This document shows, in pieces, positions 1 to 64,000 of a DNA stretch of 64,000 nucleotides (position 1 is the stretch's first letter; every line of letters begins with the position of its first letter). The translations under genes and the position numbers were made by a program. The notes under the pieces were generated by a model. The model saw only the letters and a program-made list of their open reading frames with translations. It did no database searches and was not told where the DNA came from. The DNA lies in assembly GCA_944348085.1 (NCBI GenBank), contig CALVMU010000003.1:1372-65371 (forward strand), given 5' to 3'. Source of the stretch: an uncultured Clostridia bacterium (GTDB taxonomy: Bacteria > Bacillota > Clostridia > Christensenellales > UBA1242).

Positions 1-230
1 AATTTTATAGGGACTTTATTTGAGTTTAATTCTATATTAAAGACATAAATTTCTTTTGTTGTTTCATTTGCTTCCATATTTGTTCTATCAGGAGATAAAA
101 CATTTGCCAAAACAACTTTAATAACATTTCCAGCATCTGCCTTAACAAGTTTATCAGCTTTTATTGTTCTAAACAATTCAAGCATCTTAAATTGTATATT
201 AACTTCTGTTTTTTCATTAAATATAAACAT
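1..230 (-). CDS. hypothetical protein, N-terminal 76 codons only (runs off the left edge); third gene of the helicase operon
   Basis: Not in the ORF track because it is open at the window edge. My reverse-strand translation from the ATG at 230-228 gives MFIFNEKTEVNIQFKMLELFRTIKADKLVKADAGNVIKVVLANVLSPDRTNMEANETTKEIYVFNIELNSNKVPIK, with no stop before position 1. The ATG lies 2 nt after the TAA (235-233) of the upstream gene. Confidence 0.45.
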   Translation of the reverse strand, partial: MFIFNEKTEVNIQFKMLELFRTIKADKLVKADAGNVIKVVLANVLSPDRTNMEANETTKEIYVFNIELNSNKVPIK

Positions 231-232
231 TA

Positions 233-1429
233 TTAATCTTCCCCTTCATCATCCTCATCAAAACCAAGATCAAGATTATCGTTATCATCTTTGATGTCAT
301 TATCAAAATCGTAATCTTTAATATTATTGTAAATTAATCTACATCTTTTCTCACCAAGTTTTTCTATTTCTTCCTTAACCATTTTTTTATAATAATCTTG
401 ACTGATTCCATATTTTTCTAAAAATAAAACTACATCTTCAAAATTAAGATCTTTGGAATAATCAACTTCATTTTCAAAAGTATCAAAATTATTATCTTCA
501 TTTGTTTCATCAAAATCACAATAAATAATTTCATCTTCTATATAATAATTGATTTTATTATTAAAATTTTCTTCGTTTTTATCATTAAAATCTTTTTCAT
601 TTAAATATGTATCATCATAATCATCTAAATTATCTTCATCGTCTTCATTGTCTATATTAGAAGACACAAATCTTTCTTTTTCACTACTTATATTATATTT
701 TATATCTTCAATACAATTATAATTAAAGTTTTTAGTTTTATCTTTAGTTTTTAATATTTGTCTAAAAATTTCTTCTCCATCAAAGTATAATGATTTTCCA
801 ATCTTCTTCTTAATGATGCAATTATTCAATATCGTGTTTATTTCCGAGTCTGCAATAAATACACATTTTGCAAGTCTTTTTACCATATTAAGTTTCAAAT
901 ATGCAATCTGATTTGAACTTATTGAGAAATATATATTGAATATATAATCAAATATTGTTTTCAAATTTGACATATTTTTAATATTAAAGTTTTTTAACAT
1001 TTTTTCACTTTTATAAGTTAATAAAGATGTATCTACACTAGAAGATATAGTTTTTATTGTATCATTAAAATTAATTTCTTTTCTTGTATAGCTGACATTA
1101 CCACATGAGAAAAAGTATAGTTTTTCGTATTGCACAATAAAAATTGTAGGCTTCTGTATCAATTTATATAATAAATTCAATATCTGAGTCAGATTTCCAA
1201 CCGATTTTAACTTTATATAGTAATAAAATACTTCATTATAATATGCATCTTCATCTTGTATCAAATTCAACATTTTGTAATCTACTTTTGCAACAGGGAA
1301 AAAATCGATAATTTGATCAATATAAAATTTTTCTATATTGTTAAACTTATAAAAGTTGAACCTATATTTTAAATCCGTTTTTTCAATAAAAGAGTTAAAA
1401 GGTAAATTAAAATAATGCAAAATATTCAT
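233..1429 (-). CDS. hypothetical 398-aa protein: globular N-terminal part of about 250 aa plus a hyper-acidic D/E/N-rich C-terminal part
   Basis: Long ORF in very AT-rich DNA, 89 bp downstream of the helicase gene on the same strand. Residues 257-332 and 372-398 are dominated by D/E/N (for example NEDDEDNLDDYDD and DDNDNLDLGFDEDDEGED). I recognise no catalytic motif. Confidence 0.6.
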   Translation of the reverse strand: MNILHYFNLPFNSFIEKTDLKYRFNFYKFNNIEKFYIDQIIDFFPVAKVDYKMLNLIQDEDAYYNEVFYYYIKLKSVGNLTQILNLLYKLIQKPTIFIVQYEKLYFFSCGNVSYTRKEINFNDTIKTISSSVDTSLLTYKSEKMLKNFNIKNMSNLKTIFDYIFNIYFSISSNQIAYLKLNMVKRLAKCVFIADSEINTILNNCIIKKKIGKSLYFDGEEIFRQILKTKDKTKNFNYNCIEDIKYNISSEKERFVSSNIDNEDDEDNLDDYDDTYLNEKDFNDKNEENFNNKINYYIEDEIIYCDFDETNEDNNFDTFENEVDYSKDLNFEDVVLFLEKYGISQDYYKKMVKEEIEKLGEKRCRLIYNNIKDYDFDNDIKDDNDNLDLGFDEDDEGED

Positions 1430-1518
1430 GACTTTTTCTCCATTTGTATAATATAATTCTTTTTTTCATTACTTTTTTATCTTATAAATAATTAAGAATC
1501 TTTTTCTTCTTATGTTTT

Positions 1519-4500
1519 TTATTTTACAACTACAAAAGCAAGTAACTCAAAATCATCAAGTCCTTTTATTTTTGTTCCACTAAGCACCATACTTCCTTGT
1601 TTGAAAAGTGCGTTTATATCACTTTGTTCTTTGACTTGTATTATACTTTCAATTGATTTTTCAAGCAACTTACTATATTTTGACATATCAAGTCCATCAT
1701 TTGTTTCTTCGTTAAAAATACTACAAACTTTATATAAAGGATCTTTTTTATCTTTACAAGCAATTCTTATACTATCCAAAATTTCTTTAACTTCTAGGTG
1801 GTTATTTACAATTTCCCCTTTTTCATCAATGTAAACCAAATAATAAGGGTGCAAGCGATTTTGTCTATTTATATTCACATTATTATTTTGATTTTTGAGA
1901 GTATAAATAACTCCAGGAACAATCCCTCGTGACGAATCTTTCTCTATGACGCAGTGCATTCCTTTTGGAACTCGTTTAGGTTCACCATAAACTTTTACAA
2001 GTTCAGTTGCATCCATTCTAAATTCATTTAATCCAAGATCACTTATAGAAATACCATTATTCGTATCTTCAAGGTCAATATTTTCACCCTCTCGAAGTTT
2101 TTTAATTTGCAATTCACGATAATCATCCATTTGGTCATCAGGATTTAAAATATTGTCATCTGCAGTAGCTGTTTGATCAACAATTGTCATTCTGCTTTTA
2201 ACTCTATCGGTAAGATTAATATATTCATTCAGTGGAAGTGGTGGCCAAAAGTTTACTAATTGTATTACTTTATTTTTACTACCAATTCTATCAATACGCC
2301 CAAACCTTTGAACAATTCTGACTGGATTCCAATGTATATCATAATTTATACACATATCACAATCCTGTAAGTTTTGTCCTTCTGATATACAATCAGTTGC
2401 AATCAAAACATCTATATCTTCAAAACAATCATCATATTCATGTTTGTCAATTTTATTACTCCAATTAAGTTTTGGATCTTTATAACTTTCTATTTGAGAA
2501 GGTATCCAACTAAAAACCTTATCTCTATTCTTGCTAATAGGACTAAACATTGTAAGTAAAGTATTTGTTTTCTTTGGACAATGTTTAAGCGAAACTTTAT
2601 TTATTTGTCCTTCAATCATTGCGGAATTTATTCCATATTTATCTTTTAACCACTTATGTAAATTTTCATATAAATAGTTTGCAGTATCAGCAAAGGCAGA
2701 AAAGATTAAAAATTTTTTATTTCCAGGATTTATTGGATTATTTATCTTTTTATCTATAATTTCTTTTAATGTTTGAAGTTTTAAATCATGTTCTGGGGTA
2801 ACTTTGCCAAGTTCATTTAATAAAGTCTCAAGTATTTCTACATCATGTTCCATTGCTTGTTGCCATGAAAGTCTATCTATATCAGCATATTCTATATGAA
2901 TTTCTTTGCCTTTATCAGTTTGAACCAAATTTAAACTTCCATCTTCATCTTGGTCAAATATTTCATAATTAAATACTTTCTTTGTTGCAAAGGCATCCGG
3001 TCTCATTTGTCCTGCATTATAATAAGACAATCTTTTTAATTCTGATCTATTTAAATCTAACATCCCAAGCATTGTAAGTCTAAAAGATTCAACACTTGAC
3101 TCAAGTCGCTTAAGCAAATTAACTGTCATTAAACGTTTAATACCTGAAGTTCTACCACTACGAGTTAGTCCACTATGCTTGATTTCCACATCATATTTTC
3201 TTTCATATTTATCTTTTTGACTATCAAGAACAAAATCAAATAATCCATAAACAGCCATGTTAAGCGATTTTATAGATTGATAAATTTCCTTATATTCAGG
3301 AACATCTTTTCTTTTTGTAAGTTCAGGTGCATATGAAAGTGGTGGAAGTCTGTCTGGGAATCTTCCTATACCATTCATATTATAATACTTGGATATATTT
3401 TTCCTACTTCTAGCTATAGTTACGCTATCAAGTAAAATTTTGAAATCTATACTCAAAGCATCAATCAAATCTTTGTTTTTTCTCTCATTTGGCGGTCTTT
3501 TACTCCAATCATTAAATACAGCTTGCGCTTGTCTAAAAATTGTAGCTATATTACTTTTTGTTTCCAAACTTTTTTCAAATGCATCATAATCTTGACTATA
3601 AGCAATTGCTAATTGATTTTTAAGATCGTTATATCTATTGTTTACAGGTGTGGCTGAAAGCATTAAAACTTTTGTTCTAACGCCTGCCTTAATTATATGA
3701 TTAATTAGAAAATCATATCTTGTCTCTTTATCTTTTACAGGATTGTTATTTCTGAAATTATGACTTTCATCAATTACTACAAGGTCATAATTGCCCCAAT
3801 TTACAAGTTTTAAATCTCTTCCATTATGAGCAATTCCAGCACGACCTAAATCCGTGTGATACAACACTTCATATCTAATTCTATCTTCATAAAAAATATT
3901 TGTAGTATCATTACTATCTCCAGAGTATTGCGTCCAGTTATCACTTAACCTTTTTGGACAAAGAACTAAAATACTTTTATTTCTAAGCGAATAATAAGCA
4001 ATAACTGCAAGAGCCGTAAATGTTTTACCAAGCCCCACACTATCTGCCAAAATACAACCATTATGTTTTTCAAGTTTATTAATTATACTAATAACTCCAT
4101 CTTTTTGAAAATCATAAAGCATATTCCATATTTTTGTATCTTTAAATCCGGTTGCCTCATTAGGCATATTATCTTCACTTATATCATCAAGAAACTCACT
4201 AAAAATATTATACAAAATGAAAAAATAAATAAATTCAGGACTATTTTCTTGATATGCACTACTTATCATTTCAACAACATTATTTGTTATATCTTCAACT
4301 TTTGTTTTATCATTCCATATTTCATCAAACATTGAAAATAAATATTTGCTTTGTTCTGGAAAATCAGTTTTATTTATTGCTGTAAATATACTGTTCCCCT
4401 TTTGATAACCTAAGTCTACTGTCGTAAATCCATTAACAGGATTATAAGTTACTGATGTTTTATCAATGTTTTCTATTCCTATTAAATTAGGTATTGAAGA

Positions 4501-4875
4501 GTTTGTAATATTACTTTTAAACTTAACTTTTTGTTTAACCCAACTCGCACATTCTTTAGCTATTGCCTTTAATGTCATTTCGTTACGAAGTTTTATTTCA
4601 AACTCAGAACCATATAAATTATTTTCTCTATCTTGTTTTGGTATATAAAATTCTCTTTTTTCTTTTTTTAAACCTTCAGTAATAGTATTGTTAGTAAAAG
4701 TTGGAGAAGTGAACAGAAATTTAAGTTCTTCAATTTGACTAAGTTCTTCTTTTAATTCTTTAAATGCATACATAGAAAAACAAGAAGAAGCTATTCTTAC
4801 TTTTGATTCTTTTTTTAATTCTTTCTTTAAATCATCACCTAAAAGTTTCGTTCTATTATCTATATTTTCAAACAT
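1519..4875 (-). CDS. SNF2/SWI2-family superfamily-2 helicase (about 1118 aa) with a degenerate PLD-like N-terminal region and a C-terminal extension of about 250 aa
   Basis: Motif I ILADSVGLGKTFTA. Motif II VVIDESHNFRN (DExH). Motif III LMLSATPVNN. Helicase-C motifs ATDCISEGQNLQDC and HWNPVRIVQRFGRIDRIG. The N-terminus (KVRIASSCFSMYAFKEL) looks like the PLD-type module fused to such helicases but has no HxK. Start moved to ATG 4875 (MFENID), which follows an AGAGGG RBS; the track start at 4893 is TTG. Confidence 0.85.
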   Translation of the reverse strand: MFENIDNRTKLLGDDLKKELKKESKVRIASSCFSMYAFKELKEELSQIEELKFLFTSPTFTNNTITEGLKKEKREFYIPKQDRENNLYGSEFEIKLRNEMTLKAIAKECASWVKQKVKFKSNITNSSIPNLIGIENIDKTSVTYNPVNGFTTVDLGYQKGNSIFTAINKTDFPEQSKYLFSMFDEIWNDKTKVEDITNNVVEMISSAYQENSPEFIYFFILYNIFSEFLDDISEDNMPNEATGFKDTKIWNMLYDFQKDGVISIINKLEKHNGCILADSVGLGKTFTALAVIAYYSLRNKSILVLCPKRLSDNWTQYSGDSNDTTNIFYEDRIRYEVLYHTDLGRAGIAHNGRDLKLVNWGNYDLVVIDESHNFRNNNPVKDKETRYDFLINHIIKAGVRTKVLMLSATPVNNRYNDLKNQLAIAYSQDYDAFEKSLETKSNIATIFRQAQAVFNDWSKRPPNERKNKDLIDALSIDFKILLDSVTIARSRKNISKYYNMNGIGRFPDRLPPLSYAPELTKRKDVPEYKEIYQSIKSLNMAVYGLFDFVLDSQKDKYERKYDVEIKHSGLTRSGRTSGIKRLMTVNLLKRLESSVESFRLTMLGMLDLNRSELKRLSYYNAGQMRPDAFATKKVFNYEIFDQDEDGSLNLVQTDKGKEIHIEYADIDRLSWQQAMEHDVEILETLLNELGKVTPEHDLKLQTLKEIIDKKINNPINPGNKKFLIFSAFADTANYLYENLHKWLKDKYGINSAMIEGQINKVSLKHCPKKTNTLLTMFSPISKNRDKVFSWIPSQIESYKDPKLNWSNKIDKHEYDDCFEDIDVLIATDCISEGQNLQDCDMCINYDIHWNPVRIVQRFGRIDRIGSKNKVIQLVNFWPPLPLNEYINLTDRVKSRMTIVDQTATADDNILNPDDQMDDYRELQIKKLREGENIDLEDTNNGISISDLGLNEFRMDATELVKVYGEPKRVPKGMHCVIEKDSSRGIVPGVIYTLKNQNNNVNINRQNRLHPYYLVYIDEKGEIVNNHLEVKEILDSIRIACKDKKDPLYKVCSIFNEETNDGLDMSKYSKLLEKSIESIIQVKEQSDINALFKQGSMVLSGTKIKGLDDFELLAFVVVK

Positions 4876-4903
4876 AAAACCCTCTTTACTCAAACCTGTT
4901 TTT

Positions 4904-4972
4904 ATTATAACATAAAAGTTTTAAATTTGTTTAATTAAATTAAAATAATTTCCGTTTACAAATATTATAACA
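4904..4972 (-). promoter_or_regulatory. two candidate extended -10 promoters (TGTTATAAT) for the helicase operon
   Basis: The reverse strand reads TGTTATAAT at 4972-4964 and again at 4912-4904. Both lie in the 120-bp gap upstream of the helicase start. Confidence 0.4.
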
Positions 4973-5013
4973 TATAGCATGAGTAAAATTTTATACAACA
5001 ATTAAAAATTGGA

Positions 5014-5604
5014 TTGTTTGAGATCCTGGCGTGTGCTTGTCTTGATAAGATAACTTTAAAATTTATGCTACTTACAGGTGTAAGACTTGGTGAAATGTGT
5101 GGTATTAGATGGAGTGATATTGATTTTTCTAAAAAAGTTGTTCATATTGTGCGTGCAAGGTTATATCATAAAGAATTTGGAGTTTATGAAAAAGCTCCAA
5201 AAACAAAAACTTCAATAAGAGATATTCCACTGCCCGACTCACTTATCAATGACTTAATAAAATATCAAAAATGGTTTAGACTTGCAGATAGTGATTTTGA
5301 TAATAATTTAGACAAATATTACATAGCTGTAAATATTTATAGAGAACCAATTAGCAAAAGTAAAGTTAATGCTTGGTTAAAATCATTTGAAATTGAAAAT
5401 GGTTTTAAGAAAATATCTTGCCACGGACTTCGGCACACCTATTGCAGTTTGCTACTTTCTCAAAATGTTCCTATACAAACTGTTAGTAAATATCTAGGAC
5501 ATAGTGATTCAACTATAACTTTAAAAGTTTATAGCCACTTTATGCCAGACACCCAAGAAAAAGTAGTAAACGCACTTAACAATATTACACAAACCGGGTC
5601 ATAA
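5014..5604 (+). pseudogene. 5'-truncated tyrosine recombinase (phage-type integrase): catalytic C-terminal domain only
   Basis: Catalytic signature present: LLTGVRLGE (Arg), HGLRHTY (HxxR), LGHSDSTITLKVYSH (His and Tyr nucleophile). The N-terminal core-binding/SAM-like domain of about 150-200 aa is absent. Only 120 bp separate it from the divergent helicase gene, and the ORF opens on a TTG with no RBS. Confidence 0.75.
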
Positions 5605-5633
5605 CACTCCGTTTGTTTTTATTAGGAGGAAAT

Positions 5634-5831
5634 ATGTATATACCAAAATTAAGAAAACAAGAAAATATAGCAAAAGATATAAAGAAAATAGATAAAAACA
5701 CTGCAATTACAGGATATTTAATTGAAATACTCGCTAAAGAAGGAAAAATAACAAGAATTAAATATGGGAATGCTTGGTTAGTAAACATAGATGAAATTGC
5801 AGATTTCTTTAATAAAAGGAGGAAAAAATGA
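5634..5831 (+). CDS. small excisionase/HTH-like DNA-binding protein (65 aa)
   Basis: AGGAGG RBS 4 nt before ATG 5634. The segment ITGYLIEILAKEGKITRIKYGNAWLVNIDEIADFF resembles excisionase-family HTH proteins. It sits directly downstream of the integrase remnant. Confidence 0.5.
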   Translation: MYIPKLRKQENIAKDIKKIDKNTAITGYLIEILAKEGKITRIKYGNAWLVNIDEIADFFNKRRKK

Positions 5832-6226
5832 AAAAAGTTTCAACTGGTGTCATATATAGACTTTTTAAAGATGGAGATAAAGATACAATAATACGAAAAA
5901 CCAATATACGAACATTTTGTCAACAAAAAAGCCTTGACTATATTATTAGTCAAGGCAAAATGCTTGTTGATATGAAAAGTTTTCTCAATGCACTAAACCC
6001 AAAACATTATAAAGCAAACAAAACCTTTCCAAGATTAAGAACCAAAATTTCAGCACAATACGAATGGAACGCTCACCATAGAACAAAAATCAAACACCAC
6101 ATAATTGATTGCATTTGCAACTCTGGTAAGATCAACATCTACAAACACGGAAGAACCAACATAATAAACTACGACCAACTCGAAAAAGAACTCATCGCCC
6201 CCCTAAAACAAAAAGGTAAATATTAA
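5828..6226 (+). CDS. hypothetical 132-aa basic protein of the mobile-element module
   Basis: ATGA start/stop overlap with the preceding gene. No motif recognised. Confidence 0.45.
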   Translation: MKKVSTGVIYRLFKDGDKDTIIRKTNIRTFCQQKSLDYIISQGKMLVDMKSFLNALNPKHYKANKTFPRLRTKISAQYEWNAHHRTKIKHHIIDCICNSGKINIYKHGRTNIINYDQLEKELIAPLKQKGKY

Positions 6227-6248
6227 AAAAATAAAATATTATTCTAAT

Positions 6249-7211
6249 TTATATAATTAAAATCTCATAAGATATTAAGATTAAAAGATGAAAAAATATC
6301 ATAGTAATTGGAAAATCAAATGGATCATAAGGTTTATATGTATTGCAATGCATAATATCATTTCTTAAATTCAATTCCTTGGCGTCAAACATACATTTTA
6401 ATAATGTTAATAAATCAGAATCTAAATTTCTTTTTGCATAGATATTATTTAATAACGCCCCTAAAGTATAAGATTTATCGTTGACTAATTTATCTAAATC
6501 CTTTTTTACATCAGATTTTAATTCATTATATTTTTTAATCATTTCAGTAATATTATATTTGATATCATCAACATCTTCAAAAATCTTAATAATTTTATTA
6601 TTAATATATACTTCCTTTGCTATTTTAAAATATTTTAAATACTTTTCTTCGATCTCTATTTGTTTATCTTCTATCATTTTATTAAGTATTTTTACTTCTT
6701 CTTTTAATGCGCATCTCTTAATATTTTCTATAATATTCCTTTCGAATAAACTTAAGGTTATCATAGTCGCACCATAAATTTGCTTTTTAGTTTTAAAATT
6801 TATTAACAAATTATCTTTTATACTTAACTCGACTTCATTCAACATTCCTTTTATATTGATAAAAATTTCTTCAGCATTTTTAATACTATCAAAAATAAAA
6901 TCATCGGTTTGGCAGTAATCTGCATATAATCTCATAAGAGCATTTCCATAACAAAAATATAAAATAAAAAATTTTACTGCATTTTTATTTCGATTTTCAT
7001 AATTTTCCTGATTAACATATTCTTCTTTCTCCCCAAAAGTCGATATCTTTAATTCTTCATCAATTTTATCATTTAACAATTTAAATACTTCGAAGTTAGT
7101 AGACTTATTATATAAATTATTTTCCAACTTGTTATATATCAAATTTTGAAATTCGATTATATCATCTTTATCTTTTACCTCATAGCATCCATCTTTAAAA
7201 TAAAATTCCAT
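6249..7211 (-). CDS. HEPN-motif protein (Abi-like candidate), 320 aa
   Basis: C-terminal LNLRNDIMHCN matches the HEPN R-x4-H (RNxxxH) signature found in Abi/HEPN RNases. The rest is predicted helical and K/E/N-rich. The DNA is AT-rich and the gene lies next to the tRNA 3' end. Confidence 0.45.
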   Translation of the reverse strand: MEFYFKDGCYEVKDKDDIIEFQNLIYNKLENNLYNKSTNFEVFKLLNDKIDEELKISTFGEKEEYVNQENYENRNKNAVKFFILYFCYGNALMRLYADYCQTDDFIFDSIKNAEEIFINIKGMLNEVELSIKDNLLINFKTKKQIYGATMITLSLFERNIIENIKRCALKEEVKILNKMIEDKQIEIEEKYLKYFKIAKEVYINNKIIKIFEDVDDIKYNITEMIKKYNELKSDVKKDLDKLVNDKSYTLGALLNNIYAKRNLDSDLLTLLKCMFDAKELNLRNDIMHCNTYKPYDPFDFPITMIFFHLLILISYEILII

Positions 7212-7281
7212 AATATCTCCTTACAAAAAACAAATATTTTTATAGCAAATAAAAATACTCTAAAAAATATTTAGAGTATCA

Positions 7282-7360
7282 TGGTGCACCTGAGAAGATT
7301 CGAACTTCCGACAAACCCGTCTTAGGAGGACGGTGCTCTATCCTGCTGAGCTACAGGTGC
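7282..7360 (-). tRNA. tRNA-Arg (anticodon CCT), CCA encoded
   Basis: Reverse complement: GCACCTG-TA-GCTC-AGCAGGATA-GAGC-A-CCGTC-CTCCTAA-GACGG-GTTTGTC-GGAAG-TTCGAAT-CTTCT-CAGGTGC-A-CCA. It has a perfect 7-bp acceptor stem and canonical D and T loops. The variable region appears to be 7 nt, which is slightly long. Confidence 0.8.
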
Positions 7361-7828
7361 ATATTAAAATTTTTGATAGTTTTTTGACTTCATTTTCGGT
7401 CAGAAATTTTAGTGATTTTTACTCAGTTTATTGAAGATACTCAAATAAATTTTTTAAAAATTGTATACCAAAATGTATACCAAAATTGTTTTTTCGATTT
7501 TTTCAAATCGCTACATCCCTTTATTTATAAGGCTTATAGCAATTTGCGGGGGATGGATAGTTCAACACCTTAGGAGGGCGCTGCGTTATACGATTACGCC
7601 ACGAAAACATATCAATTTGAAAAAAACAATCTAGAGGAAGAAGATCGCTTTCAATAAGACGTTCTTATTATAGCATATAGAAATCAAAAATTCAAATTTT
7701 TTGCATAAATTTTCAATTCCCTAAAAATTGCAACTCGCATGTCGAAGAATGTCATTTTTTGTTGACTTTGTGCTTTTGCATATTGTAAAATGTGTAAAGC
7801 ATGGAGGTTTTATGATTAATATTTTCTG

Positions 7829-8650
7829 TTGGTAACACATTGTTTATATTCTCTTTTTTATTGCTTTTACCATCGGCTCAATTTTTCTATCAAGATATTT
7901 TATAAAGAAAATAAAAAGTTAACAAAAGTTTTTGTCATTATTGCTGCAGCCATAACTTTCATATTTGTGCTTGCAAATAAAATAGAAATATGGATTAAAT
8001 ATGATTACAATTTTGCTTGTTTTGTTCCAGGAAGGTTTTGTAGTGCCCTTGCCTTTTGGGGACCTATTATCATGGTGATTGCAAAGCCGGATGGCAAATT
8101 TTTCCAATTTGCTATGTTTGGTATGGCATTAGGTGGCTTGCTTACAACCTTTTACCCAGAATTTACCATTGGCACTCCAACGATTTTTGCTCCAGTAAAC
8201 TTTACAGGACTTGTATATCACACATTGATGTTTGTAAGTTTTGTATATGTGATAGGAATTGGCTACTACAAACCATCTATGCAAAATTGGGGAAGTTTTC
8301 CTCTTGGAATGTTGTTGATGGTGCCATACATTTTGTTTAATTCACAAGTTTTAGGTGCAAGTGAAGACATGTATTTGTTTAGTCCTGCAATTGAAGGAAC
8401 TTCTTTATATTGGTGGGCAATTGGACTTTTAGCAATTTGTATATATACGATTTTCTTGCTGATATATGAGCAATTTGCATTTGAAAAACAATCGAGATGG
8501 CTTAATACCACATACAATAAAATTCGAAATTACTTTTCAAGTAAAAAAAAGAAATCACGGAAAGAGATAAACGAGTCTTTAAACGAAACTCAACCAAACA
8601 ATGATTTAGAAAATACAAAAAGCTTAAATGAAAGCGATAAAAATCAATAA
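7829..8650 (+). CDS. polytopic integral membrane protein (YwaF/TMEM164-like guess); start uncertain, possibly frameshifted
   Basis: Multiple hydrophobic segments. The ORF opens on TTG without an RBS, while a good GGAGG-ATG (7812) sits in another frame and stops after 7 codons. Confidence 0.55.
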   Translation: MVTHCLYSLFYCFYHRLNFSIKIFYKENKKLTKVFVIIAAAITFIFVLANKIEIWIKYDYNFACFVPGRFCSALAFWGPIIMVIAKPDGKFFQFAMFGMALGGLLTTFYPEFTIGTPTIFAPVNFTGLVYHTLMFVSFVYVIGIGYYKPSMQNWGSFPLGMLLMVPYILFNSQVLGASEDMYLFSPAIEGTSLYWWAIGLLAICIYTIFLLIYEQFAFEKQSRWLNTTYNKIRNYFSSKKKKSRKEINESLNETQPNNDLENTKSLNESDKNQ

Positions 8651-8696
8651 AAAACGCAGATCTTAGGCAAGCAATTTTGAAACTAGCAGAATATTA

Positions 8697-8735
8697 AAGA
8701 GAAACATAAGTAAAAACCACCTATGTTCTCTTTTT
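8697..8735 (+). terminator. rho-independent terminator after the membrane protein gene
   Basis: AAGAGAAACAT ... ATGTTCTCTTTTT: a stem with one bulge followed by a T-run. Confidence 0.55.
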
Positions 8736-8963
8736 GCACCAACTCTCGCTTAATTGCAAAAAAAACGAATACTTCTGCCGTTGTCACAGGTTGTCGTAAG
8801 AATAACAACCCTAAAAGTTATAAGGCACTCGCCTTGACCTTGACAACAAAGATTATTCGCTTACACTAGAAAAATATAGAGAAGAAAACAAAAAAGCAAA
8901 AGAGCGGATTGCGTTACGCTCTGCCAGCAACCGCTCTTTTTGCAACAAAATGCAATTAGATTA

Positions 8964-9030
8964 TTAGCGTGTGCTTGTCTTTCGGTGGAGCGAAGCGACA
9001 CCGACTTGTATATGACAAGCACACGCCTAA
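8964..9030. repeat. nested perfect hairpin (13-bp outer stem extendable to 16 bp; 6-bp inner stem)
   Basis: GCGTGTGCTTGTC (8967-8979) pairs with GACAAGCACACGC (9014-9026). Inner stem TCGGTG (8982-8987) pairs with CACCGA (8999-9004). The arm sequence recurs at 5029-5043. Confidence 0.8.
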
Positions 9031-9091
9031 CTGCCATTTTAAATAAAATTTTTAAAATTTTTATATATTCGCAACAATTTTAAAATTTTTG

Positions 9092-9100
9092 TGTTATAAT
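9092..9100 (+). promoter_or_regulatory. extended -10 promoter (TGTTATAAT) for the R-M operon
   Basis: TGnTATAAT at 9092-9100, about 70 nt upstream of the methyltransferase ATG. The -35 is weak. Confidence 0.45.
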
Positions 9101-9170
9101 GAATTTTGTATATAAAAGTAGCTGCTTTTTGTTTTCAAATATGCTATATTGTTAGTGTAAGGAGAATTTT

Positions 9171-10148
9171 ATGTTTACATATAAACTAGGTAGTTTATTT
9201 GCTGGAATTGGTGGAATAGATTTGGGATTCTTAAAAGCTGGAGTTTCTACTGCTTGGGCTAATGAAATAGACACCTATTGTGCAAAGACATTTAAATCAA
9301 ATCATTCAAATACAAATCTAATTGTTGGAGATATTTGTAATTTAAATGCAAAAGATTTAGAAAATATTGATATTTTAGCTGGTGGGTTTCCTTGTCAACC
9401 ATTTTCTATCGCTGGTTATAGAAAAGGGTTTGAAGATGATAGAGGCAACTTGTTTTTTCAAATCATTAGATTATTAAAAGAATTTAAAAATGAAAATAGA
9501 TTGCCAAAAGTTGTTTTTTTAGAGAATGTTAAAAATTTATATAATCACAATAATGGGGAAACTTTTAAATTAGTTAGAGAAGAGTTAAAAGAATTAGGTT
9601 ATCATGTGACTGAAAAAATAATCAACACTTGCGAATATGGTAATATACCTCAAAATAGAGAAAGATTATATATTGTTGGCTTTTTAGATGAAGATTGCTT
9701 TAATAGTTTTAAATGGCCAACAAAAACACCTTTAACAAATACTTTAGATAAAATAGTTGATTGGGATTCCGATGTAGATAAAAAATATTATTATACCGAA
9801 TCCACGAAGTGCTATCCTTTGCTTGCAGAAAATATTAAAAACAATCGTTCGATATATCAATTTAGAAGAGTTTATATTCGTGAAAATAAATCTGGTGTTT
9901 GTCCAACATTAACTGCAAATATGGGTATGGGTGGACATAATGTTCCTTTAATAAAAGATTCAAAAGAAAGAATAAGGAAATTAACCCCTAGAGAGTGTTT
10001 GTTATTGCAAGGATTTCCAAAAGATTTTATAATTCCAAAAGATTTGTGTGATTCAAGAGTTTATAAGCAAGCTGGTAATTCAGTTTCTGTTGAAGTTATA
10101 TATAGAATTGCAAAAGAGATTGTGAGGGTATTAAATGAAAAATGTTGA
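9171..10148 (+). CDS. DNA (cytosine-5)-methyltransferase, type II
   Basis: Canonical C5-MTase motifs: I LFAGIGG, IV GFPCQPFS (catalytic Cys), VI ENVKNL, VIII QNRERLYIVG, IX RKLTPRECLLLQGFP, X QAGNSVSV. AGGAGA RBS. Confidence 0.92.
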   Translation: MFTYKLGSLFAGIGGIDLGFLKAGVSTAWANEIDTYCAKTFKSNHSNTNLIVGDICNLNAKDLENIDILAGGFPCQPFSIAGYRKGFEDDRGNLFFQIIRLLKEFKNENRLPKVVFLENVKNLYNHNNGETFKLVREELKELGYHVTEKIINTCEYGNIPQNRERLYIVGFLDEDCFNSFKWPTKTPLTNTLDKIVDWDSDVDKKYYYTESTKCYPLLAENIKNNRSIYQFRRVYIRENKSGVCPTLTANMGMGGHNVPLIKDSKERIRKLTPRECLLLQGFPKDFIIPKDLCDSRVYKQAGNSVSVEVIYRIAKEIVRVLNEKC

Positions 10149-11292
10149 TTTTACTAAAAAATGTATTCCTTACAATCAATTAGAAGTAGAAAAATATTTA
10201 AAAGATTTAAAACTTGTTGGTTCTCTTTCTGGACTATTTTCTGATAGCGATATTCCATTATTACATTATAGGGCAACAGAAAATTTATATTGTGCAGATT
10301 TCAATGCTACAAATTTAGCAAGAGCTGATGTCTCTGCTGATGCGAAACTTAAATCGCATGGTATTGGAATTAAAACCTTTACAGAAGGAAATAAAAAAAC
10401 TTTGCAAAAAGTTGCAGAGTTTAATAGCCAACAATCTTTATATAACACATTAACAGGTGTTGATAAAGTAAAAAAAGTTGCAGAATTAAGAAATAAAAGA
10501 TTAGACTTCACAAAAGCTGCTTATGGGTTAAATGATTTAATATATCATTGTATTGTAAGAAATAAAGATGGTTTCTACCTTTTTGAAGAAACTATGAATT
10601 TTATAGACATAGATAATATTAAACTAATAAATGAGTCTCAACATACTTATATTTTTACTGATGGCATAGAAGAATATAAATTTGATTCTTCAAAAAGTAC
10701 ATTGTATAAAAGATTTATAACAGATACATATTTCGCTTATATAAAAGTAGATATTTTGACTGACCCTATTGAAGCATTAAGAAAAATATCTATAGCAAGT
10801 GAAGATGTTGTTATTGACTTTTCGCAAAGTGTCATTATTCCTTTATACTCTATGAAGAATGGAGAGAAAACTATTTTTAGTAAAAGTGGTTTAAATCAAT
10901 GGAATGCTGGTGGTAGAGTTAGAGATTATGATGAAGTTTATATTCCTTTTAATTCTACTTTAAGAGAAATGTATGAAGGTTTTTTCCCACCAAGAGATAC
11001 ACCTTTTGAAGTAACACTTCCAAATGGCGAAACAATGTCAATGAAGTTGTGTCAAGAAAACTGCAAAGCTCTTATGTCTAATCCTAATAAAGCATTGGGT
11101 AAATGGCTCTTAAGAGATGTTTTAAAAGTACCTTACGGGCAAATAATAACATATCAAGATTTATTAGAAATAGGCATTGATAGTGTTAGTTTTAAAAAAA
11201 TTGAAGATAAAAAATATATGCTAGATTTTAAAAATGTTGGAGAATTTGAAAATTTTATAAACAAAGAATATATGTCTGACATTGACAATTAA
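10135..11292 (+). CDS. putative cognate type II restriction endonuclease (385 aa)
   Basis: 14-nt overlap with the methyltransferase stop, same strand. The C-terminal part (GLNQWNAGGRVRDYDEVYIPF...LPNGETMSMKL...KALMSNPNKALGKWLL) reminds me of B3-like/EcoRII-N-type DNA-binding modules. The N-terminal part has a weak D...GIGIK element that could be a PD-(D/E)xK variant. Specificity is unknown. Confidence 0.55.
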   Translation: MKNVDFTKKCIPYNQLEVEKYLKDLKLVGSLSGLFSDSDIPLLHYRATENLYCADFNATNLARADVSADAKLKSHGIGIKTFTEGNKKTLQKVAEFNSQQSLYNTLTGVDKVKKVAELRNKRLDFTKAAYGLNDLIYHCIVRNKDGFYLFEETMNFIDIDNIKLINESQHTYIFTDGIEEYKFDSSKSTLYKRFITDTYFAYIKVDILTDPIEALRKISIASEDVVIDFSQSVIIPLYSMKNGEKTIFSKSGLNQWNAGGRVRDYDEVYIPFNSTLREMYEGFFPPRDTPFEVTLPNGETMSMKLCQENCKALMSNPNKALGKWLLRDVLKVPYGQIITYQDLLEIGIDSVSFKKIEDKKYMLDFKNVGEFENFINKEYMSDIDN

Positions 11293-11313
11293 AACATTGT
11301 TAGATAGAAATAG

Positions 11314-11345
11314 AAAACGAACCTTTTATTCAGGTTCGTTTTTTA
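11314..11345. terminator. bidirectional rho-independent terminator
   Basis: AAAACGAACC-loop-GGTTCGTTTT with flanking A and T runs, between convergent genes. Confidence 0.7.
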
Positions 11346-11370
11346 TTTAAATGTTTTAAATTATATTATT

Positions 11371-11634
11371 TTACAATTCAATTTTTGTGCTTTCAAAAGC
11401 AATTAAAAGACCTGTTTTGAATCCTTGAATATATGTATCTTCTAATTCATTTCCATGATTTTCAGCACATAAGTCAAGAAACTTTTCAAATAATTCTTTT
11501 TGCTCTTTGTTTAGTAATTTGCAAATATCATTATATAATGCTAATTCTTTATTGATATTTGGTGTAAACTTTGGATTTCGTTTGCGACTAACTTCTCCAA
11601 TATTACCATAATACAATTCTTGCAAAATATTCAT
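11371..11634 (-). CDS. small hypothetical protein (87 aa)
   Basis: AGGAGG RBS upstream of the ATG. Helical, with LYYGNIGE ... GFKTGLLIAFE. It resembles small cargo proteins of Clostridia mobile elements (from memory only). Confidence 0.5.
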   Translation of the reverse strand: MNILQELYYGNIGEVSRKRNPKFTPNINKELALYNDICKLLNKEQKELFEKFLDLCAENHGNELEDTYIQGFKTGLLIAFESTKIEL

Positions 11635-11640
11635 TTCAAA

Positions 11641-11850
11641 CCTCCTAATTAATTTAACCTTTCGGCAGTGTGAACATTAGCAAGGTTTGGTTTTGAGTAT
11701 TTATATTTGAAATCTTTAAGTAGAAGTCAATGAACTAGAAAAATATTTTTATCAAAATATATAAACTTGAACTATATAAAAAATATTTTTCCATTGACTA
11801 CTACGAAAACTTTGCTAAACACTGACAAAAAGAAAGGTTTAATTAGGGGG
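11641..11850. repeat. imperfect palindrome of about 210 bp (mirrored divergent promoter/RBS region)
   Basis: Left arm versus reverse complement of right arm share these blocks: CC(T/C)CCTAATTA, AACCTTTC, CAGTGT, TAGCAA, GTAG(A/T)AGTCAATG (11720-11732 versus 11792-11804) and AAAAATATTTTT (11739-11750 and 11779-11790). Confidence 0.7.
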
Positions 11851-11983
11851 TTGAGAATATAAGCAAGAATTATGTTTACAAACAAAAAACACCTTATCAA
11901 TTGCAATAAAGTGCTCTTTGTATAAAATTATTTCACTAGTTTCAAAAGGGATAACCTTTACATCTGCATTTTTTATTCCAAAA

Positions 11984-12643
11984 TTATTTATCTGATTTTT
12001 TGTCATCCATGCCAGTATATTTTGTTTGAAAACCTTTGTTTTCTTCTGGACGAAGAGCATTTGGGAAATAAATATCAGCTTTGATATCGCTAGTTATTTT
12101 TTGAAGCTGATTTACAACCGCATAAGGATTTTCAATATCCCATAACACAAAAGTTCTTGATTTTGTAGTGATATAAATATCTCCTACCTTACACCACCTG
12201 TCAATTATTCCCACTTTCAAATTGACTGACACAATGTCAGCATAGCTTATGTTATCCATATCTATGATAAGACCTGAACGAATGATGATTCTTTTGTTTG
12301 TGAAAGCATATTCAATATTTTTGTGTTGAGCCGAAGCAGTTAAAACATTTTTAAGCCAAATCCAAAAAGGCAACAAATGCAAAAGAAAAAAGAATACCAA
12401 AAATATTATCAGCCCAATCGGCATATCGTCAACATTTGAAGCAATAAGTCCAATAAACACTCCATCAAAAATAAGCCAAATCAAAGCAAATGGAAGCATA
12501 TTCAAAATTCTTGACCAAATGAAAGGCGCCTTTTTCGGTTTCATCCTCAGCAAGACCTCTTCATCAGTTCCAATAAAGTCGTCAATGTTGTTAATTCTCA
12601 TCGAGTTGTCTGTTTTAAAATTTTTTTCACTATATTTTGCCAT
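11984..12643 (-). CDS. membrane protein with bacterial PH (bPH_2/DUF304, YdbS/YdbT-like) domain
   Basis: Two N-terminal TM helices followed by EYAFTNKRIIIRSGLI...DNISYADI, which is typical of the bPH_2 fold. Confidence 0.55.
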   Translation of the reverse strand: MAKYSEKNFKTDNSMRINNIDDFIGTDEEVLLRMKPKKAPFIWSRILNMLPFALIWLIFDGVFIGLIASNVDDMPIGLIIFLVFFFLLHLLPFWIWLKNVLTASAQHKNIEYAFTNKRIIIRSGLIIDMDNISYADIVSVNLKVGIIDRWCKVGDIYITTKSRTFVLWDIENPYAVVNQLQKITSDIKADIYFPNALRPEENKGFQTKYTGMDDKKSDK

Positions 12644-12751
12644 AAAACTCTCCTATTTAAGTATAACATAAGAACAACTATTCCGCAAAACAATTTTATA
12701 TGTCATTGACTAATAAAATAAATTGTGTTAAAATTAAAAAAAGGAGTAATT

Positions 12752-14146
12752 ATGTTAGATAAAAATATACCAGTTGAACAAATTTTTCATTCTGGATTTG
12801 GAGAAAATGGCAGATATGTCACAATATTTTCTTCCGATCTTGACATGGATTTTATAAGATCATATATATATCCTTTTTATAATATTATAAATAAAATTGA
12901 AGATCCGTATGGTGGTGGTGTTGGACTAACAAATGATAAAAAAAAGGATGCCTTAAAATTTTTGGATGAACAATGTCTTCCGCAATATGGGACTAAACAG
13001 CAACTAAGACCAGGAGCAAAACCAAACATTTTTGGAAGATATAGAGAAACAGATTATGAAACTGTCAGCGTTCTTAACAGAAACGAAATCAAGATATTGG
13101 ATTGTTCTTCTGATCTTATATTTTTAAATGATGGAGATGACTTTCGTACCAATCCGTCAAATGCACCCTATAGAATTGCCGCTATAGAACTTTTAGATGG
13201 CAGACTGATTGTTGCCAAAGTAACATTTGTCAACAGATATTATGCAGCTCGAGAAACAAGAGTAGGCAATTCTTTGTTTCATGCTTATCTTTTCCCAAAA
13301 GGCACAAAACTTGAAGATGTTGATTGGAAAAATTTAGATTTTAAAATGACTCTAACAAAAGACGAATATGGAGATGGTAGCAATCCGTTTTATCTTCAAC
13401 CTGTAAAACAAATAAAATATGGAGATGCTTTAAAGAAAGAAAATGTGTCAACTAAGCAAAACTCCAATCAAAACACAGCGCCGCAAAAGCAACCTTCTTC
13501 AGCAGCAACAGCCAATCAAAATGATTATAAAGATGAATCCACCAAACTTTGTCAACTGTTTATGGACTCCTTATATTCCAAAGGAGAGAAAAAACAAAAA
13601 GCTGAAAAAGAGTTTAACTTAATGGTGTCTCAAGGTGCAGATATTTATGAACTTGAAAATCGACTTCTTAAAGACCAAATCCAATGCCTTACAAACAATC
13701 TTACAATAACTGATGACGATTTGCAATTCTTAGAAGATTATCAAAATAAAATTTATGCTATGAACACAGCTTACAACGATATTTTGGATATAACTAAGAA
13801 ATATCGAGATCTTCAAAATAAGAGCCAAAAGAATTTTACTGATCCTAATTGGGACAATTGGCAAACTCAGCTCTCTGAATTAGAAGAGACCATACACTAT
13901 GGCTTAAATCGCTTTTCTGCTCAGGAGCTTGAAAAAATCAAAAAACTTGCTTCCTCGCACAGAAAAGTTTTAATTAACAATGCAGTATTAAACAAGTTGA
14001 AAAAAGGCGAGAAAGTGTTAGATACAAATTCTTATTCACACCTTTCTGTTGAAGATTTAAAAACATATCAATCAACTATCAACCTAGAGAACTTTATCAA
14101 AGTAAATATCTTGCGCCGAAACAAAGCTTCAGAAAGTCAAAAATAG
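12752..14146 (+). CDS. hypothetical 464-aa protein: globular N-domain, Q/N/S-rich linker, coiled-coil C-terminal half
   Basis: GGAG RBS before ATG 12752. Followed by a clean terminator. No family recognised. Confidence 0.65.
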   Translation: MLDKNIPVEQIFHSGFGENGRYVTIFSSDLDMDFIRSYIYPFYNIINKIEDPYGGGVGLTNDKKKDALKFLDEQCLPQYGTKQQLRPGAKPNIFGRYRETDYETVSVLNRNEIKILDCSSDLIFLNDGDDFRTNPSNAPYRIAAIELLDGRLIVAKVTFVNRYYAARETRVGNSLFHAYLFPKGTKLEDVDWKNLDFKMTLTKDEYGDGSNPFYLQPVKQIKYGDALKKENVSTKQNSNQNTAPQKQPSSAATANQNDYKDESTKLCQLFMDSLYSKGEKKQKAEKEFNLMVSQGADIYELENRLLKDQIQCLTNNLTITDDDLQFLEDYQNKIYAMNTAYNDILDITKKYRDLQNKSQKNFTDPNWDNWQTQLSELEETIHYGLNRFSAQELEKIKKLASSHRKVLINNAVLNKLKKGEKVLDTNSYSHLSVEDLKTYQSTINLENFIKVNILRRNKASESQK

Positions 14147-14167
14147 CAAGCAAAAGCTTGCTTTTTT
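14145..14167 (+). terminator. rho-independent terminator
   Basis: AGCAAGC-AAAA-GCTTGCT followed by TTTTT. Confidence 0.75.
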
Positions 14168-14226
14168 GTTTGCTCTTTTCTTTGAAAAACAAGCAAGATT
14201 TGATATAATAAATCCAAGGAGACATT

Positions 14227-14931
14227 ATGAGACGGTTTTTTGGTAAGAAAAATGGCGAATTTGTGATAATTGAAAATGACGAGCTTGTCCACCTTGCAAA
14301 AGTGTTACGCAAAAAAGAAGGTGACCAAATCATTTGTTGCTCTAATGATGAATTTGACTATTATTGTCAAATTGTCAGCGTGGATAAAAAACAGTGCAAG
14401 GCAAAAATTGAAAAGGCAGTCAAATGCCCTGCTCTTCCAAACAAACAAATCACACTTTTTCAGGCTTTGCCAAAAAAGGAATATCTTGACGAGATTGTTT
14501 TTAAAGCTGTCGAGCTTGGCGTGACATGTCTTCAACTTTTTGTTTCTGAATTTTCCAACACAGGCAAAATAAATGCTGAAAGAATAAACGCTCAAATTTT
14601 GTCTGCAAGCAAACAATGTGAGCGCTCAAAACTTATGGAGAACAAACCTCTGATTGAATTTGACAAAGTGCCTGGTCAATTTACAAATTTTGATTTGGTG
14701 ATCTTTGCAAATGAAAAAGAAGAAAAAAAGACCATTTTTGATATAAAAAACATTGAAAAAGCAGAAAAAATTGCCATAGTTGTTGGAAATGAAGGCGGTT
14801 TTTCTGAAAATGAAATTGAAAGACTTTTAAACGAAAAAGTTTTCTCAATCACGCTTGGCAAACGCATTCTTCGATGTCCAACAGCCGTGACCACCATTTT
14901 GGCTTTGACAAATGCACTGACCAAAAACTAA
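14227..14931 (+). CDS. rsmE: 16S rRNA (uracil1498-N3)-methyltransferase RsmE
   Basis: MRRFF N-terminus (PUA-like), then the SPOUT C-terminal motifs VVGNEGGFSENEI and LGKRILRCPTA. Confidence 0.85.
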   Translation: MRRFFGKKNGEFVIIENDELVHLAKVLRKKEGDQIICCSNDEFDYYCQIVSVDKKQCKAKIEKAVKCPALPNKQITLFQALPKKEYLDEIVFKAVELGVTCLQLFVSEFSNTGKINAERINAQILSASKQCERSKLMENKPLIEFDKVPGQFTNFDLVIFANEKEEKKTIFDIKNIEKAEKIAIVVGNEGGFSENEIERLLNEKVFSITLGKRILRCPTAVTTILALTNALTKN

Positions 14932-14960
14932 AAAAGCGGATTAACCTTTCCGCTTTTTTA
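14932..14960. terminator. bidirectional terminator
   Basis: AAAAGCGGA-loop-TCCGCTTTT between convergent genes. Confidence 0.65.
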
Positions 14961-14967
14961 TATAAAA

Positions 14968-15312
14968 TCAACATTTAAAATCTATTTCATTATCTTGAAA
15001 TTCTTCCAAAAACTCCTCTCCGTCCTCTGTTTCTGAATTATAATTTTTCATTTCTTTTATTTTTTCTTTTATTTCTTTTTCGGTTATTTTGTCGTTTATA
15101 TATTGCGCTAACACTGGTAGTAAATATGCTCCAGCTCCAACAGCTCCCAATATAGGCACAACAGGATGTATAAAAACTCCCAAAGTCACACCTAGCGTTA
15201 CTAATGCAGCCCCAGCTGCAAGATAAAGAAATTTCTCATTCTTTAGTATTCCACCGTTCCTGCTTCTTTTTTCTTTACCATCTTTTTTATTTTTCTTATA
15301 ATTATCTGCCAT
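14968..15312 (-). CDS. small membrane protein (114 aa, 2 TM, acidic tail)
   Basis: Basic N-terminus, a G/A-rich hydrophobic hairpin and an acidic C-terminus. Confidence 0.5.
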   Translation of the reverse strand: MADNYKKNKKDGKEKRSRNGGILKNEKFLYLAAGAALVTLGVTLGVFIHPVVPILGAVGAGAYLLPVLAQYINDKITEKEIKEKIKEMKNYNSETEDGEEFLEEFQDNEIDFKC

Positions 15313-15371
15313 CGTAATTCCTCCGTGTTCTTTAAAAATATTATAACATGTTTTATAATCACTGTCAAGAG

Positions 15372-15815
15372 CTATTTTTCAATATCTTCCTGTTTTTCTT
15401 CTTCTTTTTTGCGCTCATGATAATTTTTGTAGCCAACCTTATGATTGTCGCCTTCGTCCCATTTTTTGCCTGCCGTTGCAAGAATTGTTATCATAAAGCC
15501 AACCGCAACCACCACTGCGATGATTGGAATAACTAGATTGTCAGGAATTGTTATAGCTGAAACAAGGCAAAGAACTGCACAAACGATAAGCGCAACGCCA
15601 AACCAAATTTTCAATTTTTTGACAGTGGTTACGTTTTTTTGGAAAATGCCGTTAAGCATAAAAATCAGTCCAATGCCACCGCACAAAAGCACACCTGCCC
15701 ATGCGAGCGAGAATGCTCCAAAAGTCTCTGGCATTGTAAGCGACAAAATCCAAAATACCGCTGCCGCAAGAACAACAAGTGCTCCCAAAATTTTGTAAAT
15801 AAAATTTCTGCTCAT
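15372..15815 (-). CDS. 4-TM membrane protein (147 aa), last gene of the SPFH module
   Basis: Four hydrophobic segments. 10-nt gap to the upstream gene. Confidence 0.6.
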   Translation of the reverse strand: MSRNFIYKILGALVVLAAAVFWILSLTMPETFGAFSLAWAGVLLCGGIGLIFMLNGIFQKNVTTVKKLKIWFGVALIVCAVLCLVSAITIPDNLVIPIIAVVVAVGFMITILATAGKKWDEGDNHKVGYKNYHERKKEEEKQEDIEK

Positions 15816-15825
15816 AATCTCCCCC

Positions 15826-16239
15826 TTATCTTAAAACCACATTATGTGAAACCGCCGAAATCTTTTCGCCCTCTGCCAAAACAATGTTTGAAAGATGGCT
15901 GTATTCTTTGACAATTCCGCCAACTCTCATATTGAAAGTTTTTGCGCCATCGCCTGACAAAATTGTATACTTTCCTGGCAAAAGTCCGCCTTTGCCAACA
16001 GTGTAAATTTTGCCACGCTCTAAAATCACATCACCTTTATTCAATGTTACCATAGTGGCGCCTTTTTCGTCAAGCGTCTGAGCGCTTTTTGTGTAGCGAA
16101 CACCGTCGATAACATCAATTTTGTCGACCTGCGTTTTATTTTTGTTTTTAGCTTTCCGCGCGATCACCACGATAAGAGCAATTGCAAGCACAACATTTAT
16201 CACGCCTGAAAAGATAAGTGCAATTTCAACAGTTGTCAT
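15826..16239 (-). CDS. single-pass membrane protein, YdjH-like position
   Basis: Start moved to ATG 16239 (MTTVEIALIF), which follows a GGAGGGG RBS. N-terminal TM helix followed by a beta-rich soluble domain. Confidence 0.5.
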   Translation of the reverse strand: MTTVEIALIFSGVINVVLAIALIVVIARKAKNKNKTQVDKIDVIDGVRYTKSAQTLDEKGATMVTLNKGDVILERGKIYTVGKGGLLPGKYTILSGDGAKTFNMRVGGIVKEYSHLSNIVLAEGEKISAVSHNVVLR

Positions 16240-16249
16240 CTTCCCCTCC

Positions 16250-17338
16250 TTATGCCAGATAATACAGCAAAACAATCAGTCCCAAAACAAGCAAAACAAT
16301 GAAGATTGTAAGACAGACTTTGCCTGCTGAAACAGGTGTTTTGCCTGCAACTTTTCCATTTTCGCCATTTACAAAAAAGTTGTAAAGTTTGTTTTTATAT
16401 TTATAATGCCCCACATAAATTGGCACCAAAACATATTTATACTGCTCATTTGAAAACTTTGTGCTTACATTTAAAGAATATTTGACATCATAATCATATT
16501 TCTTTAATATAGACGACTCAATGCTCAGCCTCATCAAGTTTTGGCTTTCTTGCCAACATGCATCGCCTTGTTTGTCGTAAGTGTTTGCGCCAAAGCCAAG
16601 CAAATATTCTGGTTTGTAACTGAGCGCCTGCTTAGTTGAGAATGGCTCTAAGGTTCTGACAACTTCAATCGGAATTTTTGAAGAGGCTTGAACAACAAAA
16701 TCGTCAAAAAACTGGTCATAAGAGCCTGAAATATTGAAAACTTTGGTCCTTGTTTCAGTCACCATTTTTCCATTTACAATATGGTTGACAATATAATTTT
16801 TGCCGAGCCTTCCACTATATGCGCTAAGCGTCAAACAGTCAAAAGTAAAGACTGGATTGTAAATCCCATGTATGTTTTCAGGTTTTGCGCTCTTTTTAAA
16901 TTTTCTTGGCGCATACAATTTGCGTTTCACAAACTTTAGCGCGCATTGTCCTGCCATTTTTTTGTCAAGCTTGAAAGGAACAATACCTTGAGGTTTAAGC
17001 CCTGGAAGTTCTTCAATTTTTACCACATTTTTTGTTCCACAAAATGGACAAACATGCGAAACTTTTTGATTTTCAATGATTTCTTTTGCTCCGCAGCTTT
17101 GGCACTGATAGACCTCAGCCTCTTTCCAAACTTCGCCTTTTGAAATAAGCTCATTTAAATTGCGCTCGACAACAATTTCCTCCTTCTTGTTTTCTATATC
17201 AAAAAGGCTTCCGCAATAAAGGCATTTAAGCTTTTGAGTTTTGGCATCAAAAACACTTCCTCCACCACAATTTGGGCATTTGAATGTTGTCACATCAATG
17301 TTGTCATCTGAATAAAGCTTCTTTTCAATATCAGTCAT
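16250..17338 (-). CDS. zinc-ribbon protein with C-terminal TM anchor (YdjG-like)
   Basis: Two CxxC...CxxC ribbons (CPNCGG..CLYCGS and CQSCGA..CPFCGT). C-terminal TM helix VCLTIFIVLLVLGLIVLLYYL. Confidence 0.6.
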   Translation of the reverse strand: MTDIEKKLYSDDNIDVTTFKCPNCGGGSVFDAKTQKLKCLYCGSLFDIENKKEEIVVERNLNELISKGEVWKEAEVYQCQSCGAKEIIENQKVSHVCPFCGTKNVVKIEELPGLKPQGIVPFKLDKKMAGQCALKFVKRKLYAPRKFKKSAKPENIHGIYNPVFTFDCLTLSAYSGRLGKNYIVNHIVNGKMVTETRTKVFNISGSYDQFFDDFVVQASSKIPIEVVRTLEPFSTKQALSYKPEYLLGFGANTYDKQGDACWQESQNLMRLSIESSILKKYDYDVKYSLNVSTKFSNEQYKYVLVPIYVGHYKYKNKLYNFFVNGENGKVAGKTPVSAGKVCLTIFIVLLVLGLIVLLYYLA

Positions 17339-17349
17339 CAGTTTACCTT

Positions 17350-18381
17350 TTATTTAAGTTTCTTTCCACATTCTGGACAGAATTTTGCATTTGGTTTGAC
17401 TTCGCTTCCGCATTCTGGACAGGTAAGCGCAAGTCTTTCACCACACTCTGGGCAGAATTTTGCACGAGCTGAAACTTGAGCGTTGCAACTTGGACAAACT
17501 CTTCCTGCATGCTGATTTTGCTTTTGAGCGCTTGCCATGTTTTGCATGTTGTTTGCAAAAATGTTTCCAAGTCCCATGCCCATGCCAAGTCCCATGCCTG
17601 CGCCCATTGTTCCGCCTGCCTGACCTGGATTTTTTGCAGCTTCTTTCATCGCCTCAAGGGTCTCAACTTGAGTGTAAACATCAATATTTCCACGAAGCAT
17701 TCCAAGGCTTGTGTTTTTGTCAAGTGCTTTTTCAAGCTCTTCTGGAAGAGAAAAGCTTTCAAACACAAAATTTGTAAGTTTGATGCCAATTGCCTTAAAC
17801 TCTTCAGCAACTTTTGCTTCCACCATTTTTGAAAGCTCTTGCAGGTTTGCCGCCATGTCAAGAACTGAAATTTTGCTTTCACCAATTGCGTCAGAAATTC
17901 CGCTTACAACCATACTGCGCAAATAGTCTGTGATTTGAGATGAAGCAAAGCTTGAAAGTGTGCCACTCAAGTTTTTCATAAACTCATAAGCATCGTCAAC
18001 TTTGAAGGCGTAGTTGCCAAATCCGCGTATGCGAACAGCGCCATAATCCTTGTCGCGAACAATAATTGGATTGACTGTTCCCCACTTTTGATTTGTAAAT
18101 TGTTTTGTGTTGACAAAATAGATGTCTGACTTGAAAGGTGTTTCAAATCCATATTTCCAAGACATAAGTTTTGTCAAAATTGGAAGATTGTCGGTGTCAA
18201 GTTTGTAAAATCCTGGCAAAAAGACATCGGCAAGTCTGCCTTTGTCAACAAAAATTGCCACTTGGCTTTCTCTGACAGTAAGAGCTGAACCTTTGTTTAC
18301 ATGGTCTTTGCTGATTGGATATTTATAGACAATAAGGTCACTGCCTGTGTCTGTCCATTCAATGTTCTTTAAAATTCCCAT
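17350..18381 (-). CDS. SPFH/band-7 domain protein (YdjI-like) with G/M-rich linker and double zinc ribbon
   Basis: The N-terminal 250 aa are typical of the YdjI / virion-core-like SPFH family. The C-terminus has CPSCNA..CPECGE and CPECGS..CPECGK. Confidence 0.7.
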   Translation of the reverse strand: MGILKNIEWTDTGSDLIVYKYPISKDHVNKGSALTVRESQVAIFVDKGRLADVFLPGFYKLDTDNLPILTKLMSWKYGFETPFKSDIYFVNTKQFTNQKWGTVNPIIVRDKDYGAVRIRGFGNYAFKVDDAYEFMKNLSGTLSSFASSQITDYLRSMVVSGISDAIGESKISVLDMAANLQELSKMVEAKVAEEFKAIGIKLTNFVFESFSLPEELEKALDKNTSLGMLRGNIDVYTQVETLEAMKEAAKNPGQAGGTMGAGMGLGMGMGLGNIFANNMQNMASAQKQNQHAGRVCPSCNAQVSARAKFCPECGERLALTCPECGSEVKPNAKFCPECGKKLK

Positions 18382-18477
18382 TTCCTTCTCCTATTTTCTA
18401 ATATATGTATATTTTAACATATTAAGTTTTTTATTGCAAACATTTTGATATAAAATGATTGGGTTAAACTAAAAAAA

Positions 18478-18577
18478 GGCTTATGAGCGCTGAAAATTCT
18501 TTCAGCAAGGGCAAAAAACTTTTTGCCCTAAAAAAATGAAAAATGGAATCCATTTTTCACTTTTTTGCTCATAAGCC
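18478..18577 (-). terminator. compound terminator / four-way-junction RNA element immediately after dnaJ
   Basis: An 11-bp outer stem (18478-18488 with 18567-18577) encloses three perfect hairpins of 7, 9 and 10 bp. On the minus strand the outer stem and the first hairpin are each followed by a T-run. Confidence 0.7.
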
Positions 18578-18579
18578 AC

Positions 18580-19704
18580 CTATTTTTTCATCTTTTTCAA
18601 GAAATTGTTGTATTTTGTATAGTCATTGTCGTTATATCCACTAGCAAGTTGCTCAAGAAGCGCTTTACTGTTTTTGCTGAGCGACTTTGGACATTCTGCC
18701 TTTATCGTGATAAGCAAATCACCATATCTGTCTTTGTTGAGAACTTTGACGCCTCGTCCTTTAAGCCTCATCATTGTTCCACTTGGCGTAAGCTCAGGAA
18801 TGGTCAAGCTATAGTTTCCATTAAGAGTTGGCACATCGACTTTGCCACCTAAAAGAGTTGTTGTGAAAGGCAGATAAAGATCCATATACAAATCATTGCC
18901 CTTTCTTGTCAAAATTGGATGACTTGCAACAGTGATATGCACATTAAGGTCGCCATTTATGCCTTCCTTAAGCGGAGCATTGCCTTCACCTCTCATCCTC
19001 AAGGTCTGTCCATTGTCAATTCCTGCAGGAACTTTGATGGTGATGGTCTTTTGAGTGCGTTTATAACCCTTTCCAGAGCAAGCTTCACATTTTTCTCTGA
19101 CAATTTTGCCTGTTCCTTCACACTTTGGACAAACACTTTCTCTTATTGTTGTGCCAAAAAGAGTGTTTTGCTGAAAACGAACTCGCCCAGTGCCTTGACA
19201 AGAAGTGCAAGTGGTAAATTCTCTGCCATTTTTTGCGCCTGTTCCATTACAGCTAGAACATTTGTCAATCTTGCCAATAGTCACCGTCTTTTCAGCGCCA
19301 AAGCAAGCCTCTTCAAAAGACAAATTCATTGAAATGTTGATATCTTCACCTTTTTGCAAAGTTTGCCTTCCACTTCGGCTTCCACCAAAAGCAGAAAAAA
19401 TATCTGAAAAGATATCAGAAAAGCCACCGCCTCCGCCAAAGAAATCTTCAAAGCCACCTTGCGCGCCACCAGCGCCAAAAGGATTGCCTTCGGCAGAACC
19501 AAACTGGTCATAGTTTGCCCTTTTCTTTGGGTCGCCAAGCACTTCGTATGCTTCATTGATTTCTTTAAACTTGTTTGCGGCTTCTTCTGTTTTATTAAGG
19601 TCTGGGTGATATTTTTTTGCAAGCCTTCGGTAAGCAGATTTAATTTCGTCTTCGCTTGCCCCTTTGTCCACCCCAAGAATTGAATAATAATCTTTATTTG
19701 CCAT
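18580..19704 (-). CDS. dnaJ: molecular chaperone DnaJ
   Basis: J-domain (DYYSILGV...HPD). G/F-rich region. Four CxxCxGxG zinc-finger repeats. Start set at MANKDYY. Confidence 0.95.
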
Positions 19705-20716
19705 AATTTTCCTTTTTATTTTCAATTGCTTTTGAAATCTCATTAGCAATATCTATATAGTTCTCTTCAAAAGTTTTATTGTCTTGCATATGTTCTTCTA
19801 GTTTATCAGCAACTGCAAGTAAAATATCTTTTGAATAGCCCTGCTTTACATGCATTTCAAAAAACCAATCTAGATTTTTTGAGTGCTGCCTTATAAAACT
19901 AAGTTGAATTGCTCGAATCACATACTCACATATAATAGAAAAAATGTCAGAATATGCGTTTTTTGCAAGCACATCGCGCTCTTTTTTAGTTAATTGAGGT
20001 TTATCAATTTCATTCCAATATTTTTCTGTCAATGGATTGACAAATGAGTGAGAAAATTCATGTAAAAAGACAGATTTTTCACCAGCACTATTATATCCCC
20101 AAATATTATCGACATTGCCCTCTTTGTCGCCCATTTTGCTCATAGTGCAAAAGATGTTGTCTCCATTAAAATAGCCATAGCCACCATTTGTCAATAATAA
20201 CGCCAAATTTACAGTAAACTGCTTTCCATCAACCTTCATTTTTAACTTTTGCATAAAAGAAATAACTTCATCAAGATCAAAACATGAATTAAAAGAATCA
20301 ATCTCTTGCTGATAATAATCTTTATGTTGCTGGAAGAATTCTTCGAAATTTGATTCCCTTGCCATAGCTTTCAATTCTTTGAGAAAATCTAAAACCAGTT
20401 TTGATTTTTTGAGCCTATTTGCAAAAGGATATTCATTTTGTCCATGAAAGTTCCACTCGTCATCAACGAAGAGCATAAGTTGAACAGGTGCGTCATAAGA
20501 AAATGAAAGCTTTTCAATAACCTCATTTAACAATTTTATTGCTTTATGGTTTTTAAATTTGGAGAAATATTTGTTAACCTCTTCAAGATATGGGTAATTT
20601 TTTAAATCGGTAACCAAATGATAAAACTTATCATGATAATCAGAAAGTCTTAAACAAATCCCCAACATTTCTATTCTTTTATCGATTTTGACACTTGCTT
20701 TTTTCGTTTCTGCCAT
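19694..20716 (-). CDS. putative zinc metallopeptidase (HExxH), DUF4932-like from memory
   Basis: [10 protein letters not shown] motif. 340 aa. Lies between dnaK and dnaJ. Confidence 0.5.
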
Positions 20717-20741
20717 AAACCACTCGCTTAAATATGTTTTT

Positions 20742-21077
20742 TTATCTTATTATCTCGCTTTCAAAATATTGCTCTTGAAATTCTGTCAAGGCTCTTATTT
20801 GCTCGTCAGAATAATTTTTATTTTTGTCCATAACGACAAGTTTGTCATCATTATCGTTGGTTCTATGAATGATCGCCTTTACCACTCCTTTAAATTCATC
20901 AAGTGGTTTAAATTCGCCAAGCACATAAGCGTCAAGTTCTTCGCCGTCACCTGAAACTGTGTTTGGAATATAGCCATAATTGACTGGATAAACAAAGCCA
21001 TGTTTTGGATGGCGACTGCCCATAGGTCTGTCCATGACAACTTTGACTGCTTTGCCTAAATATTTGGTGCTATCCAT
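20742..21077 (-). CDS. short inorganic-pyrophosphatase-like protein (111 aa)
   Basis: YPVNYGYIPNTVSGDGEELDAYVL resembles the family I PPase signature with one D-to-E change. GGAGG RBS before ATG 21077. Confidence 0.55.
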   Translation of the reverse strand: MDSTKYLGKAVKVVMDRPMGSRHPKHGFVYPVNYGYIPNTVSGDGEELDAYVLGEFKPLDEFKGVVKAIIHRTNDNDDKLVVMDKNKNYSDEQIRALTEFQEQYFESEIIR

Positions 21078-21155
21078 AATTCTCCTCCCATATTTTGCCA
21101 TCAGGGGCAAGCAAAACAAATTGCTTAAATCCCCTTAAAGCACTTTTTATTAAAA

Positions 21156-22982
21156 TTATTCAACATCAACAACAGGGTCGCCGTCGTTTGAGCCACCAGC
21201 AGAGCCATTGCTGCCGTCACCATTTGGGTTTGCTCCATTTGGATTTGCCGAACTATACATTTTGCTTACAATGCCGTTTGATGCTGTGGTAAGTTCGTCA
21301 AGCGCCTTTTTAACTGTGTCAATATCGTCACTTTCAAACTCTTTCTTAGCTTTTTCAATGGCATCTTGCAATTTTTTCTTGTCATCTTCGCTTATCTTGT
21401 CGCCGTTTTCTTTAAGCATTTTTTCAAGGCCATAAACCATGTTGTCTGCTTGGTTTTTGGTTTCAACAAGCTCTTTTCTCTTCTTATCTTCTTCAGCGTG
21501 AGCCTCAGCCTCTTTGATAGCCTTTTCTATGTCTTCGTCTTTAAGGTTTGAAGATGCTGTGATAGTGATGTTCTGTTCTTTGTTTGTTCCAAGGTCTTTT
21601 GCAGAAACTTTTACAATGCCGTTTGCGTCGATATCAAAGGTAACTTCGATTTGTGGAACCCCTCTTGGTGCAGGTGGAATGTCGGTAAGTTGGAATCTTC
21701 CAAGAGTTTTGTTTTGAGCAGCAAATTCTCGCTCACCTTGAAGAACATGAATGTCAACACCTGGTTGATTGTCAACAGCAGTTGAGAAAATCTGAGATTT
21801 TCTTGTAGGAATGGTTGTGTTTCTTTCAATAAGTTTTGTAAACACTCCGCCCAAAGTTTCAATGCCAAGAGAAAGTGGAGTTACATCAAGAAGAAGCACA
21901 TCTTTGACTTCTCCGCCAAGCACGCCAGCTTGAATAGCAGCGCCGACAGCAACACATTCGTCTGGGTTGATGCCTTTGTATGGTTCTTTGCCAGTGTATG
22001 CTTTTACTGCTTCTTGAACGGCTGGAATACGAGTTGAACCACCCACTAGCACAACCTTATCGATTTGGCTTGTTGAAAGTTTTGCATCAGCAAGAGCGCG
22101 TTTTGAGCAGTCGATTGTTTCTTTTACAAGGTCTTCAGTGATTGCGTCAAATTTTGCACGAGTAAGTTCATATTCCATATGTTTTGGTCCAGTTGCATCA
22201 GCTGAAATAAATGGAAGAGAAATTGTTGTTTTTGGAGTTGCTGAAAGGTCAATTTTTGCCTTTTCTGCAGCCTCTTTAAGTCTTTGCATTGCAAGTTTGT
22301 CGGTTGAAAGATCGATGTTGTTTGTCTTTTTAAATTCTTCAACCAAAAGGTCGATAATTCTGTTATCAAAATCATCACCGCCAAGACGAGTGTTTCCATT
22401 TGTTGACAAAACTTCAAAAACGCCGTCTCCAATTTCAAGAATAGAAACATCAAATGTTCCACCGCCAAGGTCGTAAACCAAAATCTTTTGATTTGAATTT
22501 TCGCCTTTGTCAAGACCATAAGCAAGCGCGGCTGCTGTTGGCTCGTTGATTATTCTGAGCACTTCAAGTCCAGCGATTTTGCCAGCGTCTTTTGTTGCTT
22601 GACGCTGAGAGTCGTTGAAGTAAGCAGGCACTGTGATAACTGCTTGAGTGACAGGTGAGCCGATATAGCTTTCAGCATCAGCCTTAAGTTTTGAAAGAAT
22701 CATAGCAGAAATCTCTTGTGGAGAATATTCCTTGCCATTGAGTTTTACCTTATAGTTTGTTCCCATCTCTCTTTTGATTGATTGAACTGTGTTTTCAGCA
22801 TTGACAATTGCCTGTCTTTTGGCAACTTTGCCGACAAGTCTTTCCCCTTCTTTTGTGTAAGCCACAACTGAAGGTGTTGTTCTGTCGCCCTCAGCGTTTG
22901 CGATAACTGTTGGCTTTCCGCCTTCCATAACAGCCACGCATGAATTTGTTGTTCCTAAGTCAATTCCAATAATTTTTCCCAT
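21156..22982 (-). CDS. dnaK: molecular chaperone DnaK (Hsp70)
   Basis: [17 protein letters not shown] and [10 protein letters not shown] motifs. Full-length at 608 aa. Confidence 0.98.
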
Positions 22983-22987
22983 AATGA

Positions 22988-23656
22988 TTAACCCTCCTTT
23001 TTATTGACTATGACTTTTGCATATCTGATAACTTTTCCGTTTAAAACATAACCTGCTTGATATTCATCTAAGATTATGTCATCATCTTTATCAGCAACGT
23101 TCAAAACGGCAATAACGTTGTGAATATGTGGATTGTATTTTTCGCCAATTGAAATGATTTTTTCAACTCCAATCTGAGCAAGCGCATCATTGATTTTGTT
23201 TTCAATCATTTCAACGCCTTTCAAAACATCTGGATCAGAAATGGATTTTTTTGCCTCTTTGAAAGTGTCAAGACATGGCAAAAAGGCTTCGATAACAGAT
23301 GCTTGCCCTGAAAAGCGCGCCTGTTTTAAGTCTTCAATCGTGCGCCGTCTGAAATTTTCAAAGTCGGCTTGAATTTGTCTTGCAAGATTTAAGTATTCTT
23401 CGCTCTTGTCGTTGTCATGCTCGCATCCACATTTGTGCTCGCACTCTTCATGCTCACAGTCGCAGTTTTCATCGCAGTCGCATTCTTCATGCTTGCAACA
23501 ATTTTTGTCATGTTTTTTGTGACACTCTTTGTGATCATGCTCGCACTTGCAGCCTTCACTGCACTTATGCTCATCTGTGCATTTGCATTGGTCTGTGCAG
23601 TCGCAATCTTCACTGCAACCACAGCTTTTCATCTCTTCATTTTGCTCTTTTGCCAT
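22988..23656 (-). CDS. grpE: nucleotide exchange factor GrpE with a Cys/His-rich N-terminal extension
   Basis: The C-terminal 140 aa are typical GrpE (ADFENFRRR ... [14 protein letters not shown]). Residues 12-80 carry 19 Cys and 9 His by my count. Confidence 0.9.
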
Positions 23657-24640
23657 TTATTCTCCTTTTAAGTCTTTAAGACTGTCAATCACAATTTTCA
23701 GCGCCGAAGCAATGCCTGCATAGTCCATTCGTTGAGGCCCAAGCACACCAATTGAGGCAAGTTGGTTTCCATCAACACATATCGGAGCCTTCATAACCGC
23801 CCCATCATCGCTGACAACCGCTTCAATTTCTTCACCTTCAACTTTGGCAATGTCGGCAAGTTTTTCTTCATCATCAAGCACATTCAAAACTTTTTTTGCC
23901 TCGTCAACATCTTTGTTTTCAAGCAGTTTTGCAGTGCCCTCGCGGTGAACATCAATAAGACGCGTGTTGTTGAGTTTTTTCAATCCACCAATAAGTGAAT
24001 CTACAACATTTTGGAAGGCTTCAATTTCGCTTTTCATGCCCTCTTCAAGCTGGTCAATATTGTCGATCATAAAGCCGATGCTTTCACCTCTAAAATTTTT
24101 GGTGAGATAGTTTGATGCATCTTCACATTCTTTCGGGTTTGCTTTGATGTTCATCTCCTCTGAAATATATCCAGATTTGGTGCCAATTAAAACCATAACC
24201 TTTTCGCTGAGCATTGGAATGATTTTAAATTCGTCAAGAATAAGATTTTCGATGCCGTTCATCACAACAACAGTTGGATAAGAAGTTGCGTGTGACACAA
24301 TCTTGGCAATTCCGCTGACAATCTCAGTAAGCGATGTCGTTCGAGAAGAAATCAGCGCCTTGACCTCTTCAAGCTCGCCATTTGATGCAGAAGCATTTGA
24401 AAGCAGGTTTTCAACATAATATCGATAGCCCTGCACTGTTGGAATTCTTCCGCCTGAGGTGTGAAGCTGTTTTAAATAGCCCATTGCCTCTAAAGCGTTA
24501 AGCTCATTTCTCAGCGTTGCCGTTGAGCAATCAAGCTTTGCCTTATCTTTGACCGAACCGCTTGTGATTGGCGCGCAGTCTTTGATGTATTCTTCAATCG
24601 CCATGCACAAAATTTGATTTTTTCGCTCTGACAGTTTCAT
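23657..24640 (-). CDS. hrcA: heat-inducible transcription repressor HrcA
   Basis: N-terminal winged helix (LSERKNQIL...PITSGSV). First gene of the dnaK operon, directly downstream of CIRCE. Confidence 0.95.
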   Translation of the reverse strand: MKLSERKNQILCMAIEEYIKDCAPITSGSVKDKAKLDCSTATLRNELNALEAMGYLKQLHTSGGRIPTVQGYRYYVENLLSNASASNGELEEVKALISSRTTSLTEIVSGIAKIVSHATSYPTVVVMNGIENLILDEFKIIPMLSEKVMVLIGTKSGYISEEMNIKANPKECEDASNYLTKNFRGESIGFMIDNIDQLEEGMKSEIEAFQNVVDSLIGGLKKLNNTRLIDVHREGTAKLLENKDVDEAKKVLNVLDDEEKLADIAKVEGEEIEAVVSDDGAVMKAPICVDGNQLASIGVLGPQRMDYAGIASALKIVIDSLKDLKGE

Positions 24641-24665
24641 AAAAACCTCTTTATTCGACTTTTTG

Positions 24666-24692
24666 TTAGCACTCTTTTTGTTTTAGTGCTAG
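24666..24692. promoter_or_regulatory. CIRCE operator (HrcA binding site)
   Basis: TTAGCACTC-N9-TAGTGCTAG against the consensus TTAGCACTC-N9-GAGTGCTAA. It lies 26 nt upstream of the hrcA ATG. Confidence 0.85.
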
Positions 24693-24696
24693 CACT

Positions 24697-24725
24697 ATTA
24701 TATGCAGTTTCAAAAAAATAGTCAA
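24697..24725 (-). promoter_or_regulatory. sigma-A type promoter of the hrcA operon
   Basis: The reverse strand reads TTGACT (24725-24720), a 17-nt spacer, then TATAAT (24702-24697), just upstream of CIRCE. Confidence 0.7.
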
Positions 24726-24852
24726 CTGATTTTGCCAAATTTTAAAAATTTTTTTCAAATTCTTTTTCCGCTGCCTTTTGTCAACAGTTTGCTTCACATT
24801 GTTCTTCTGCGCGATATTTTATACGCAAAGTTTTTGAAAAATCCTCTATCAA

Positions 24853-24888
24853 ACAAAAAACATGGCGCTAAGCCATGCTTTAAAAAAA
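24853..24888 (-). terminator. terminator after the U32 peptidase gene
   Basis: CATGGC-loop-GCCATG with A and T runs on both sides. Confidence 0.5.
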
Positions 24889-24926
24889 TAAGTATAAACT
24901 AGAAAAATATTTTATTAAAACCAATT

Positions 24927-26111
24927 TTAGTTTGCCTTTCTTAAGATGTCGCCTTGTTTTAGGTCGAACGGACAATTTATTGTGACAATTTCTTGAACGC
25001 GTTTGCAGTCATCAATTAGCTCGCCTTTGCTATTTTCAATGCTTGATATTTTGATTTTCTTTAAAAAGCTGTCAGTTGGCGACAAAATCTCAAGCTCGTC
25101 ACCAATTTTAAAGCGGTTTCTCATTTCCACCTTTACTTTGCCACTTTTGCTGTCCTCAACCACCTTTGCAGTAAACTCAGCAGTTTGAATTGGCATGGAA
25201 GTCTCCAAAAATTCCTTGTCGTCACTGCCAAAATAGAAGCCTGTGGTGTATCGTCTATGGCTGGTTTTTTCAAGCTCGGTCTCAAGAGTCTGCAAATCGG
25301 TTTTGTTGTCAAGTGCCCTTCTGTATGCGTTGACAACTGAGGCAACATAATAGTCCGACTTCATCCTTCCTTCTATTTTCAGCGAGGTCACGCCAGCCTC
25401 TTCAAGTTCTTTCAAATGAGCAATCATACAGAGGTCTTTTGAATTTAAAATATATGTCCCGCGCTCGTCTTCTTCAATTGGATATTCTTCCGATTTATTG
25501 ACCTCTCTTATTGTATAGTTCCATCTGCAAGCCTGAACGCAAGCTCCGCGATTTGAGTCTCTGCCAGTCATATAGTTTGACAACAAACATCTGCCAGAAT
25601 ATGAAATGCACATTGCGCCATGCACAAATGCCTCAAGCTCCACCTTGTCCCCAACTGCCTTGGAAATTTCTTTGATTTGGCTGATGCTAAGCTCTCTTGC
25701 AAGCACAATTCTCGTCACGCCCATATCGGCATAAAATTTGGCAGAATATGAATTGTTGACATTTGCCTGCGTTGACACATGCACATTAAGGCTTGGAAAG
25801 TTTTTGCGCATATAAAAAATCATGCCTGTGTCACTGACAATAACGCCGTCAACTTTCGCCCGAACCAAAAGCTCTAGAAATTGGTCAATATTTTTAAAAT
25901 CGCTGTCATTTGCCACAATATTGAGCGTTACATAACCTTTTTTGCCATGCTGATGAAGATATTCCATTGCTTTTACAATCTCATCATCTTCAAAATTGCC
26001 AGCAAAGGCACGCAAGCCATACATTTTTCCAGCAAAATAGACGGCATCTGCACCAAAGTGCACTGCTGTTATCAGTTTATCAAAATTTCCTGCTGGTGCT
26101 AAAAGTTCCAT
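24927..26111 (-). CDS. U32 family peptidase (PrtC/RlhA/TrhP-like)
   Basis: MELLAPAG start. AFVHGAMCISYSGRCLLSNYMTGRDSNRGACVQACRW is the U32 signature. Confidence 0.85.
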   Translation of the reverse strand: MELLAPAGNFDKLITAVHFGADAVYFAGKMYGLRAFAGNFEDDEIVKAMEYLHQHGKKGYVTLNIVANDSDFKNIDQFLELLVRAKVDGVIVSDTGMIFYMRKNFPSLNVHVSTQANVNNSYSAKFYADMGVTRIVLARELSISQIKEISKAVGDKVELEAFVHGAMCISYSGRCLLSNYMTGRDSNRGACVQACRWNYTIREVNKSEEYPIEEDERGTYILNSKDLCMIAHLKELEEAGVTSLKIEGRMKSDYYVASVVNAYRRALDNKTDLQTLETELEKTSHRRYTTGFYFGSDDKEFLETSMPIQTAEFTAKVVEDSKSGKVKVEMRNRFKIGDELEILSPTDSFLKKIKISSIENSKGELIDDCKRVQEIVTINCPFDLKQGDILRKAN

Positions 26112-26121
26112 AATTTTCTCC

Positions 26122-26877
26122 TTATTTATCTTGCATATCAGTCAAATTTTCAGTTTGCGACTCTTGCTCTTTTTGCTTTTTTGAAGCATCTTTAAACCAA
26201 TTGATTGCGCCAAAAATGTTTGAAATCAAATAGACCACAATCGTTGCAAGCATTGGCACGGTTTCAAAATTGAGTGCTTGCACTTCAATGATAGGCAACA
26301 GCCAAATGAGAAATGTGGTTATATTGACACCAATAAATCCAACAAACATAAACGGACTTTTTCTGACCATCAAATAATGCGCCAAAATCGTGAAGAAGGC
26401 GCTTATGCTTGCCAGCAACAAATTTGGCGTGTCGAAAAGAGCCAAAACAAAATAGAAGGCGATTGAAACGGCAAGATTGATTATTGTAAAGATTATCCAT
26501 TCATTTCTGCTCAACTTTTTGCTCGTAACGGTGACTCCTGAGCTTTTTCTAAACCAGCCCACAATGCTCAGCACAATAAGAGGAAGAACAATTACAATGT
26601 TTAAAATAAACTCACCCCAATTGTTGTATAAAGCCGACTGAACAATATAAAGCGTGGCCTGCAACAAACCAAAAATCAAACCAATTTTAAGCTGTTTGGC
26701 AATCGCTCCAACATAAAGCACTCCAAAAATTGAATACGAAATTGTTATAGCTGAGCTTTTTGCGATAATTGAAAGTGCCACAACGGCAATAAGGCCAAGA
26801 GTTAAATATAAAACCTCATACCATTTAAACTTTTTTGCAATGTCAATCATCTGTTGTTTGAAATTTGCTTTTTCCAT
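26122..26877 (-). CDS. polytopic membrane protein, PnuC-like (nicotinamide riboside transporter family) guess
   Basis: Seven or eight hydrophobic segments and a YNNWGE-type motif. The family call is from memory only. Confidence 0.4.
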   Translation of the reverse strand: MEKANFKQQMIDIAKKFKWYEVLYLTLGLIAVVALSIIAKSSAITISYSIFGVLYVGAIAKQLKIGLIFGLLQATLYIVQSALYNNWGEFILNIVIVLPLIVLSIVGWFRKSSGVTVTSKKLSRNEWIIFTIINLAVSIAFYFVLALFDTPNLLLASISAFFTILAHYLMVRKSPFMFVGFIGVNITTFLIWLLPIIEVQALNFETVPMLATIVVYLISNIFGAINWFKDASKKQKEQESQTENLTDMQDK

Positions 26878-27935
26878 TATAACCCCACATTTGCCTTTGC
26901 AGTAAGGTCAAGATTTGCAAGTCCTAAGCCACTTTTAAGCATAAAGAAAGCTGCCGAGCCAATCATTGCCGCGTTGTCGGTGCAATATTTTAAAACTGGC
27001 GCATAAAAGTCAATTCTTCGCTCTAAACAAGCGTTTGACAATTTTTCTTTAAGCCTTGAATTTGCTCCTACTCCTCCTGCAACGACAAGCTTGCCCTTTC
27101 CTTCAACTTGGCAAGCTCTGACTGCCTTCTCGCAAAGCTCTTCAGTGACAGCTTCTTGAAAAGAACAAGCAATGTCGGCTTTGTTTATCTCTTCATTTTT
27201 CTGTGCTTTGTTATGAACAAAATTGACAACCGCCGTTTTTATGCCTGAAAATGAAAAATTATAGCTGTTTTTGAGAGCATTTGAAACAGAAAAGTGATAG
27301 GCGCTGTGTCCCTCTTTTGCAAGCTTGTCAATTTCTGGCCCACCAGGATAAGGAAGCTGAAGCACTCTTGCCACCTTATCAAAGCACTCACCCACTGCAT
27401 CATCCACAGTGCTTCCAATCAGCTTAAACGAGCAGTAGTCTTCAACTTTTAAAATGGCAGTATGTCCACCGCTGACCATAAGGCAGGTAAAAGGCGGTTC
27501 AAGCGTTTGATGAGAGATATAGTTTGCTGCAATATGCCCAAACACATGGCTGACGGCGATAAGCGGAATATCAAGGCTGTAGGCCAAGGCTTTGGCAAAA
27601 TTGACGCCGACAAGAAGGGCTCCAATCAGCCCTGCACCATAAGTGACGGCGACAGCATCCAAGTCAAATTTGCTAAGACCAGCCTCTTTCAAAGCCTCTT
27701 CAAAAATGTTTGAAATGGCAGTGATATGATTTCGCGAAGCAACCTCTGGCACAACGCCACCAAAGCGTCTGTGAATGTCAATCTGCGAGGCAACAATGTT
27801 TGACAAAACCTCCCTTCCATTTTTGACCACAGCCACGCTTGTTTCGTCACAAGATGACTCGACGGAAAGGATGATAACATCTTTTTTCTTTTGCAGAGCT
27901 TGAAATTTCTGCTCCATTCTTTGATAGTAGTTCAT
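26877..27935 (-). CDS. tsaD: tRNA N6-adenosine threonylcarbamoyltransferase TsaD
   Basis: VESSCDETSVAVV, GGVVPEVASRNH and MVSGGHT motifs. Confidence 0.95.
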   Translation of the reverse strand: MNYYQRMEQKFQALQKKKDVIILSVESSCDETSVAVVKNGREVLSNIVASQIDIHRRFGGVVPEVASRNHITAISNIFEEALKEAGLSKFDLDAVAVTYGAGLIGALLVGVNFAKALAYSLDIPLIAVSHVFGHIAANYISHQTLEPPFTCLMVSGGHTAILKVEDYCSFKLIGSTVDDAVGECFDKVARVLQLPYPGGPEIDKLAKEGHSAYHFSVSNALKNSYNFSFSGIKTAVVNFVHNKAQKNEEINKADIACSFQEAVTEELCEKAVRACQVEGKGKLVVAGGVGANSRLKEKLSNACLERRIDFYAPVLKYCTDNAAMIGSAAFFMLKSGLGLANLDLTAKANVGL

Positions 27936-28002
27936 TGTAAGGCAATTATATCAAACAAAAACAAGAAAATCAACTTATTTGCTTTCACCAAGCAAAATAA
28001 GA

Positions 28003-28029
28003 CAAAAAAAGGTGAGATTTCTCTCACCT
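28003..28029 (-). terminator. rho-independent terminator after prfB
   Basis: AGGTGAGA-TTTC-TCTCACCT. On the minus strand it is followed by a run of T. Confidence 0.75.
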
Positions 28030-28036
28030 AAACAAT

Positions 28037-29141
28037 TTATTTCCCGCTTGTCTTTTTCAGATATTCATTGATAAACTCTTGAATGTTTCCGTCCATAACT
28101 GACTGAATATTTGGCTCTTCATAGCCTGTTCGGTGGTCTTTGACAAGTGTGTATGGACAGAAGACATAGCTCCTTATCTGACTGCCCCACTCAATTTTTT
28201 TGATTTCGCCACGAACTGCTGCCATTTCCTCCATTTCTTTGGCCTCTTGCATTTCAACCAGCTTTGAGTAGAGCATTTGCATTGCAACTTCTCGGTTTTG
28301 CAGCTGTGAACGCTCGTTCTGACAGGCAACGACGATGCCTGTTGGAATGTGGGTTATTCTGATTGCACTTTCTGTTTTGTTGACATGCTGACCGCCAGCA
28401 CCTGACGAACGATAGGTGTCAATTTTAAGGTCTTCTGGTCTTATCTCAATGTCTGGCTTATCTTCAATCTTTGGCATAACTTCGACGCTTGCAAAAGAGG
28501 TGTGTCTTCTTGCGTTGGCATCAAAAGGCGAAATTCTGACCAAACGATGAACGCCTTTTTCGCACTTCAAAAAGCCATACGCGTTTTCGCCTGCCACCTC
28601 AAAAGTGATGGATTTTAAGCCAGCTCCGTCGCCGTCAAGGCTGTCAAGCACCTTAACAGGCCAACCATTTTTGTCGCAATACATTTTATACATGCGCCAA
28701 AGCATGTCTGTCCAGTCGCAAGCCTCAGTTCCGCCTGCCCCAGAGTGCAAGGTCACAATTGCATCGAAGCTGTCATATTTTCCAGACAAAAGCGTTTCAA
28801 TCCTTGCTTTTTCCACCTTTTCTTCGCAATCATGCAAACTCTCTTCAATTTCTTTTTCTAAAGAGCTGTCTCCAAGCTCTTGAAAAAGCTCAATAAGCGC
28901 CTGCGTGTCATCAAAAGAGGATTGAAGATTTTTGATAAGGGCGATTTTGTGTTCTGCCTCTTTGATTTTTCTGCCAACAGACAGAACTCTCTTTTGGTCG
29001 AGATAGAAATTTTCACTCATCTGCTCTTTTTCAAGCTCTTTTATCTTACCTTCTGCTCCAGCGTAGTCAAAGACACTCCTTTATAAAGTCAATTTCTTTT
29101 TTCAGCTCTTCCATGCGTGATAACGCGTTTTCAATAATCAT
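28037..29141 (-). CDS. prfB: peptide chain release factor 2, requiring a programmed +1 frameshift
   Basis: The track ORF 28037-29020 carries GGQHVNKTESAIRITH (GGQ) and SPF (RISPFD). Frame 0 starts at ATG 29141 and reads MIIENALSRMEELKKEIDFIKECL-TGA. After the +1 shift it continues DYAGAEGKIKELEKEQMSENF. Confidence 0.95.
29066..29080 (-). promoter_or_regulatory. prfB +1 frameshift site (SD-like AAGGAG, then CTT TGA C)
   Basis: The reverse strand reads AAGGAGTGTCTTTGAC. The classic E. coli site is AGGGGGTATCTTTGAC. CTT is codon 24, in frame with ATG 29141. Confidence 0.9.
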
Positions 29142-29362
29142 AATATTCTCCTTTTATGCTAATTCCTTTACAATATATCACAAAGCCCAAAAAAAATCAA
29201 CTAAAAATCTTTTGCCAGGTCTTTAACACAAAACAAGACTCGGGCATATATTAAAATAGTTGATTTTTCTTAATGCGTGCATTTTTGCTTTTGCCCCTCG
29301 CATTAAAAATCACAAGAGATTTTTCTCGATTTAGTGCAAAAAGAAAGATAGGGAGGTTAAAA

Positions 29363-30025
29363 ATGTCTTTTTACATTAACAATACAAATCCAAACAGACC
29401 TGGCCCAATCGGCGGAAATGGCCTAAACGGAATTTGTGAAAAAGTACTTATCGAAACCACAAAAGTTTTTGACGCTTGTGTAAGCCAAACAACAGAAAGC
29501 GGAATAATCTTGCCAGTGACAAACTTTAATCCGCCATCTCCTGCATTGCCACTGACCTACATTTCAGCTCAAAACACATCTCTCTCGACAGTCACAGTGT
29601 CAGACATCACAATTGACAGAATAGAGCAAACGCCAAACTATGCAAATGTAAGCCTGACGCTCACAATTCCTGTAACTGTCACCTACAGAGATGCAAACGG
29701 TGTGATCGGAACGGCAACCTCAACCTTAACGGTTGTAAAGAGCGTGGTTCTCTTTGTGCCACAGCCATCACTCTCACCTGTTAACATCACAGCAAACGCA
29801 CTGTTTACAAGCTCAATTGGCGCTTACACCGCTGACAACACCTTCACAGTGACTGGATGCATTCAAGTGATTGTAAAAGTTGTTTCTGTTGTTGACCTGC
29901 TCATTCCAAGCTATGGCTATCCTGTAATACCACCTTGCCAAGCACCAGAACCTGCATCATCTTGCCCAGGCTTCCAGAATGTGCCACTGTATCCAACGGC
30001 AACAATTTCAAGAACAATAAACTAA
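29363..30025 (+). CDS. hypothetical 220-aa T/V/P-rich protein (possible spore-surface beta-sandwich protein)
   Basis: GGGAGG RBS before ATG 29363. N/P/G-rich N-terminus, beta-strand-like T/V repeats and a Cys/Pro-rich C-terminus. No signal peptide. Confidence 0.55.
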   Translation: MSFYINNTNPNRPGPIGGNGLNGICEKVLIETTKVFDACVSQTTESGIILPVTNFNPPSPALPLTYISAQNTSLSTVTVSDITIDRIEQTPNYANVSLTLTIPVTVTYRDANGVIGTATSTLTVVKSVVLFVPQPSLSPVNITANALFTSSIGAYTADNTFTVTGCIQVIVKVVSVVDLLIPSYGYPVIPPCQAPEPASSCPGFQNVPLYPTATISRTIN

Positions 30026-30070
30026 AAAATTTAAACATTTATCTTTGATGATTTTCTCTTAAAACCAAAA

Positions 30071-30097
30071 AACACGCAATAAAAAAGCGTGTTTTTT
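30071..30097. terminator. bidirectional terminator
   Basis: AACACGC-loop-GCGTGTT followed by TTTT. Confidence 0.7.
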
Positions 30098-30144
30098 CAT
30101 TTTTTAAGGTTTTTTGCCCATTTTGCATCAAAAAAATGTCGATT

Positions 30145-30927
30145 TTATTTAATTTTCTTTAAAATTTCAAACGCCTCATCAACCACTTTCGAAACATTGC
30201 CATCAAAATTTTGCTCGCCGTTTAAATAGAAAAGATATTCAATGTTGCCCTCTTTGCCTTGAATGGAAGAATAACAAAGTCCGCTGATTTTAAAGCCCAG
30301 TCCTTTAAGATAGAGGCAAAATTCTTCCAACAAATTTTTATGAAGCTTTTTGTCAAGCACCACACCTTTAAATTTTTTAGCAAACTCTTTTCCACATTCA
30401 AATTGAGGTTTAAAAAGCATGCAAATCTCTTTTGAAGCGCCAAAAATTTCAACAATCTTTGGAAAAATATGCCGAAGTGAAATAAACGACAGGTCGCCAG
30501 TGATAAAGTCAACATCTTGAAAAACCTCTTTTGAAACCTCGCGAAAATCGGTGTTTTCAATGTCTACCACGCGCTTGTCAAGTTTTAACTTTTTGTCAAG
30601 CTGACTTTTGCCAACATCGAGAGCGTAAACTTTTTTTGCGCCATTTTCAAGACAAACTTCACTAAACCCTCCTGTTGACGCGCCAATGTCAAGCACAACC
30701 TTTCCATTGAGGTCAAAGCCAAATTTTTCAATTGCGCCAGCAAGCTTGAATGCTCCGCGCGAGACATACATTTTGCCTTCTTTTATCTCCACCTTTTGCC
30801 CTTCCACCTCAAACGCTGGCTTGGTTTGCACTTTGCCGTCAACAAAAACTGCGCCAGATTTTATAACCTCTTGCGCTCTAACCCTCGAACAGTCCAATTT
30901 TTCACAAACAACTCTGTCAAGCCTCAT
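30145..30927 (-). CDS. tlyA: TlyA family rRNA 2'-O-methyltransferase
   Basis: N-terminal S4 domain (MRLDRVV...), YVSRGAFKL, and the FtsJ-type SAM motif LDIGASTGGF. Confidence 0.85.
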   Translation of the reverse strand: MRLDRVVCEKLDCSRVRAQEVIKSGAVFVDGKVQTKPAFEVEGQKVEIKEGKMYVSRGAFKLAGAIEKFGFDLNGKVVLDIGASTGGFSEVCLENGAKKVYALDVGKSQLDKKLKLDKRVVDIENTDFREVSKEVFQDVDFITGDLSFISLRHIFPKIVEIFGASKEICMLFKPQFECGKEFAKKFKGVVLDKKLHKNLLEEFCLYLKGLGFKISGLCYSSIQGKEGNIEYLFYLNGEQNFDGNVSKVVDEAFEILKKIK

Positions 30928-30998
30928 ATTTATATTTTACCAGCCTCTCACCCAAAAAGCAAAGAAAAAATAGGACAAAGCCCTACTTTTTCAAAAAT

Positions 30999-31238
30999 TC
31001 AATCATCTAAATTTTCTCTTTTGAAAACATCGTCATTCAAAAACTCTTGCACTGTCATCCCAAAAGCATCAGAGATTTTTATAAGCGTGTCAAATTTTAT
31101 GCTTTTGTATTCCTCGTGAATTATATGTTTTATAGTTGATTGGTCTGTTAACATTCGTTTTGCCAGTTCATATTGTGACATATTGTTTTTGATTAACAAA
31201 TTGCTCACTCTCAGCGCAACTGCCTTTTGTATTTTCAT
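30999..31238 (-). CDS. XRE-family HTH transcriptional regulator (79 aa)
   Basis: NMSQYELAKRMLTDQSTIKHI is a helix-turn-helix segment. Confidence 0.7.
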   Translation of the reverse strand: MKIQKAVALRVSNLLIKNNMSQYELAKRMLTDQSTIKHIIHEEYKSIKFDTLIKISDAFGMTVQEFLNDDVFKRENLDD

Positions 31239-31243
31239 ATTTC

Positions 31244-31543
31244 CTACTTTTTCAAAAATTCAATCATGTTTTTCTTTTTATCAATAGAAAGTCCTTCAAT
31301 CAAAGATTGAAGCTCATTGTCAACATCATAGCTATAAATATTTTTGCTGAAGAAACGCTCAATTGGAAAATTGCAAACTTCCAAAACCGCAAGAAGCTTT
31401 TCCATAGTCAAAACAATCTTGCCGCTTTCAACTTTAGCAATATATTGCGGACTCATTCCAATCCTTTGACTAAGCTCTCTGGCTGACAAATTAGCCTGAT
31501 TCCTCACATATCCCAACCTTGTTAAAATTTCTTTTATATCCAT
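31244..31543 (-). CDS. XRE-family HTH transcriptional regulator (99 aa)
   Basis: NLSARELSQRIGMSPQYIAKVESGK. Paralogous to the upstream gene. Confidence 0.75.
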   Translation of the reverse strand: MDIKEILTRLGYVRNQANLSARELSQRIGMSPQYIAKVESGKIVLTMEKLLAVLEVCNFPIERFFSKNIYSYDVDNELQSLIEGLSIDKKKNMIEFLKK

Positions 31544-31552
31544 TGATGCCTC

Positions 31553-31867
31553 TTATTTCAACTTTTTCATTAAATCTAAAATTGTTGCTTTGCTATCTGC
31601 TGAAAGATTGTTATAAAGTTCCAGCACATTTTTGTCTTCTTTATTGTAATTTTCTCCAAGATAGAAAAAGTCTTGAATAGAAATGTCAACAACATCGCAA
31701 AAATCTAAAAGCGTTTTCACCTTTAGCTCGATGCTTTTGTTTTCTATTGTTTTCATAAATTGAGGATTATAGCCCAATCTTCCGCTCAATTCCCTTAAAG
31801 ATAAATTTGCCTTTGTTCTAAAAAAGCCAATCCTTTTAATAACATCATCATAAGTCACTTTTTTCAT
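31553..31867 (-). CDS. XRE-family HTH transcriptional regulator (104 aa)
   Basis: NLSLRELSGRLGYNPQFMKTIENKS. Confidence 0.75.
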   Translation of the reverse strand: MKKVTYDDVIKRIGFFRTKANLSLRELSGRLGYNPQFMKTIENKSIELKVKTLLDFCDVVDISIQDFFYLGENYNKEDKNVLELYNNLSADSKATILDLMKKLK

Positions 31868-32013
31868 AAGCCTTCTCCAATAATATTTTAATTTAAAAGT
31901 TATTTATTACTGGTTTAATGATTACACTAATTATCGAAAATATACTTATTAATGAGTTGACTATTATCTCAATTTGATTATAATTAATTAATAGTTGCAC
32001 CTAGGAGGTGAAT

Positions 32014-32451
32014 ATGAAAACATGTTGTTTTATTGGAGATGTTCTGATAAAGAAGATCAGTCATTGCTATGAATTATTGCTCGCTTTGATTGACGAAATG
32101 ATTGCGAAAAAATATAGGCGCTTTCTGCTTGCAAATGACAGCGAATTTGGCGCAATGGCGATTGAAGTTTTTGAAATTTTTAAAGATAAATACAACCAAA
32201 TTGAAAGAGTGCTTGTGCAATCTGAAAAGTTTTACGACCTCTATTATGTCAAATATTTTGAGCGCTATTTTGACAGTTTGCTTTTTAAAAAACGCAAACT
32301 GACCACTTTTGAGCAATACAAAAAAATGATTGACAAAAGCTCAATCTGTGTGGTTTATTTTGATGAAAATGTGCCATCTATTGACATCAAAAAAGCTGTT
32401 CAATATGCAAAAGAACATGGCAAAAAAGTTTTAAATTTGCACTTTAAATAG
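32014..32451 (+). CDS. DUF1273/SLOG-like (YpsA-family-like) protein with a degenerate Gly motif
   Basis: AGGAGG RBS before ATG 32014. The MKTCCFIG start, RRFLLANDSEFGAMAIEV...YNQIERVLV and SSICVVYFDE...AVQYAKEHGKKVLNL follow the DUF1273 pattern as I remember it. Confidence 0.45.
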   Translation: MKTCCFIGDVLIKKISHCYELLLALIDEMIAKKYRRFLLANDSEFGAMAIEVFEIFKDKYNQIERVLVQSEKFYDLYYVKYFERYFDSLLFKKRKLTTFEQYKKMIDKSSICVVYFDENVPSIDIKKAVQYAKEHGKKVLNLHFK

Positions 32452-32461
32452 TTATAAAAAA

Positions 32462-32492
32462 AGACCTAAAGTGTTTAGCTTTGGGTCTTTTT
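32462..32492. terminator. bidirectional terminator
   Basis: AGACCTAAAG-TGTTTAG-CTTTGGGTCT followed by TTTT. Confidence 0.6.
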
Positions 32493-32505
32493 GCTTTATT
32501 CTGTT

Positions 32506-34140
32506 TTATTCAACGCTTACAAGATAATAGTAAACTGGTTGACCGCCATAGACAGCGCTTACCTCAACTTCTGGGTATTTTTTGCTGAGTGATTCAACAA
32601 GTGCGTTTGCCTCTTCTTCGCGAATATCTTCGCCATAGAAAAGGGTTATATTCATGATTGAGTCATCCATCATCTTTTCGATAAGTTTTGTGGTTGTTTC
32701 GCCCACAAGTTTGCCTTTTGCAAGGATTGCCTTATCGTCAAGACCAATGATTTCGCCAACTGCAAGGTCAAAGCCGTCAACATGAGTGTCGCGAACTGCA
32801 TAAGTCACCGAGCCAGAGCGAACATTTTTGATGGCCTCTTTCATGCCTTCAGAGTTTTCTTCAACTGAGCCGTCAGGATTGAAAGCAAGTGCTGCAGAAA
32901 TGCCTTCTGGAATTGACCTTGTAGGCACAACAATAAGGTTTTTCGATGTCAAATCATTTGCCTGTTCTGCTGCCAAAACAATGTTTTTGTTGTTTGGAAA
33001 AACGATAACATTTGTTGCTGGAACTTTGTCGCAAGCGGCTGCAATGTCTTCTGCGCTAGGGTTCATGGTCTGTCCACCCACGATGATTTCGTCAACGCCC
33101 AAATCTTTGAAAATGTTGGCAATTCCATCACCTGGAGCAACAGCCACCATGCCGATTTCCTTTGTAATCTCTTGAACAAGCGCCTTTTTCTTGAGTTCAC
33201 GGTTTTGTTCAAGCATGTTTTCAATCTTAAGGTTGTAAAGTTCTCCAAGTTCAAGTGCATATTCAAGGGCTTTGTTTGGCTCGTTTGAGTGCACATGGAC
33301 TTTTACAAGGCTGAGGTCACCAATACAGATAACAGAGTCGCCAATTGCCATAAGTTTTTCACGGAGCTTGTCAATGTCAGCCTCTGTGGTCTTTTTCTTC
33401 ATGTTGATAATCATGTATTCAGTGCAATATCCAAATTGAATATCGCCAAGATTGTTTATGTCAGCAATAACATCGTCAACAGTTTGAGGTTTCTTTTCGT
33501 CTTCAAAGCTAAGCTCAAAGTTCTCTTCGCCAATCAAAAGTTTATAGAAACCTGTGAAAATAACGATTATACCTCTTCCGCCAGCGTCAACAACGCCCGC
33601 TTTTTTGAGCACAGGAAGCATTTCAGGCGTCTGTTTTAAGATTTCTTCGCCTGTGTCAAGCACTTTTTTGAGGAAAACTTCAAAGTCGTCACATTTTTTT
33701 GCAACATTGACAGCGTTTTCAGCCATAACGCGAATAACGGTCAAGATTGTGCCTTCCTTTGGCTTTGTCACCGCTTTATAGGCAATGTTTGCCCCCTCTT
33801 GCATTGCGCGTGCAAAAATTTTGGTAGTTATTTCACTGCACTTGGCTGTTTCTGAGCAAAAGCCCTTGAAAATCTGAGAAGTGATAACACCACTGTTTCC
33901 TCTTGCACCCTTAAGCGCACCCTTAGCAAAAGCCTCGCTAAGAGAGTCCATATTGTTGTTGATGCATTTTGAAACTTCATTGACTGCCGACTTCATGGTG
34001 AGGAACATGTTTGTTCCTGTGTCTCCGTCTGGAACTGGAAAGACATTGAGCGAGTCAACATATTTTTTATTTTGCTCAAGAAGGCCTGCGCCTGCAACTA
34101 TCATTTTTCGGAAAGTGTTTCCGTTAATCGTTTTTATCAT
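32506..34140 (-). CDS. yloV: DAK2 domain fusion protein YloV
   Basis: VPDGDTGTNM Dak2 motif plus a DegV-like C-terminal half. Conserved asp23-yloV pairing. Confidence 0.9.
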   Translation of the reverse strand: MIKTINGNTFRKMIVAGAGLLEQNKKYVDSLNVFPVPDGDTGTNMFLTMKSAVNEVSKCINNNMDSLSEAFAKGALKGARGNSGVITSQIFKGFCSETAKCSEITTKIFARAMQEGANIAYKAVTKPKEGTILTVIRVMAENAVNVAKKCDDFEVFLKKVLDTGEEILKQTPEMLPVLKKAGVVDAGGRGIIVIFTGFYKLLIGEENFELSFEDEKKPQTVDDVIADINNLGDIQFGYCTEYMIINMKKKTTEADIDKLREKLMAIGDSVICIGDLSLVKVHVHSNEPNKALEYALELGELYNLKIENMLEQNRELKKKALVQEITKEIGMVAVAPGDGIANIFKDLGVDEIIVGGQTMNPSAEDIAAACDKVPATNVIVFPNNKNIVLAAEQANDLTSKNLIVVPTRSIPEGISAALAFNPDGSVEENSEGMKEAIKNVRSGSVTYAVRDTHVDGFDLAVGEIIGLDDKAILAKGKLVGETTTKLIEKMMDDSIMNITLFYGEDIREEEANALVESLSKKYPEVEVSAVYGGQPVYYYLVSVE

Positions 34141-34153
34141 AAATAATTTTCTC

Positions 34154-34504
34154 CTAAACTCTTACGCCGACAACATGAACGTTGACTGCATCAACAAGCA
34201 TTCCGGTGAAATTTTCCACCGAATATTTAACTGACTTTCTCAGCGACTCAGCAACGGCGCTGATTGAGACCCCATATTTTAAAATGCAGTAAACATCAAT
34301 ATAGATTCTGTTGTCGATATGACTTATTTTAATTCCCTTGGAATATGATTCTTTTTTCAATAGTTCTCGGGCGCTGTCAACAACGGACTTGGAAACAAGG
34401 TCGACAACACCATAGCAATCAAGCACGGCATAACCCGCAACAACCCTAATCGAGTTGTCGGAGATGGAAATGTTGCCATAGTAGTTGTTTGTATCGACTG
34501 TCAA
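34154..34504 (-). CDS. Asp23/Gls24 family alkaline shock protein
   Basis: ISDNSIRVVAGYAVLDCYGVV and NVHVVGV, typical of Asp23. Confidence 0.85.
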   Translation of the reverse strand: MTVDTNNYYGNISISDNSIRVVAGYAVLDCYGVVDLVSKSVVDSARELLKKESYSKGIKISHIDNRIYIDVYCILKYGVSISAVAESLRKSVKYSVENFTGMLVDAVNVHVVGVRV

Positions 34505-34740
34505 AGGAAAAAGCCCCCTTAAAACTAAACTTTACAAAGTGTTTGCAAAGAAAAACACCTTTCTAAGATATATTACTACACAAAAACAAAAAATACAAAT
34601 ATTTTAGAGGATTTTTTATAAAAATTTTATTAAAAAATCAAATAAAAGAAAAAATTTTGAAAAAAGAGTTGATTTTTTTGTAAATATTTGATATAGTAAA
34701 GTGCAAAGACAAATTAAAGACAAATTTAGTGGAGGAAATT

Positions 34741-34923
34741 ATGAGCAGAACATGTGACATTTGCGGAAGAGGAAAATCAACAGGAAAACAAGTTTCTTTC
34801 TCAAACAAAAAATATAACAGAACTTACGAGCTCAATCTTCAACAAACTGTTATTGAAGTTGATGGCAAGCCTGTTAAGGTTAAAGCATGCACAAAATGCA
34901 TTAAGACAGCAAAAAAAGCATAA
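34741..34923 (+). CDS. rpmB: 50S ribosomal protein L28
   Basis: MSRTCDICGRGKSTGKQVSFSNKKYNRT. GGAGG RBS. Confidence 0.9.
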   Translation: MSRTCDICGRGKSTGKQVSFSNKKYNRTYELNLQQTVIEVDGKPVKVKACTKCIKTAKKA

Positions 34924-34950
34924 CATTTTTGCAAGTGTTTTTTGATATCG

Positions 34951-34977
34951 CTTGGGTAATTTTGCCCAAGTTTTTTT
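34951..34977 (+). terminator. rho-independent terminator after rpmB
   Basis: CTTGGG-loop-CCCAAG followed by TTTTTTT. Confidence 0.75.
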
Positions 34978-34985
34978 GTTGACTG

Positions 34986-35055
34986 AGGCAAGTCTGTCAT
35001 ATTTGACAGACCTTTTTGTTTTATTTAGGCAAGGCTGTCATATAGGCAGACCTTT
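34986..35055. repeat. two tandem copies of a hairpin-containing unit of about 30 nt
   Basis: AGGCAAGTCTGTCATATTTGACAGACCTTT (34986-35015) and AGGCAAGGCTGTCATATAGGCAGACCTTT (35027-35055). The first copy contains a perfect 8-bp hairpin. Confidence 0.7.
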
Positions 35056-35196
35056 GGCAAGTTATGTAAAAAGGCTAGAGGCTTTACTCTTCCTCTTTCT
35101 TTTGAAATCTCTTAAGAAAACCCGACATCCATTTTGGCGCTTTTATGCAAATGATTCGGAAATTCTTTTCTTCTTTTTGTTTTTTCATAATATTTT

Positions 35197-37293
35197 TTAT
35201 TCCCCTTTCTTTCTTTTTGTGCAAGGTTTTTGACAACCTCTGCACTTCTTTTTTCTCTTAACAGACCTGATAACAAAGCAGATTGACAGCAAGATGATAA
35301 GCATACCGATGGCACTTATTGCCACCTTCCACCAGCCAAAAATCTCAATCAAAAGTGATAAATTATAGACCATCATTGCCAAGAAATATGCAACGAGAAG
35401 CTCTATAATCACGCCAATAAAGGTCCACTTTTTGCCAATTTCTTTGGACAAAACGCCCACAGAGGCAAGGCATGGAAAATAGAGCAGGCAGAACACAAGA
35501 TATGACAAAACTGAAGCGCCTGAGGCAAAATACACTGGATTGCTTGGATTGTGAAGAGAAGAAGCAATCTCGCTTTGTCCGCCGTCAACACCATTAAAGA
35601 GCGCAATGGACGAGACGATAACCTCTTTGGCAATCAGTCCTGCAATCAGTGCTGAAACAAGCCCCCAGCTTCCAAAACCAAGAGGTGCAAAGATTGGTGA
35701 GAATATTTTGCCAAGCCCTTCCAACATGCTTACGCCACCGCTTGTTTCCACAAATTCAAAAGTGAAAGAAAAACTTGACAAAAGCCAAACGATAACATTC
35801 ATTGTGATGATAAGCGTTCCAACTCGCACCAAAAACTCTTTTGTGTTGTCAAAAAGCACTTTGAAAACTTGCTTTGCTCTGATTGGCCTATAAGGCGGAA
35901 ATTCAAGAATAAAAGACTGTTCTTTGCTTTTCAAAATGGTCTTTTCATAGATAAGACTCATGCTTACAGCCACAACCACTCCAAGCAGATAAAGCCCCAT
36001 GATCACAAAAATGTTGCTGGCTCCAAAAAACGCCCCTCCAAGGCAAACATAGATTGGAAATTTTGCCGAACAACTCATGTATGGTGTAAGAAGCGCCGTC
36101 TTTATTTTTGCGTTTTGGTCTTCCATGTTGCGCGCGGTCAAGATTGCTGAAGTTGAACAGCCAAAGCCCATCAAAAGAGTATAAACGCTTTTGCCAGACA
36201 GCCCAACTTTTGATAAAATGTCTTCAAACACAAAGGCAACGCGCGAAAGATAGCCACTGTCTTCAAGAATAGATAAAAAGAGAAAGAGAAGTGCCACCTG
36301 TGGCAAGAAAGTTAAAACTGTGCCAACGCCACCAAAAATTGCATTTTCAAACAACGAATAAACCCAGCTTGACGAGCCGACCGCACCTTCAAGCCAAGAT
36401 AGAATTGGCGTTGAAACAAAACGGTCAAGCGCCAGAGCCAGCAGGTCAGAGAGGAATTTTCCAACCGAGAAAAAGGTCAAATAAAACACAAGTGCCAAAA
36501 TGAGCAAAAAAATAGGAAAGGCGAGAAATTTGTTAAGCAAAATTTTGTCAAGCTTGCTTTCGCCATAGATTTTTGAGCTTTTGTCGGCACATTCAAGAAT
36601 AAGGCGGTCAATATAGTCATATCGGCATTTTGCCACCTCTTCCGCTTGGTCAAAGTCTTGAGTTAAACCAAAGCGTTGTTTGATGTCTTCGTCATCTTCA
36701 AGCAGTTTTATTGCATAAAAAACTCGAGCGCCTTTTGCAATGTGTTTTGGGACAAACGCAAACACTTTTTCAAGCTTTAGATCTTTAAGATAAGGCAAAG
36801 ATGCTTTTGAGCTTTTGTCTTTGAAAGCCAAAATCTCATCTTTAAGTTTTTTTACGCTTTCTTTATTTGAAGCGTCAATGGCAACAACTGGCACGCCAAG
36901 CCTTGCGCCAAGCTTTTGCAAGTTGATTTTTCTAAGTTTTTTCTTTTCAATTTGATTGACTACGACGATAACATTGAGATTAAGTTCAAGCAGGCCAAGC
37001 GTCAAATATAGGTTTCGCTCTAGATTGTTATAGTCACAGATGTTGACAACCACATCGTTTTGATGCGACAAAAGATAGTCAGTTGCCACCTTTTCTTCAA
37101 AGGACAAACGCGAAAGCGAATATATGCCTGGCAAGTCCACCACTTCAATCTCCTGCCCTTTCCAAACAATCTTTTTTGCCTTTTCTTCAACCGTCACGCC
37201 ATGCCAATTGCCAACATGCTCATTTGACAAAGTAAGGCTGTTGAAAAGCGTTGTCTTGCCAGTGTTTGGATTGCCAATCAAGCTGACCCTCAC
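35197..37293 (-). CDS. feoB: ferrous iron transporter FeoB
   Basis: N-terminal G-domain GNPNTGKTTLFN. Polytopic C-terminal domain. GTGA overlap with the feoA stop. Confidence 0.95.
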   Translation of the reverse strand: MRVSLIGNPNTGKTTLFNSLTLSNEHVGNWHGVTVEEKAKKIVWKGQEIEVVDLPGIYSLSRLSFEEKVATDYLLSHQNDVVVNICDYNNLERNLYLTLGLLELNLNVIVVVNQIEKKKLRKINLQKLGARLGVPVVAIDASNKESVKKLKDEILAFKDKSSKASLPYLKDLKLEKVFAFVPKHIAKGARVFYAIKLLEDDEDIKQRFGLTQDFDQAEEVAKCRYDYIDRLILECADKSSKIYGESKLDKILLNKFLAFPIFLLILALVFYLTFFSVGKFLSDLLALALDRFVSTPILSWLEGAVGSSSWVYSLFENAIFGGVGTVLTFLPQVALLFLFLSILEDSGYLSRVAFVFEDILSKVGLSGKSVYTLLMGFGCSTSAILTARNMEDQNAKIKTALLTPYMSCSAKFPIYVCLGGAFFGASNIFVIMGLYLLGVVVAVSMSLIYEKTILKSKEQSFILEFPPYRPIRAKQVFKVLFDNTKEFLVRVGTLIITMNVIVWLLSSFSFTFEFVETSGGVSMLEGLGKIFSPIFAPLGFGSWGLVSALIAGLIAKEVIVSSIALFNGVDGGQSEIASSLHNPSNPVYFASGASVLSYLVFCLLYFPCLASVGVLSKEIGKKWTFIGVIIELLVAYFLAMMVYNLSLLIEIFGWWKVAISAIGMLIILLSICFVIRSVKRKKKCRGCQKPCTKRKKGE

Positions 37294-37520
37294 TCTTCAA
37301 CCTCCAAAAACTTGGCAAGCGAAGTTCGGATTGAAAGCAAATAACCACGAATTTCCACCAAAATAACCTTGCCAAGCAGTGATGAGCGCACCTTTTTCAC
37401 CTTTTGACCATGAGTGAAGCCAAGGTCAAAAAAACGCCTTCTGACCGCGTGAGGACATGCTTTGCTTACAGAAGAAATGACAAAGTATTTATTAAATTGA
37501 CAAGACGACAAATTTTGCAT
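37290..37520 (-). CDS. feoA: FeoA domain protein
   Basis: RRRFFDLGFTHGQKVKKV...ILVEIRGYLLSIRTSLAKFLEV. Start set at the internal ATG 37520 (MQNL). Confidence 0.8.
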   Translation of the reverse strand: MQNLSSCQFNKYFVISSVSKACPHAVRRRFFDLGFTHGQKVKKVRSSLLGKVILVEIRGYLLSIRTSLAKFLEVEE

Positions 37521-37632
37521 ATACCTTAGTTTATTTGTCAAATAGCGACAAAATGACAAATTCCAAGAAAAAGAGCAAATTTGTTTGACCAACTTTTCTA
37601 AATGTGGTATATTTAGTGTAAGAGGTGAAGAA

Positions 37633-38076
37633 ATGAAATGTATATATTGTGGTCACAGCGAAAGCAAAGTGCTTGACTCAAGAAACAGTGACGAGACAAA
37701 TTCAATCAGAAGAAGACGAGAATGCCTTAATTGTGGCAGACGCTTTACAACCTATGAAAGTGTTGAACGCGTGCCAGTTGTTGTGATAAAAAAAGACGGC
37801 TCAAAACAACCTTTTGACCGCGAAAAACTCAAAAGAGGCATTGTAAAGGCTTGCGAAAAACGCCCTGTCAAAATGGAGACCATTGAAGAGGTGCTTGACA
37901 GCATTGAAAAAAAATTGCAGTCTATGACAACAAGCGAAATTGCATCATCTCGTCTAGCCGAGCTTGTCCTTTCAGCTTTAAAGGCAATTGATGAAATCGC
38001 TTATGTCAGGTTTGCAATGGTCTATAAAAATTTTGACGACACCTTTGCTCTCAAATCTTTTTTAAGCATGCTTTAA
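37633..38076 (+). CDS. nrdR: transcriptional repressor NrdR
   Basis: MKCIYCGHSESKVLDSR...RRRRECLNCGRRFTTYE zinc ribbon followed by an ATP-cone. Confidence 0.95.
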   Translation: MKCIYCGHSESKVLDSRNSDETNSIRRRRECLNCGRRFTTYESVERVPVVVIKKDGSKQPFDREKLKRGIVKACEKRPVKMETIEEVLDSIEKKLQSMTTSEIASSRLAELVLSALKAIDEIAYVRFAMVYKNFDDTFALKSFLSML

Positions 38077-38112
38077 TTAACAAAAAAACGCGAATTTTCT
38101 TCGCGCTTTTTT

Positions 38113-40512
38113 TTATGCAACGAAAGCCGACCAATCACCACTTGAAATTATTTGGTTTGTGATGTCTTCTGTCCAGAACTGCCCTGCCAAAGCCAAATCT
38201 TTTGGAATTGGACAGCCGCTCGGATTTAGCCAAGCAAAACCTGAGAAATCACTGCCATAATAGTTTTTCGCGTCACCCTCAATCCAAAGGCAATTTGTGA
38301 AAGTGCCAGAATTTGTCCCATAAGGCGCTATACCGCCTTCAACAACCGCATAGCAGTTTTCCACTGTTGCACCAGTTGAAATATATCCAACAAAAATTCC
38401 TACATTGCTGTTGCCAGTTATAACAGCGCCTTCTACTCCACAATTTGAAATTGTTTCGCTTGCGATGCCATTGAACCTTCCTACAATCCCACCGACATTA
38501 TCGTTGCCGCATATATTTGCGTTGTTAAAACAAGCATTGATTGTTATAACATAATCAGAATTGATATCGCCAACTATGCCGCCAACACCATTGTTTGCTT
38601 CAACCACTCCAAAATTAAAACAGCTTTGAACAGTCGCATTGTCTTCAACCGAACCAGCAATTCCTCCAGCATAATCACTATATCCTATTATCTGACCATA
38701 ATTGCAACTATTTTGAAGAGACAAATTGTTTTGCGCACGCCCTACAATTCCGCCAACATACGCAATATAATTTCTTTGTGTTGAAATGATTTTTCCCTCA
38801 TTGACACAGTTTGAGATACTTGCCTGTTGCATTGTGTATCCTACAATCCCAGCAGAATAGTAAGAAGCCCAAACTATTGCAGAGCTAGAACAATTTTCAA
38901 GACTAAGATAACCGCCTATGCCTACAATTCCCGCAACATAGTCGCGTCCTTGAACAATAGAGTCAACCATTTTTATATTTGAAATGCTTGCTTTTTTATC
39001 GGCAGTCTCACCCATCACAACACCAAACAATGCCTGATAGTCATTTGCAGCGTTTGAGCCTGGCGAGGTGTAGATGCCAGAAATTTCAAAACCGTCACCA
39101 TCATAATGTCCTGAAAAAGCAACAGGGTCTGACGAGCCATCTCGCTTGGTTTGCAAGCCGATAGGTTGCCAATAATATGCTGAAAAATCCAAATCTTTTG
39201 TCTGCCTAAAAAAGACATTTTCATAAAAATAGATATCGTTGTCAGCCAAAACAGAATTTTCATTTTTGTTATAGACTGACCAACTTAGATATGCCAAATC
39301 CCACTCCGACTGAATAAGGTATGGGTCTGCCTCCGAGCCCGAGCCAGCCCAAGAATAATCATTGAAATCTTGCCCTGCACCGCTCCAAATTGACTGATCT
39401 GTCCAGTAAGCATTGCGGTTGTCCGGACCAAAAGAGGTAAAATAGATTGTCAAAGTGACTTGCTTTGTTGGCATTCTGATCTTTATGTGGTCGCTCGTGC
39501 TATCTTCCATTTCTACTGAAGGGTCTGAGATTGTGTAGGTATATTCTGAATAAAAGCTTCTAGTTTCAATATCGTAGATTTCTATAATTGCATTTGGCCG
39601 TATTCCATCCCAATAATCATCAAGCTCAGTGCCAACCTCCACTCCGTCAATGCTCATCGAGAATGAAATTTCTGATTCCGCGCCATTGTCAACCCCATCA
39701 AGATGATTGTTGACATCAAACATGTATGTTATTTCGGTATATCCAGGATAAAGAGTTGCACCTGGAGTAAATGCATAGTCGACAAAATAGCCGTTTGCAT
39801 CAAGCACTTGCTTTCCCGTTTTGTTTTCGCCTGACCAAAAGCCATCTAAAGTATAGCCTTCTCTCTGATAATTGCTTGGGTTAACCGTTGTTGCTCTTGA
39901 AAGCCCACCAGACATCTCATCTGCGACAGAGCCACTTGAAACGCGAACACTATTGCCATTTATGTAATACTCATAAACCAAAACAATATCGACCATTTCG
40001 TTTATTAGATATGTATCACCAAAAACATCAGTCCTTCCAACAGTCTCTTCATAGGCGAAGGAAGTTTGCGAGGTGTTTATCCCATAGTCCGTTCCAGTAT
40101 AATGAGCTGTATAAGTTGAAGATTTTTGTCCACCAAACCTGACCTGCCTAAAAAAGACATGGCTTGTTGAAGAGATTTCAAATCTATAAAATATATAGTC
40201 ATAACTGAAAGTTGAGTTGTTTGAACCTTGAAAAATTGTTCCGTCAGTTGTCGCACTTGCGCCTTGCGAGATTGAACTATTGATGATGTCATAATAAGAA
40301 ATATTGTTTGTGTATTGCATATGCGCAGACATATTTATTGGAGAATAATATGTACTTGCGCTAGGCGAATATGGCATATATTTTGCATAGACAATTCCTG
40401 TCCAATCATAAGCTTCAGCTTGATTTGGCGTAGGTAAAAAGGTTAACAATAAAGCCACAGCTAAAAGCACGATTGGAAACAATATAGTTGCAAGCCTATT
40501 TTTATTAATCAA
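38113..40512 (-). CDS. large secreted/surface protein with GLUG-motif repeats and a Listeria-Bacteroides-type repeat
   Basis: Signal/anchor helix LATILFPIVLLAVALLL. One EGYTLDGFWSG repeat. The C-terminal half has at least 8 G-G-I-(V/A)-G units (VAGIVGIGG, SAGIVGYT, VGGIVGRAQ, AGGIAGSV, VGGIVGDIN, VGGIVGRFN ...). Confidence 0.7.
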   Translation of the reverse strand: MINKNRLATILFPIVLLAVALLLTFLPTPNQAEAYDWTGIVYAKYMPYSPSASTYYSPINMSAHMQYTNNISYYDIINSSISQGASATTDGTIFQGSNNSTFSYDYIFYRFEISSTSHVFFRQVRFGGQKSSTYTAHYTGTDYGINTSQTSFAYEETVGRTDVFGDTYLINEMVDIVLVYEYYINGNSVRVSSGSVADEMSGGLSRATTVNPSNYQREGYTLDGFWSGENKTGKQVLDANGYFVDYAFTPGATLYPGYTEITYMFDVNNHLDGVDNGAESEISFSMSIDGVEVGTELDDYWDGIRPNAIIEIYDIETRSFYSEYTYTISDPSVEMEDSTSDHIKIRMPTKQVTLTIYFTSFGPDNRNAYWTDQSIWSGAGQDFNDYSWAGSGSEADPYLIQSEWDLAYLSWSVYNKNENSVLADNDIYFYENVFFRQTKDLDFSAYYWQPIGLQTKRDGSSDPVAFSGHYDGDGFEISGIYTSPGSNAANDYQALFGVVMGETADKKASISNIKMVDSIVQGRDYVAGIVGIGGYLSLENCSSSAIVWASYYSAGIVGYTMQQASISNCVNEGKIISTQRNYIAYVGGIVGRAQNNLSLQNSCNYGQIIGYSDYAGGIAGSVEDNATVQSCFNFGVVEANNGVGGIVGDINSDYVITINACFNNANICGNDNVGGIVGRFNGIASETISNCGVEGAVITGNSNVGIFVGYISTGATVENCYAVVEGGIAPYGTNSGTFTNCLWIEGDAKNYYGSDFSGFAWLNPSGCPIPKDLALAGQFWTEDITNQIISSGDWSAFVA

Positions 40513-40616
40513 CTTTTTACCTCCTTTTACATACTGATATTCATATTATATTATATACATAAAAAGAATTTAACCAAATATTTTTCTCAATTTCGACAAT
40601 TTTCTTGCATAAAAAC

Positions 40617-40643
40617 ACAAAAAAACTGCCTAGAATGGCAGTT
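40617..40643 (-). terminator. terminator after ylmC
   Basis: AACTGCC-TAGAAT-GGCAGTT with a T-run on the minus strand. Confidence 0.65.
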
Positions 40644-40923
40644 ATTTTTTCTGCAACACTTGATATGGGTTTTCTGGAACTCCCTGTCCTTGCACTTCCA
40701 CCAAAATGGCATCTTCGCCAATCTTGACTATGCATCCAAAAGGAATAAACAGCTGGTTTGTATTTTTAAAAACATTCCAGCCTGTTTTTTCGCCTGGCAC
40801 CAAAATCCCCAACACTCTTGCCGAAGACAAATCAAAAATTATGTCAATGATATGACCAAGTTTGCGACCATCCAGCACATTGACCACTTCTTTGCATCTT
40901 AACTCTAAAAATGAACTTTCCAT
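40642..40923 (-). CDS. YlmC/YmxH family sporulation protein (PRC barrel)
   Basis: LRCKEVVNVLDGRKLGHIIDIIFDLSSARVLGILVPG. Confidence 0.75.
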   Translation of the reverse strand: MESSFLELRCKEVVNVLDGRKLGHIIDIIFDLSSARVLGILVPGEKTGWNVFKNTNQLFIPFGCIVKIGEDAILVEVQGQGVPENPYQVLQKK

Positions 40924-40958
40924 AGTTTGTGTATATGTCGAAATTTGGCAAAAAAGAA

Positions 40959-41732
40959 CTAAATCAAAAAATCTTTTACCGATTTTAGTGCATTTTTTTC
41001 AAGTCTTGACACTTGCGCCTGGCTTATGCCAATTTCTTCGCTGACTTCTGTCTGCGTTTTGCCTGAATAATAGCGCATAAGCAAAATCTCTTTTTCACGC
41101 GGTGAAAGCGTTTTGATTGCTGAGCGTATTGAGAGCGACTCGTCAATATTTTCGTTTGTGCAGTTGTTGTCAGCAATTTGGTCTAAGAGTGCAATCGTGT
41201 CACTGCCCTCGCTATAAATTGGATCACTGAGCGAAACCGTTTCACTTATTGCATCCAGCGCGAAAGTTACGGTTTTTAACGGAACATCGATTTTGTTTGC
41301 AATCTCTTCCAAGCTCGGTTCTTTGAAAGAGTCCTTTGAAAGTTCTTCCTTCGCCTGCATGGCTCTGTAGGCAATGTCACGCATTGAACGGCTGACTCTT
41401 ATCGAATTGTTGTCGCGCAGATATCGCCTTATTTCACCAACAATCATAGGCACAGCGTAAGTTGAAAACTTGACATTCAAAGTTTCGTCAAAATTGTCTA
41501 TAGCCTTAAGCAGTCCCACACATCCAACTTGAAACATGTCGTCGGCTCTGTCACCTTTGGCATTAAATCTATGCACAACGCTCAGCACCAGCCTGAGATT
41601 TGCAACGACAAATTGCTCACGAGCGTGAGCGTCACCATTTTTGACTTTTTTTATAAGCGCCAAAATGTCGTTGTTTGAAAGCTTTGGCAGTTTGGTTGTG
41701 TCAACACCTGCAATTGAGACCTTGGAAGACAT
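40959..41732 (-). CDS. sigG: RNA polymerase sporulation sigma factor SigG
   Basis: Group-3 sigma-70 regions 2-4. Lies immediately downstream of spoIIGA-sigE. Confidence 0.85.
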   Translation of the reverse strand: MSSKVSIAGVDTTKLPKLSNNDILALIKKVKNGDAHAREQFVVANLRLVLSVVHRFNAKGDRADDMFQVGCVGLLKAIDNFDETLNVKFSTYAVPMIVGEIRRYLRDNNSIRVSRSMRDIAYRAMQAKEELSKDSFKEPSLEEIANKIDVPLKTVTFALDAISETVSLSDPIYSEGSDTIALLDQIADNNCTNENIDESLSIRSAIKTLSPREKEILLMRYYSGKTQTEVSEEIGISQAQVSRLEKNALKSVKDFLI

Positions 41733-41831
41733 AATCTCCTCCTTTCTAGGAGATATGTTTAACCAATGGCTTTTTCTTATTCACAATCGACAAAAAAGGT
41801 CAATCTTTTCAAATTTTTCAATGAAAAGGGC

Positions 41832-42560
41832 TCATAAAAAGCTCTTTTCAAGTTCATACTTCATTTCTTTTAAAATTCTCTTTTCAAGCCTTGAGATATA
41901 ACTTTGGCTGATGCCAAGCTTATCGGCAACTTCGCGCTGAGTCAGTTCTTCCTGTCCAAGAAGACCATAGCGCAAAATCATGATCTCTTGCTCTCTTTGA
42001 CCAAGTTTTGCAATAAGCTGATGAACAATTGCCCTGTCTGCAGGCTCGTCAACCGCTTGAGACATAACATCTTCATCACTAGGCAAAATATCAGAAAGCA
42101 CAAGCTGATTTCCGTCAAAGTCTTCGCTCAAAGGTTTGTCAAGGCTGATATCATTTTTCACTTTCGAGGTTTTTCTGATCTGCATCAAAATTTCGTTTTC
42201 AATGCAACGAGAGGCATAGGTTGCAAGGCGAATGTTTTTGTCAGGCTTGAATGTTTTGACCGCTTTGATAAGCCCAACCGCGCCAATTGAAATAAGGTCT
42301 TCATATTCAATCTTGCTGGACTCAAACTTTTTGGCAATAAAAGCCACAAGCCTTAAATTGTGTTCAATAAGTTTTGTAACTGCCTCTTGAGAGCCCGCTT
42401 CTTTTTCGAGTAAAAGAGCGTTCTCTTCATCTGAAGAAAGTGGTGGCAAAAATTCTTCATTGCCACAAACATAGCAAACAATTTGCCTTGACAGAACATA
42501 GTCTTTATGATGAAACAGTTTGTAAAAGAAAAGTTTGATTATAAATAAAATTTTTTGCAT
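41832..42560 (-). CDS. sigE: RNA polymerase sporulation sigma factor SigE (pro-sigma-E)
   Basis: Hydrophobic pro-sequence MQKILFIIKLFFYKLF, LPPPLS-like motif (LPPLSSDEE) and sigma regions 2-4. Confidence 0.88.
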   Translation of the reverse strand: MQKILFIIKLFFYKLFHHKDYVLSRQIVCYVCGNEEFLPPLSSDEENALLLEKEAGSQEAVTKLIEHNLRLVAFIAKKFESSKIEYEDLISIGAVGLIKAVKTFKPDKNIRLATYASRCIENEILMQIRKTSKVKNDISLDKPLSEDFDGNQLVLSDILPSDEDVMSQAVDEPADRAIVHQLIAKLGQREQEIMILRYGLLGQEELTQREVADKLGISQSYISRLEKRILKEMKYELEKSFL

Positions 42561-42615
42561 AAACCCTCCAAAAATTGATAAATTTCAGCTTAAAAATTTG
42601 CTTTTTTACAGAAAA

Positions 42616-43422
42616 TCATCCTCCAAAAACAATTTGGCTGTTTAAAAGCACATTGGCTTTAAAGCTCTTTTCAAAGCCAGAAAAGCTGAGCGCAAGCGTT
42701 GGATTTTTGATTGTTTGCTCATCGTTAAGCACAATCTCATCAACCACAAAGGCAAGAATTTTGCTTCCGCTTCCAACAGAATTGATCTTCACATAATGTG
42801 CGCAATTGATTTTGTCTTGCTTTGATTTTGAAAGCAGACTGACAAGAGATACATCGTCATAAAGCTGTTTGAAAACTTTGTAGTTGACCAAAATTATTGG
42901 CGACTTTGTCACACTGTCAAGCAAAACATTTCCGCTGTCCAAATAGCCATTTTCTTCCACCTCTTTGCCGTTGGCTTTGATTTTGACTGAATAGGTAAAA
43001 CTTTTGATCCTCTGCATGCGGTTGTGATAGAAAATGACAAACTTGACCAGAAAAAATATTGCAAGACTGACAAGGCAAACGATAAAAAGTGGATAAGAGC
43101 CGACAGCCTCTTCAATAGCAAAGCAAGCTCCGCCCAAGATAAAGGTGAAAATGAAAAAGGTCACCAAAATATAGAAAAACTTGGCGGGCGAGCGAAATTT
43201 AAATGAAAGACAAACAATCAGAACGGCAAGAAAAATCTGAAGCAAAATTTTAGCATAAAAGGCAAGTGCAAAAAGCGGAACGACAAGAGCCACCGTTCCA
43301 GCAAAAAGCGAAATCAAAAACCAAAACCTTGCCTTTTCTTTGACAAAAAATGAGGTCAGCTTAAGAATAAGAGCATTTTGAAAAAAGTTTATCAAAAGAG
43401 TCTGTTCAACAAAGATTTCCAT
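42616..43422 (-). CDS. spoIIGA: sigma-E processing peptidase SpoIIGA
   Basis: Five TM segments and the GYLDSGN aspartic protease motif. Start set at ATG 43422 after a GAGGAGG RBS. Confidence 0.85.
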   Translation of the reverse strand: MEIFVEQTLLINFFQNALILKLTSFFVKEKARFWFLISLFAGTVALVVPLFALAFYAKILLQIFLAVLIVCLSFKFRSPAKFFYILVTFFIFTFILGGACFAIEEAVGSYPLFIVCLVSLAIFFLVKFVIFYHNRMQRIKSFTYSVKIKANGKEVEENGYLDSGNVLLDSVTKSPIILVNYKVFKQLYDDVSLVSLLSKSKQDKINCAHYVKINSVGSGSKILAFVVDEIVLNDEQTIKNPTLALSFSGFEKSFKANVLLNSQIVFGG

Positions 43423-43593
43423 AGCGCCCTCCTCATGCAAAATGATAAAACACAAAAAGCAAAAAGACAAAACACAAAAAAGTCGAAAAGTCGAATTTAT
43501 TTTTGTATTTTGTCTTATAACCTGAGCTATGCATAAAATCAATTGAAAGTCAAAATTATAAAAAAAGCAGACAAATTTTTGCCTGCTCGTTTT

Positions 43594-44784
43594 TTATTTC
43601 TTGTTTCTTCTGAGTTTTTCAATCCATGGTGGAACATTTGAAGAAATATCAATTCGAGAAGAAGTCTTGTCTTCGCTTGCTCTTCCGATTGAAACATTTG
43701 GATTTGCCATTTGCTCTTCCTTCTCTTTTTGAATGTAGCCAGAGAAAAGACTTCTTGCTGTTGGCTCTTTTTGTCCCATGTTTCCAATTGAGCGAGCGCC
43801 TTCCATAGCGCTGTCTTTCTTTTCTTTGTCTTCAGCATTTTTGAAACCTGTTGCAATCAAAGTGATTTCAACTTCATCATGCATATTTGGGTCAATGCTA
43901 GTTCCAAGAATAATGTTGCAAGAAGAGTCAACCACCTCTCTGACAAGAGAAGCTGCCTCGTTTACATCGTCTTGTGTAAGGTCGTCGCCACCTTTGATGT
44001 TGATAAGAAGACCCGTTGCCCCTTCAATTGTTGTTTCAAGAAGAGGAGATGCAACCGCTTGTTTTACAGCATCAAGCGCCTTGTTGTCACCTGAGCCATA
44101 ACCGATACCCATGTGAGCAAGACCTTTGTCTTTCATAATTGTTGTAACGTCAGCAAAGTCGAGGTTGATAAGACCTGGATAAACGATAAGGTCACTTATT
44201 CCTTGAACGCCTTGTCTAAGCACATCGTCAGCAAATCTGAAACTTTCAGAAAGTGGAGTTTTCTTAGGAACAATTTGAAGAAGCTTTTCGTTTGGAATAA
44301 CAACGAGTGAATCAACATATTTTCTAAGATTTTCAAGTCCTTCTTCAGCATTTTTTGCTCTGATTGGCCCTTCAAAAGCAAAAGGTTTTGTGATAACCGC
44401 AACAGTCAAAATGCCCATTTCTTTTGCAATTTGTGCAATAACAGGTGCAGCACCAGTTCCAGTTCCGCCACCCATACCTGCAGTAATGAAAAGCATGTTT
44501 GTGCCTTTAAGCATATCAGTGATTGAAGCTTTGCTCTCTTCAGCAGCCTTTTGTCCAATTTCTGGCTTTGCACCAGCGCCAAGACCACCTGTCAGTCTTT
44601 CACCAATTTGAAGTCTTGTTTCTGCCTTGCTGATAAGAAGAGATTGTTTGTCAGTGTTGACAGCAACAAACTCAGCAGAAGAAACACCTGCATCAATCAT
44701 TCTGTTGACAGCATTGTTTCCGCCACCGCCGACACCAACAACCTTAATTTTTGCAACTGCAGTTCTCATCATATCGTTATCCAT
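43594..44784 (-). CDS. ftsZ: cell division protein FtsZ
   Basis: [13 protein letters not shown] and [11 protein letters not shown] tubulin signature. Confidence 0.98.
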
Positions 44785-44906
44785 AGTTCACCCCTTTCAA
44801 TAACTTATCCTTATTGTAATACAACTTTCAAAATTTTGCAATCGTTTAAAGCAAAATTTTTTGAAAAAATGCATAAATTTTCATTTTTTTTGTAGTTTAT
44901 GCATTT

Positions 44907-46022
44907 TTACTGCCCTAGTGCAGAGCTCACAAGCGAGTAAATTGACGCAAGTTCTGGCTTGTCCTTTGCAGGAAGTGGCGGAACACCATACTTAACATTT
45001 CTGCCAAGGCATTTTGCCAAAAAGTCGCGCCCACCTTTGATTTTGCTTATTCCAGCGCCAGTCAAATAGACAGGCAGATAGTTGATGTAGCTCTTAGAGA
45101 AAAGTTGAACGCACTTTGAAACGGCTTGAGCGATTTCTTCAATGCGGAAAGAAACAATCTCGTTTGCACTGCTAAGTGGAATTTTGATTGTTTTGCCAAG
45201 GTCGGTTGTAAGGTCATAATAATCATTGCTTCTGCCTTTAAGTGAAAGTATGATTTGAGCTTTGAGTCTTTCAGCTTCGCTTATTGTAAGGTCAAAAGCT
45301 TCAGACAGGTCATTTGTGATAAAGCCACCGCCTCGTGAAAAGCTTGCCATATTGCTTAAGCCCTCACCTTTGACAAATGAAGCGCTTGTTGTAAGGTCGC
45401 CAACATCAATGATAAGGCAAGGCTCTTCCCTTTCCTCTTTGCTGACAACATACAATGCTTGAGCGAGAGGCTCTGAGATATATTCAACCGACTCAAACTC
45501 GTTGGCTGAAACAATTTTGTTGAAAAGTTCGATAAATGTGCGGTTTGCATAGATGATTGAAAGGTTTGCCGAAATTGAGATTGCATTTTCACCAACTGGG
45601 TCAATCGATGCTCTGCCCTCATCAAGCAGATAAGAAAGAGCGCTGACTGACAAGATTTCAACATTTCTGTCTTTGGCTTTTTCGCTTGCCATATAGAAAA
45701 GCTCGTCAATGTCTTGCTGTTTCACCTTTCTTCTGTTGCCAAGATTGAGCGAAACAGTTGTTGTGCTGACAGAAGAAAACTCAGCAGGCACGCCGATAAA
45801 CACCTTTTTTGTGTCTTCTTCTTTGCAGTCAAATTCAGAAATCACTTGCGAAAAAATTGTTGTCAATTTTTCAGGTTCAAGAAATTTGCCTTCATAAAAA
45901 CCGTCATAAGCAATTTCTTTGTATGCTTTGACAACAAAAGTGTTATTAAGTCCCCGCCCTGCAAGCATTGCGCGCAGAGCGGAAGAGCCAAGTTCAAAAA
46001 CCAAAACCTTTTCTTTTTTCAT
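44907..46022 (-). CDS. ftsA: cell division protein FtsA
   Basis: Actin-like fold with VFELGSS and IIDVGDLTTS phosphate motifs. Directly upstream of ftsZ. Confidence 0.9.
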   Translation of the reverse strand: MKKEKVLVFELGSSALRAMLAGRGLNNTFVVKAYKEIAYDGFYEGKFLEPEKLTTIFSQVISEFDCKEEDTKKVFIGVPAEFSSVSTTTVSLNLGNRRKVKQQDIDELFYMASEKAKDRNVEILSVSALSYLLDEGRASIDPVGENAISISANLSIIYANRTFIELFNKIVSANEFESVEYISEPLAQALYVVSKEEREEPCLIIDVGDLTTSASFVKGEGLSNMASFSRGGGFITNDLSEAFDLTISEAERLKAQIILSLKGRSNDYYDLTTDLGKTIKIPLSSANEIVSFRIEEIAQAVSKCVQLFSKSYINYLPVYLTGAGISKIKGGRDFLAKCLGRNVKYGVPPLPAKDKPELASIYSLVSSALGQ

Positions 46023-46149
46023 AAGACCACCAACAAAATAAAATGTGCGCACATGTGCATTTATAGTAATATTTTAATATATAAAACCCATAATGTCAAA
46101 CTAAAAAAAGGACAAATCGAAAAAATTTGTCCAAATGTTCACCTCTTTT

Positions 46150-47001
46150 TTATGGCAAAATGTTGAAATAACACTCTGTTTCGTTGTGTTCGGTATAGTT
46201 ATAGAAGTTGTTTACAATAATTGTGCAACTGTCGAGAAGCTCTTCAGTCCATACTCCACCAGAAGCAATCTCTTGACCAATAAGTGAGTATAGATTTGAA
46301 AAGACAGAAAGGAACATGTTGAGTTTATACCTCAGTCCATAAGTTGCATTTTTTATCTGCACTGTTTGACCGCTAAAAAGGTTTAAAACAGCGGTCGTTT
46401 GAGTTTGTTGAATGTTCTCATCAAATTCGCTCAAAAGCTTTATTGAAGAGATAAGTGAGGTTTGTTCGGTTAAGGTTCTGTTGCATTCAAAAAGAGAAGA
46501 GTAGATGTCAATAAAATTTTCAATCTGAAGATAATCACCCACTTGATAGTCGTTTTCTGCAATCTCCACACCTTCAAAAAGCATGGCGTTTTCACGAGTT
46601 GAAACAAAGTCAACCTCTTCTTTTAAAATGCGCAAGTTTTGGTCTGTGATAAAGGTTGTGCCGTTATAGGCAAAAGCATAGACCTCTTGCCTTTCTGCGA
46701 TGTGAATGACAAAGGTTGACGGAAAAACTGTTTCAATGTTGACCACATCAATATAAGGCGAAAGGCTTTCAATTTTTTCAACATAGCCATTTTTCCCATG
46801 AAAAAACACACTGGCGCCATAAGAAAAGTCTCCGCCTTCAACGATTTCTTCATCAGAGAGAGTTATGTTTTGATGAGAGGTGCGAAAGTCAACCTCCACA
46901 TTTTTAAGTGAAAAGACAGTAAACGACAGCGCCACAATCACGCCAATCAGCGCCACAACAACAGAAAGTGAAATGATGATTCTTTTACTTTTCTTGCTCA
47001 T
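46150..47001 (-). CDS. cell division protein FtsQ/DivIB
   Basis: Basic N-terminus, single TM helix and a POTRA-like segment (LKNVEVDF...). Positioned upstream of ftsA. Confidence 0.7.
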   Translation of the reverse strand: MSKKSKRIIISLSVVVALIGVIVALSFTVFSLKNVEVDFRTSHQNITLSDEEIVEGGDFSYGASVFFHGKNGYVEKIESLSPYIDVVNIETVFPSTFVIHIAERQEVYAFAYNGTTFITDQNLRILKEEVDFVSTRENAMLFEGVEIAENDYQVGDYLQIENFIDIYSSLFECNRTLTEQTSLISSIKLLSEFDENIQQTQTTAVLNLFSGQTVQIKNATYGLRYKLNMFLSVFSNLYSLIGQEIASGGVWTEELLDSCTIIVNNFYNYTEHNETECYFNILP

Positions 47002-47056
47002 ACAGTGATATTTTAATGTATTTTTGATGTAAAAACAAGAAAAAACAGCAAAAAAA

Positions 47057-48307
47057 TTAAATTCTTTTTATATCTGCGCCAAGCTGGACAAGTTTGTCTT
47101 CAAGATGAAAGTAGCCTCGGTCGACAAATTCCACTCGGCTGATTGTGGTGTAGCCTTCACAGGCAAGACCAGCCAGCACCAAAGCGGCGCCACCTCTAAG
47201 GTCGGTTGAAACCACATCTGCGCCAAAAATTTTGTCTTTGCCACGAATGATGCAAATGGACGACTTAAACCGAATGTCACAGCCCATTTTTAAAAGCTCG
47301 CCGACATAGTTAAATCTGTTTTCAAACACATTTTCAAAGACAAGACTGCACCCCTTTGCAATTGAAGCAAGCGCAACAATTTGAGGTTGAAGGTCGGTTG
47401 GAAAACCTGGATAAACCGCCGTTTCAACATCAACAAAACTCTCCAGCCTTTTTGGCGCTGAAAGAAAGATTTCATTGTCACCTTCTTTGATAAGACATCC
47501 GCAGGTTTTAAGCTTTTCAATCAGCGCGCTATTGTGTTTTGAAACTGCATTTTCAAGTTTCACCTCTCCGCCAGTCATTGCCGCAGCAATCAAAAAAGTT
47601 CCGCATTCAATACGGTCAGAAATCGCCCTATATCTGCACCCCTCAAGTCGTTCAACGCCAATGATTGTGATAACATCAGTGCCCGCCCCTTCAATCTTTG
47701 CCCCACAACAGCTGAGAAAGCGCGCAAGGTCAACAATCTCTGGCTCTTTTGCCGAGTTGTAAATTTTGCTCTCACCCGGCAAAAGCGCGCAAAACATCAT
47801 AATATTTTCAGTCGCGCCCACACTTTGAAATGACAAAAACACCTCTCTTGTCAAAGGCTTGCCCTTTTCTGCATAGATATATCCGTTTTTCTCCACAATC
47901 TTGCATCCGAGTTGCCTTAAAGAAGAAAGATGTATGTCAATCGGCCTAAGTCCAATGTCGCAACCGCCAGGATAGGCAACTTTTGCCTTGCCAAGCCTTG
48001 CAAGCAAAGGCCCAAGCGTGAAAATTGATGACCGAACAGGGCTTGCAAGCTCATGCGACAACTCGCATTTATCAAGAGATGAACAGTCAATTTCAAGGTC
48101 GTCACCTTTGCGCTGAGCCACTCCGCCAAGCGCCCTTAAAATGTCACACATCGCCTCAACATCGGTGTAAGCAGTTGCCTTTTCAAGTGTCACTTTGCCT
48201 TCCACCATAATGCAACCTGCAAGGATTGGCAAAAGTGCATTTTTTGCCGTGTCCATTTCGACTTCACCACAAAGCCGATTTTTTCCGTTAATAAAAAATT
48301 TCGCCAT
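47057..48307 (-). CDS. murA: UDP-N-acetylglucosamine 1-carboxyvinyltransferase MurA
   Basis: MAKFFINGKNRLCGEV, KNALLPILA, and the catalytic Cys loop YPGGCDIGLRPID. Confidence 0.95.
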   Translation of the reverse strand: MAKFFINGKNRLCGEVEMDTAKNALLPILAGCIMVEGKVTLEKATAYTDVEAMCDILRALGGVAQRKGDDLEIDCSSLDKCELSHELASPVRSSIFTLGPLLARLGKAKVAYPGGCDIGLRPIDIHLSSLRQLGCKIVEKNGYIYAEKGKPLTREVFLSFQSVGATENIMMFCALLPGESKIYNSAKEPEIVDLARFLSCCGAKIEGAGTDVITIIGVERLEGCRYRAISDRIECGTFLIAAAMTGGEVKLENAVSKHNSALIEKLKTCGCLIKEGDNEIFLSAPKRLESFVDVETAVYPGFPTDLQPQIVALASIAKGCSLVFENVFENRFNYVGELLKMGCDIRFKSSICIIRGKDKIFGADVVSTDLRGGAALVLAGLACEGYTTISRVEFVDRGYFHLEDKLVQLGADIKRI

Positions 48308-48480
48308 ATTTAGATATATGAAAATTTGCCTTGTTTTTGACAAAAGAAAAACAAAAATTTTGTATTTTGGCAACCTAAATCGTTTTAAATCACAAATTTT
48401 TCAAACCAAAATTGTTTTTGACCTATTCAAACTTTTATCATACCAAAATTGCTTTGAACTTTTCTCTTTTATTAAACCAA

Positions 48481-49659
48481 TCAGTTTTTTGCAGTTTTTT
48501 TGAAGCGAGGTGCTTTTATCACCTTATAGTCTTGACCTTGACTTTGCCTTAAAACATTGAGACAAATGCCAATGCCAGCCATAAACACGGTGACAGATGT
48601 TCCACCACTTGAAATAAAAGGCAGTGGCAAGCCAGTTGGAGGTATGGAGCCTGTGACAACAGCAATGTTGAGAAGGGTTTGAACTCCAATGATAAAAGCC
48701 ACGCCTGCAACCAGCATTGAGCCAAACCTGTCTTTTGCGTTTAGCGCAATTTTGATAAGGCTGTAGATAAGGGCAAGAAAAATACTCATAAGCACGATAA
48801 GCCCAACAAAGCCGATTTCTTCACCTATGATTGACAATATAAAGTCAGATTCGGCAAAGGGCAAAAAGAGATATTTTTGCCTTGAATTGAAAAGTCCAAC
48901 ACCAAAAAGTCCTCCGCTTCCAAGGCTGTAGAGCGATTGAATAAGCTGAAAACCCTCACCTTGTGGTGATGCCCAAGGGTCGATAAACGCCATAAGTCGC
49001 CTAAGCCTGTAAGGCTCCAGCACCACAAGCAGTGGCACAACGGCTGCGGCTGGGATTGAAAACATAAGGGTGTGTTTTTTGCTCATTCCACCAATGATAA
49101 GCATAAAAAGCGTTACAAAGCCAATGCACATGGTCACACTCATGCTTGGCTCAAGCATGGTTAAAATGCAAATAACTCCAGCCACGCACAGCACTGGCAG
49201 AAGGCCTTTGAAAGTTTTGACTTTGTCGTGATTGTCTGACATATAGCCAGCAATAAAGATGACAAGCGCAAACTTGGCAATTTCAGAGGGTTGAATGGAA
49301 AAGCCTAAGATTGAAATCCACCTTTTTGCGCCATAACTTTCCATGCCAAGACCAGGAACAAAAACCAGCACAAGCAAGATGATTGAAATGACGATAATCC
49401 AAGTTTTATATTTTTTTAGAAGATGATAGTCGACAAAACTGAAAAAAATCATGGCAAAAATGCCCAGCACCACTCCCAAAATCTGTTTAAACAGAAAAAA
49501 GTAAGGATTGCCATAGTGATAGTTTGCGCTGTAAAAACTTGCGCTATAAACCATAAGACAACCAAAACTTGTGAGTGCCAGAATAAGCAAAACAATCTTT
49601 AAAATTTGTCGATTGCAACTATTTGGTTTACTGCATTTCGATTTTTTCGTAACTGCCAA
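48481..49659 (-). CDS. SEDS-family peptidoglycan polymerase FtsW/SpoVE
   Basis: IQPSEIAKFALVIF and PLPFISSGGTS motifs. Ten TM segments. Confidence 0.9.
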   Translation of the reverse strand: MAVTKKSKCSKPNSCNRQILKIVLLILALTSFGCLMVYSASFYSANYHYGNPYFFLFKQILGVVLGIFAMIFFSFVDYHLLKKYKTWIIVISIILLVLVFVPGLGMESYGAKRWISILGFSIQPSEIAKFALVIFIAGYMSDNHDKVKTFKGLLPVLCVAGVICILTMLEPSMSVTMCIGFVTLFMLIIGGMSKKHTLMFSIPAAAVVPLLVVLEPYRLRRLMAFIDPWASPQGEGFQLIQSLYSLGSGGLFGVGLFNSRQKYLFLPFAESDFILSIIGEEIGFVGLIVLMSIFLALIYSLIKIALNAKDRFGSMLVAGVAFIIGVQTLLNIAVVTGSIPPTGLPLPFISSGGTSVTVFMAGIGICLNVLRQSQGQDYKVIKAPRFKKTAKN

Positions 49660-50938
49660 GCATTATCTCCTTAAAAACCTCTCCTCTCACCGCGTAAGAA
49701 GAAAATTCGTCAAAGCTTGCACAGGCTGGCGCAAGCAAAATCTTTTGCCCTTTTTGAGCTTTCTCTTTTGCATAAAAAGCTGCCCCTTTCATGCTCGGAA
49801 AAATTTTTGGGCTATAACCATATTGACTGGCGCAGTCAAACACCTCTTGACCGCACTGTCCAAAACAAAGCACCTCTTCAAAGTCATAGCCTACCGAAAA
49901 AATCTCATCAAATTTGAAGTCTTTGTTTTGTCCACCAATCAAAAGCACAATCCTTTTTTCACCAAGCGACTCAATGGCACTTTTGCAAGCAGAAATGTTT
50001 GTGGCTTTTGAGTCATCAAACACATCGGCGCCATTGACCTGTCCGAGATATTCCATGCGATGCGGTGGGGCTTTAAATTCTGAAATAGCCTTTTTGATAT
50101 ACATTGGCTTTATCTTGCACGCACAAGCAATTGCAACAGCGGCAAGCGTGTTTTCCAAATTTTTCTCACCAAAAAGAGGAATATCGTTGCAAGAGATAAT
50201 TTTTGTTTTGTTGAAATAAATCGCGCCATTTTTGATAAAAACACCTTTATTTAGCATTTTTTTTGAAAAAAACAGTGTTTTTTTGTTTAAATAAAGCTCT
50301 CTTGTGATTTTATCGTCATAATTTAACACAATTTTTTGTCTCTTTGGTCTGGCAAGAATTTTCTTTTTCACCCTGACATATTCTTCAAAACTTCCATGCC
50401 TGTCAAGATGGTCTGGCGCAAGATTTAAAATGCAAGCAACAAAAGGGCAAAAATGTTTTGACAGCTCAAGCTGAAAGTTGCTCACCTCTGTGATGACAAA
50501 GCTTTTTTTGCTTGTCTTTTTTGCAATGCTTGAAATTGGAAGACCAATATTTCCGCAAACAAAACTTTCTTTGCCCGACTTTTTGAAGATGTCGCCAACC
50601 ATACTTGTCACCGTCGTCTTGCCATTTGTGCCTGTGATGCCTATCACCTTGCCTTTGCAAAAAAGATAGCCAAGGTCAAGCTCGCTTATAAGCGGAGTGC
50701 CATTCGCAACAAAAAAAGATATCAAATCATTGCCTCTTACCTTTATGCCAGGACTGACGACCACAAGGTCAAATTTTTTCAGCGTTGGCGATTTTTCGAA
50801 GCTATAAAAAGAGGAAAATTTGTTTTCGTCATCATATATGCTCACGCATGCACCTTCTTCATGCAAAAGTGACGCTGCCGATTGACCGCTTGAGGCCATG
50901 CCATAGACCAAAACTTTTTTTCCTCTCAAATTTAACAT
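49628..50938 (-). CDS. murD: UDP-N-acetylmuramoyl-L-alanine--D-glutamate ligase MurD
   Basis: Rossmann N-domain and Mur ligase P-loop GITGTNGKTTV. Confidence 0.9.
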   Translation of the reverse strand: MLNLRGKKVLVYGMASSGQSAASLLHEEGACVSIYDDENKFSSFYSFEKSPTLKKFDLVVVSPGIKVRGNDLISFFVANGTPLISELDLGYLFCKGKVIGITGTNGKTTVTSMVGDIFKKSGKESFVCGNIGLPISSIAKKTSKKSFVITEVSNFQLELSKHFCPFVACILNLAPDHLDRHGSFEEYVRVKKKILARPKRQKIVLNYDDKITRELYLNKKTLFFSKKMLNKGVFIKNGAIYFNKTKIISCNDIPLFGEKNLENTLAAVAIACACKIKPMYIKKAISEFKAPPHRMEYLGQVNGADVFDDSKATNISACKSAIESLGEKRIVLLIGGQNKDFKFDEIFSVGYDFEEVLCFGQCGQEVFDCASQYGYSPKIFPSMKGAAFYAKEKAQKGQKILLAPACASFDEFSSYAVRGEVFKEIMLGSYEKIEMQ

Positions 50939-50939
50939 A

Positions 50940-51899
50940 TCATAAAACCCCTAGAAGTGCCATGTACCCCACAAACACGCAAAGTCCAAGCACCATTGTT
51001 ATTAATATATATACTAAGACAATTCGGTTTTCATGCACACCTTTTTTCTCAAAATGATGATGAAGTGGAGCCATAAGAAAAACTCTTTTGTGCGTGCGCT
51101 TGTAATGTAAAACTTGCACAATGTCAGAGACTGCCGTCACCACAAACATAAGACCAATGATTGGCATCAAAAGTTCGGTGGAAGAAAGCGCCGCCACGCT
51201 TGCCATCAGCCCGCCAAGAGCAAGTGAGCCTGTGTCACCCATAAAAATTTTGGCTGGAAAGCAGTTGACAATCAAAAATGCAAGCAAAGCTCCAACGCTC
51301 GCAAAAGAGATGAGTGCATACTCTGTTTGCCCAAGCAAAACCAAGATAAGCCCAAAAAATAAAAAATAAGCACTGTTGACGCCACCAGCAAGACCGTCAA
51401 GTCCGTCGATAAGATTGACAGAATTTGTCACCGCAACAAAGAAGAAAACAATAAAAGGAATGATAAAAGCACCTATATCAATATTTAGTCCAAAAAATTC
51501 AAGTTTTCCGCCAATGTTTAGGTAAACATACACTGCAATGACAAGCGAAATGCCAACTTGTCCGATTATTTTCTGATATGGTTTGAGCCCTTCATTTTTG
51601 TGAAATTTGACCTTGATAAAATCGTCCAAAAAGCCAAGCAAACCATAGCCCACCATTGTCACCAGCGCCAAAAGTGCGCCCATAACTTGTCCACGCAGAA
51701 AAAATGCACTTGCAATGATGATGGCAAAAATAAAGATAAGCCCGCCCATTGTCGGAGTTCCACTTTTGCCAGCGTGCTTGTCCACATAATGCAAGATTGT
51801 TTGAGACAGGTGAAACTTTTTACAAAGTTTTAAAATTGGAAAAGCAAGCAAAATTCCAAGGATAAGAGCAAGCAAAAAAGCCATATAATATTTCAGCAT
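50940..51899 (-). CDS. mraY: phospho-N-acetylmuramoyl-pentapeptide transferase MraY
   Basis: GTPTMGG, NSVNLIDGLDGLA and HHHFE motifs. Confidence 0.95.
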   Translation of the reverse strand: MLKYYMAFLLALILGILLAFPILKLCKKFHLSQTILHYVDKHAGKSGTPTMGGLIFIFAIIIASAFFLRGQVMGALLALVTMVGYGLLGFLDDFIKVKFHKNEGLKPYQKIIGQVGISLVIAVYVYLNIGGKLEFFGLNIDIGAFIIPFIVFFFVAVTNSVNLIDGLDGLAGGVNSAYFLFFGLILVLLGQTEYALISFASVGALLAFLIVNCFPAKIFMGDTGSLALGGLMASVAALSSTELLMPIIGLMFVVTAVSDIVQVLHYKRTHKRVFLMAPLHHHFEKKGVHENRIVLVYILITMVLGLCVFVGYMALLGVL

Positions 51900-51947
51900 A
51901 ATTTCCTCCTAAAATATTTTATGGCAATTTTATTTATTTAGTCTTAA

Positions 51948-53423
51948 TTATTTAAATTCATCTCGAAAAGGATAACTTTTGTCTGTCTTCAGCGGTTTTT
52001 GAAGAGACCTGGCATAGTTGTAAACCACTTCAAAATCGCTGAAAGGATATTTCTTCCCTTCAATTTCCTGATAATTTTCAGCGCCTTTGCCAGCAATGAC
52101 GATTGTGGTTTTGTCTTTATACTTTTTCATTGCGCCTTCAATTGCCTGTTGTCTGTTTGGAATGCAAACGCATTTTTTTGTCACCCCCGCTTCAATTTCT
52201 TGAATAATGTCTTCTGGTTTTTCAAAGCGAGGATTGTCGCTTGTGATTATCACATCATCTGCAAGGGTCGAGGCAATTTTGCCCATGATTGGCCTTTTTT
52301 GTCTGTCACGGTTGCCTCCACAGCCAAATATGCACACAAGTTTGTTGTCGGAAAGTGCGCGAGCGGTCTTAAGCACTTTTTCAAGTCCGTCAGGTGTGTG
52401 AGCATAGTCAATAATGATGTTTTTGCCCAAAATGTTGATAATGTTAAATCTCCCTTCGACTGGCGCAAGATTTTTTATGCCTAGTTGCAACGCTTCTTTC
52501 CCAATTCCAATAGAGCGCGTTGATGCAATCGCTGCAAGCAAATTTTCAACATTATATTCTCCAACAAGGTGGCTGTCAATTTCAATTTGCTCGCCAAGAT
52601 AGTCGCAAACAAAATGGCTTCCATCAAAATTTGTCACGATATCTCTTCCGCTCACATCAAACTTTCTGCCTTTGCCATAACAAATGGTTGGAACTTTTGA
52701 CTTATACATCAAAAGTCTTCCATACCTATCTTCGCCAAAAACAATGCCAAGCTTCATATACTTTGGGTCGAAAAAGGACATCTTGGCCTTGGCATAATTT
52801 TCCATATCGCCAAAAAAGTCAAGGTGGTCTTCAGTTATGTTGGTCAAAATGCCCTCTTCAAACTTGATCCCTTCCAGCTTGTTTAAAGCAAGTGCGTGAG
52901 CTGAAACTTCCATAACCACATATTCAACCCCATCATCCTTCATCTCTTTAAAAAGTTTATGCAAAAGATATGGATCAGGTGTGGTCATAGATGTATGCAC
53001 CGTTTCGCTGTTATATCTTGCGCCAAGCGTGCCAATAACGCCAACATTTTTTCCACCAGCACGAAGCACGCTTGCAATGATGTTGCAAGTGGTGGTTTTT
53101 CCATTTGTGCCAGTCACGCCAATAAGCTTGAGCTGGTCACATGCTTTGCCAAAAAAGTTTTTGCAGATCTCGGCGTAAGCTTTTCTTGCATCGCGCACCA
53201 CAATCACATTCTCAAAAGGCAGGTTTTGCTCGCTTATCACATAAGAAGCCCCTTTGTCAAGCGCCTCTTTGGCAAAATCGTTGCCGTCAAAACGGCCCCC
53301 TTTCATTGCAACAAAAACATCGCCATAACCCACTTTTTTGCTGTCGATTTTGATGTCAACCATATCGCCATCAGTCCTGCCTTGCAAAACTTCAACGCCT
53401 TCCAATAAATCTTTAACTAACAT
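51948..53423 (-). CDS. murE: UDP-N-acetylmuramoyl-L-alanyl-D-glutamate--2,6-diaminopimelate ligase MurE
   Basis: GVTGTNGKTTT P-loop. The DNPR motif (ITSDNPRFE) suggests meso-DAP specificity. Confidence 0.9.
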   Translation of the reverse strand: MLVKDLLEGVEVLQGRTDGDMVDIKIDSKKVGYGDVFVAMKGGRFDGNDFAKEALDKGASYVISEQNLPFENVIVVRDARKAYAEICKNFFGKACDQLKLIGVTGTNGKTTTCNIIASVLRAGGKNVGVIGTLGARYNSETVHTSMTTPDPYLLHKLFKEMKDDGVEYVVMEVSAHALALNKLEGIKFEEGILTNITEDHLDFFGDMENYAKAKMSFFDPKYMKLGIVFGEDRYGRLLMYKSKVPTICYGKGRKFDVSGRDIVTNFDGSHFVCDYLGEQIEIDSHLVGEYNVENLLAAIASTRSIGIGKEALQLGIKNLAPVEGRFNIINILGKNIIIDYAHTPDGLEKVLKTARALSDNKLVCIFGCGGNRDRQKRPIMGKIASTLADDVIITSDNPRFEKPEDIIQEIEAGVTKKCVCIPNRQQAIEGAMKKYKDKTTIVIAGKGAENYQEIEGKKYPFSDFEVVYNYARSLQKPLKTDKSYPFRDEFK

Positions 53424-53557
53424 TTCTCCTCCATTTTTGAAATGATACTATACATTTTTAAATAAATTCACATCCAAACAAAAGAAGGCAAAAATCAACA
53501 AAATTGTCAATTTTTTGCAATTTTTGCCCAATTTTTCAAGATTTTTTTGCAAAAAAA

Positions 53558-54676
53558 CTATTTCTTGCTTTTGTTGCCAGACAGCTTGATAAAACTTTCA
53601 ATCGCCTTGCTGTTAAATTTGTAAATCTCTCTGCTCTTTTTGGCTTGTTTTTCTTTGCCCTCTTCAATCAGCACAGAAATCAGATCTTCAAACGAACCAT
53701 CAAACATATTGAAAGAAAGCGAACCAGGAATAGAATTTAGCTCGTTGACATAAAGCTCTTTTTTCTTTCGGTCATAAAGAAAGTCAACCCTGACCACGCC
53801 ATCGCATCTGCAAGCTTTATATGAAGAGATTGCTTCTTTCTTGATTTTTTCAAGAAGCGATTTTTCAATTTCAACCTTGCCCTCTTCCTGCTCTTTTATA
53901 TATTTGTCTTCAAAGGTATAAATTTTTTCCTTTTTGACTTTGCTGACCTTTCCGCTCAAAACCTTTTCGTTGATTTTTATGACTGCACAACTGTATTCCT
54001 CTGCATTTGCCAAATATTTTTCCACCAGAACACGCTCGTCATAAAGAAACGCCTCGTCAATTTGTTTTTCAAGCCTTGCCTCACATTCACATATGTCAAT
54101 TCCAACAGAACTGCCAAGATTTGCTGGTTTTATAATGCAAGGAAAGCCCAATTTTTGCTTTATTTTTTGCAAAATTTTCAGTTTTCTTGCCTTATATTCA
54201 CTTATGTCAAATTGCACATATGGCAAATTGCGAATGTGCTCATGTGCAAGCATAAGCTTGGTCAGAGTTTTGTCCATAGTCAGTGCAGAGCTTGCTAGGT
54301 TTGAAGAAGTGTAGGCAATTCCTGCAAGCTCCAACAGACCTTGAAGCGAGCCATCTTCGCCACCATGACCATGGTTACACAGCAGGGCGCAGTCAACTTT
54401 GACTCGCTTTTTGATTTTGTTGTTTTTGAGCAGAAGAAAACATTTGTTTTCAAAATCAATGCTGACTAAAAGCGGATTTTTCACGCGCTTTGAAAAGTCG
54501 AGATAGGTTTCCGCTTCGGCAAGATTATCTCCACACATGAGCACTCCTTCATGTGTTATGTAAATCGGAAAGGCCTGATAGCCTTTTGGAATTTTTTTCA
54601 TCGCTTGCAATGCGGTGATAATTGAAATGTCATGCTCAACACTTTGACCACCAAAAATCACAGCAACTGTTTTCAT
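53558..54676 (-). CDS. ddl: D-alanine--D-alanine ligase
   Basis: MKTVAVIFGGQSVEHDISI and HGHGGEDGSLQGLLELAGIAYT, followed by an ATP-grasp half ending EVNSIPG-like (ELNSIPGS). Confidence 0.9.
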   Translation of the reverse strand: MKTVAVIFGGQSVEHDISIITALQAMKKIPKGYQAFPIYITHEGVLMCGDNLAEAETYLDFSKRVKNPLLVSIDFENKCFLLLKNNKIKKRVKVDCALLCNHGHGGEDGSLQGLLELAGIAYTSSNLASSALTMDKTLTKLMLAHEHIRNLPYVQFDISEYKARKLKILQKIKQKLGFPCIIKPANLGSSVGIDICECEARLEKQIDEAFLYDERVLVEKYLANAEEYSCAVIKINEKVLSGKVSKVKKEKIYTFEDKYIKEQEEGKVEIEKSLLEKIKKEAISSYKACRCDGVVRVDFLYDRKKKELYVNELNSIPGSLSFNMFDGSFEDLISVLIEEGKEKQAKKSREIYKFNSKAIESFIKLSGNKSKK

Positions 54677-54743
54677 TTTCACCCCCAAAATAAAAATATT
54701 TTTTAAGAACAGCAACAATCAAAAAATTTTCGTTCAAAAAACA

Positions 54744-56162
54744 TTATTTATAGTTATCTGGCAAATCGTTTTCAAACAAAACAACAGAGTTTTCGTTGAC
54801 AATAAGTTTTAAAATTTCTTCTTGCCGAGCCCGACTGTTTGCAAAAAAGATGTTTTTCTTGTTAAAGTTATGAGAAATTGCGCCAGAGTAGATGTCGTTT
54901 TTGTTTGTCTCATTCATAATCACAATAAAATCTGCCACATCGGCAATCTGACAGCCAATTTTAAAGTTTGCCATAGACTGTTCTTGACCAAGCTCGACAA
55001 TGCCAGGCGTGACCACAATCTTTTTGCCCTCAAACTTTGAAAGCACATCAAGTGCCTCTTTAAAGCCAACCTCATTTGAGTTGTAAGAGTCGTCAATCAC
55101 AACTGGCCGAGAGCGCATAAGTTCCAGTCGATGCGTAGAAGGAGTAAGCGAGCTTATTGCGTCAACAATGTCGTCAAGCGGAACACTTAAGATGTATGCG
55201 CAGGCAGCAGCAGTCACAATGTTGTCGATGTTGCATTTCCCAAGAAGCCGGGTTTTGACTTTGTTTGACTTGCCGTCAAGCACAAGTTCGAAAGAGCTTC
55301 CTCTTTCACTGCACTCAATGTTTTTTGCAAAGGCAAACGATTTTTCTCTGTTTGTCAAAAACTTGTTGCCTTTAAATCGGTTGTAAAGTTTGTATGACCC
55401 TGTCGAATCTCCATTAAAAATCGCTTGACCAGAGGCTGGCAAACTTTCAACAAGCTCATACTTTGTGTTTTCAATTTCAGAAAGGCTTCCAAAACTTTCA
55501 AGGTGAGCCTTTCCAATTGTGGTGATAATTGCAATGTCAGGCTTTACAATTGAGGCGACTTTTTTTATGTCATTTCTATGGCGCGCGCCCATCTCAGCAA
55601 CAAAAATGTCGTGGTCATCAAGCTTTTCTAAAATTGTTTTTGTGATGCCCATTTCGGTGTTATAGTTGAGCGGAGTGACGCAAACTTTATATTGTTTTTC
55701 CAAAATATGCGTCAAAATGTTTTTTGTGCTTGTTTTGCCATAGCTTCCAGTGATGCCAATTTTGACAATTTTTTTCTTGCCAAGCTTGCTTTTTGCGCGT
55801 TTTATATAGCAAAGTTTGACTAAATTTTCAAATGGCAATATGATAAAATGAGCAATCATAACTAAAAGTGATGCCAGCAAAAAGAGCACAACAATGTTTA
55901 AAACAATAAGCGCCACGCTCGGAACAAAATAGAGGACAACAAAGATAAGACCAAAACTTATAAGAAAGTATAGCACTGAAAATCGCACCATTCTTTTGGT
56001 CCATTTGATTTTGTTTTTGTCGCCAAGGGCGAAATGAAAAAGCAAAACATCGTTCAAAAAGGGTGCCATTTTATAGCCATTTAGCTGATACATTTTGAAA
56101 TAGAGCAGTGACCAAAAAAAGAACAAAATCGCAAGTGGACATGTGATAATAAGAGCAATCAT
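54744..56162 (-). CDS. murF: MurF-type Mur ligase (UDP-MurNAc-tripeptide--D-Ala-D-Ala ligase) with an N-terminal membrane domain
   Basis: GITGSYGKTSTK P-loop, AEMGARH and IDDSYNSN motifs. The first 135 aa or so are 3-4 hydrophobic helices instead of the usual soluble N-domain. ATGA overlap with the upstream gene. Confidence 0.8.
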   Translation of the reverse strand: MIALIITCPLAILFFFWSLLYFKMYQLNGYKMAPFLNDVLLFHFALGDKNKIKWTKRMVRFSVLYFLISFGLIFVVLYFVPSVALIVLNIVVLFLLASLLVMIAHFIILPFENLVKLCYIKRAKSKLGKKKIVKIGITGSYGKTSTKNILTHILEKQYKVCVTPLNYNTEMGITKTILEKLDDHDIFVAEMGARHRNDIKKVASIVKPDIAIITTIGKAHLESFGSLSEIENTKYELVESLPASGQAIFNGDSTGSYKLYNRFKGNKFLTNREKSFAFAKNIECSERGSSFELVLDGKSNKVKTRLLGKCNIDNIVTAAACAYILSVPLDDIVDAISSLTPSTHRLELMRSRPVVIDDSYNSNEVGFKEALDVLSKFEGKKIVVTPGIVELGQEQSMANFKIGCQIADVADFIVIMNETNKNDIYSGAISHNFNKKNIFFANSRARQEEILKLIVNENSVVLFENDLPDNYK

Positions 56163-56887
56163 GCATTTTCCTCCCAAAATTTTCCTAAAAGTTTGTTTAC
56201 AGAAAGTGGATTTGTCAAAAAGCAAAAATGTCCAGCGCCTTTGATAAATACAAGTTTTGATTTTGGCAAGATTTTTTTAAGTTTTTTTGCCATGTAAAGT
56301 GGTGTTTGGTCGTCTTTTTCGCCCCAAATCAGCAGGCAAGGACAGCGCACATTCTTGTAATAGGCAAGCAAATCTTCATTTACAATGCTGTTGAAAGTTT
56401 TTTTCATGCCTTCATCAAGCATTTTATAATCTTTTGAGCCCAAATTGAGCGTGCTTCTGCCAAGTTTTTTCAGCAATTTGTATTTATAAATTTTGTAATA
56501 ATATTTAAGGTTGCGTCTAGGTTTTAGCCCTGCGCTTCCAATCAAAATGCATGAATGCACAAGCGAGCATTTGACAGAGGCAAGAATGGATGCGACTCGG
56601 CCACCAAATGAATGAGCCAAGATGTCACATTTTTCTATGCCCAAATGTTCACATAAACTCATGACCAAGGCAACATATGTGTATATGGTAAAATCTTCAA
56701 TTGTTTTTTGACTTTTGCCAAAAGGTGGAAAATCTATGCACAGAAAAACGCGGTCAGGAAAGCTCTGCCAAATGCCTTTAAAAATTTCGCTGTCCACTCC
56801 CCAACCATGCAACAAAAGAATGGGACTTTTGCTCTGCCCATTTTTAAATGAAAAGTAAACCTTGACTCCGCCATAGTTATAAAACAT
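56159..56887 (-). CDS. alpha/beta hydrolase
   Basis: LLLHGWG oxyanion region, nucleophile elbow AHSFGG and a C-terminal GAGHF. Confidence 0.7.
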   Translation of the reverse strand: MFYNYGGVKVYFSFKNGQSKSPILLLHGWGVDSEIFKGIWQSFPDRVFLCIDFPPFGKSQKTIEDFTIYTYVALVMSLCEHLGIEKCDILAHSFGGRVASILASVKCSLVHSCILIGSAGLKPRRNLKYYYKIYKYKLLKKLGRSTLNLGSKDYKMLDEGMKKTFNSIVNEDLLAYYKNVRCPCLLIWGEKDDQTPLYMAKKLKKILPKSKLVFIKGAGHFCFLTNPLSVNKLLGKFWEENA

Positions 56888-57036
56888 AGTATTTTTTATG
56901 ATTTTGATGGCAATAAGTTGAAAGATTTTCTAAAATTTGACTAAAACTTTTCAAATTTATTTGTAATTTTTTTAAAAAAATAGTATTATATATTTAGCCG
57001 ATAAGGTAATTTTAGACAAAAGGAAGGTATAAGGAC

Positions 57037-57309
57037 TTGAAAATCACAGATGTAAGAATTAGACTTGTTGCTAAAGAGGAGTTAAAGCTTAGAGCCGTTG
57101 CTTCAATCACAATTGACGAATGTTTCGTTATTCACGACATTAAAGTGATTGATGGAAAAGATGGACTTTTCATTTCAATGCCAAACAGAAAAACTCCAAA
57201 TGGTGAATTTAAAGATATCGTTCACCCAATCAACACAGAAACAAGAGAGATGATCAAATCTGCTGTTTTAGAGGCTTATGAAAAAGCAAGCGTTGAAGGT
57301 GAAGAATAA
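57037..57309 (+). CDS. spoVG: septation/sporulation regulator SpoVG
   Basis: (M)[10 protein letters not shown]...[35 protein letters not shown] start after a GGAAGG RBS. Confidence 0.93.
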
Positions 57310-57341
57310 TTTTATTAAATAAAATTTTGGCAAAACAAAAA

Positions 57342-57366
57342 CAAGCACTTTTGGTGCTTGTTTTTT
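57342..57366. terminator. bidirectional terminator
   Basis: CAAGCAC-TTTTG-GTGCTTG followed by TTTTTT. Confidence 0.75.
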
Positions 57367-57484
57367 GTTTAAATTACAATAATTAAATTATAGAATTATT
57401 TGTTATTAATTTAATTAAAAATTTTTTATAATTTATTTTCCATTTATGTTTTTTTTTGATGATTTTTTATTTTTTATCAAATTT

Positions 57485-58942
57485 TTACATCAAAAGACTT
57501 CCATTGTCAGTTTTGATAACTTTCAAAATGTTTTCAGTGCCACCGTCTTCAGTATTAAAATAGAAGTAATAGGTGTTGTCATCTTTTGTTGCTTCAACCT
57601 CATAACATACAACTTCGCGGTTATAGTCAAGTGGCGAAAGCACAACTCGTGACTGAACAATGGTAAATGCACTTGGAATTTTTGCCTCAGCCTCTGCCTT
57701 GGTCAAACTGCCCTTTGAAAGAGAGCGCGCTGTGTGATTTGTAAAATATGTTGTCGCGTCATATCCTACAACCGTTCCGCTTGTCATGTCAATTTTGACT
57801 TTTACAAGGTCAGGATAAAGAACTATTCCGTTTTGAACAGGCGCAATGTTTAAATAGAGGTCTTCATAAAGTGAGTCACTCCAAACCACCTGTCCATTTT
57901 CAACGCCATTGTTTTTTGCAAATTCAAGTGCAATTTTCTTGGCATTATCTTCACTGACAGTGCTTGCACCGCTCTTTCCAGCACCACTGACAGTCAAAAT
58001 ATGTCCGCCAATTTTGGTAACTTGAATATAAAGCGTTTCATTATTTGAATTTTCCGCCCTAAAATTGTAAGTTTCAAATTTACCCTTTGTGGTGTCTTGA
58101 TAGCTGAGCGTTGTAAGATTTTTAAAATGCTTTTCAATTTTTGTTTTTGCCTCTTCTTGACTAACATTTGCCCCAGTCAGTCCTTTAACCTCGCTGTTTA
58201 CCACCGAGTCAGAGAAAGGTCCGTCATAAATCATCGTTGGATATTTGACATCAAGGTCAGACATCTGCGAAATTATATTTGTAAAGTTTGTAGTTCCGTC
58301 ATCATTGAAAGTGCTTTCATCAAGGATTGAATAACCCTCTTGCATTTTTCGAGCAAAACTGTTGAGTTCATTTTTAAGAGTAAGCACATTTTGATAAACT
58401 TCTTCAAGCGTTGCAAGTTCGCTTTCAGAGAGCGTTCCACCTTTTGCAATCTTGTCAGAAAGAGTGCTTGTGTAACCATAGATTTGATTGACCATTCTCA
58501 CCATATCAGAGATATCGCTTTGCGTGAGAGGAAGCCCTGCCACTGAAATTTGTGCCTCATTTGAAGCCTTAGCAACCGAATTTAAAAGTTTGGTTTGATA
58601 GCTTGAGCCAGAGCTTACCAGCACTTTTGAAAGGTCATTTTCTGCCGTGTTAACGCTGTCGAGCAAGTTGTAAAAATTTTTCTCATAAACATTTTCAAGG
58701 TCATATCTAAGGCTGTCAGACTGCGCTTGAGTGATGCCATAAGCCACGCCAAGACCAATGGTCGAAAGTGCAAGAATAGAGGTTGCAATTGCCAGGGCTT
58801 TGATTGTTTTGTTTTTCTTTTTGATGTTTTTCTTTGAAATTTCCTCATTTTTTGCAAAATTTGTGTAATTTTGACCGTTTTTTTCATTTTTTACTTCAAA
58901 ATTTGTGTCAATTTCAAGAGATTTTGTTTTTTCGTCATTCAT
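57485..58942 (-). CDS. ypeB: germination protein YpeB
   Basis: N-terminal TM helix, YpeB-type N-domain and C-terminal PepSY-like repeats. Directly downstream of sleB. Confidence 0.75.
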   Translation of the reverse strand: MNDEKTKSLEIDTNFEVKNEKNGQNYTNFAKNEEISKKNIKKKNKTIKALAIATSILALSTIGLGVAYGITQAQSDSLRYDLENVYEKNFYNLLDSVNTAENDLSKVLVSSGSSYQTKLLNSVAKASNEAQISVAGLPLTQSDISDMVRMVNQIYGYTSTLSDKIAKGGTLSESELATLEEVYQNVLTLKNELNSFARKMQEGYSILDESTFNDDGTTNFTNIISQMSDLDVKYPTMIYDGPFSDSVVNSEVKGLTGANVSQEEAKTKIEKHFKNLTTLSYQDTTKGKFETYNFRAENSNNETLYIQVTKIGGHILTVSGAGKSGASTVSEDNAKKIALEFAKNNGVENGQVVWSDSLYEDLYLNIAPVQNGIVLYPDLVKVKIDMTSGTVVGYDATTYFTNHTARSLSKGSLTKAEAEAKIPSAFTIVQSRVVLSPLDYNREVVCYEVEATKDDNTYYFYFNTEDGGTENILKVIKTDNGSLLM

Positions 58943-58957
58943 GCTTTCTCGACCTCC

Positions 58958-59638
58958 TTATCTCGCAAAAATATGTTTTCCAATTGTGACAACCTGCTCT
59001 CTCGACCAAATCCAAGAGCTCGTGGCTGTTGCTGGATTGAAATAGTAAATACATCCATAAGTTGGATCCCAACCATTGAGAGCGTCTTGCGCTGCCTTGT
59101 ATGCCGTGTCATTTGGTGTCAAGTTGATTTGTCCATCGTCAACTGCTGTGAATGCGTAAGGCTGATAGATTACGCCCGCAATAGTGTTTGGGAAAGATGC
59201 GCTTTTAACTCTGTTTAAAACAACCGCAGCAACTGCAACCTGTCCAGTGTAAGGCTCACCGCGCGCTTCTGCATAAACACATCGAGCAAGAAGGTTAAGG
59301 TCGCTTGAAGAGATTGAAGAACTTGAGCCTGACAAGGTCATGCCAAGAGCAGCTGCAGTTTTTGGTCCGATAATTCCATCGACTGAAAGCCCATTTTTGC
59401 TTTGAAAATATTTGACCGCTTTGATTGTGAGTGGTCCATTGATGCCGTCAACGCTGCCTGTGTAGTATCCCCATCTTTTGAGCTTGGTTTGAGCTGTTCG
59501 AAGCTCAGATGATGTGATAGCTGCCTCCGTTTGACTATAGTCTGAGCCTAAATATGAAAAATATGTAACTCCAACTCCAGCCAAAGAAAGAAGCATCACA
59601 AATGCGAGTGAAAGAGATGCTAAAAGTCTTTTTTTCAT
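58958..59638 (-). CDS. sleB: spore cortex-lytic enzyme SleB
   Basis: Signal peptide. PG_binding_1 repeat (LKRWGYYTGSVDGINGPLT..AVKYFQ). Hydrolase_2 domain (ARCVYAEARGEPY...VVLNRV). Confidence 0.9.
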   Translation of the reverse strand: MKKRLLASLSLAFVMLLSLAGVGVTYFSYLGSDYSQTEAAITSSELRTAQTKLKRWGYYTGSVDGINGPLTIKAVKYFQSKNGLSVDGIIGPKTAAALGMTLSGSSSSISSSDLNLLARCVYAEARGEPYTGQVAVAAVVLNRVKSASFPNTIAGVIYQPYAFTAVDDGQINLTPNDTAYKAAQDALNGWDPTYGCIYYFNPATATSSWIWSREQVVTIGKHIFAR

Positions 59639-59650
59639 AAATTCCTCCTA

Positions 59651-60175
59651 TCATGAAAATACACTTTTAATTATCTCCCAAATTTGCGAAATATATACAA
59701 TATTGTCGGATTTTTTTGTTTCTGTAAAGCAAAAAGCAGGAAAAACAATGCACCACCAGTTGTCACCCTCTCCACTGCCAAGGTTTAAAATAAGTGCGTC
59801 GTAATAGCCTTCTTCAAGCGTCACTGTTTGATAAGTTCTGGTTGGAAAGTATTCGTTTGCAATGCGTGCAGAACTTTTGTATGTAAAACCATTTTCTTCA
59901 AGAACGCCATTTGCAACCTCTTCAATCATCGCAAAATTTTGACTTATCACTTTCGTTGCCTCGTCAAAACTTTCAATATCAGCAAGCACAGGAATAAGCG
60001 CTTCCACCACCTCATCTTTCACTTTGTATTTGACTGCTTGGTCAATCTCAGAATTCGAATTGGCTCTGATATGTATTCTTAAATATTGAACCTCACCCTC
60101 TCCGCTTACCAGGCCAGACAGTGCCAAAATAAGAGTGATTGCTACAACTGAAATTGTGATTAAAATATATTTCAT
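59651..60175 (-). CDS. spoIIR: stage II sporulation protein R
   Basis: The LRIHIRANSNSEIDQAVKYKVKDEVV signature after a signal anchor. Confidence 0.85.
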   Translation of the reverse strand: MKYILITISVVAITLILALSGLVSGEGEVQYLRIHIRANSNSEIDQAVKYKVKDEVVEALIPVLADIESFDEATKVISQNFAMIEEVANGVLEENGFTYKSSARIANEYFPTRTYQTVTLEEGYYDALILNLGSGEGDNWWCIVFPAFCFTETKKSDNIVYISQIWEIIKSVFS

Positions 60176-60253
60176 AATTTTCTCCGCAAGGTTTATTGCA
60201 CAAAAATAATAAAAATAAAGGGAAAAAATTGTTTATTTCAGTCAAAAAACAAT

Positions 60254-60281
60254 AAAAAATGCAAAACTTCATCGTTTTGCA
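60254..60281 (-). terminator. terminator after the SipL-like gene
   Basis: TGCAAAAC-TTCATC-GTTTTGCA flanked by A and T runs. Confidence 0.65.
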
Positions 60282-60311
60282 CTTTTTTGTTTTAGAGGAG
60301 TTAAGGCAATG

Positions 60312-61820
60312 TTAGCCTTGATAATATAACACGATAGAGCTGTCTTCTTCAAGTGGGAAAACTGTGTCAGGGTTTTGAATTGCCACTTGCTCAACAGGCA
60401 CATGAGCCATTTTGGCAATGTCCCAAGCATTTTGACCACTGCGAGCAAAGAGAACTTCCATTGCATAGTCTCGCTCAGGAAGAGGTTCGCTTTCGCTTGC
60501 CTCAGAAATCACTGCTGACAATCTGTCATAGAAGCAATTGATTGCAACCTTCACCTTTGCATCATAATAAAGGTCTCGGCCTTTTTTAACCACAACATCA
60601 ACATCGGTCACAATTGCAGATGCCACAATCTCACCTTGGCAGTCACAGTTATATTTTTCGGTGAAAGAGAAAGGAATTTCTGCTTGAACGCTGTTTAAGC
60701 TGTTGCTCTCATCATTAAGATAGACAACATTTGTCTTGGCGATGCCTTCAACTGTCACCTCTCCGTCTTGAAGATAAACATTTGTGAGAGTCACGCCATT
60801 GCCACTTGCAAACAGAACCTTATCAACTCTTGGCGAATCTTCATCAAGCGTCAAGCTTCCTTCAATTTTATCTTCTACAACTGCAGTAGGACAAACAACA
60901 GAATTTTCAAAGGACTCAGTTGTCACATTGATTTCTTCTTTTGTGCTGTAAAGGTCGCTTATCACGCTGACAACTTCGCTTTTATACACTTTGATATAGG
61001 CTTTAACTGGAACTTTTACTGTAAGTTTCTGACCATTGTCATCATTTTCGATTTCGCTTGACACATTCTCTTCCTTGACTGAAAGATATGCCTCAACGAT
61101 GTTTTCTTTTTCAGTGCCATCAACTTCAATCTCTTCTTTAAATGACTCGGTCATATAAAAGCTTTCAAATTTATCTTCATCTGTCAGATACAAAACTCGT
61201 GTCAAAACATCGCCTTGAAGCGAAACAAAGCCAGTTCCACTTTCAACGCTCTTCAGAAGCACTTGGCTTTCAGTTGTCAAAAGTTTTTTAATGTTTTCTT
61301 TTATAGTCACAGAAGATTCAACCTCAAAGCTGTCTTTCTTCGAGCCAACAAGTCTGACAACTTCAATCTCTTCATTTCTTGTGCAAACATCCTCATCGTT
61401 TGAGCCGATTGTGTCAACCTCTTTTTCATAAGAAAGCACTCCAGACTGATTGAGATTGACAACAAGCCTGATTGTGTCGCCAGAAATGCTTTCAACTGAG
61501 CTGTCAACAACTTTCAGCACGATAAAAGCATCACCGCCACTGACAATGTCGTTTGACTCAAATTTTGATGAGAAAGCGCAAGAATGACAACTAGAGTTTA
61601 TCTCTCCGTCGTTTGTCATATAGATGATTTTGAGGTCAACCGAACCAGAATAGTTTACAATACCATTCAACACCTCATTTGCCTCTTCGTTTGCCTTAAC
61701 TCCCACAGACAAGATTTTGCCAATCTCGCAGCCTAGCGAAACATTGCACTCAACTGCAAAGTCACTAGATGGAAGCTTTATCTTTTTTGCAACAGAAAAT
61801 TTGTTTGTTTCAAATGCCAT
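60312..61820 (-). CDS. DUF3794-repeat protein with a LysM-like C-terminus (SipL/SpoVID-type coat morphogenetic candidate)
   Basis: About 500 aa of acidic beta-rich repeats. The C-terminal 50 aa (YAMEVLFARSGQNAWDIAKMAHVPVEQVAIQNP) are LysM-like. Neighbours are sporulation genes. Start set at ATG 61820 after GGAGGG. Confidence 0.45.
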   Translation of the reverse strand: MAFETNKFSVAKKIKLPSSDFAVECNVSLGCEIGKILSVGVKANEEANEVLNGIVNYSGSVDLKIIYMTNDGEINSSCHSCAFSSKFESNDIVSGGDAFIVLKVVDSSVESISGDTIRLVVNLNQSGVLSYEKEVDTIGSNDEDVCTRNEEIEVVRLVGSKKDSFEVESSVTIKENIKKLLTTESQVLLKSVESGTGFVSLQGDVLTRVLYLTDEDKFESFYMTESFKEEIEVDGTEKENIVEAYLSVKEENVSSEIENDDNGQKLTVKVPVKAYIKVYKSEVVSVISDLYSTKEEINVTTESFENSVVCPTAVVEDKIEGSLTLDEDSPRVDKVLFASGNGVTLTNVYLQDGEVTVEGIAKTNVVYLNDESNSLNSVQAEIPFSFTEKYNCDCQGEIVASAIVTDVDVVVKKGRDLYYDAKVKVAINCFYDRLSAVISEASESEPLPERDYAMEVLFARSGQNAWDIAKMAHVPVEQVAIQNPDTVFPLEEDSSIVLYYQG

Positions 61821-61931
61821 TTTACCCTCCAAAACATTTTACGAGATATATTTACGAGCATTTCCCTGGATTTATGACAAAAATGTTTGAAAAAAAGAAA
61901 AATTGGCAATTATCTTAAACAGAGGTGATAT

Positions 61932-62168
61932 ATGAGAAAGGTTTTAATGAGCTTGGAAGATGTAAAACTCAAAATTTTGGCACTTAAAGGAAGAGAGGTA
62001 GAAATGAATGTCAATCGCGGTCGCAAAAAGATCGAAGCCGTCAGTGGTGTGATAAGAGATGTCTATCCAAGTGTTTTTACGGTTGAAACATCAATGTCGA
62101 AAATTCAAACATTTTCATATTTTGATGTTTTGTGCGGAAATGTTAAATTGAAAGAGATTGAGCTGTAG
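61932..62168 (+). CDS. veg: Veg protein (biofilm/sporulation-associated small protein)
   Basis: LKGREVEMNVNRGRKKIEAVSGVIRDVYPSVFTV matches my recollection of the Veg family pattern. Confidence 0.85.
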   Translation: MRKVLMSLEDVKLKILALKGREVEMNVNRGRKKIEAVSGVIRDVYPSVFTVETSMSKIQTFSYFDVLCGNVKLKEIEL

Positions 62169-62372
62169 CGTCAAAAACCGTATGTCGTTTATTCGTCCAA
62201 TGTCGAAAAAGCTTTTTTGCTTTGCAAAAAAAAACAAAAAGCGAGATAAATGTTATCAAATTTTACACTATTTATTAAAAAAGATTTTTTATAGCTTTGA
62301 CTTTTGAACTAATTTTAAGGAAAATATTGCAATTAATTTTAATTTATGATAACCTTTTAATAAGAGGTTTTT

Positions 62373-63470
62373 ATGCCAAAGTTAAAAATAACAAAGCAAT
62401 ACGCCAAAGAATTTGATGATAAGTGCGCAAAGGCGGATTCTCACGGATTTTTGAGATTTTTTACTAAACGAGATGCAAATAATCGATCATTACTGGATTT
62501 AATCGCACTGGTTGAGGACACAATAAAAATCAAACCAACCAAACATGATAGATATGTCGAGTTGAATGAACAAAAAATCGCAAATTGCGTAAATGAATTT
62601 TTCTCGCTTTACATGCCACAAAAGGCAGAAGAAGTTAGACAAATTTTTAACAGAACGCATCCATATTTTATTGATCAAGATGGCATAACGCATATTAATT
62701 TTATACATACACAACAAGGCGACCCACATTCTAGCAATGTTGGACATTCCGGAAGGTGCTCTTTCTTGGAGTTTAATGTTTACATACACAATTCTCTTGA
62801 CGATTTAAGAACAACAGCTCACGAACTTACTCATGCCCTTAGTTCTCATCATCAACATGTGATTGAAACGCTTCGTTCAAATGTTCCAATGCGAGAAATT
62901 GACAATTATGCTCATATAAATTTTGAAAAAGATTGCGTTGGAGAAATTGAAAGCTATATAACCGAAAAATTATTCAATAAGTTTTTATTTCAAAAAGGAA
63001 TTTATACAATAGAAGACTTGGACAACTATGAAAACCAGCAACAAGCTTGCTTGTTAACCGAAATCAATTTAATTCGAGAAGAAAGAGATATAATCAAAAA
63101 GCTTTCTTGTCCTGTAAGTTATGAAAGTCTAAAAAATTTAGTTGCAGAATTGCAAAGAAATAGACACAACCGACTTATTGAACGAATAAGAAAAATGCAT
63201 GACGATAATAAATGCAGTTCTTATATGTTTCGATATGTAGTTGGTCGTATTGTTGCAGATCAGTGGATTAAGCGCTTTGATAAAGCACAAGATCATCAAA
63301 CTCAACTAGATATGTTAGATAAGTTTCAAAATTATTTAGATAGAACTCATGAGTTTAATTTGGATAGCGCTTGCGAAAATTTACTTGGAGAAAATTTTGC
63401 TAGTATAGTTGAAGCTTATGTTATGGACAAAACAAATGATGCGATAAATTTAGATGAAAAAGCTTTATAA
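62373..63470 (+). CDS. putative HExxH zinc metallopeptidase (M3-like?), 365 aa
   Basis: TAHELTHAL motif with a downstream Glu (GEIESY). Sits in an AT-rich segment. Confidence 0.45.
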   Translation: MPKLKITKQYAKEFDDKCAKADSHGFLRFFTKRDANNRSLLDLIALVEDTIKIKPTKHDRYVELNEQKIANCVNEFFSLYMPQKAEEVRQIFNRTHPYFIDQDGITHINFIHTQQGDPHSSNVGHSGRCSFLEFNVYIHNSLDDLRTTAHELTHALSSHHQHVIETLRSNVPMREIDNYAHINFEKDCVGEIESYITEKLFNKFLFQKGIYTIEDLDNYENQQQACLLTEINLIREERDIIKKLSCPVSYESLKNLVAELQRNRHNRLIERIRKMHDDNKCSSYMFRYVVGRIVADQWIKRFDKAQDHQTQLDMLDKFQNYLDRTHEFNLDSACENLLGENFASIVEAYVMDKTNDAINLDEKAL

Positions 63471-63738
63471 TTTACAAAAGAATATTAAAATTTGGTTGTT
63501 AAACAAAAAAAACACATACATGACAACACCTTAATCAAAAGAGATAAAAATGGAGAGCAAACTGAGAATGCCCTCCACTTTTTCTTCATGTGTTATTTAC
63601 ATTTCAATGCAAAAAAATTAGCCACAAAAAAGAGCTCTAAATCTAGGGCTCTTCTAAATTATTCAGATAATTTTTAAAATAAAATCACTAAGCACTCGCT
63701 TTTTTTTGCGCAACTGTTGCGTGCTTTTTCGACCATTA

Positions 63739-64000
63739 TCACTTATATTGATCTGGCAAATACGATCGCTCCGCAACTACGGCACTTAAATAAGTTAACA
63801 TAAAGTTTTTATCTTTCATGACTTCAGGACTTTGCGCAAGCTTTAATGCTACCGTTAAACAATCTGCCATTCCAGGCAACATTTCTTGATCTATTTTAAT
63901 AGTTTTGATTATGTTAAGCTCACGATCCGACAGTTGTTTGCCGTGCTGTCTTAAATGTTCTTTTAATGAATTTGCATAAGAATCTTTTTGTTTTGCAAAT
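63739..64000 (-). CDS. hypothetical protein, C-terminal 87 codons only (runs off the right edge)
   Basis: My reverse-strand translation is open from 64000 to the TGA at 63741-63739: ...FAKQKDSYANSLKEHLRQHGKQLSDRELNIIKTIKIDQEMLPGMADCLTVALKLAQSPEVMKDKNFMLTYLSAVVAERSYLPDQYK. Confidence 0.4.
   Translation of the reverse strand, partial: FAKQKDSYANSLKEHLRQHGKQLSDRELNIIKTIKIDQEMLPGMADCLTVALKLAQSPEVMKDKNFMLTYLSAVVAERSYLPDQYK

Follow-up and report, generated by a model that had tools for sequence, protein, structure and literature searches.

A probable Clostridial operon that joins a Type III restriction-modification core to a SNF2 ATPase and a DUF4391 protein

Three co-directional genes, all on the minus strand, occupy positions 1-4972 of the window (the whole 64,000-nucleotide stretch of DNA that was analyzed), and the question they raise is whether they form a defence operon of their own or belong to something larger. 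The original prediction took them for a single, undescribed operon standing alone in a defence island. The shared strand, the intergenic gaps of 89 and 2 nt and the lack of any terminator-like site between the three genes on the coding strand all agree with one operon in such an island. The features considered here are the following.

4964..4972, minus strand: distal TGTTATAAT box, extended -10-like, exact match; candidate promoter element
4904..4912, minus strand: proximal TGTTATAAT box, with a -35-like TAAACA 18 nt upstream (10/12 matches, TG present); candidate promoter element
4880..4887, minus strand: gene 1 ribosome-binding site AAAGAGGG, 4 nt before the ATG at 4875, as read from the sequence
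1519..4893, minus strand: gene 1 as a mechanical ORF, TTG start, 1124 aa
1519..4875, minus strand: gene 1, SNF2-family ATPase (Pfam, PADLOC and motifs), ATG at 4875..4873, 1118 aa
4156..4875, minus strand: N-terminal domain of gene 1 (about aa 1-240), degenerate PLD/HKD, from hhalign to HKD-bearing relatives
1522..2250, minus strand: C-terminal extension of gene 1 (about aa 876-1118; motif VI is followed by ~255 aa), conserved across the family
233..1429, minus strand: gene 2, putative diverged DUF4391 paralogue, 398 aa
236..679, minus strand: gene 2 acidic tail (aa 251-398), 35% D+E and 13.5% N
1..230, minus strand: gene 3, canonical DUF4391, first 76 codons (ATG at 230..228); full length 211 aa, running past the window edge
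5014..5604: integrase C-terminal fragment (PF00589, E 2e-25)
6249..7211: gene labelled 'HEPN'
9171..11292: C5-MTase and NgoFVII-like endonuclease

The true start of gene 1 is almost certainly the ATG behind the ribosome-binding site, as gene callers have it. Both of the TGTTATAAT boxes proposed as promoters are present, and the window holds four copies where 0.77 are expected; as putative promoters, they amount to no more than matches to the consensus in an AT-rich sequence. GC content is 22-30% across the first 12 kb of the window, compared with 37-43% for most of the sequence past ~15 kb. The predicted neighbors were found as well, namely the integrase remnant and the restriction-modification (R-M) pair, and the 'HEPN' label has as its sole basis a sub-threshold DUF4209 match (E 9e-4) together with an RNDIMH motif. 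Considering all of the evidence presented below, we think it probable that the trio is the promoter-proximal section of one operon of ~13 kb, located in a low-GC genomic island that adjoins a tRNA-Arg in a gut Clostridia bacterium, and that this operon continues into a Type III R-M system, with an accessory pair that works with Res.

A leftward continuation of the system, past the window edge, had been predicted, and extending the contig bore this out. The window's own contig (L002, 100% identity over 11,429 nt) contains the complete gene 3 (11200-11835), followed by p140, Mod (12257-14215), p251 and, where the contig ends, 30 codons from the start of Res. These 30 codons are identical to those of L001, and Res is present at full length, along with a GIY-YIG gene, on L001 and L003, which are 99% identical contigs. 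The operon order is SNF2 ATPase (with its putatively dead PLD domain), gene 2, DUF4391, a 140-aa Zn-ribbon protein, Type III Mod, variable cargo and Type III Res; one cargo protein of L001 (659 aa) has only a weak GHKL match (E 2e-4). Mod, outside the window on the same contig, carries DPPY and FxGxG and matches PF01555 (122 bits), PADLOC MTase_III (742 bits) and EcoP15I Mod (4ZCF_A, E 3.6e-63), as a Type III Mod subunit should. Res matches ResIII, RE_endonuc (108 bits), PADLOC REase_III (944 bits) and EcoP15I Res (4ZCF_C, E 1.9e-74), and has the make-up of a Type III Res subunit, with an SF2 ATPase and a C-terminal PD-(D/E)xK domain encoded downstream of mod. The PADLOC Type III models cover both proteins at full length, and TGTGKT, DEPQ and PD...ExK could be read alongside the Mod motifs.

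Judged from these sequences, Mod is a beta-class N6-adenine methyltransferase predicted to mark host DNA, and Res an SF2 ATPase of the EcoP15I kind, carrying at its C-terminus a PD-(D/E)xK nuclease, which would cut unmethylated DNA. By homology, the self/non-self logic and the nuclease of the operon are those of Type III R-M; this is its core, to which we infer that the pair is accessory. It was literally true that no methyltransferase or nuclease partner is visible in the window, but their apparent lack is an artefact of the window edge, past which lie Mod and Res. The locus therefore maps in part onto a named system, and the idea of an undescribed stand-alone operon has to be narrowed: the operon does not stand alone, and what is still undescribed is the SNF2(dead-HKD)-DUF4391 pair, which falls outside every Type III R-M definition, together with gene 2. 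Nor is the composition that of the canonical two-gene system, in which mod and res suffice, as SNF2 and DUF4391 are conserved ahead of mod. The searchable literature yielded no paper on DUF4391 or on the SNF2-DUF4391-Mod-Res architecture.

Gene 1 had been described as an intact SNF2 helicase with a PLD-like N-terminal module lacking HxK and a C-terminal extension of ~250 aa, and all of these points were corroborated. We located GLGKT at residue 287, DESH at 375, SAT at 413 and QRFGRIDR at 862 (1124-aa numbering), so none of motifs I, II, III and VI is disrupted. Pfam detected SNF2-rel_dom (PF00176, 47.4 bits, cut-off 24.9) and Helicase_C (PF00271, 53.7 bits, cut-off 23.5), as well as ResIII, and with an SNF2-related N-lobe and a motif-bearing Helicase_C lobe the protein belongs to the SNF2 family; its top PDB matches were Sth1, Snf2 and SsoRad54. 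The best full-length model was PADLOC C3a139 'HKD+Snf2' (351 bits, 4e-105, residues 7-1123 on positions 1-947 of 948). The family-wide conservation of the C-terminal extension is seen both in this model (positions 747-947, E 2.5e-10) and in the family alignment, and the extension had no match among PDB sequences. The N-terminal domain searched alone matched nothing in Pfam, PADLOC or PDB sequences; hhalign showed it to be homologous to the HKD domains of relatives that carry LHxKxY...GSSN (96.5%, E 1e-9, 213 columns). In that alignment the HxK and GSSN columns of the relatives pair with unrelated residues of the gene 1 family. The catalytic HxK(x)4D...GSxN signature is missing from the domain, with no His upstream of residue 277 and no HxK at any point of this domain in gene 1, and all 15 further full-length copies checked (14 loci) are alike in this. 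We conclude that the domain derives from PLD/HKD proteins and has lost its catalytic residues, and that it is presumably catalytically dead.

The suggested resemblance of genes 2 and 3 to DUF4391 proved different in strength for the two genes. Gene 3, visible in the window for 76 codons as reported, is at full length a DUF4391 member (PF14335, 84.6 bits, gathering threshold 29.9). Gene 2 falls below that threshold (19.9 bits, E 7e-4) but aligns with the family by hhalign (92.9%, E 4e-7, 228 columns); its HMM matches canonical DUF4391 proteins (E 2e-7 to 5e-4), and AF2 models of gene 2 and DUF4391 have an identical order of N-terminal secondary structures. A folded core (~aa 30-250, AF2 pLDDT 80-89) is followed by the acidic D/E/N tail that had been noted, which is predicted to be disordered (pLDDT <50). 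Only seven relatives were found among 1.84 billion representatives, and these are likewise acidic-tailed. As for gene neighborhoods, one relative lies directly upstream of an SNF2 orthologue, and gene 2 sits between SNF2 and DUF4391 in the window lineage only, being missing from that position at all other loci. On these comparisons of sequences and models, gene 2 is a rare, lineage-specific, diverged DUF4391 paralogue. It may represent a recent, rare insertion at the SNF2|DUF4391 junction in which a long acidic disordered tail replaced the coiled coil, and it is most likely a modulator or decoy version of DUF4391 that is not part of the core. Foldseek searches of PDB and BFVD with AF2 models of DUF4391 (pLDDT 60) and the gene 2 core gave no match at E < 0.01, so the fold yields no functional hint.

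A link between the pair and Res is suggested by a comparison across genomes. We found the order SNF2-DUF4391-...-Mod-...-Res in 13 of 13 full GTDB Clostridia species loci, and also at L007 and L008, at L026 and L027, where DUF4391 is only ~15-17% identical to gene 3, on plasmids of E. coli, Listeria, B. cereus, E. faecium, Providencia and Lactococcus, and in an Erysipelothrix prophage and an archaeal plasmid. SNF2 and DUF4391 stand ahead of mod in each of the eight plasmid, prophage and archaeal loci with this helicase clade that were examined, and the order is kept at every checked locus with a helicase at least 38% identical, and on one archaeal plasmid with a Res 36% identical. SNF2 and DUF4391 are separated by -14 to +20 nt at 16 of 18 loci, and the distance from DUF4391 to Mod is -23 nt in B. 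cereus and 15-74 nt elsewhere. Pairwise-identity matrices were correlated between SNF2 and Res (r=0.99) and between SNF2 and DUF4391 (r=0.97), correlations that clade structure partly drives; within Clostridia the values were 0.98 and 0.97, with Mod decoupled (r ~0.45). DUF4391 diverges ~2.7 times faster than SNF2 or Res.

These observations bear on whether SNF2, gene 2 and DUF4391 might be a self-sufficient defence system whose neighbor in a defence island merely happens to be a separate Type III R-M system, which we consider quite unlikely. Defence genes do cluster, variable and largely unrelated cargo lies between the genes at Clostridial loci, and the SNF2 family was first flagged beside type III CRISPR loci (C3a139, PMC6546367). 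Against independence stand an order common to Clostridia, Gammaproteobacteria and Archaea, genes that overlap or nearly abut, DUF4391 into Mod included, and the co-divergence of SNF2 and Res (r=0.98-0.99). The trio also has no visible effector, given that the nuclease residues of the helicase are lost and that no nuclease or toxin domain is apparent in gene 2 or DUF4391. Independence is favored by Clostridium taeniosporum pCt3, where a Res of the same subfamily (62% identical) occurs with Mod alone and no SNF2 or DUF4391 remnant was found within 12 kb, indicating that the pair is dispensable for the existence of a Mod-Res of this kind. On a Rhizobium plasmid, Mod and Res are accompanied by another type of SNF2, and DUF4391 is absent there.

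We favor the reading in which SNF2 and DUF4391 would act together with Res as an accessory motor/adaptor unit. The ATPase, with complete ATPase motifs and no nuclease chemistry, appears tightly coupled to DUF4391, itself predicted to be an alpha/beta domain with a C-terminal coiled coil. The unit could drive or clear DNA for a sliding Mod-Res complex, or it could couple Mod-Res to the sensing of invaders; synteny, coupling and co-divergence are what point to a motor, adaptor or sensor role. The fast divergence of DUF4391 would fit exposure to an arms race, either as a sensor or as a target of phage inhibitors. The pair may alternatively be a safety or housekeeping device rather than an offensive one, with SNF2 stripping Res-Mod from host DNA (restriction alleviation) or helping to methylate host DNA that has just been acquired or repaired, and DUF4391 as the adaptor. 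Relatives of SNF2, RapA among them, recycle stalled protein-DNA complexes, and gene 1 has weak RapA matches; a dead nuclease domain fits a non-destructive role; the module is carried by plasmids, phage-plasmids and islands that need to become established in naive hosts without killing them; and one strain, L006, has a nonsense mutation in Mod and tolerates it despite an intact Res. Canonical Type III systems, however, hemimethylate an asymmetric site and need two unmethylated sites in inverse orientation for their ATP-dependent cleavage, and this two-site rule already prevents self-cleavage of hemimethylated DNA; the fast evolution of DUF4391 also fits an arms-race interface more readily than housekeeping. 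We regard a safety device as rather unlikely.

A bolder version of the motor/adaptor reading, which we put forward as a tentative possibility, is that SNF2(dead-HKD)-DUF4391-Mod-Res constitutes a distinct four-component Type III-like class on mobile elements of Bacteria and Archaea, in which the motor and the fast-evolving adaptor would be required for restriction by a mechanism unlike that of EcoP15I, and gene 2 would be a decoy or regulator derived from DUF4391, with an acidic tail that mimics DNA. Motor and adaptor might then loosen the two-site/orientation rule, remove roadblocks bound to the DNA or detect anti-restriction proteins.

In textbooks and annotation tools, Type III R-M is a two-gene system. 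Recent surveys likewise count only Mod and Res (e.g., PMC12418389). Here, an entire Res subfamily travels with a nuclease-less SNF2 motor and an uncharacterized DUF4391 protein, in hosts that include E. coli phage-plasmids, plasmids of Listeria, Enterococcus, Lactococcus and B. cereus, gut Clostridia and an archaeon. Should restriction depend on the pair, or work differently because of it, DUF4391 would gain a function, the locus would become the fourth case of a SNF2 motor in methylation-based defence, after DISARM class 1, BREX type 3 and BR/Hma, and the E. coli four-gene version, found for example on pEC21Z137-115K at 3254-12300 and almost spacer-free, would be a tractable system for studying the roles of SNF2 motors. 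The variable cargo slots of the Clostridial operons are in addition a source of candidate defence genes.

Several known systems resemble this locus. It is very improbable that it is a variant of a named SNF2 epigenetic defence system, that is, class 1 DISARM (DrmD, DrmMI and DrmABC) or the DUF499-centred BREX-related/Hma systems (HKD-SNF2, MTase, DUF499 and DUF3780), although gene 1 partially matches DrmD (PADLOC 101, NCBIfam 135 bits), BrxHII (92 bits) and HmaA (83 bits). By its methylase the operon belongs with the PF01555 Type III Mods, not with PF13659 DrmMI or BREX PglX-type enzymes, and the nuclease partner is a Type III Res. Class 1 DISARM, whose core is DrmA, DrmB (DUF1998) and DrmC (PLD) (bioRxiv 10.1101/2021.12.28.474362), similarly has a SNF2 helicase ahead of an adenine methylase in a methylation-based operon, with another helicase-type protein further downstream, and drmA-drmB (drmA and a gene with DUF1998) immediately precede the module on B. 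cereus plasmids. However, the window lineage is without DrmA, DrmB and DrmC, no operon protein matches DUF1998/DrmB or, above noise, DrmA, and DISARM has neither DUF4391 nor Type III Res. Class 1 DISARM was rejected on this core and on the score of gene 1 against the DrmD equivalog NF038317 (135 bits, cut-off 610).

The type-2 BREX-related (DUF499-centred, 'Hma') systems have a SNF2 helicase with an N-terminal HKD domain (Rakesh and Krishnan, 2026; PMC12839542), and they share with our operon the combination of HKD/PLD-SNF2, an N6-adenine methyltransferase and a small alpha+beta protein (DUF3780 there, DUF4391 here). They differ in that our operon proteins gave no match to the DUF499 AAA+ ATPase (HmaC) or DUF3780, which places the operon outside these systems, and in that its HKD domain is apparently dead, its methylase Mod-like and its nuclease that of a Type III Res; the HmaA and BrxHII models match gene 1 partially, at 83-92 bits compared with 351 for C3a139. 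The latter (PADLOC PDLC01075) is a four-member protein cluster near type III CRISPR-Cas cassettes without assigned partners or function, and Mod, Res and DUF4391 go unmentioned in the paper that reports it (Shah et al., 2018; PMC6546367). AbiR of Lactococcus (AbiRa/b/c with the LlaKR2I methylase) depends for its action on a neighboring R-M methylase and is toxic without it (PMC13064643). Compared by description only, it is likewise multigene, with a Snf2-like ATPase fused to a nuclease-like N-domain, but has sigma70-like and ParB-like partners and is without DUF4391 or Type III Res.

The closest comparison is with the EcoP1I/EcoP15I Type III systems (PDB 4ZCF), which share with our operon the Mod-then-Res order, a beta-class m6A Mod, an SF2 plus PD-(D/E)xK Res and clear homology. 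Its Res forms a separate subfamily, scoring 356 bits against the enterobacterial equivalog cut-off of 564 and sharing ~28-33% identity with the Res proteins encoded on E. coli and Salmonella plasmids of ~95-100 kb, and, unlike canonical Type III operons, those of Clostridia are interrupted by variable cargo slots. The canonical system consists of two genes, whereas here a SNF2 ATPase and a DUF4391 protein precede Mod and co-diverge with Res.

The three co-directional genes predicted at the start of the window all lie on the minus strand, separated by 89 and 2 nt, with two exact TGTTATAAT boxes ahead of them:

ATG 4875 to stop 1519-1521, minus strand: gene 1, SNF2 ATPase of 1118 aa ("the helicase"), with the RBS AAAGAGGG before the ATG
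1429..233, minus strand: gene 2, 398 aa
start 230, minus strand: gene 3, 76 codons visible before the cut
4904-4912 and 4964-4972: exact TGTTATAAT boxes

The mechanical ORF of gene 1 starts at a TTG at 4893. TGTTATAAT has four copies in the window against 0.77 expected; the promoter scan overall returned 49 sites against 38 ± 6 in shuffles, little above shuffles in AT-rich DNA. No terminator-like site was found between the genes on the coding strand. GC content is 22-30% in the first 12 kb, compared with 37-43% for most of the window past ~15 kb. Every SNF2 motif named in the original prediction is present in gene 1, and residues 251-398 of gene 2 form the extreme acidic tail described there (35% D+E). 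The observation itself is therefore confirmed.

The operon lies in a low-GC island that resembles an integrative element at tRNA-Arg that has since decayed; no convincing att repeats were found in L001, a contig ~99% identical to the window's own. The island carries the following features:

5014-5604, plus strand: truncated tyrosine-integrase C-terminal fragment
5613-5831, plus strand: weak HTH_17 (excisionase-like) ORF
6249-7211, minus strand: 320-aa protein originally called HEPN
7282-7360, minus strand: tRNA-Arg(CCT)
9171-11292, plus strand: C5 DNA methyltransferase (PF00145) and NgoFVII-C-like endonuclease genes, with a 14-nt overlap
9092-9100: third exact TGTTATAAT box

HEPN membership of the 320-aa protein is plausible given its RNDIMH (Rx4H) motif, but is not established, as the DUF4209 match that spans this motif is sub-threshold (E 9e-4, residues 244-288). 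The methyltransferase/endonuclease pair is a separate Type II R-M system in the same island. Just past the tRNA-Arg side of the island, at 7757-8101, the window has ~340 extra bases relative to the 99%-identical loci L001, L004 and L005.

The exact gene 2 protein occurs on 20 contigs of public assemblies, and six loci were retrieved. One, L002, is the contig the window comes from (100% identity across window positions 1-11,429) and extends 3.6 kb beyond the edge; L001 and L003, ~99% identical across the region in common with the window, reach much further. Past the edge the operon continues, in order, with:

DUF4391 protein (full-length gene 3), 211 aa (Pfam 84.6 bits)
Zn-ribbon (CxxC...CxxC) and coiled-coil protein, 140 aa
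Type III methylase (Mod), 652 aa (PF01555; PADLOC MTase_III 742 bits)
variable gene
Type III endonuclease (Res), 1031 aa (ResIII + RE_endonuc; REase_III 944 bits)
GIY-YIG/T5orf172 protein

The proposed continuation of the system to the left is thus borne out, as is the resemblance of gene 3 to DUF4391. Both Mod and Res show clear homology to EcoP15I (4ZCF; E 3.6e-63 and 1.9e-74, respectively). On L002 the variable gene encodes a 251-aa membrane protein, and the contig ends 30 codons into Res, those codons being identical to L001. Because the operon runs on to Mod and Res, the absence of a methyltransferase or nuclease partner within the window is an edge artefact.

The four-gene arrangement SNF2-DUF4391-Mod-Res (the module) is very widely conserved. 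Scanning a DUF4391 alignment against one genome per GTDB species yielded 14 loci, all from gut Clostridia or Christensenellales MAGs, and the four genes were found in that order in 13 of the 13 sufficiently long loci. The same order surrounds two DUF4391 proteins ~15-17% identical to gene 3 (P0129 and P0132). Used as a tblastn query against plasmids, the helicase gave 148 records, 110 of them with a match covering at least 80% of the query; all records opened in which the helicase was at least 38% identical carried helicase, DUF4391, a site-specific methyltransferase and a "DEAD/DEAH helicase" (Res). The module was found in:

E. coli, IncFIB phage-plasmid
Listeria, plasmid (the DUF4391, recognized by Pfam, is an unannotated 185-aa gene)
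B. cereus, plasmid
E. faecium, plasmid
Providencia, plasmid
Lactococcus, plasmid (for example pUL021B)
Erysipelothrix, prophage phi1605

Among complete E. coli genomes the module is present in 10 of 5,426. A search with Res reached the same order on an archaeal Methanomethylovorans plasmid (Res 36% identical). This M. hollandica locus (L041, 2948-12973 and 16434-22916) also has a second "helicase-related protein" adjoining an HSP90/GHKL-family gene, ~3.5 kb off on the opposite strand. Exceptions were Clostridium taeniosporum pCt3, where Mod occurs with a Res of 62% identity and neither SNF2 nor DUF4391 lies within 12 kb, and a Rhizobium plasmid on which Mod, DUF262 and Res accompany a different SNF2 and DUF4391 is missing. 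In a tblastn search with Res, the Type III systems of plasmids fell into two groups. The Res subfamily of this operon gives full-length matches of 33-62% identity labelled only "DEAD/DEAH box helicase family protein," and the other group, at 28-33% identity on ~95-100 kb E. coli/Salmonella plasmids, is labelled "type III restriction-modification system endonuclease."

Several further features of these loci were observed. In the Clostridia loci (L001-L024) the operon has hypervariable slots whose cargo differs in almost every species, located in the window lineage at L002 11835-12257 and 14215-14970; spacers are almost absent from Proteobacterial and Bacilli versions, such as the compact E. coli operon at NZ_CP101235.1, 3254-12300. 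The DUF4391-Mod slot holds the 140-aa Zn-ribbon protein, RhuM, DUF2971 or membrane proteins, and the Mod-Res slot a 659-aa weak GHKL ATPase, Abi_C, DUF2971, DUF3800, DUF4238, HEPN_Apea or the 251-aa membrane protein. In one strain (L006, 3172-5130) a CAA-to-TAA nonsense codon divides Mod into 206 and 415 aa in an operon otherwise 97% identical, with Res intact; Mod is likewise split on Listeria pCFSAN074383 (140 aa + 475 aa). Two tandem Mod genes occur in L017, L020 and L024, and since a 157-aa relative of the Zn-ribbon protein overlaps their junction, this small protein seems to travel with the Mod cassette. Just upstream of the module, Clostridia loci carry a WYL/WCX regulator (BrxR/CapW-like; L007 5291-6277, L009 5400-6383) and Enterococcus and Lactococcus plasmids a short HTH protein (L031 8671-8871, L036 7036-7239); in the window lineage both are missing and just the two TGTTATAAT boxes are present. 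On B. cereus plasmid NZ_AP022875.1 (L030, 4068-17801), the module is directly preceded, on the same strand, by drmA and a drmB-like gene (DUF1998), an arrangement that suggests a hybrid of DISARM and Type III or, at minimum, recurrent co-location.

The SNF2 and DUF4391 genes are tightly coupled: in 16 of 18 loci their junction measures between -14 and +20 nt. When pairwise-identity matrices of the four proteins were compared across these 18 loci, SNF2 correlated with Res at r = 0.99 and with DUF4391 at r = 0.97. Within the Clostridia clade alone the values were 0.98 and 0.97, and Mod was decoupled (r ~0.45), as expected if its specificity region is exchanged. DUF4391 diverges ~2.7 times more rapidly (mean identity 68%, compared with 88% for SNF2); it showed no covariation with Mod specificity (partial r = -0.02).

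The best model match of the helicase is PADLOC PDLC01075, "C3a139 HKD+Snf2" (4e-105, full length), a cluster of just four members found in the vicinity of type III CRISPR cassettes (Shah et al., 2018, PMC6546367). The helicase attains no NCBIfam equivalog cut-off, and its N-domain, searched alone against Pfam, PADLOC and PDB sequences, matched nothing. More distant relatives on plasmids of Gordonia, Paenarthrobacter, Thermococcus, Natrinema and Brasilonema (24-27% identity) keep a textbook LHxKxYIF...GSSN PLD motif; a large DNA methylase shares the locus in four of these five, and none has DUF4391 or Res alongside. Profile-profile comparison matched their N-domain to that of the window clade (96.5% probability, E 1e-9), with HxK and GSSN falling on unrelated residues; the N-terminal 276 residues of the helicase contain no histidine at all. 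PLD homology with these motifs replaced confirms the earlier reading of a PLD-like domain without the HxK dyad. By its motifs, the PLD nuclease domain is predicted to be inactivated in exactly the clade that gained the Type III Res. The C-terminal extension of ~250 aa is kept across the helicase family, and its sequence profile matched no solved structure in the PDB.

Gene 2 is rare, with relatives in two clusters by word-indexed search and seven proteins by exhaustive HMMER search of 1.84 billion representatives; its alignment found none in JGI metagenome contigs or IMG/VR. Its suspected resemblance to DUF4391 holds by hhalign (92.9%, E 4e-7), though it scores under the Pfam threshold, and its HMM also pulls out canonical DUF4391 proteins. 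The AF2 model of gene 2 has a confident core at ~30-250 (pLDDT 80-89) and a disordered tail at 252-398; that of gene 3 has a pLDDT of 60. Both begin helix-strand-strand-helix-strand-strand. Foldseek gave nothing with E <0.01 for either model against PDB or for gene 2 against BFVD, and the DUF4391 sequence profile gave only noise against PDB. Acidic C-terminal tails occur in all gene 2 relatives. As SNF2 directly abuts DUF4391 in every other locus, gene 2 represents an insertion between the two; in L013 an unrelated 220-aa PD-ExK-like ORF occupies the same junction. One relative fused to a KTSC domain (P0125) directly precedes an SNF2 orthologue; another (P0123), on a short contig, has a WYL regulator on one side and a PemK-like gene on the other. 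This makes gene 2 an accessory, lineage-specific DUF4391 derivative outside the core of the system; in the simplest reading it would be a DUF4391 variant serving as modulator or decoy.

By homology with EcoP15I, Mod would mark self DNA by methylation and Res would cut by ATP-dependent PD-(D/E)xK cleavage. SNF2, its motor intact and its nuclease presumably dead, may form with DUF4391 an accessory unit of Res; SNF2 diverges in step with Res but not with Mod. We favor a motor/adaptor or sensor role for the pair, extending or safeguarding restriction, in which contact with invader proteins would fall to the fast-evolving DUF4391. The contribution of the pair may be offensive (roadblock clearing, relaxation of the two-site rule or countering of anti-restriction) or protective (restriction alleviation).

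Compared with known systems, the operon core belongs to Type III R-M by every criterion testable in sequence; it departs from the two-gene composition because a conserved extra pair is present. DISARM, as defined in bioRxiv 10.1101/2021.12.28.474362, was rejected, as DrmA, DrmB and DrmC are all absent. The DUF499-centred BREX-related/Hma systems (PMC12839542) likewise pair an SNF2 motor with an adenine methylase and were rejected for lack of DUF499 and DUF3780. The DrmD, BrxHII, HmaA, ZorD and DpdE models match the helicase only partially, in the ATPase core; Zorya and Dpd were also rejected, their partner genes being absent, and AbiR is a different system. The searchable literature offered no discussion of DUF4391 or of the four-gene architecture, and no mention of PF14335 or IPR025503; DUF4391 appears in one gene-enrichment table and once as an apparent slip for DUF7941, the subject of that passage. 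Literature searches across SNF2, Type III R-M, DrmD and COG numbers turned up nothing on the module, and PGAP labels for its genes are generic. What was proposed as an undescribed system is therefore a known Type III R-M core with an accessory pair that is undescribed, widespread and experimentally accessible.
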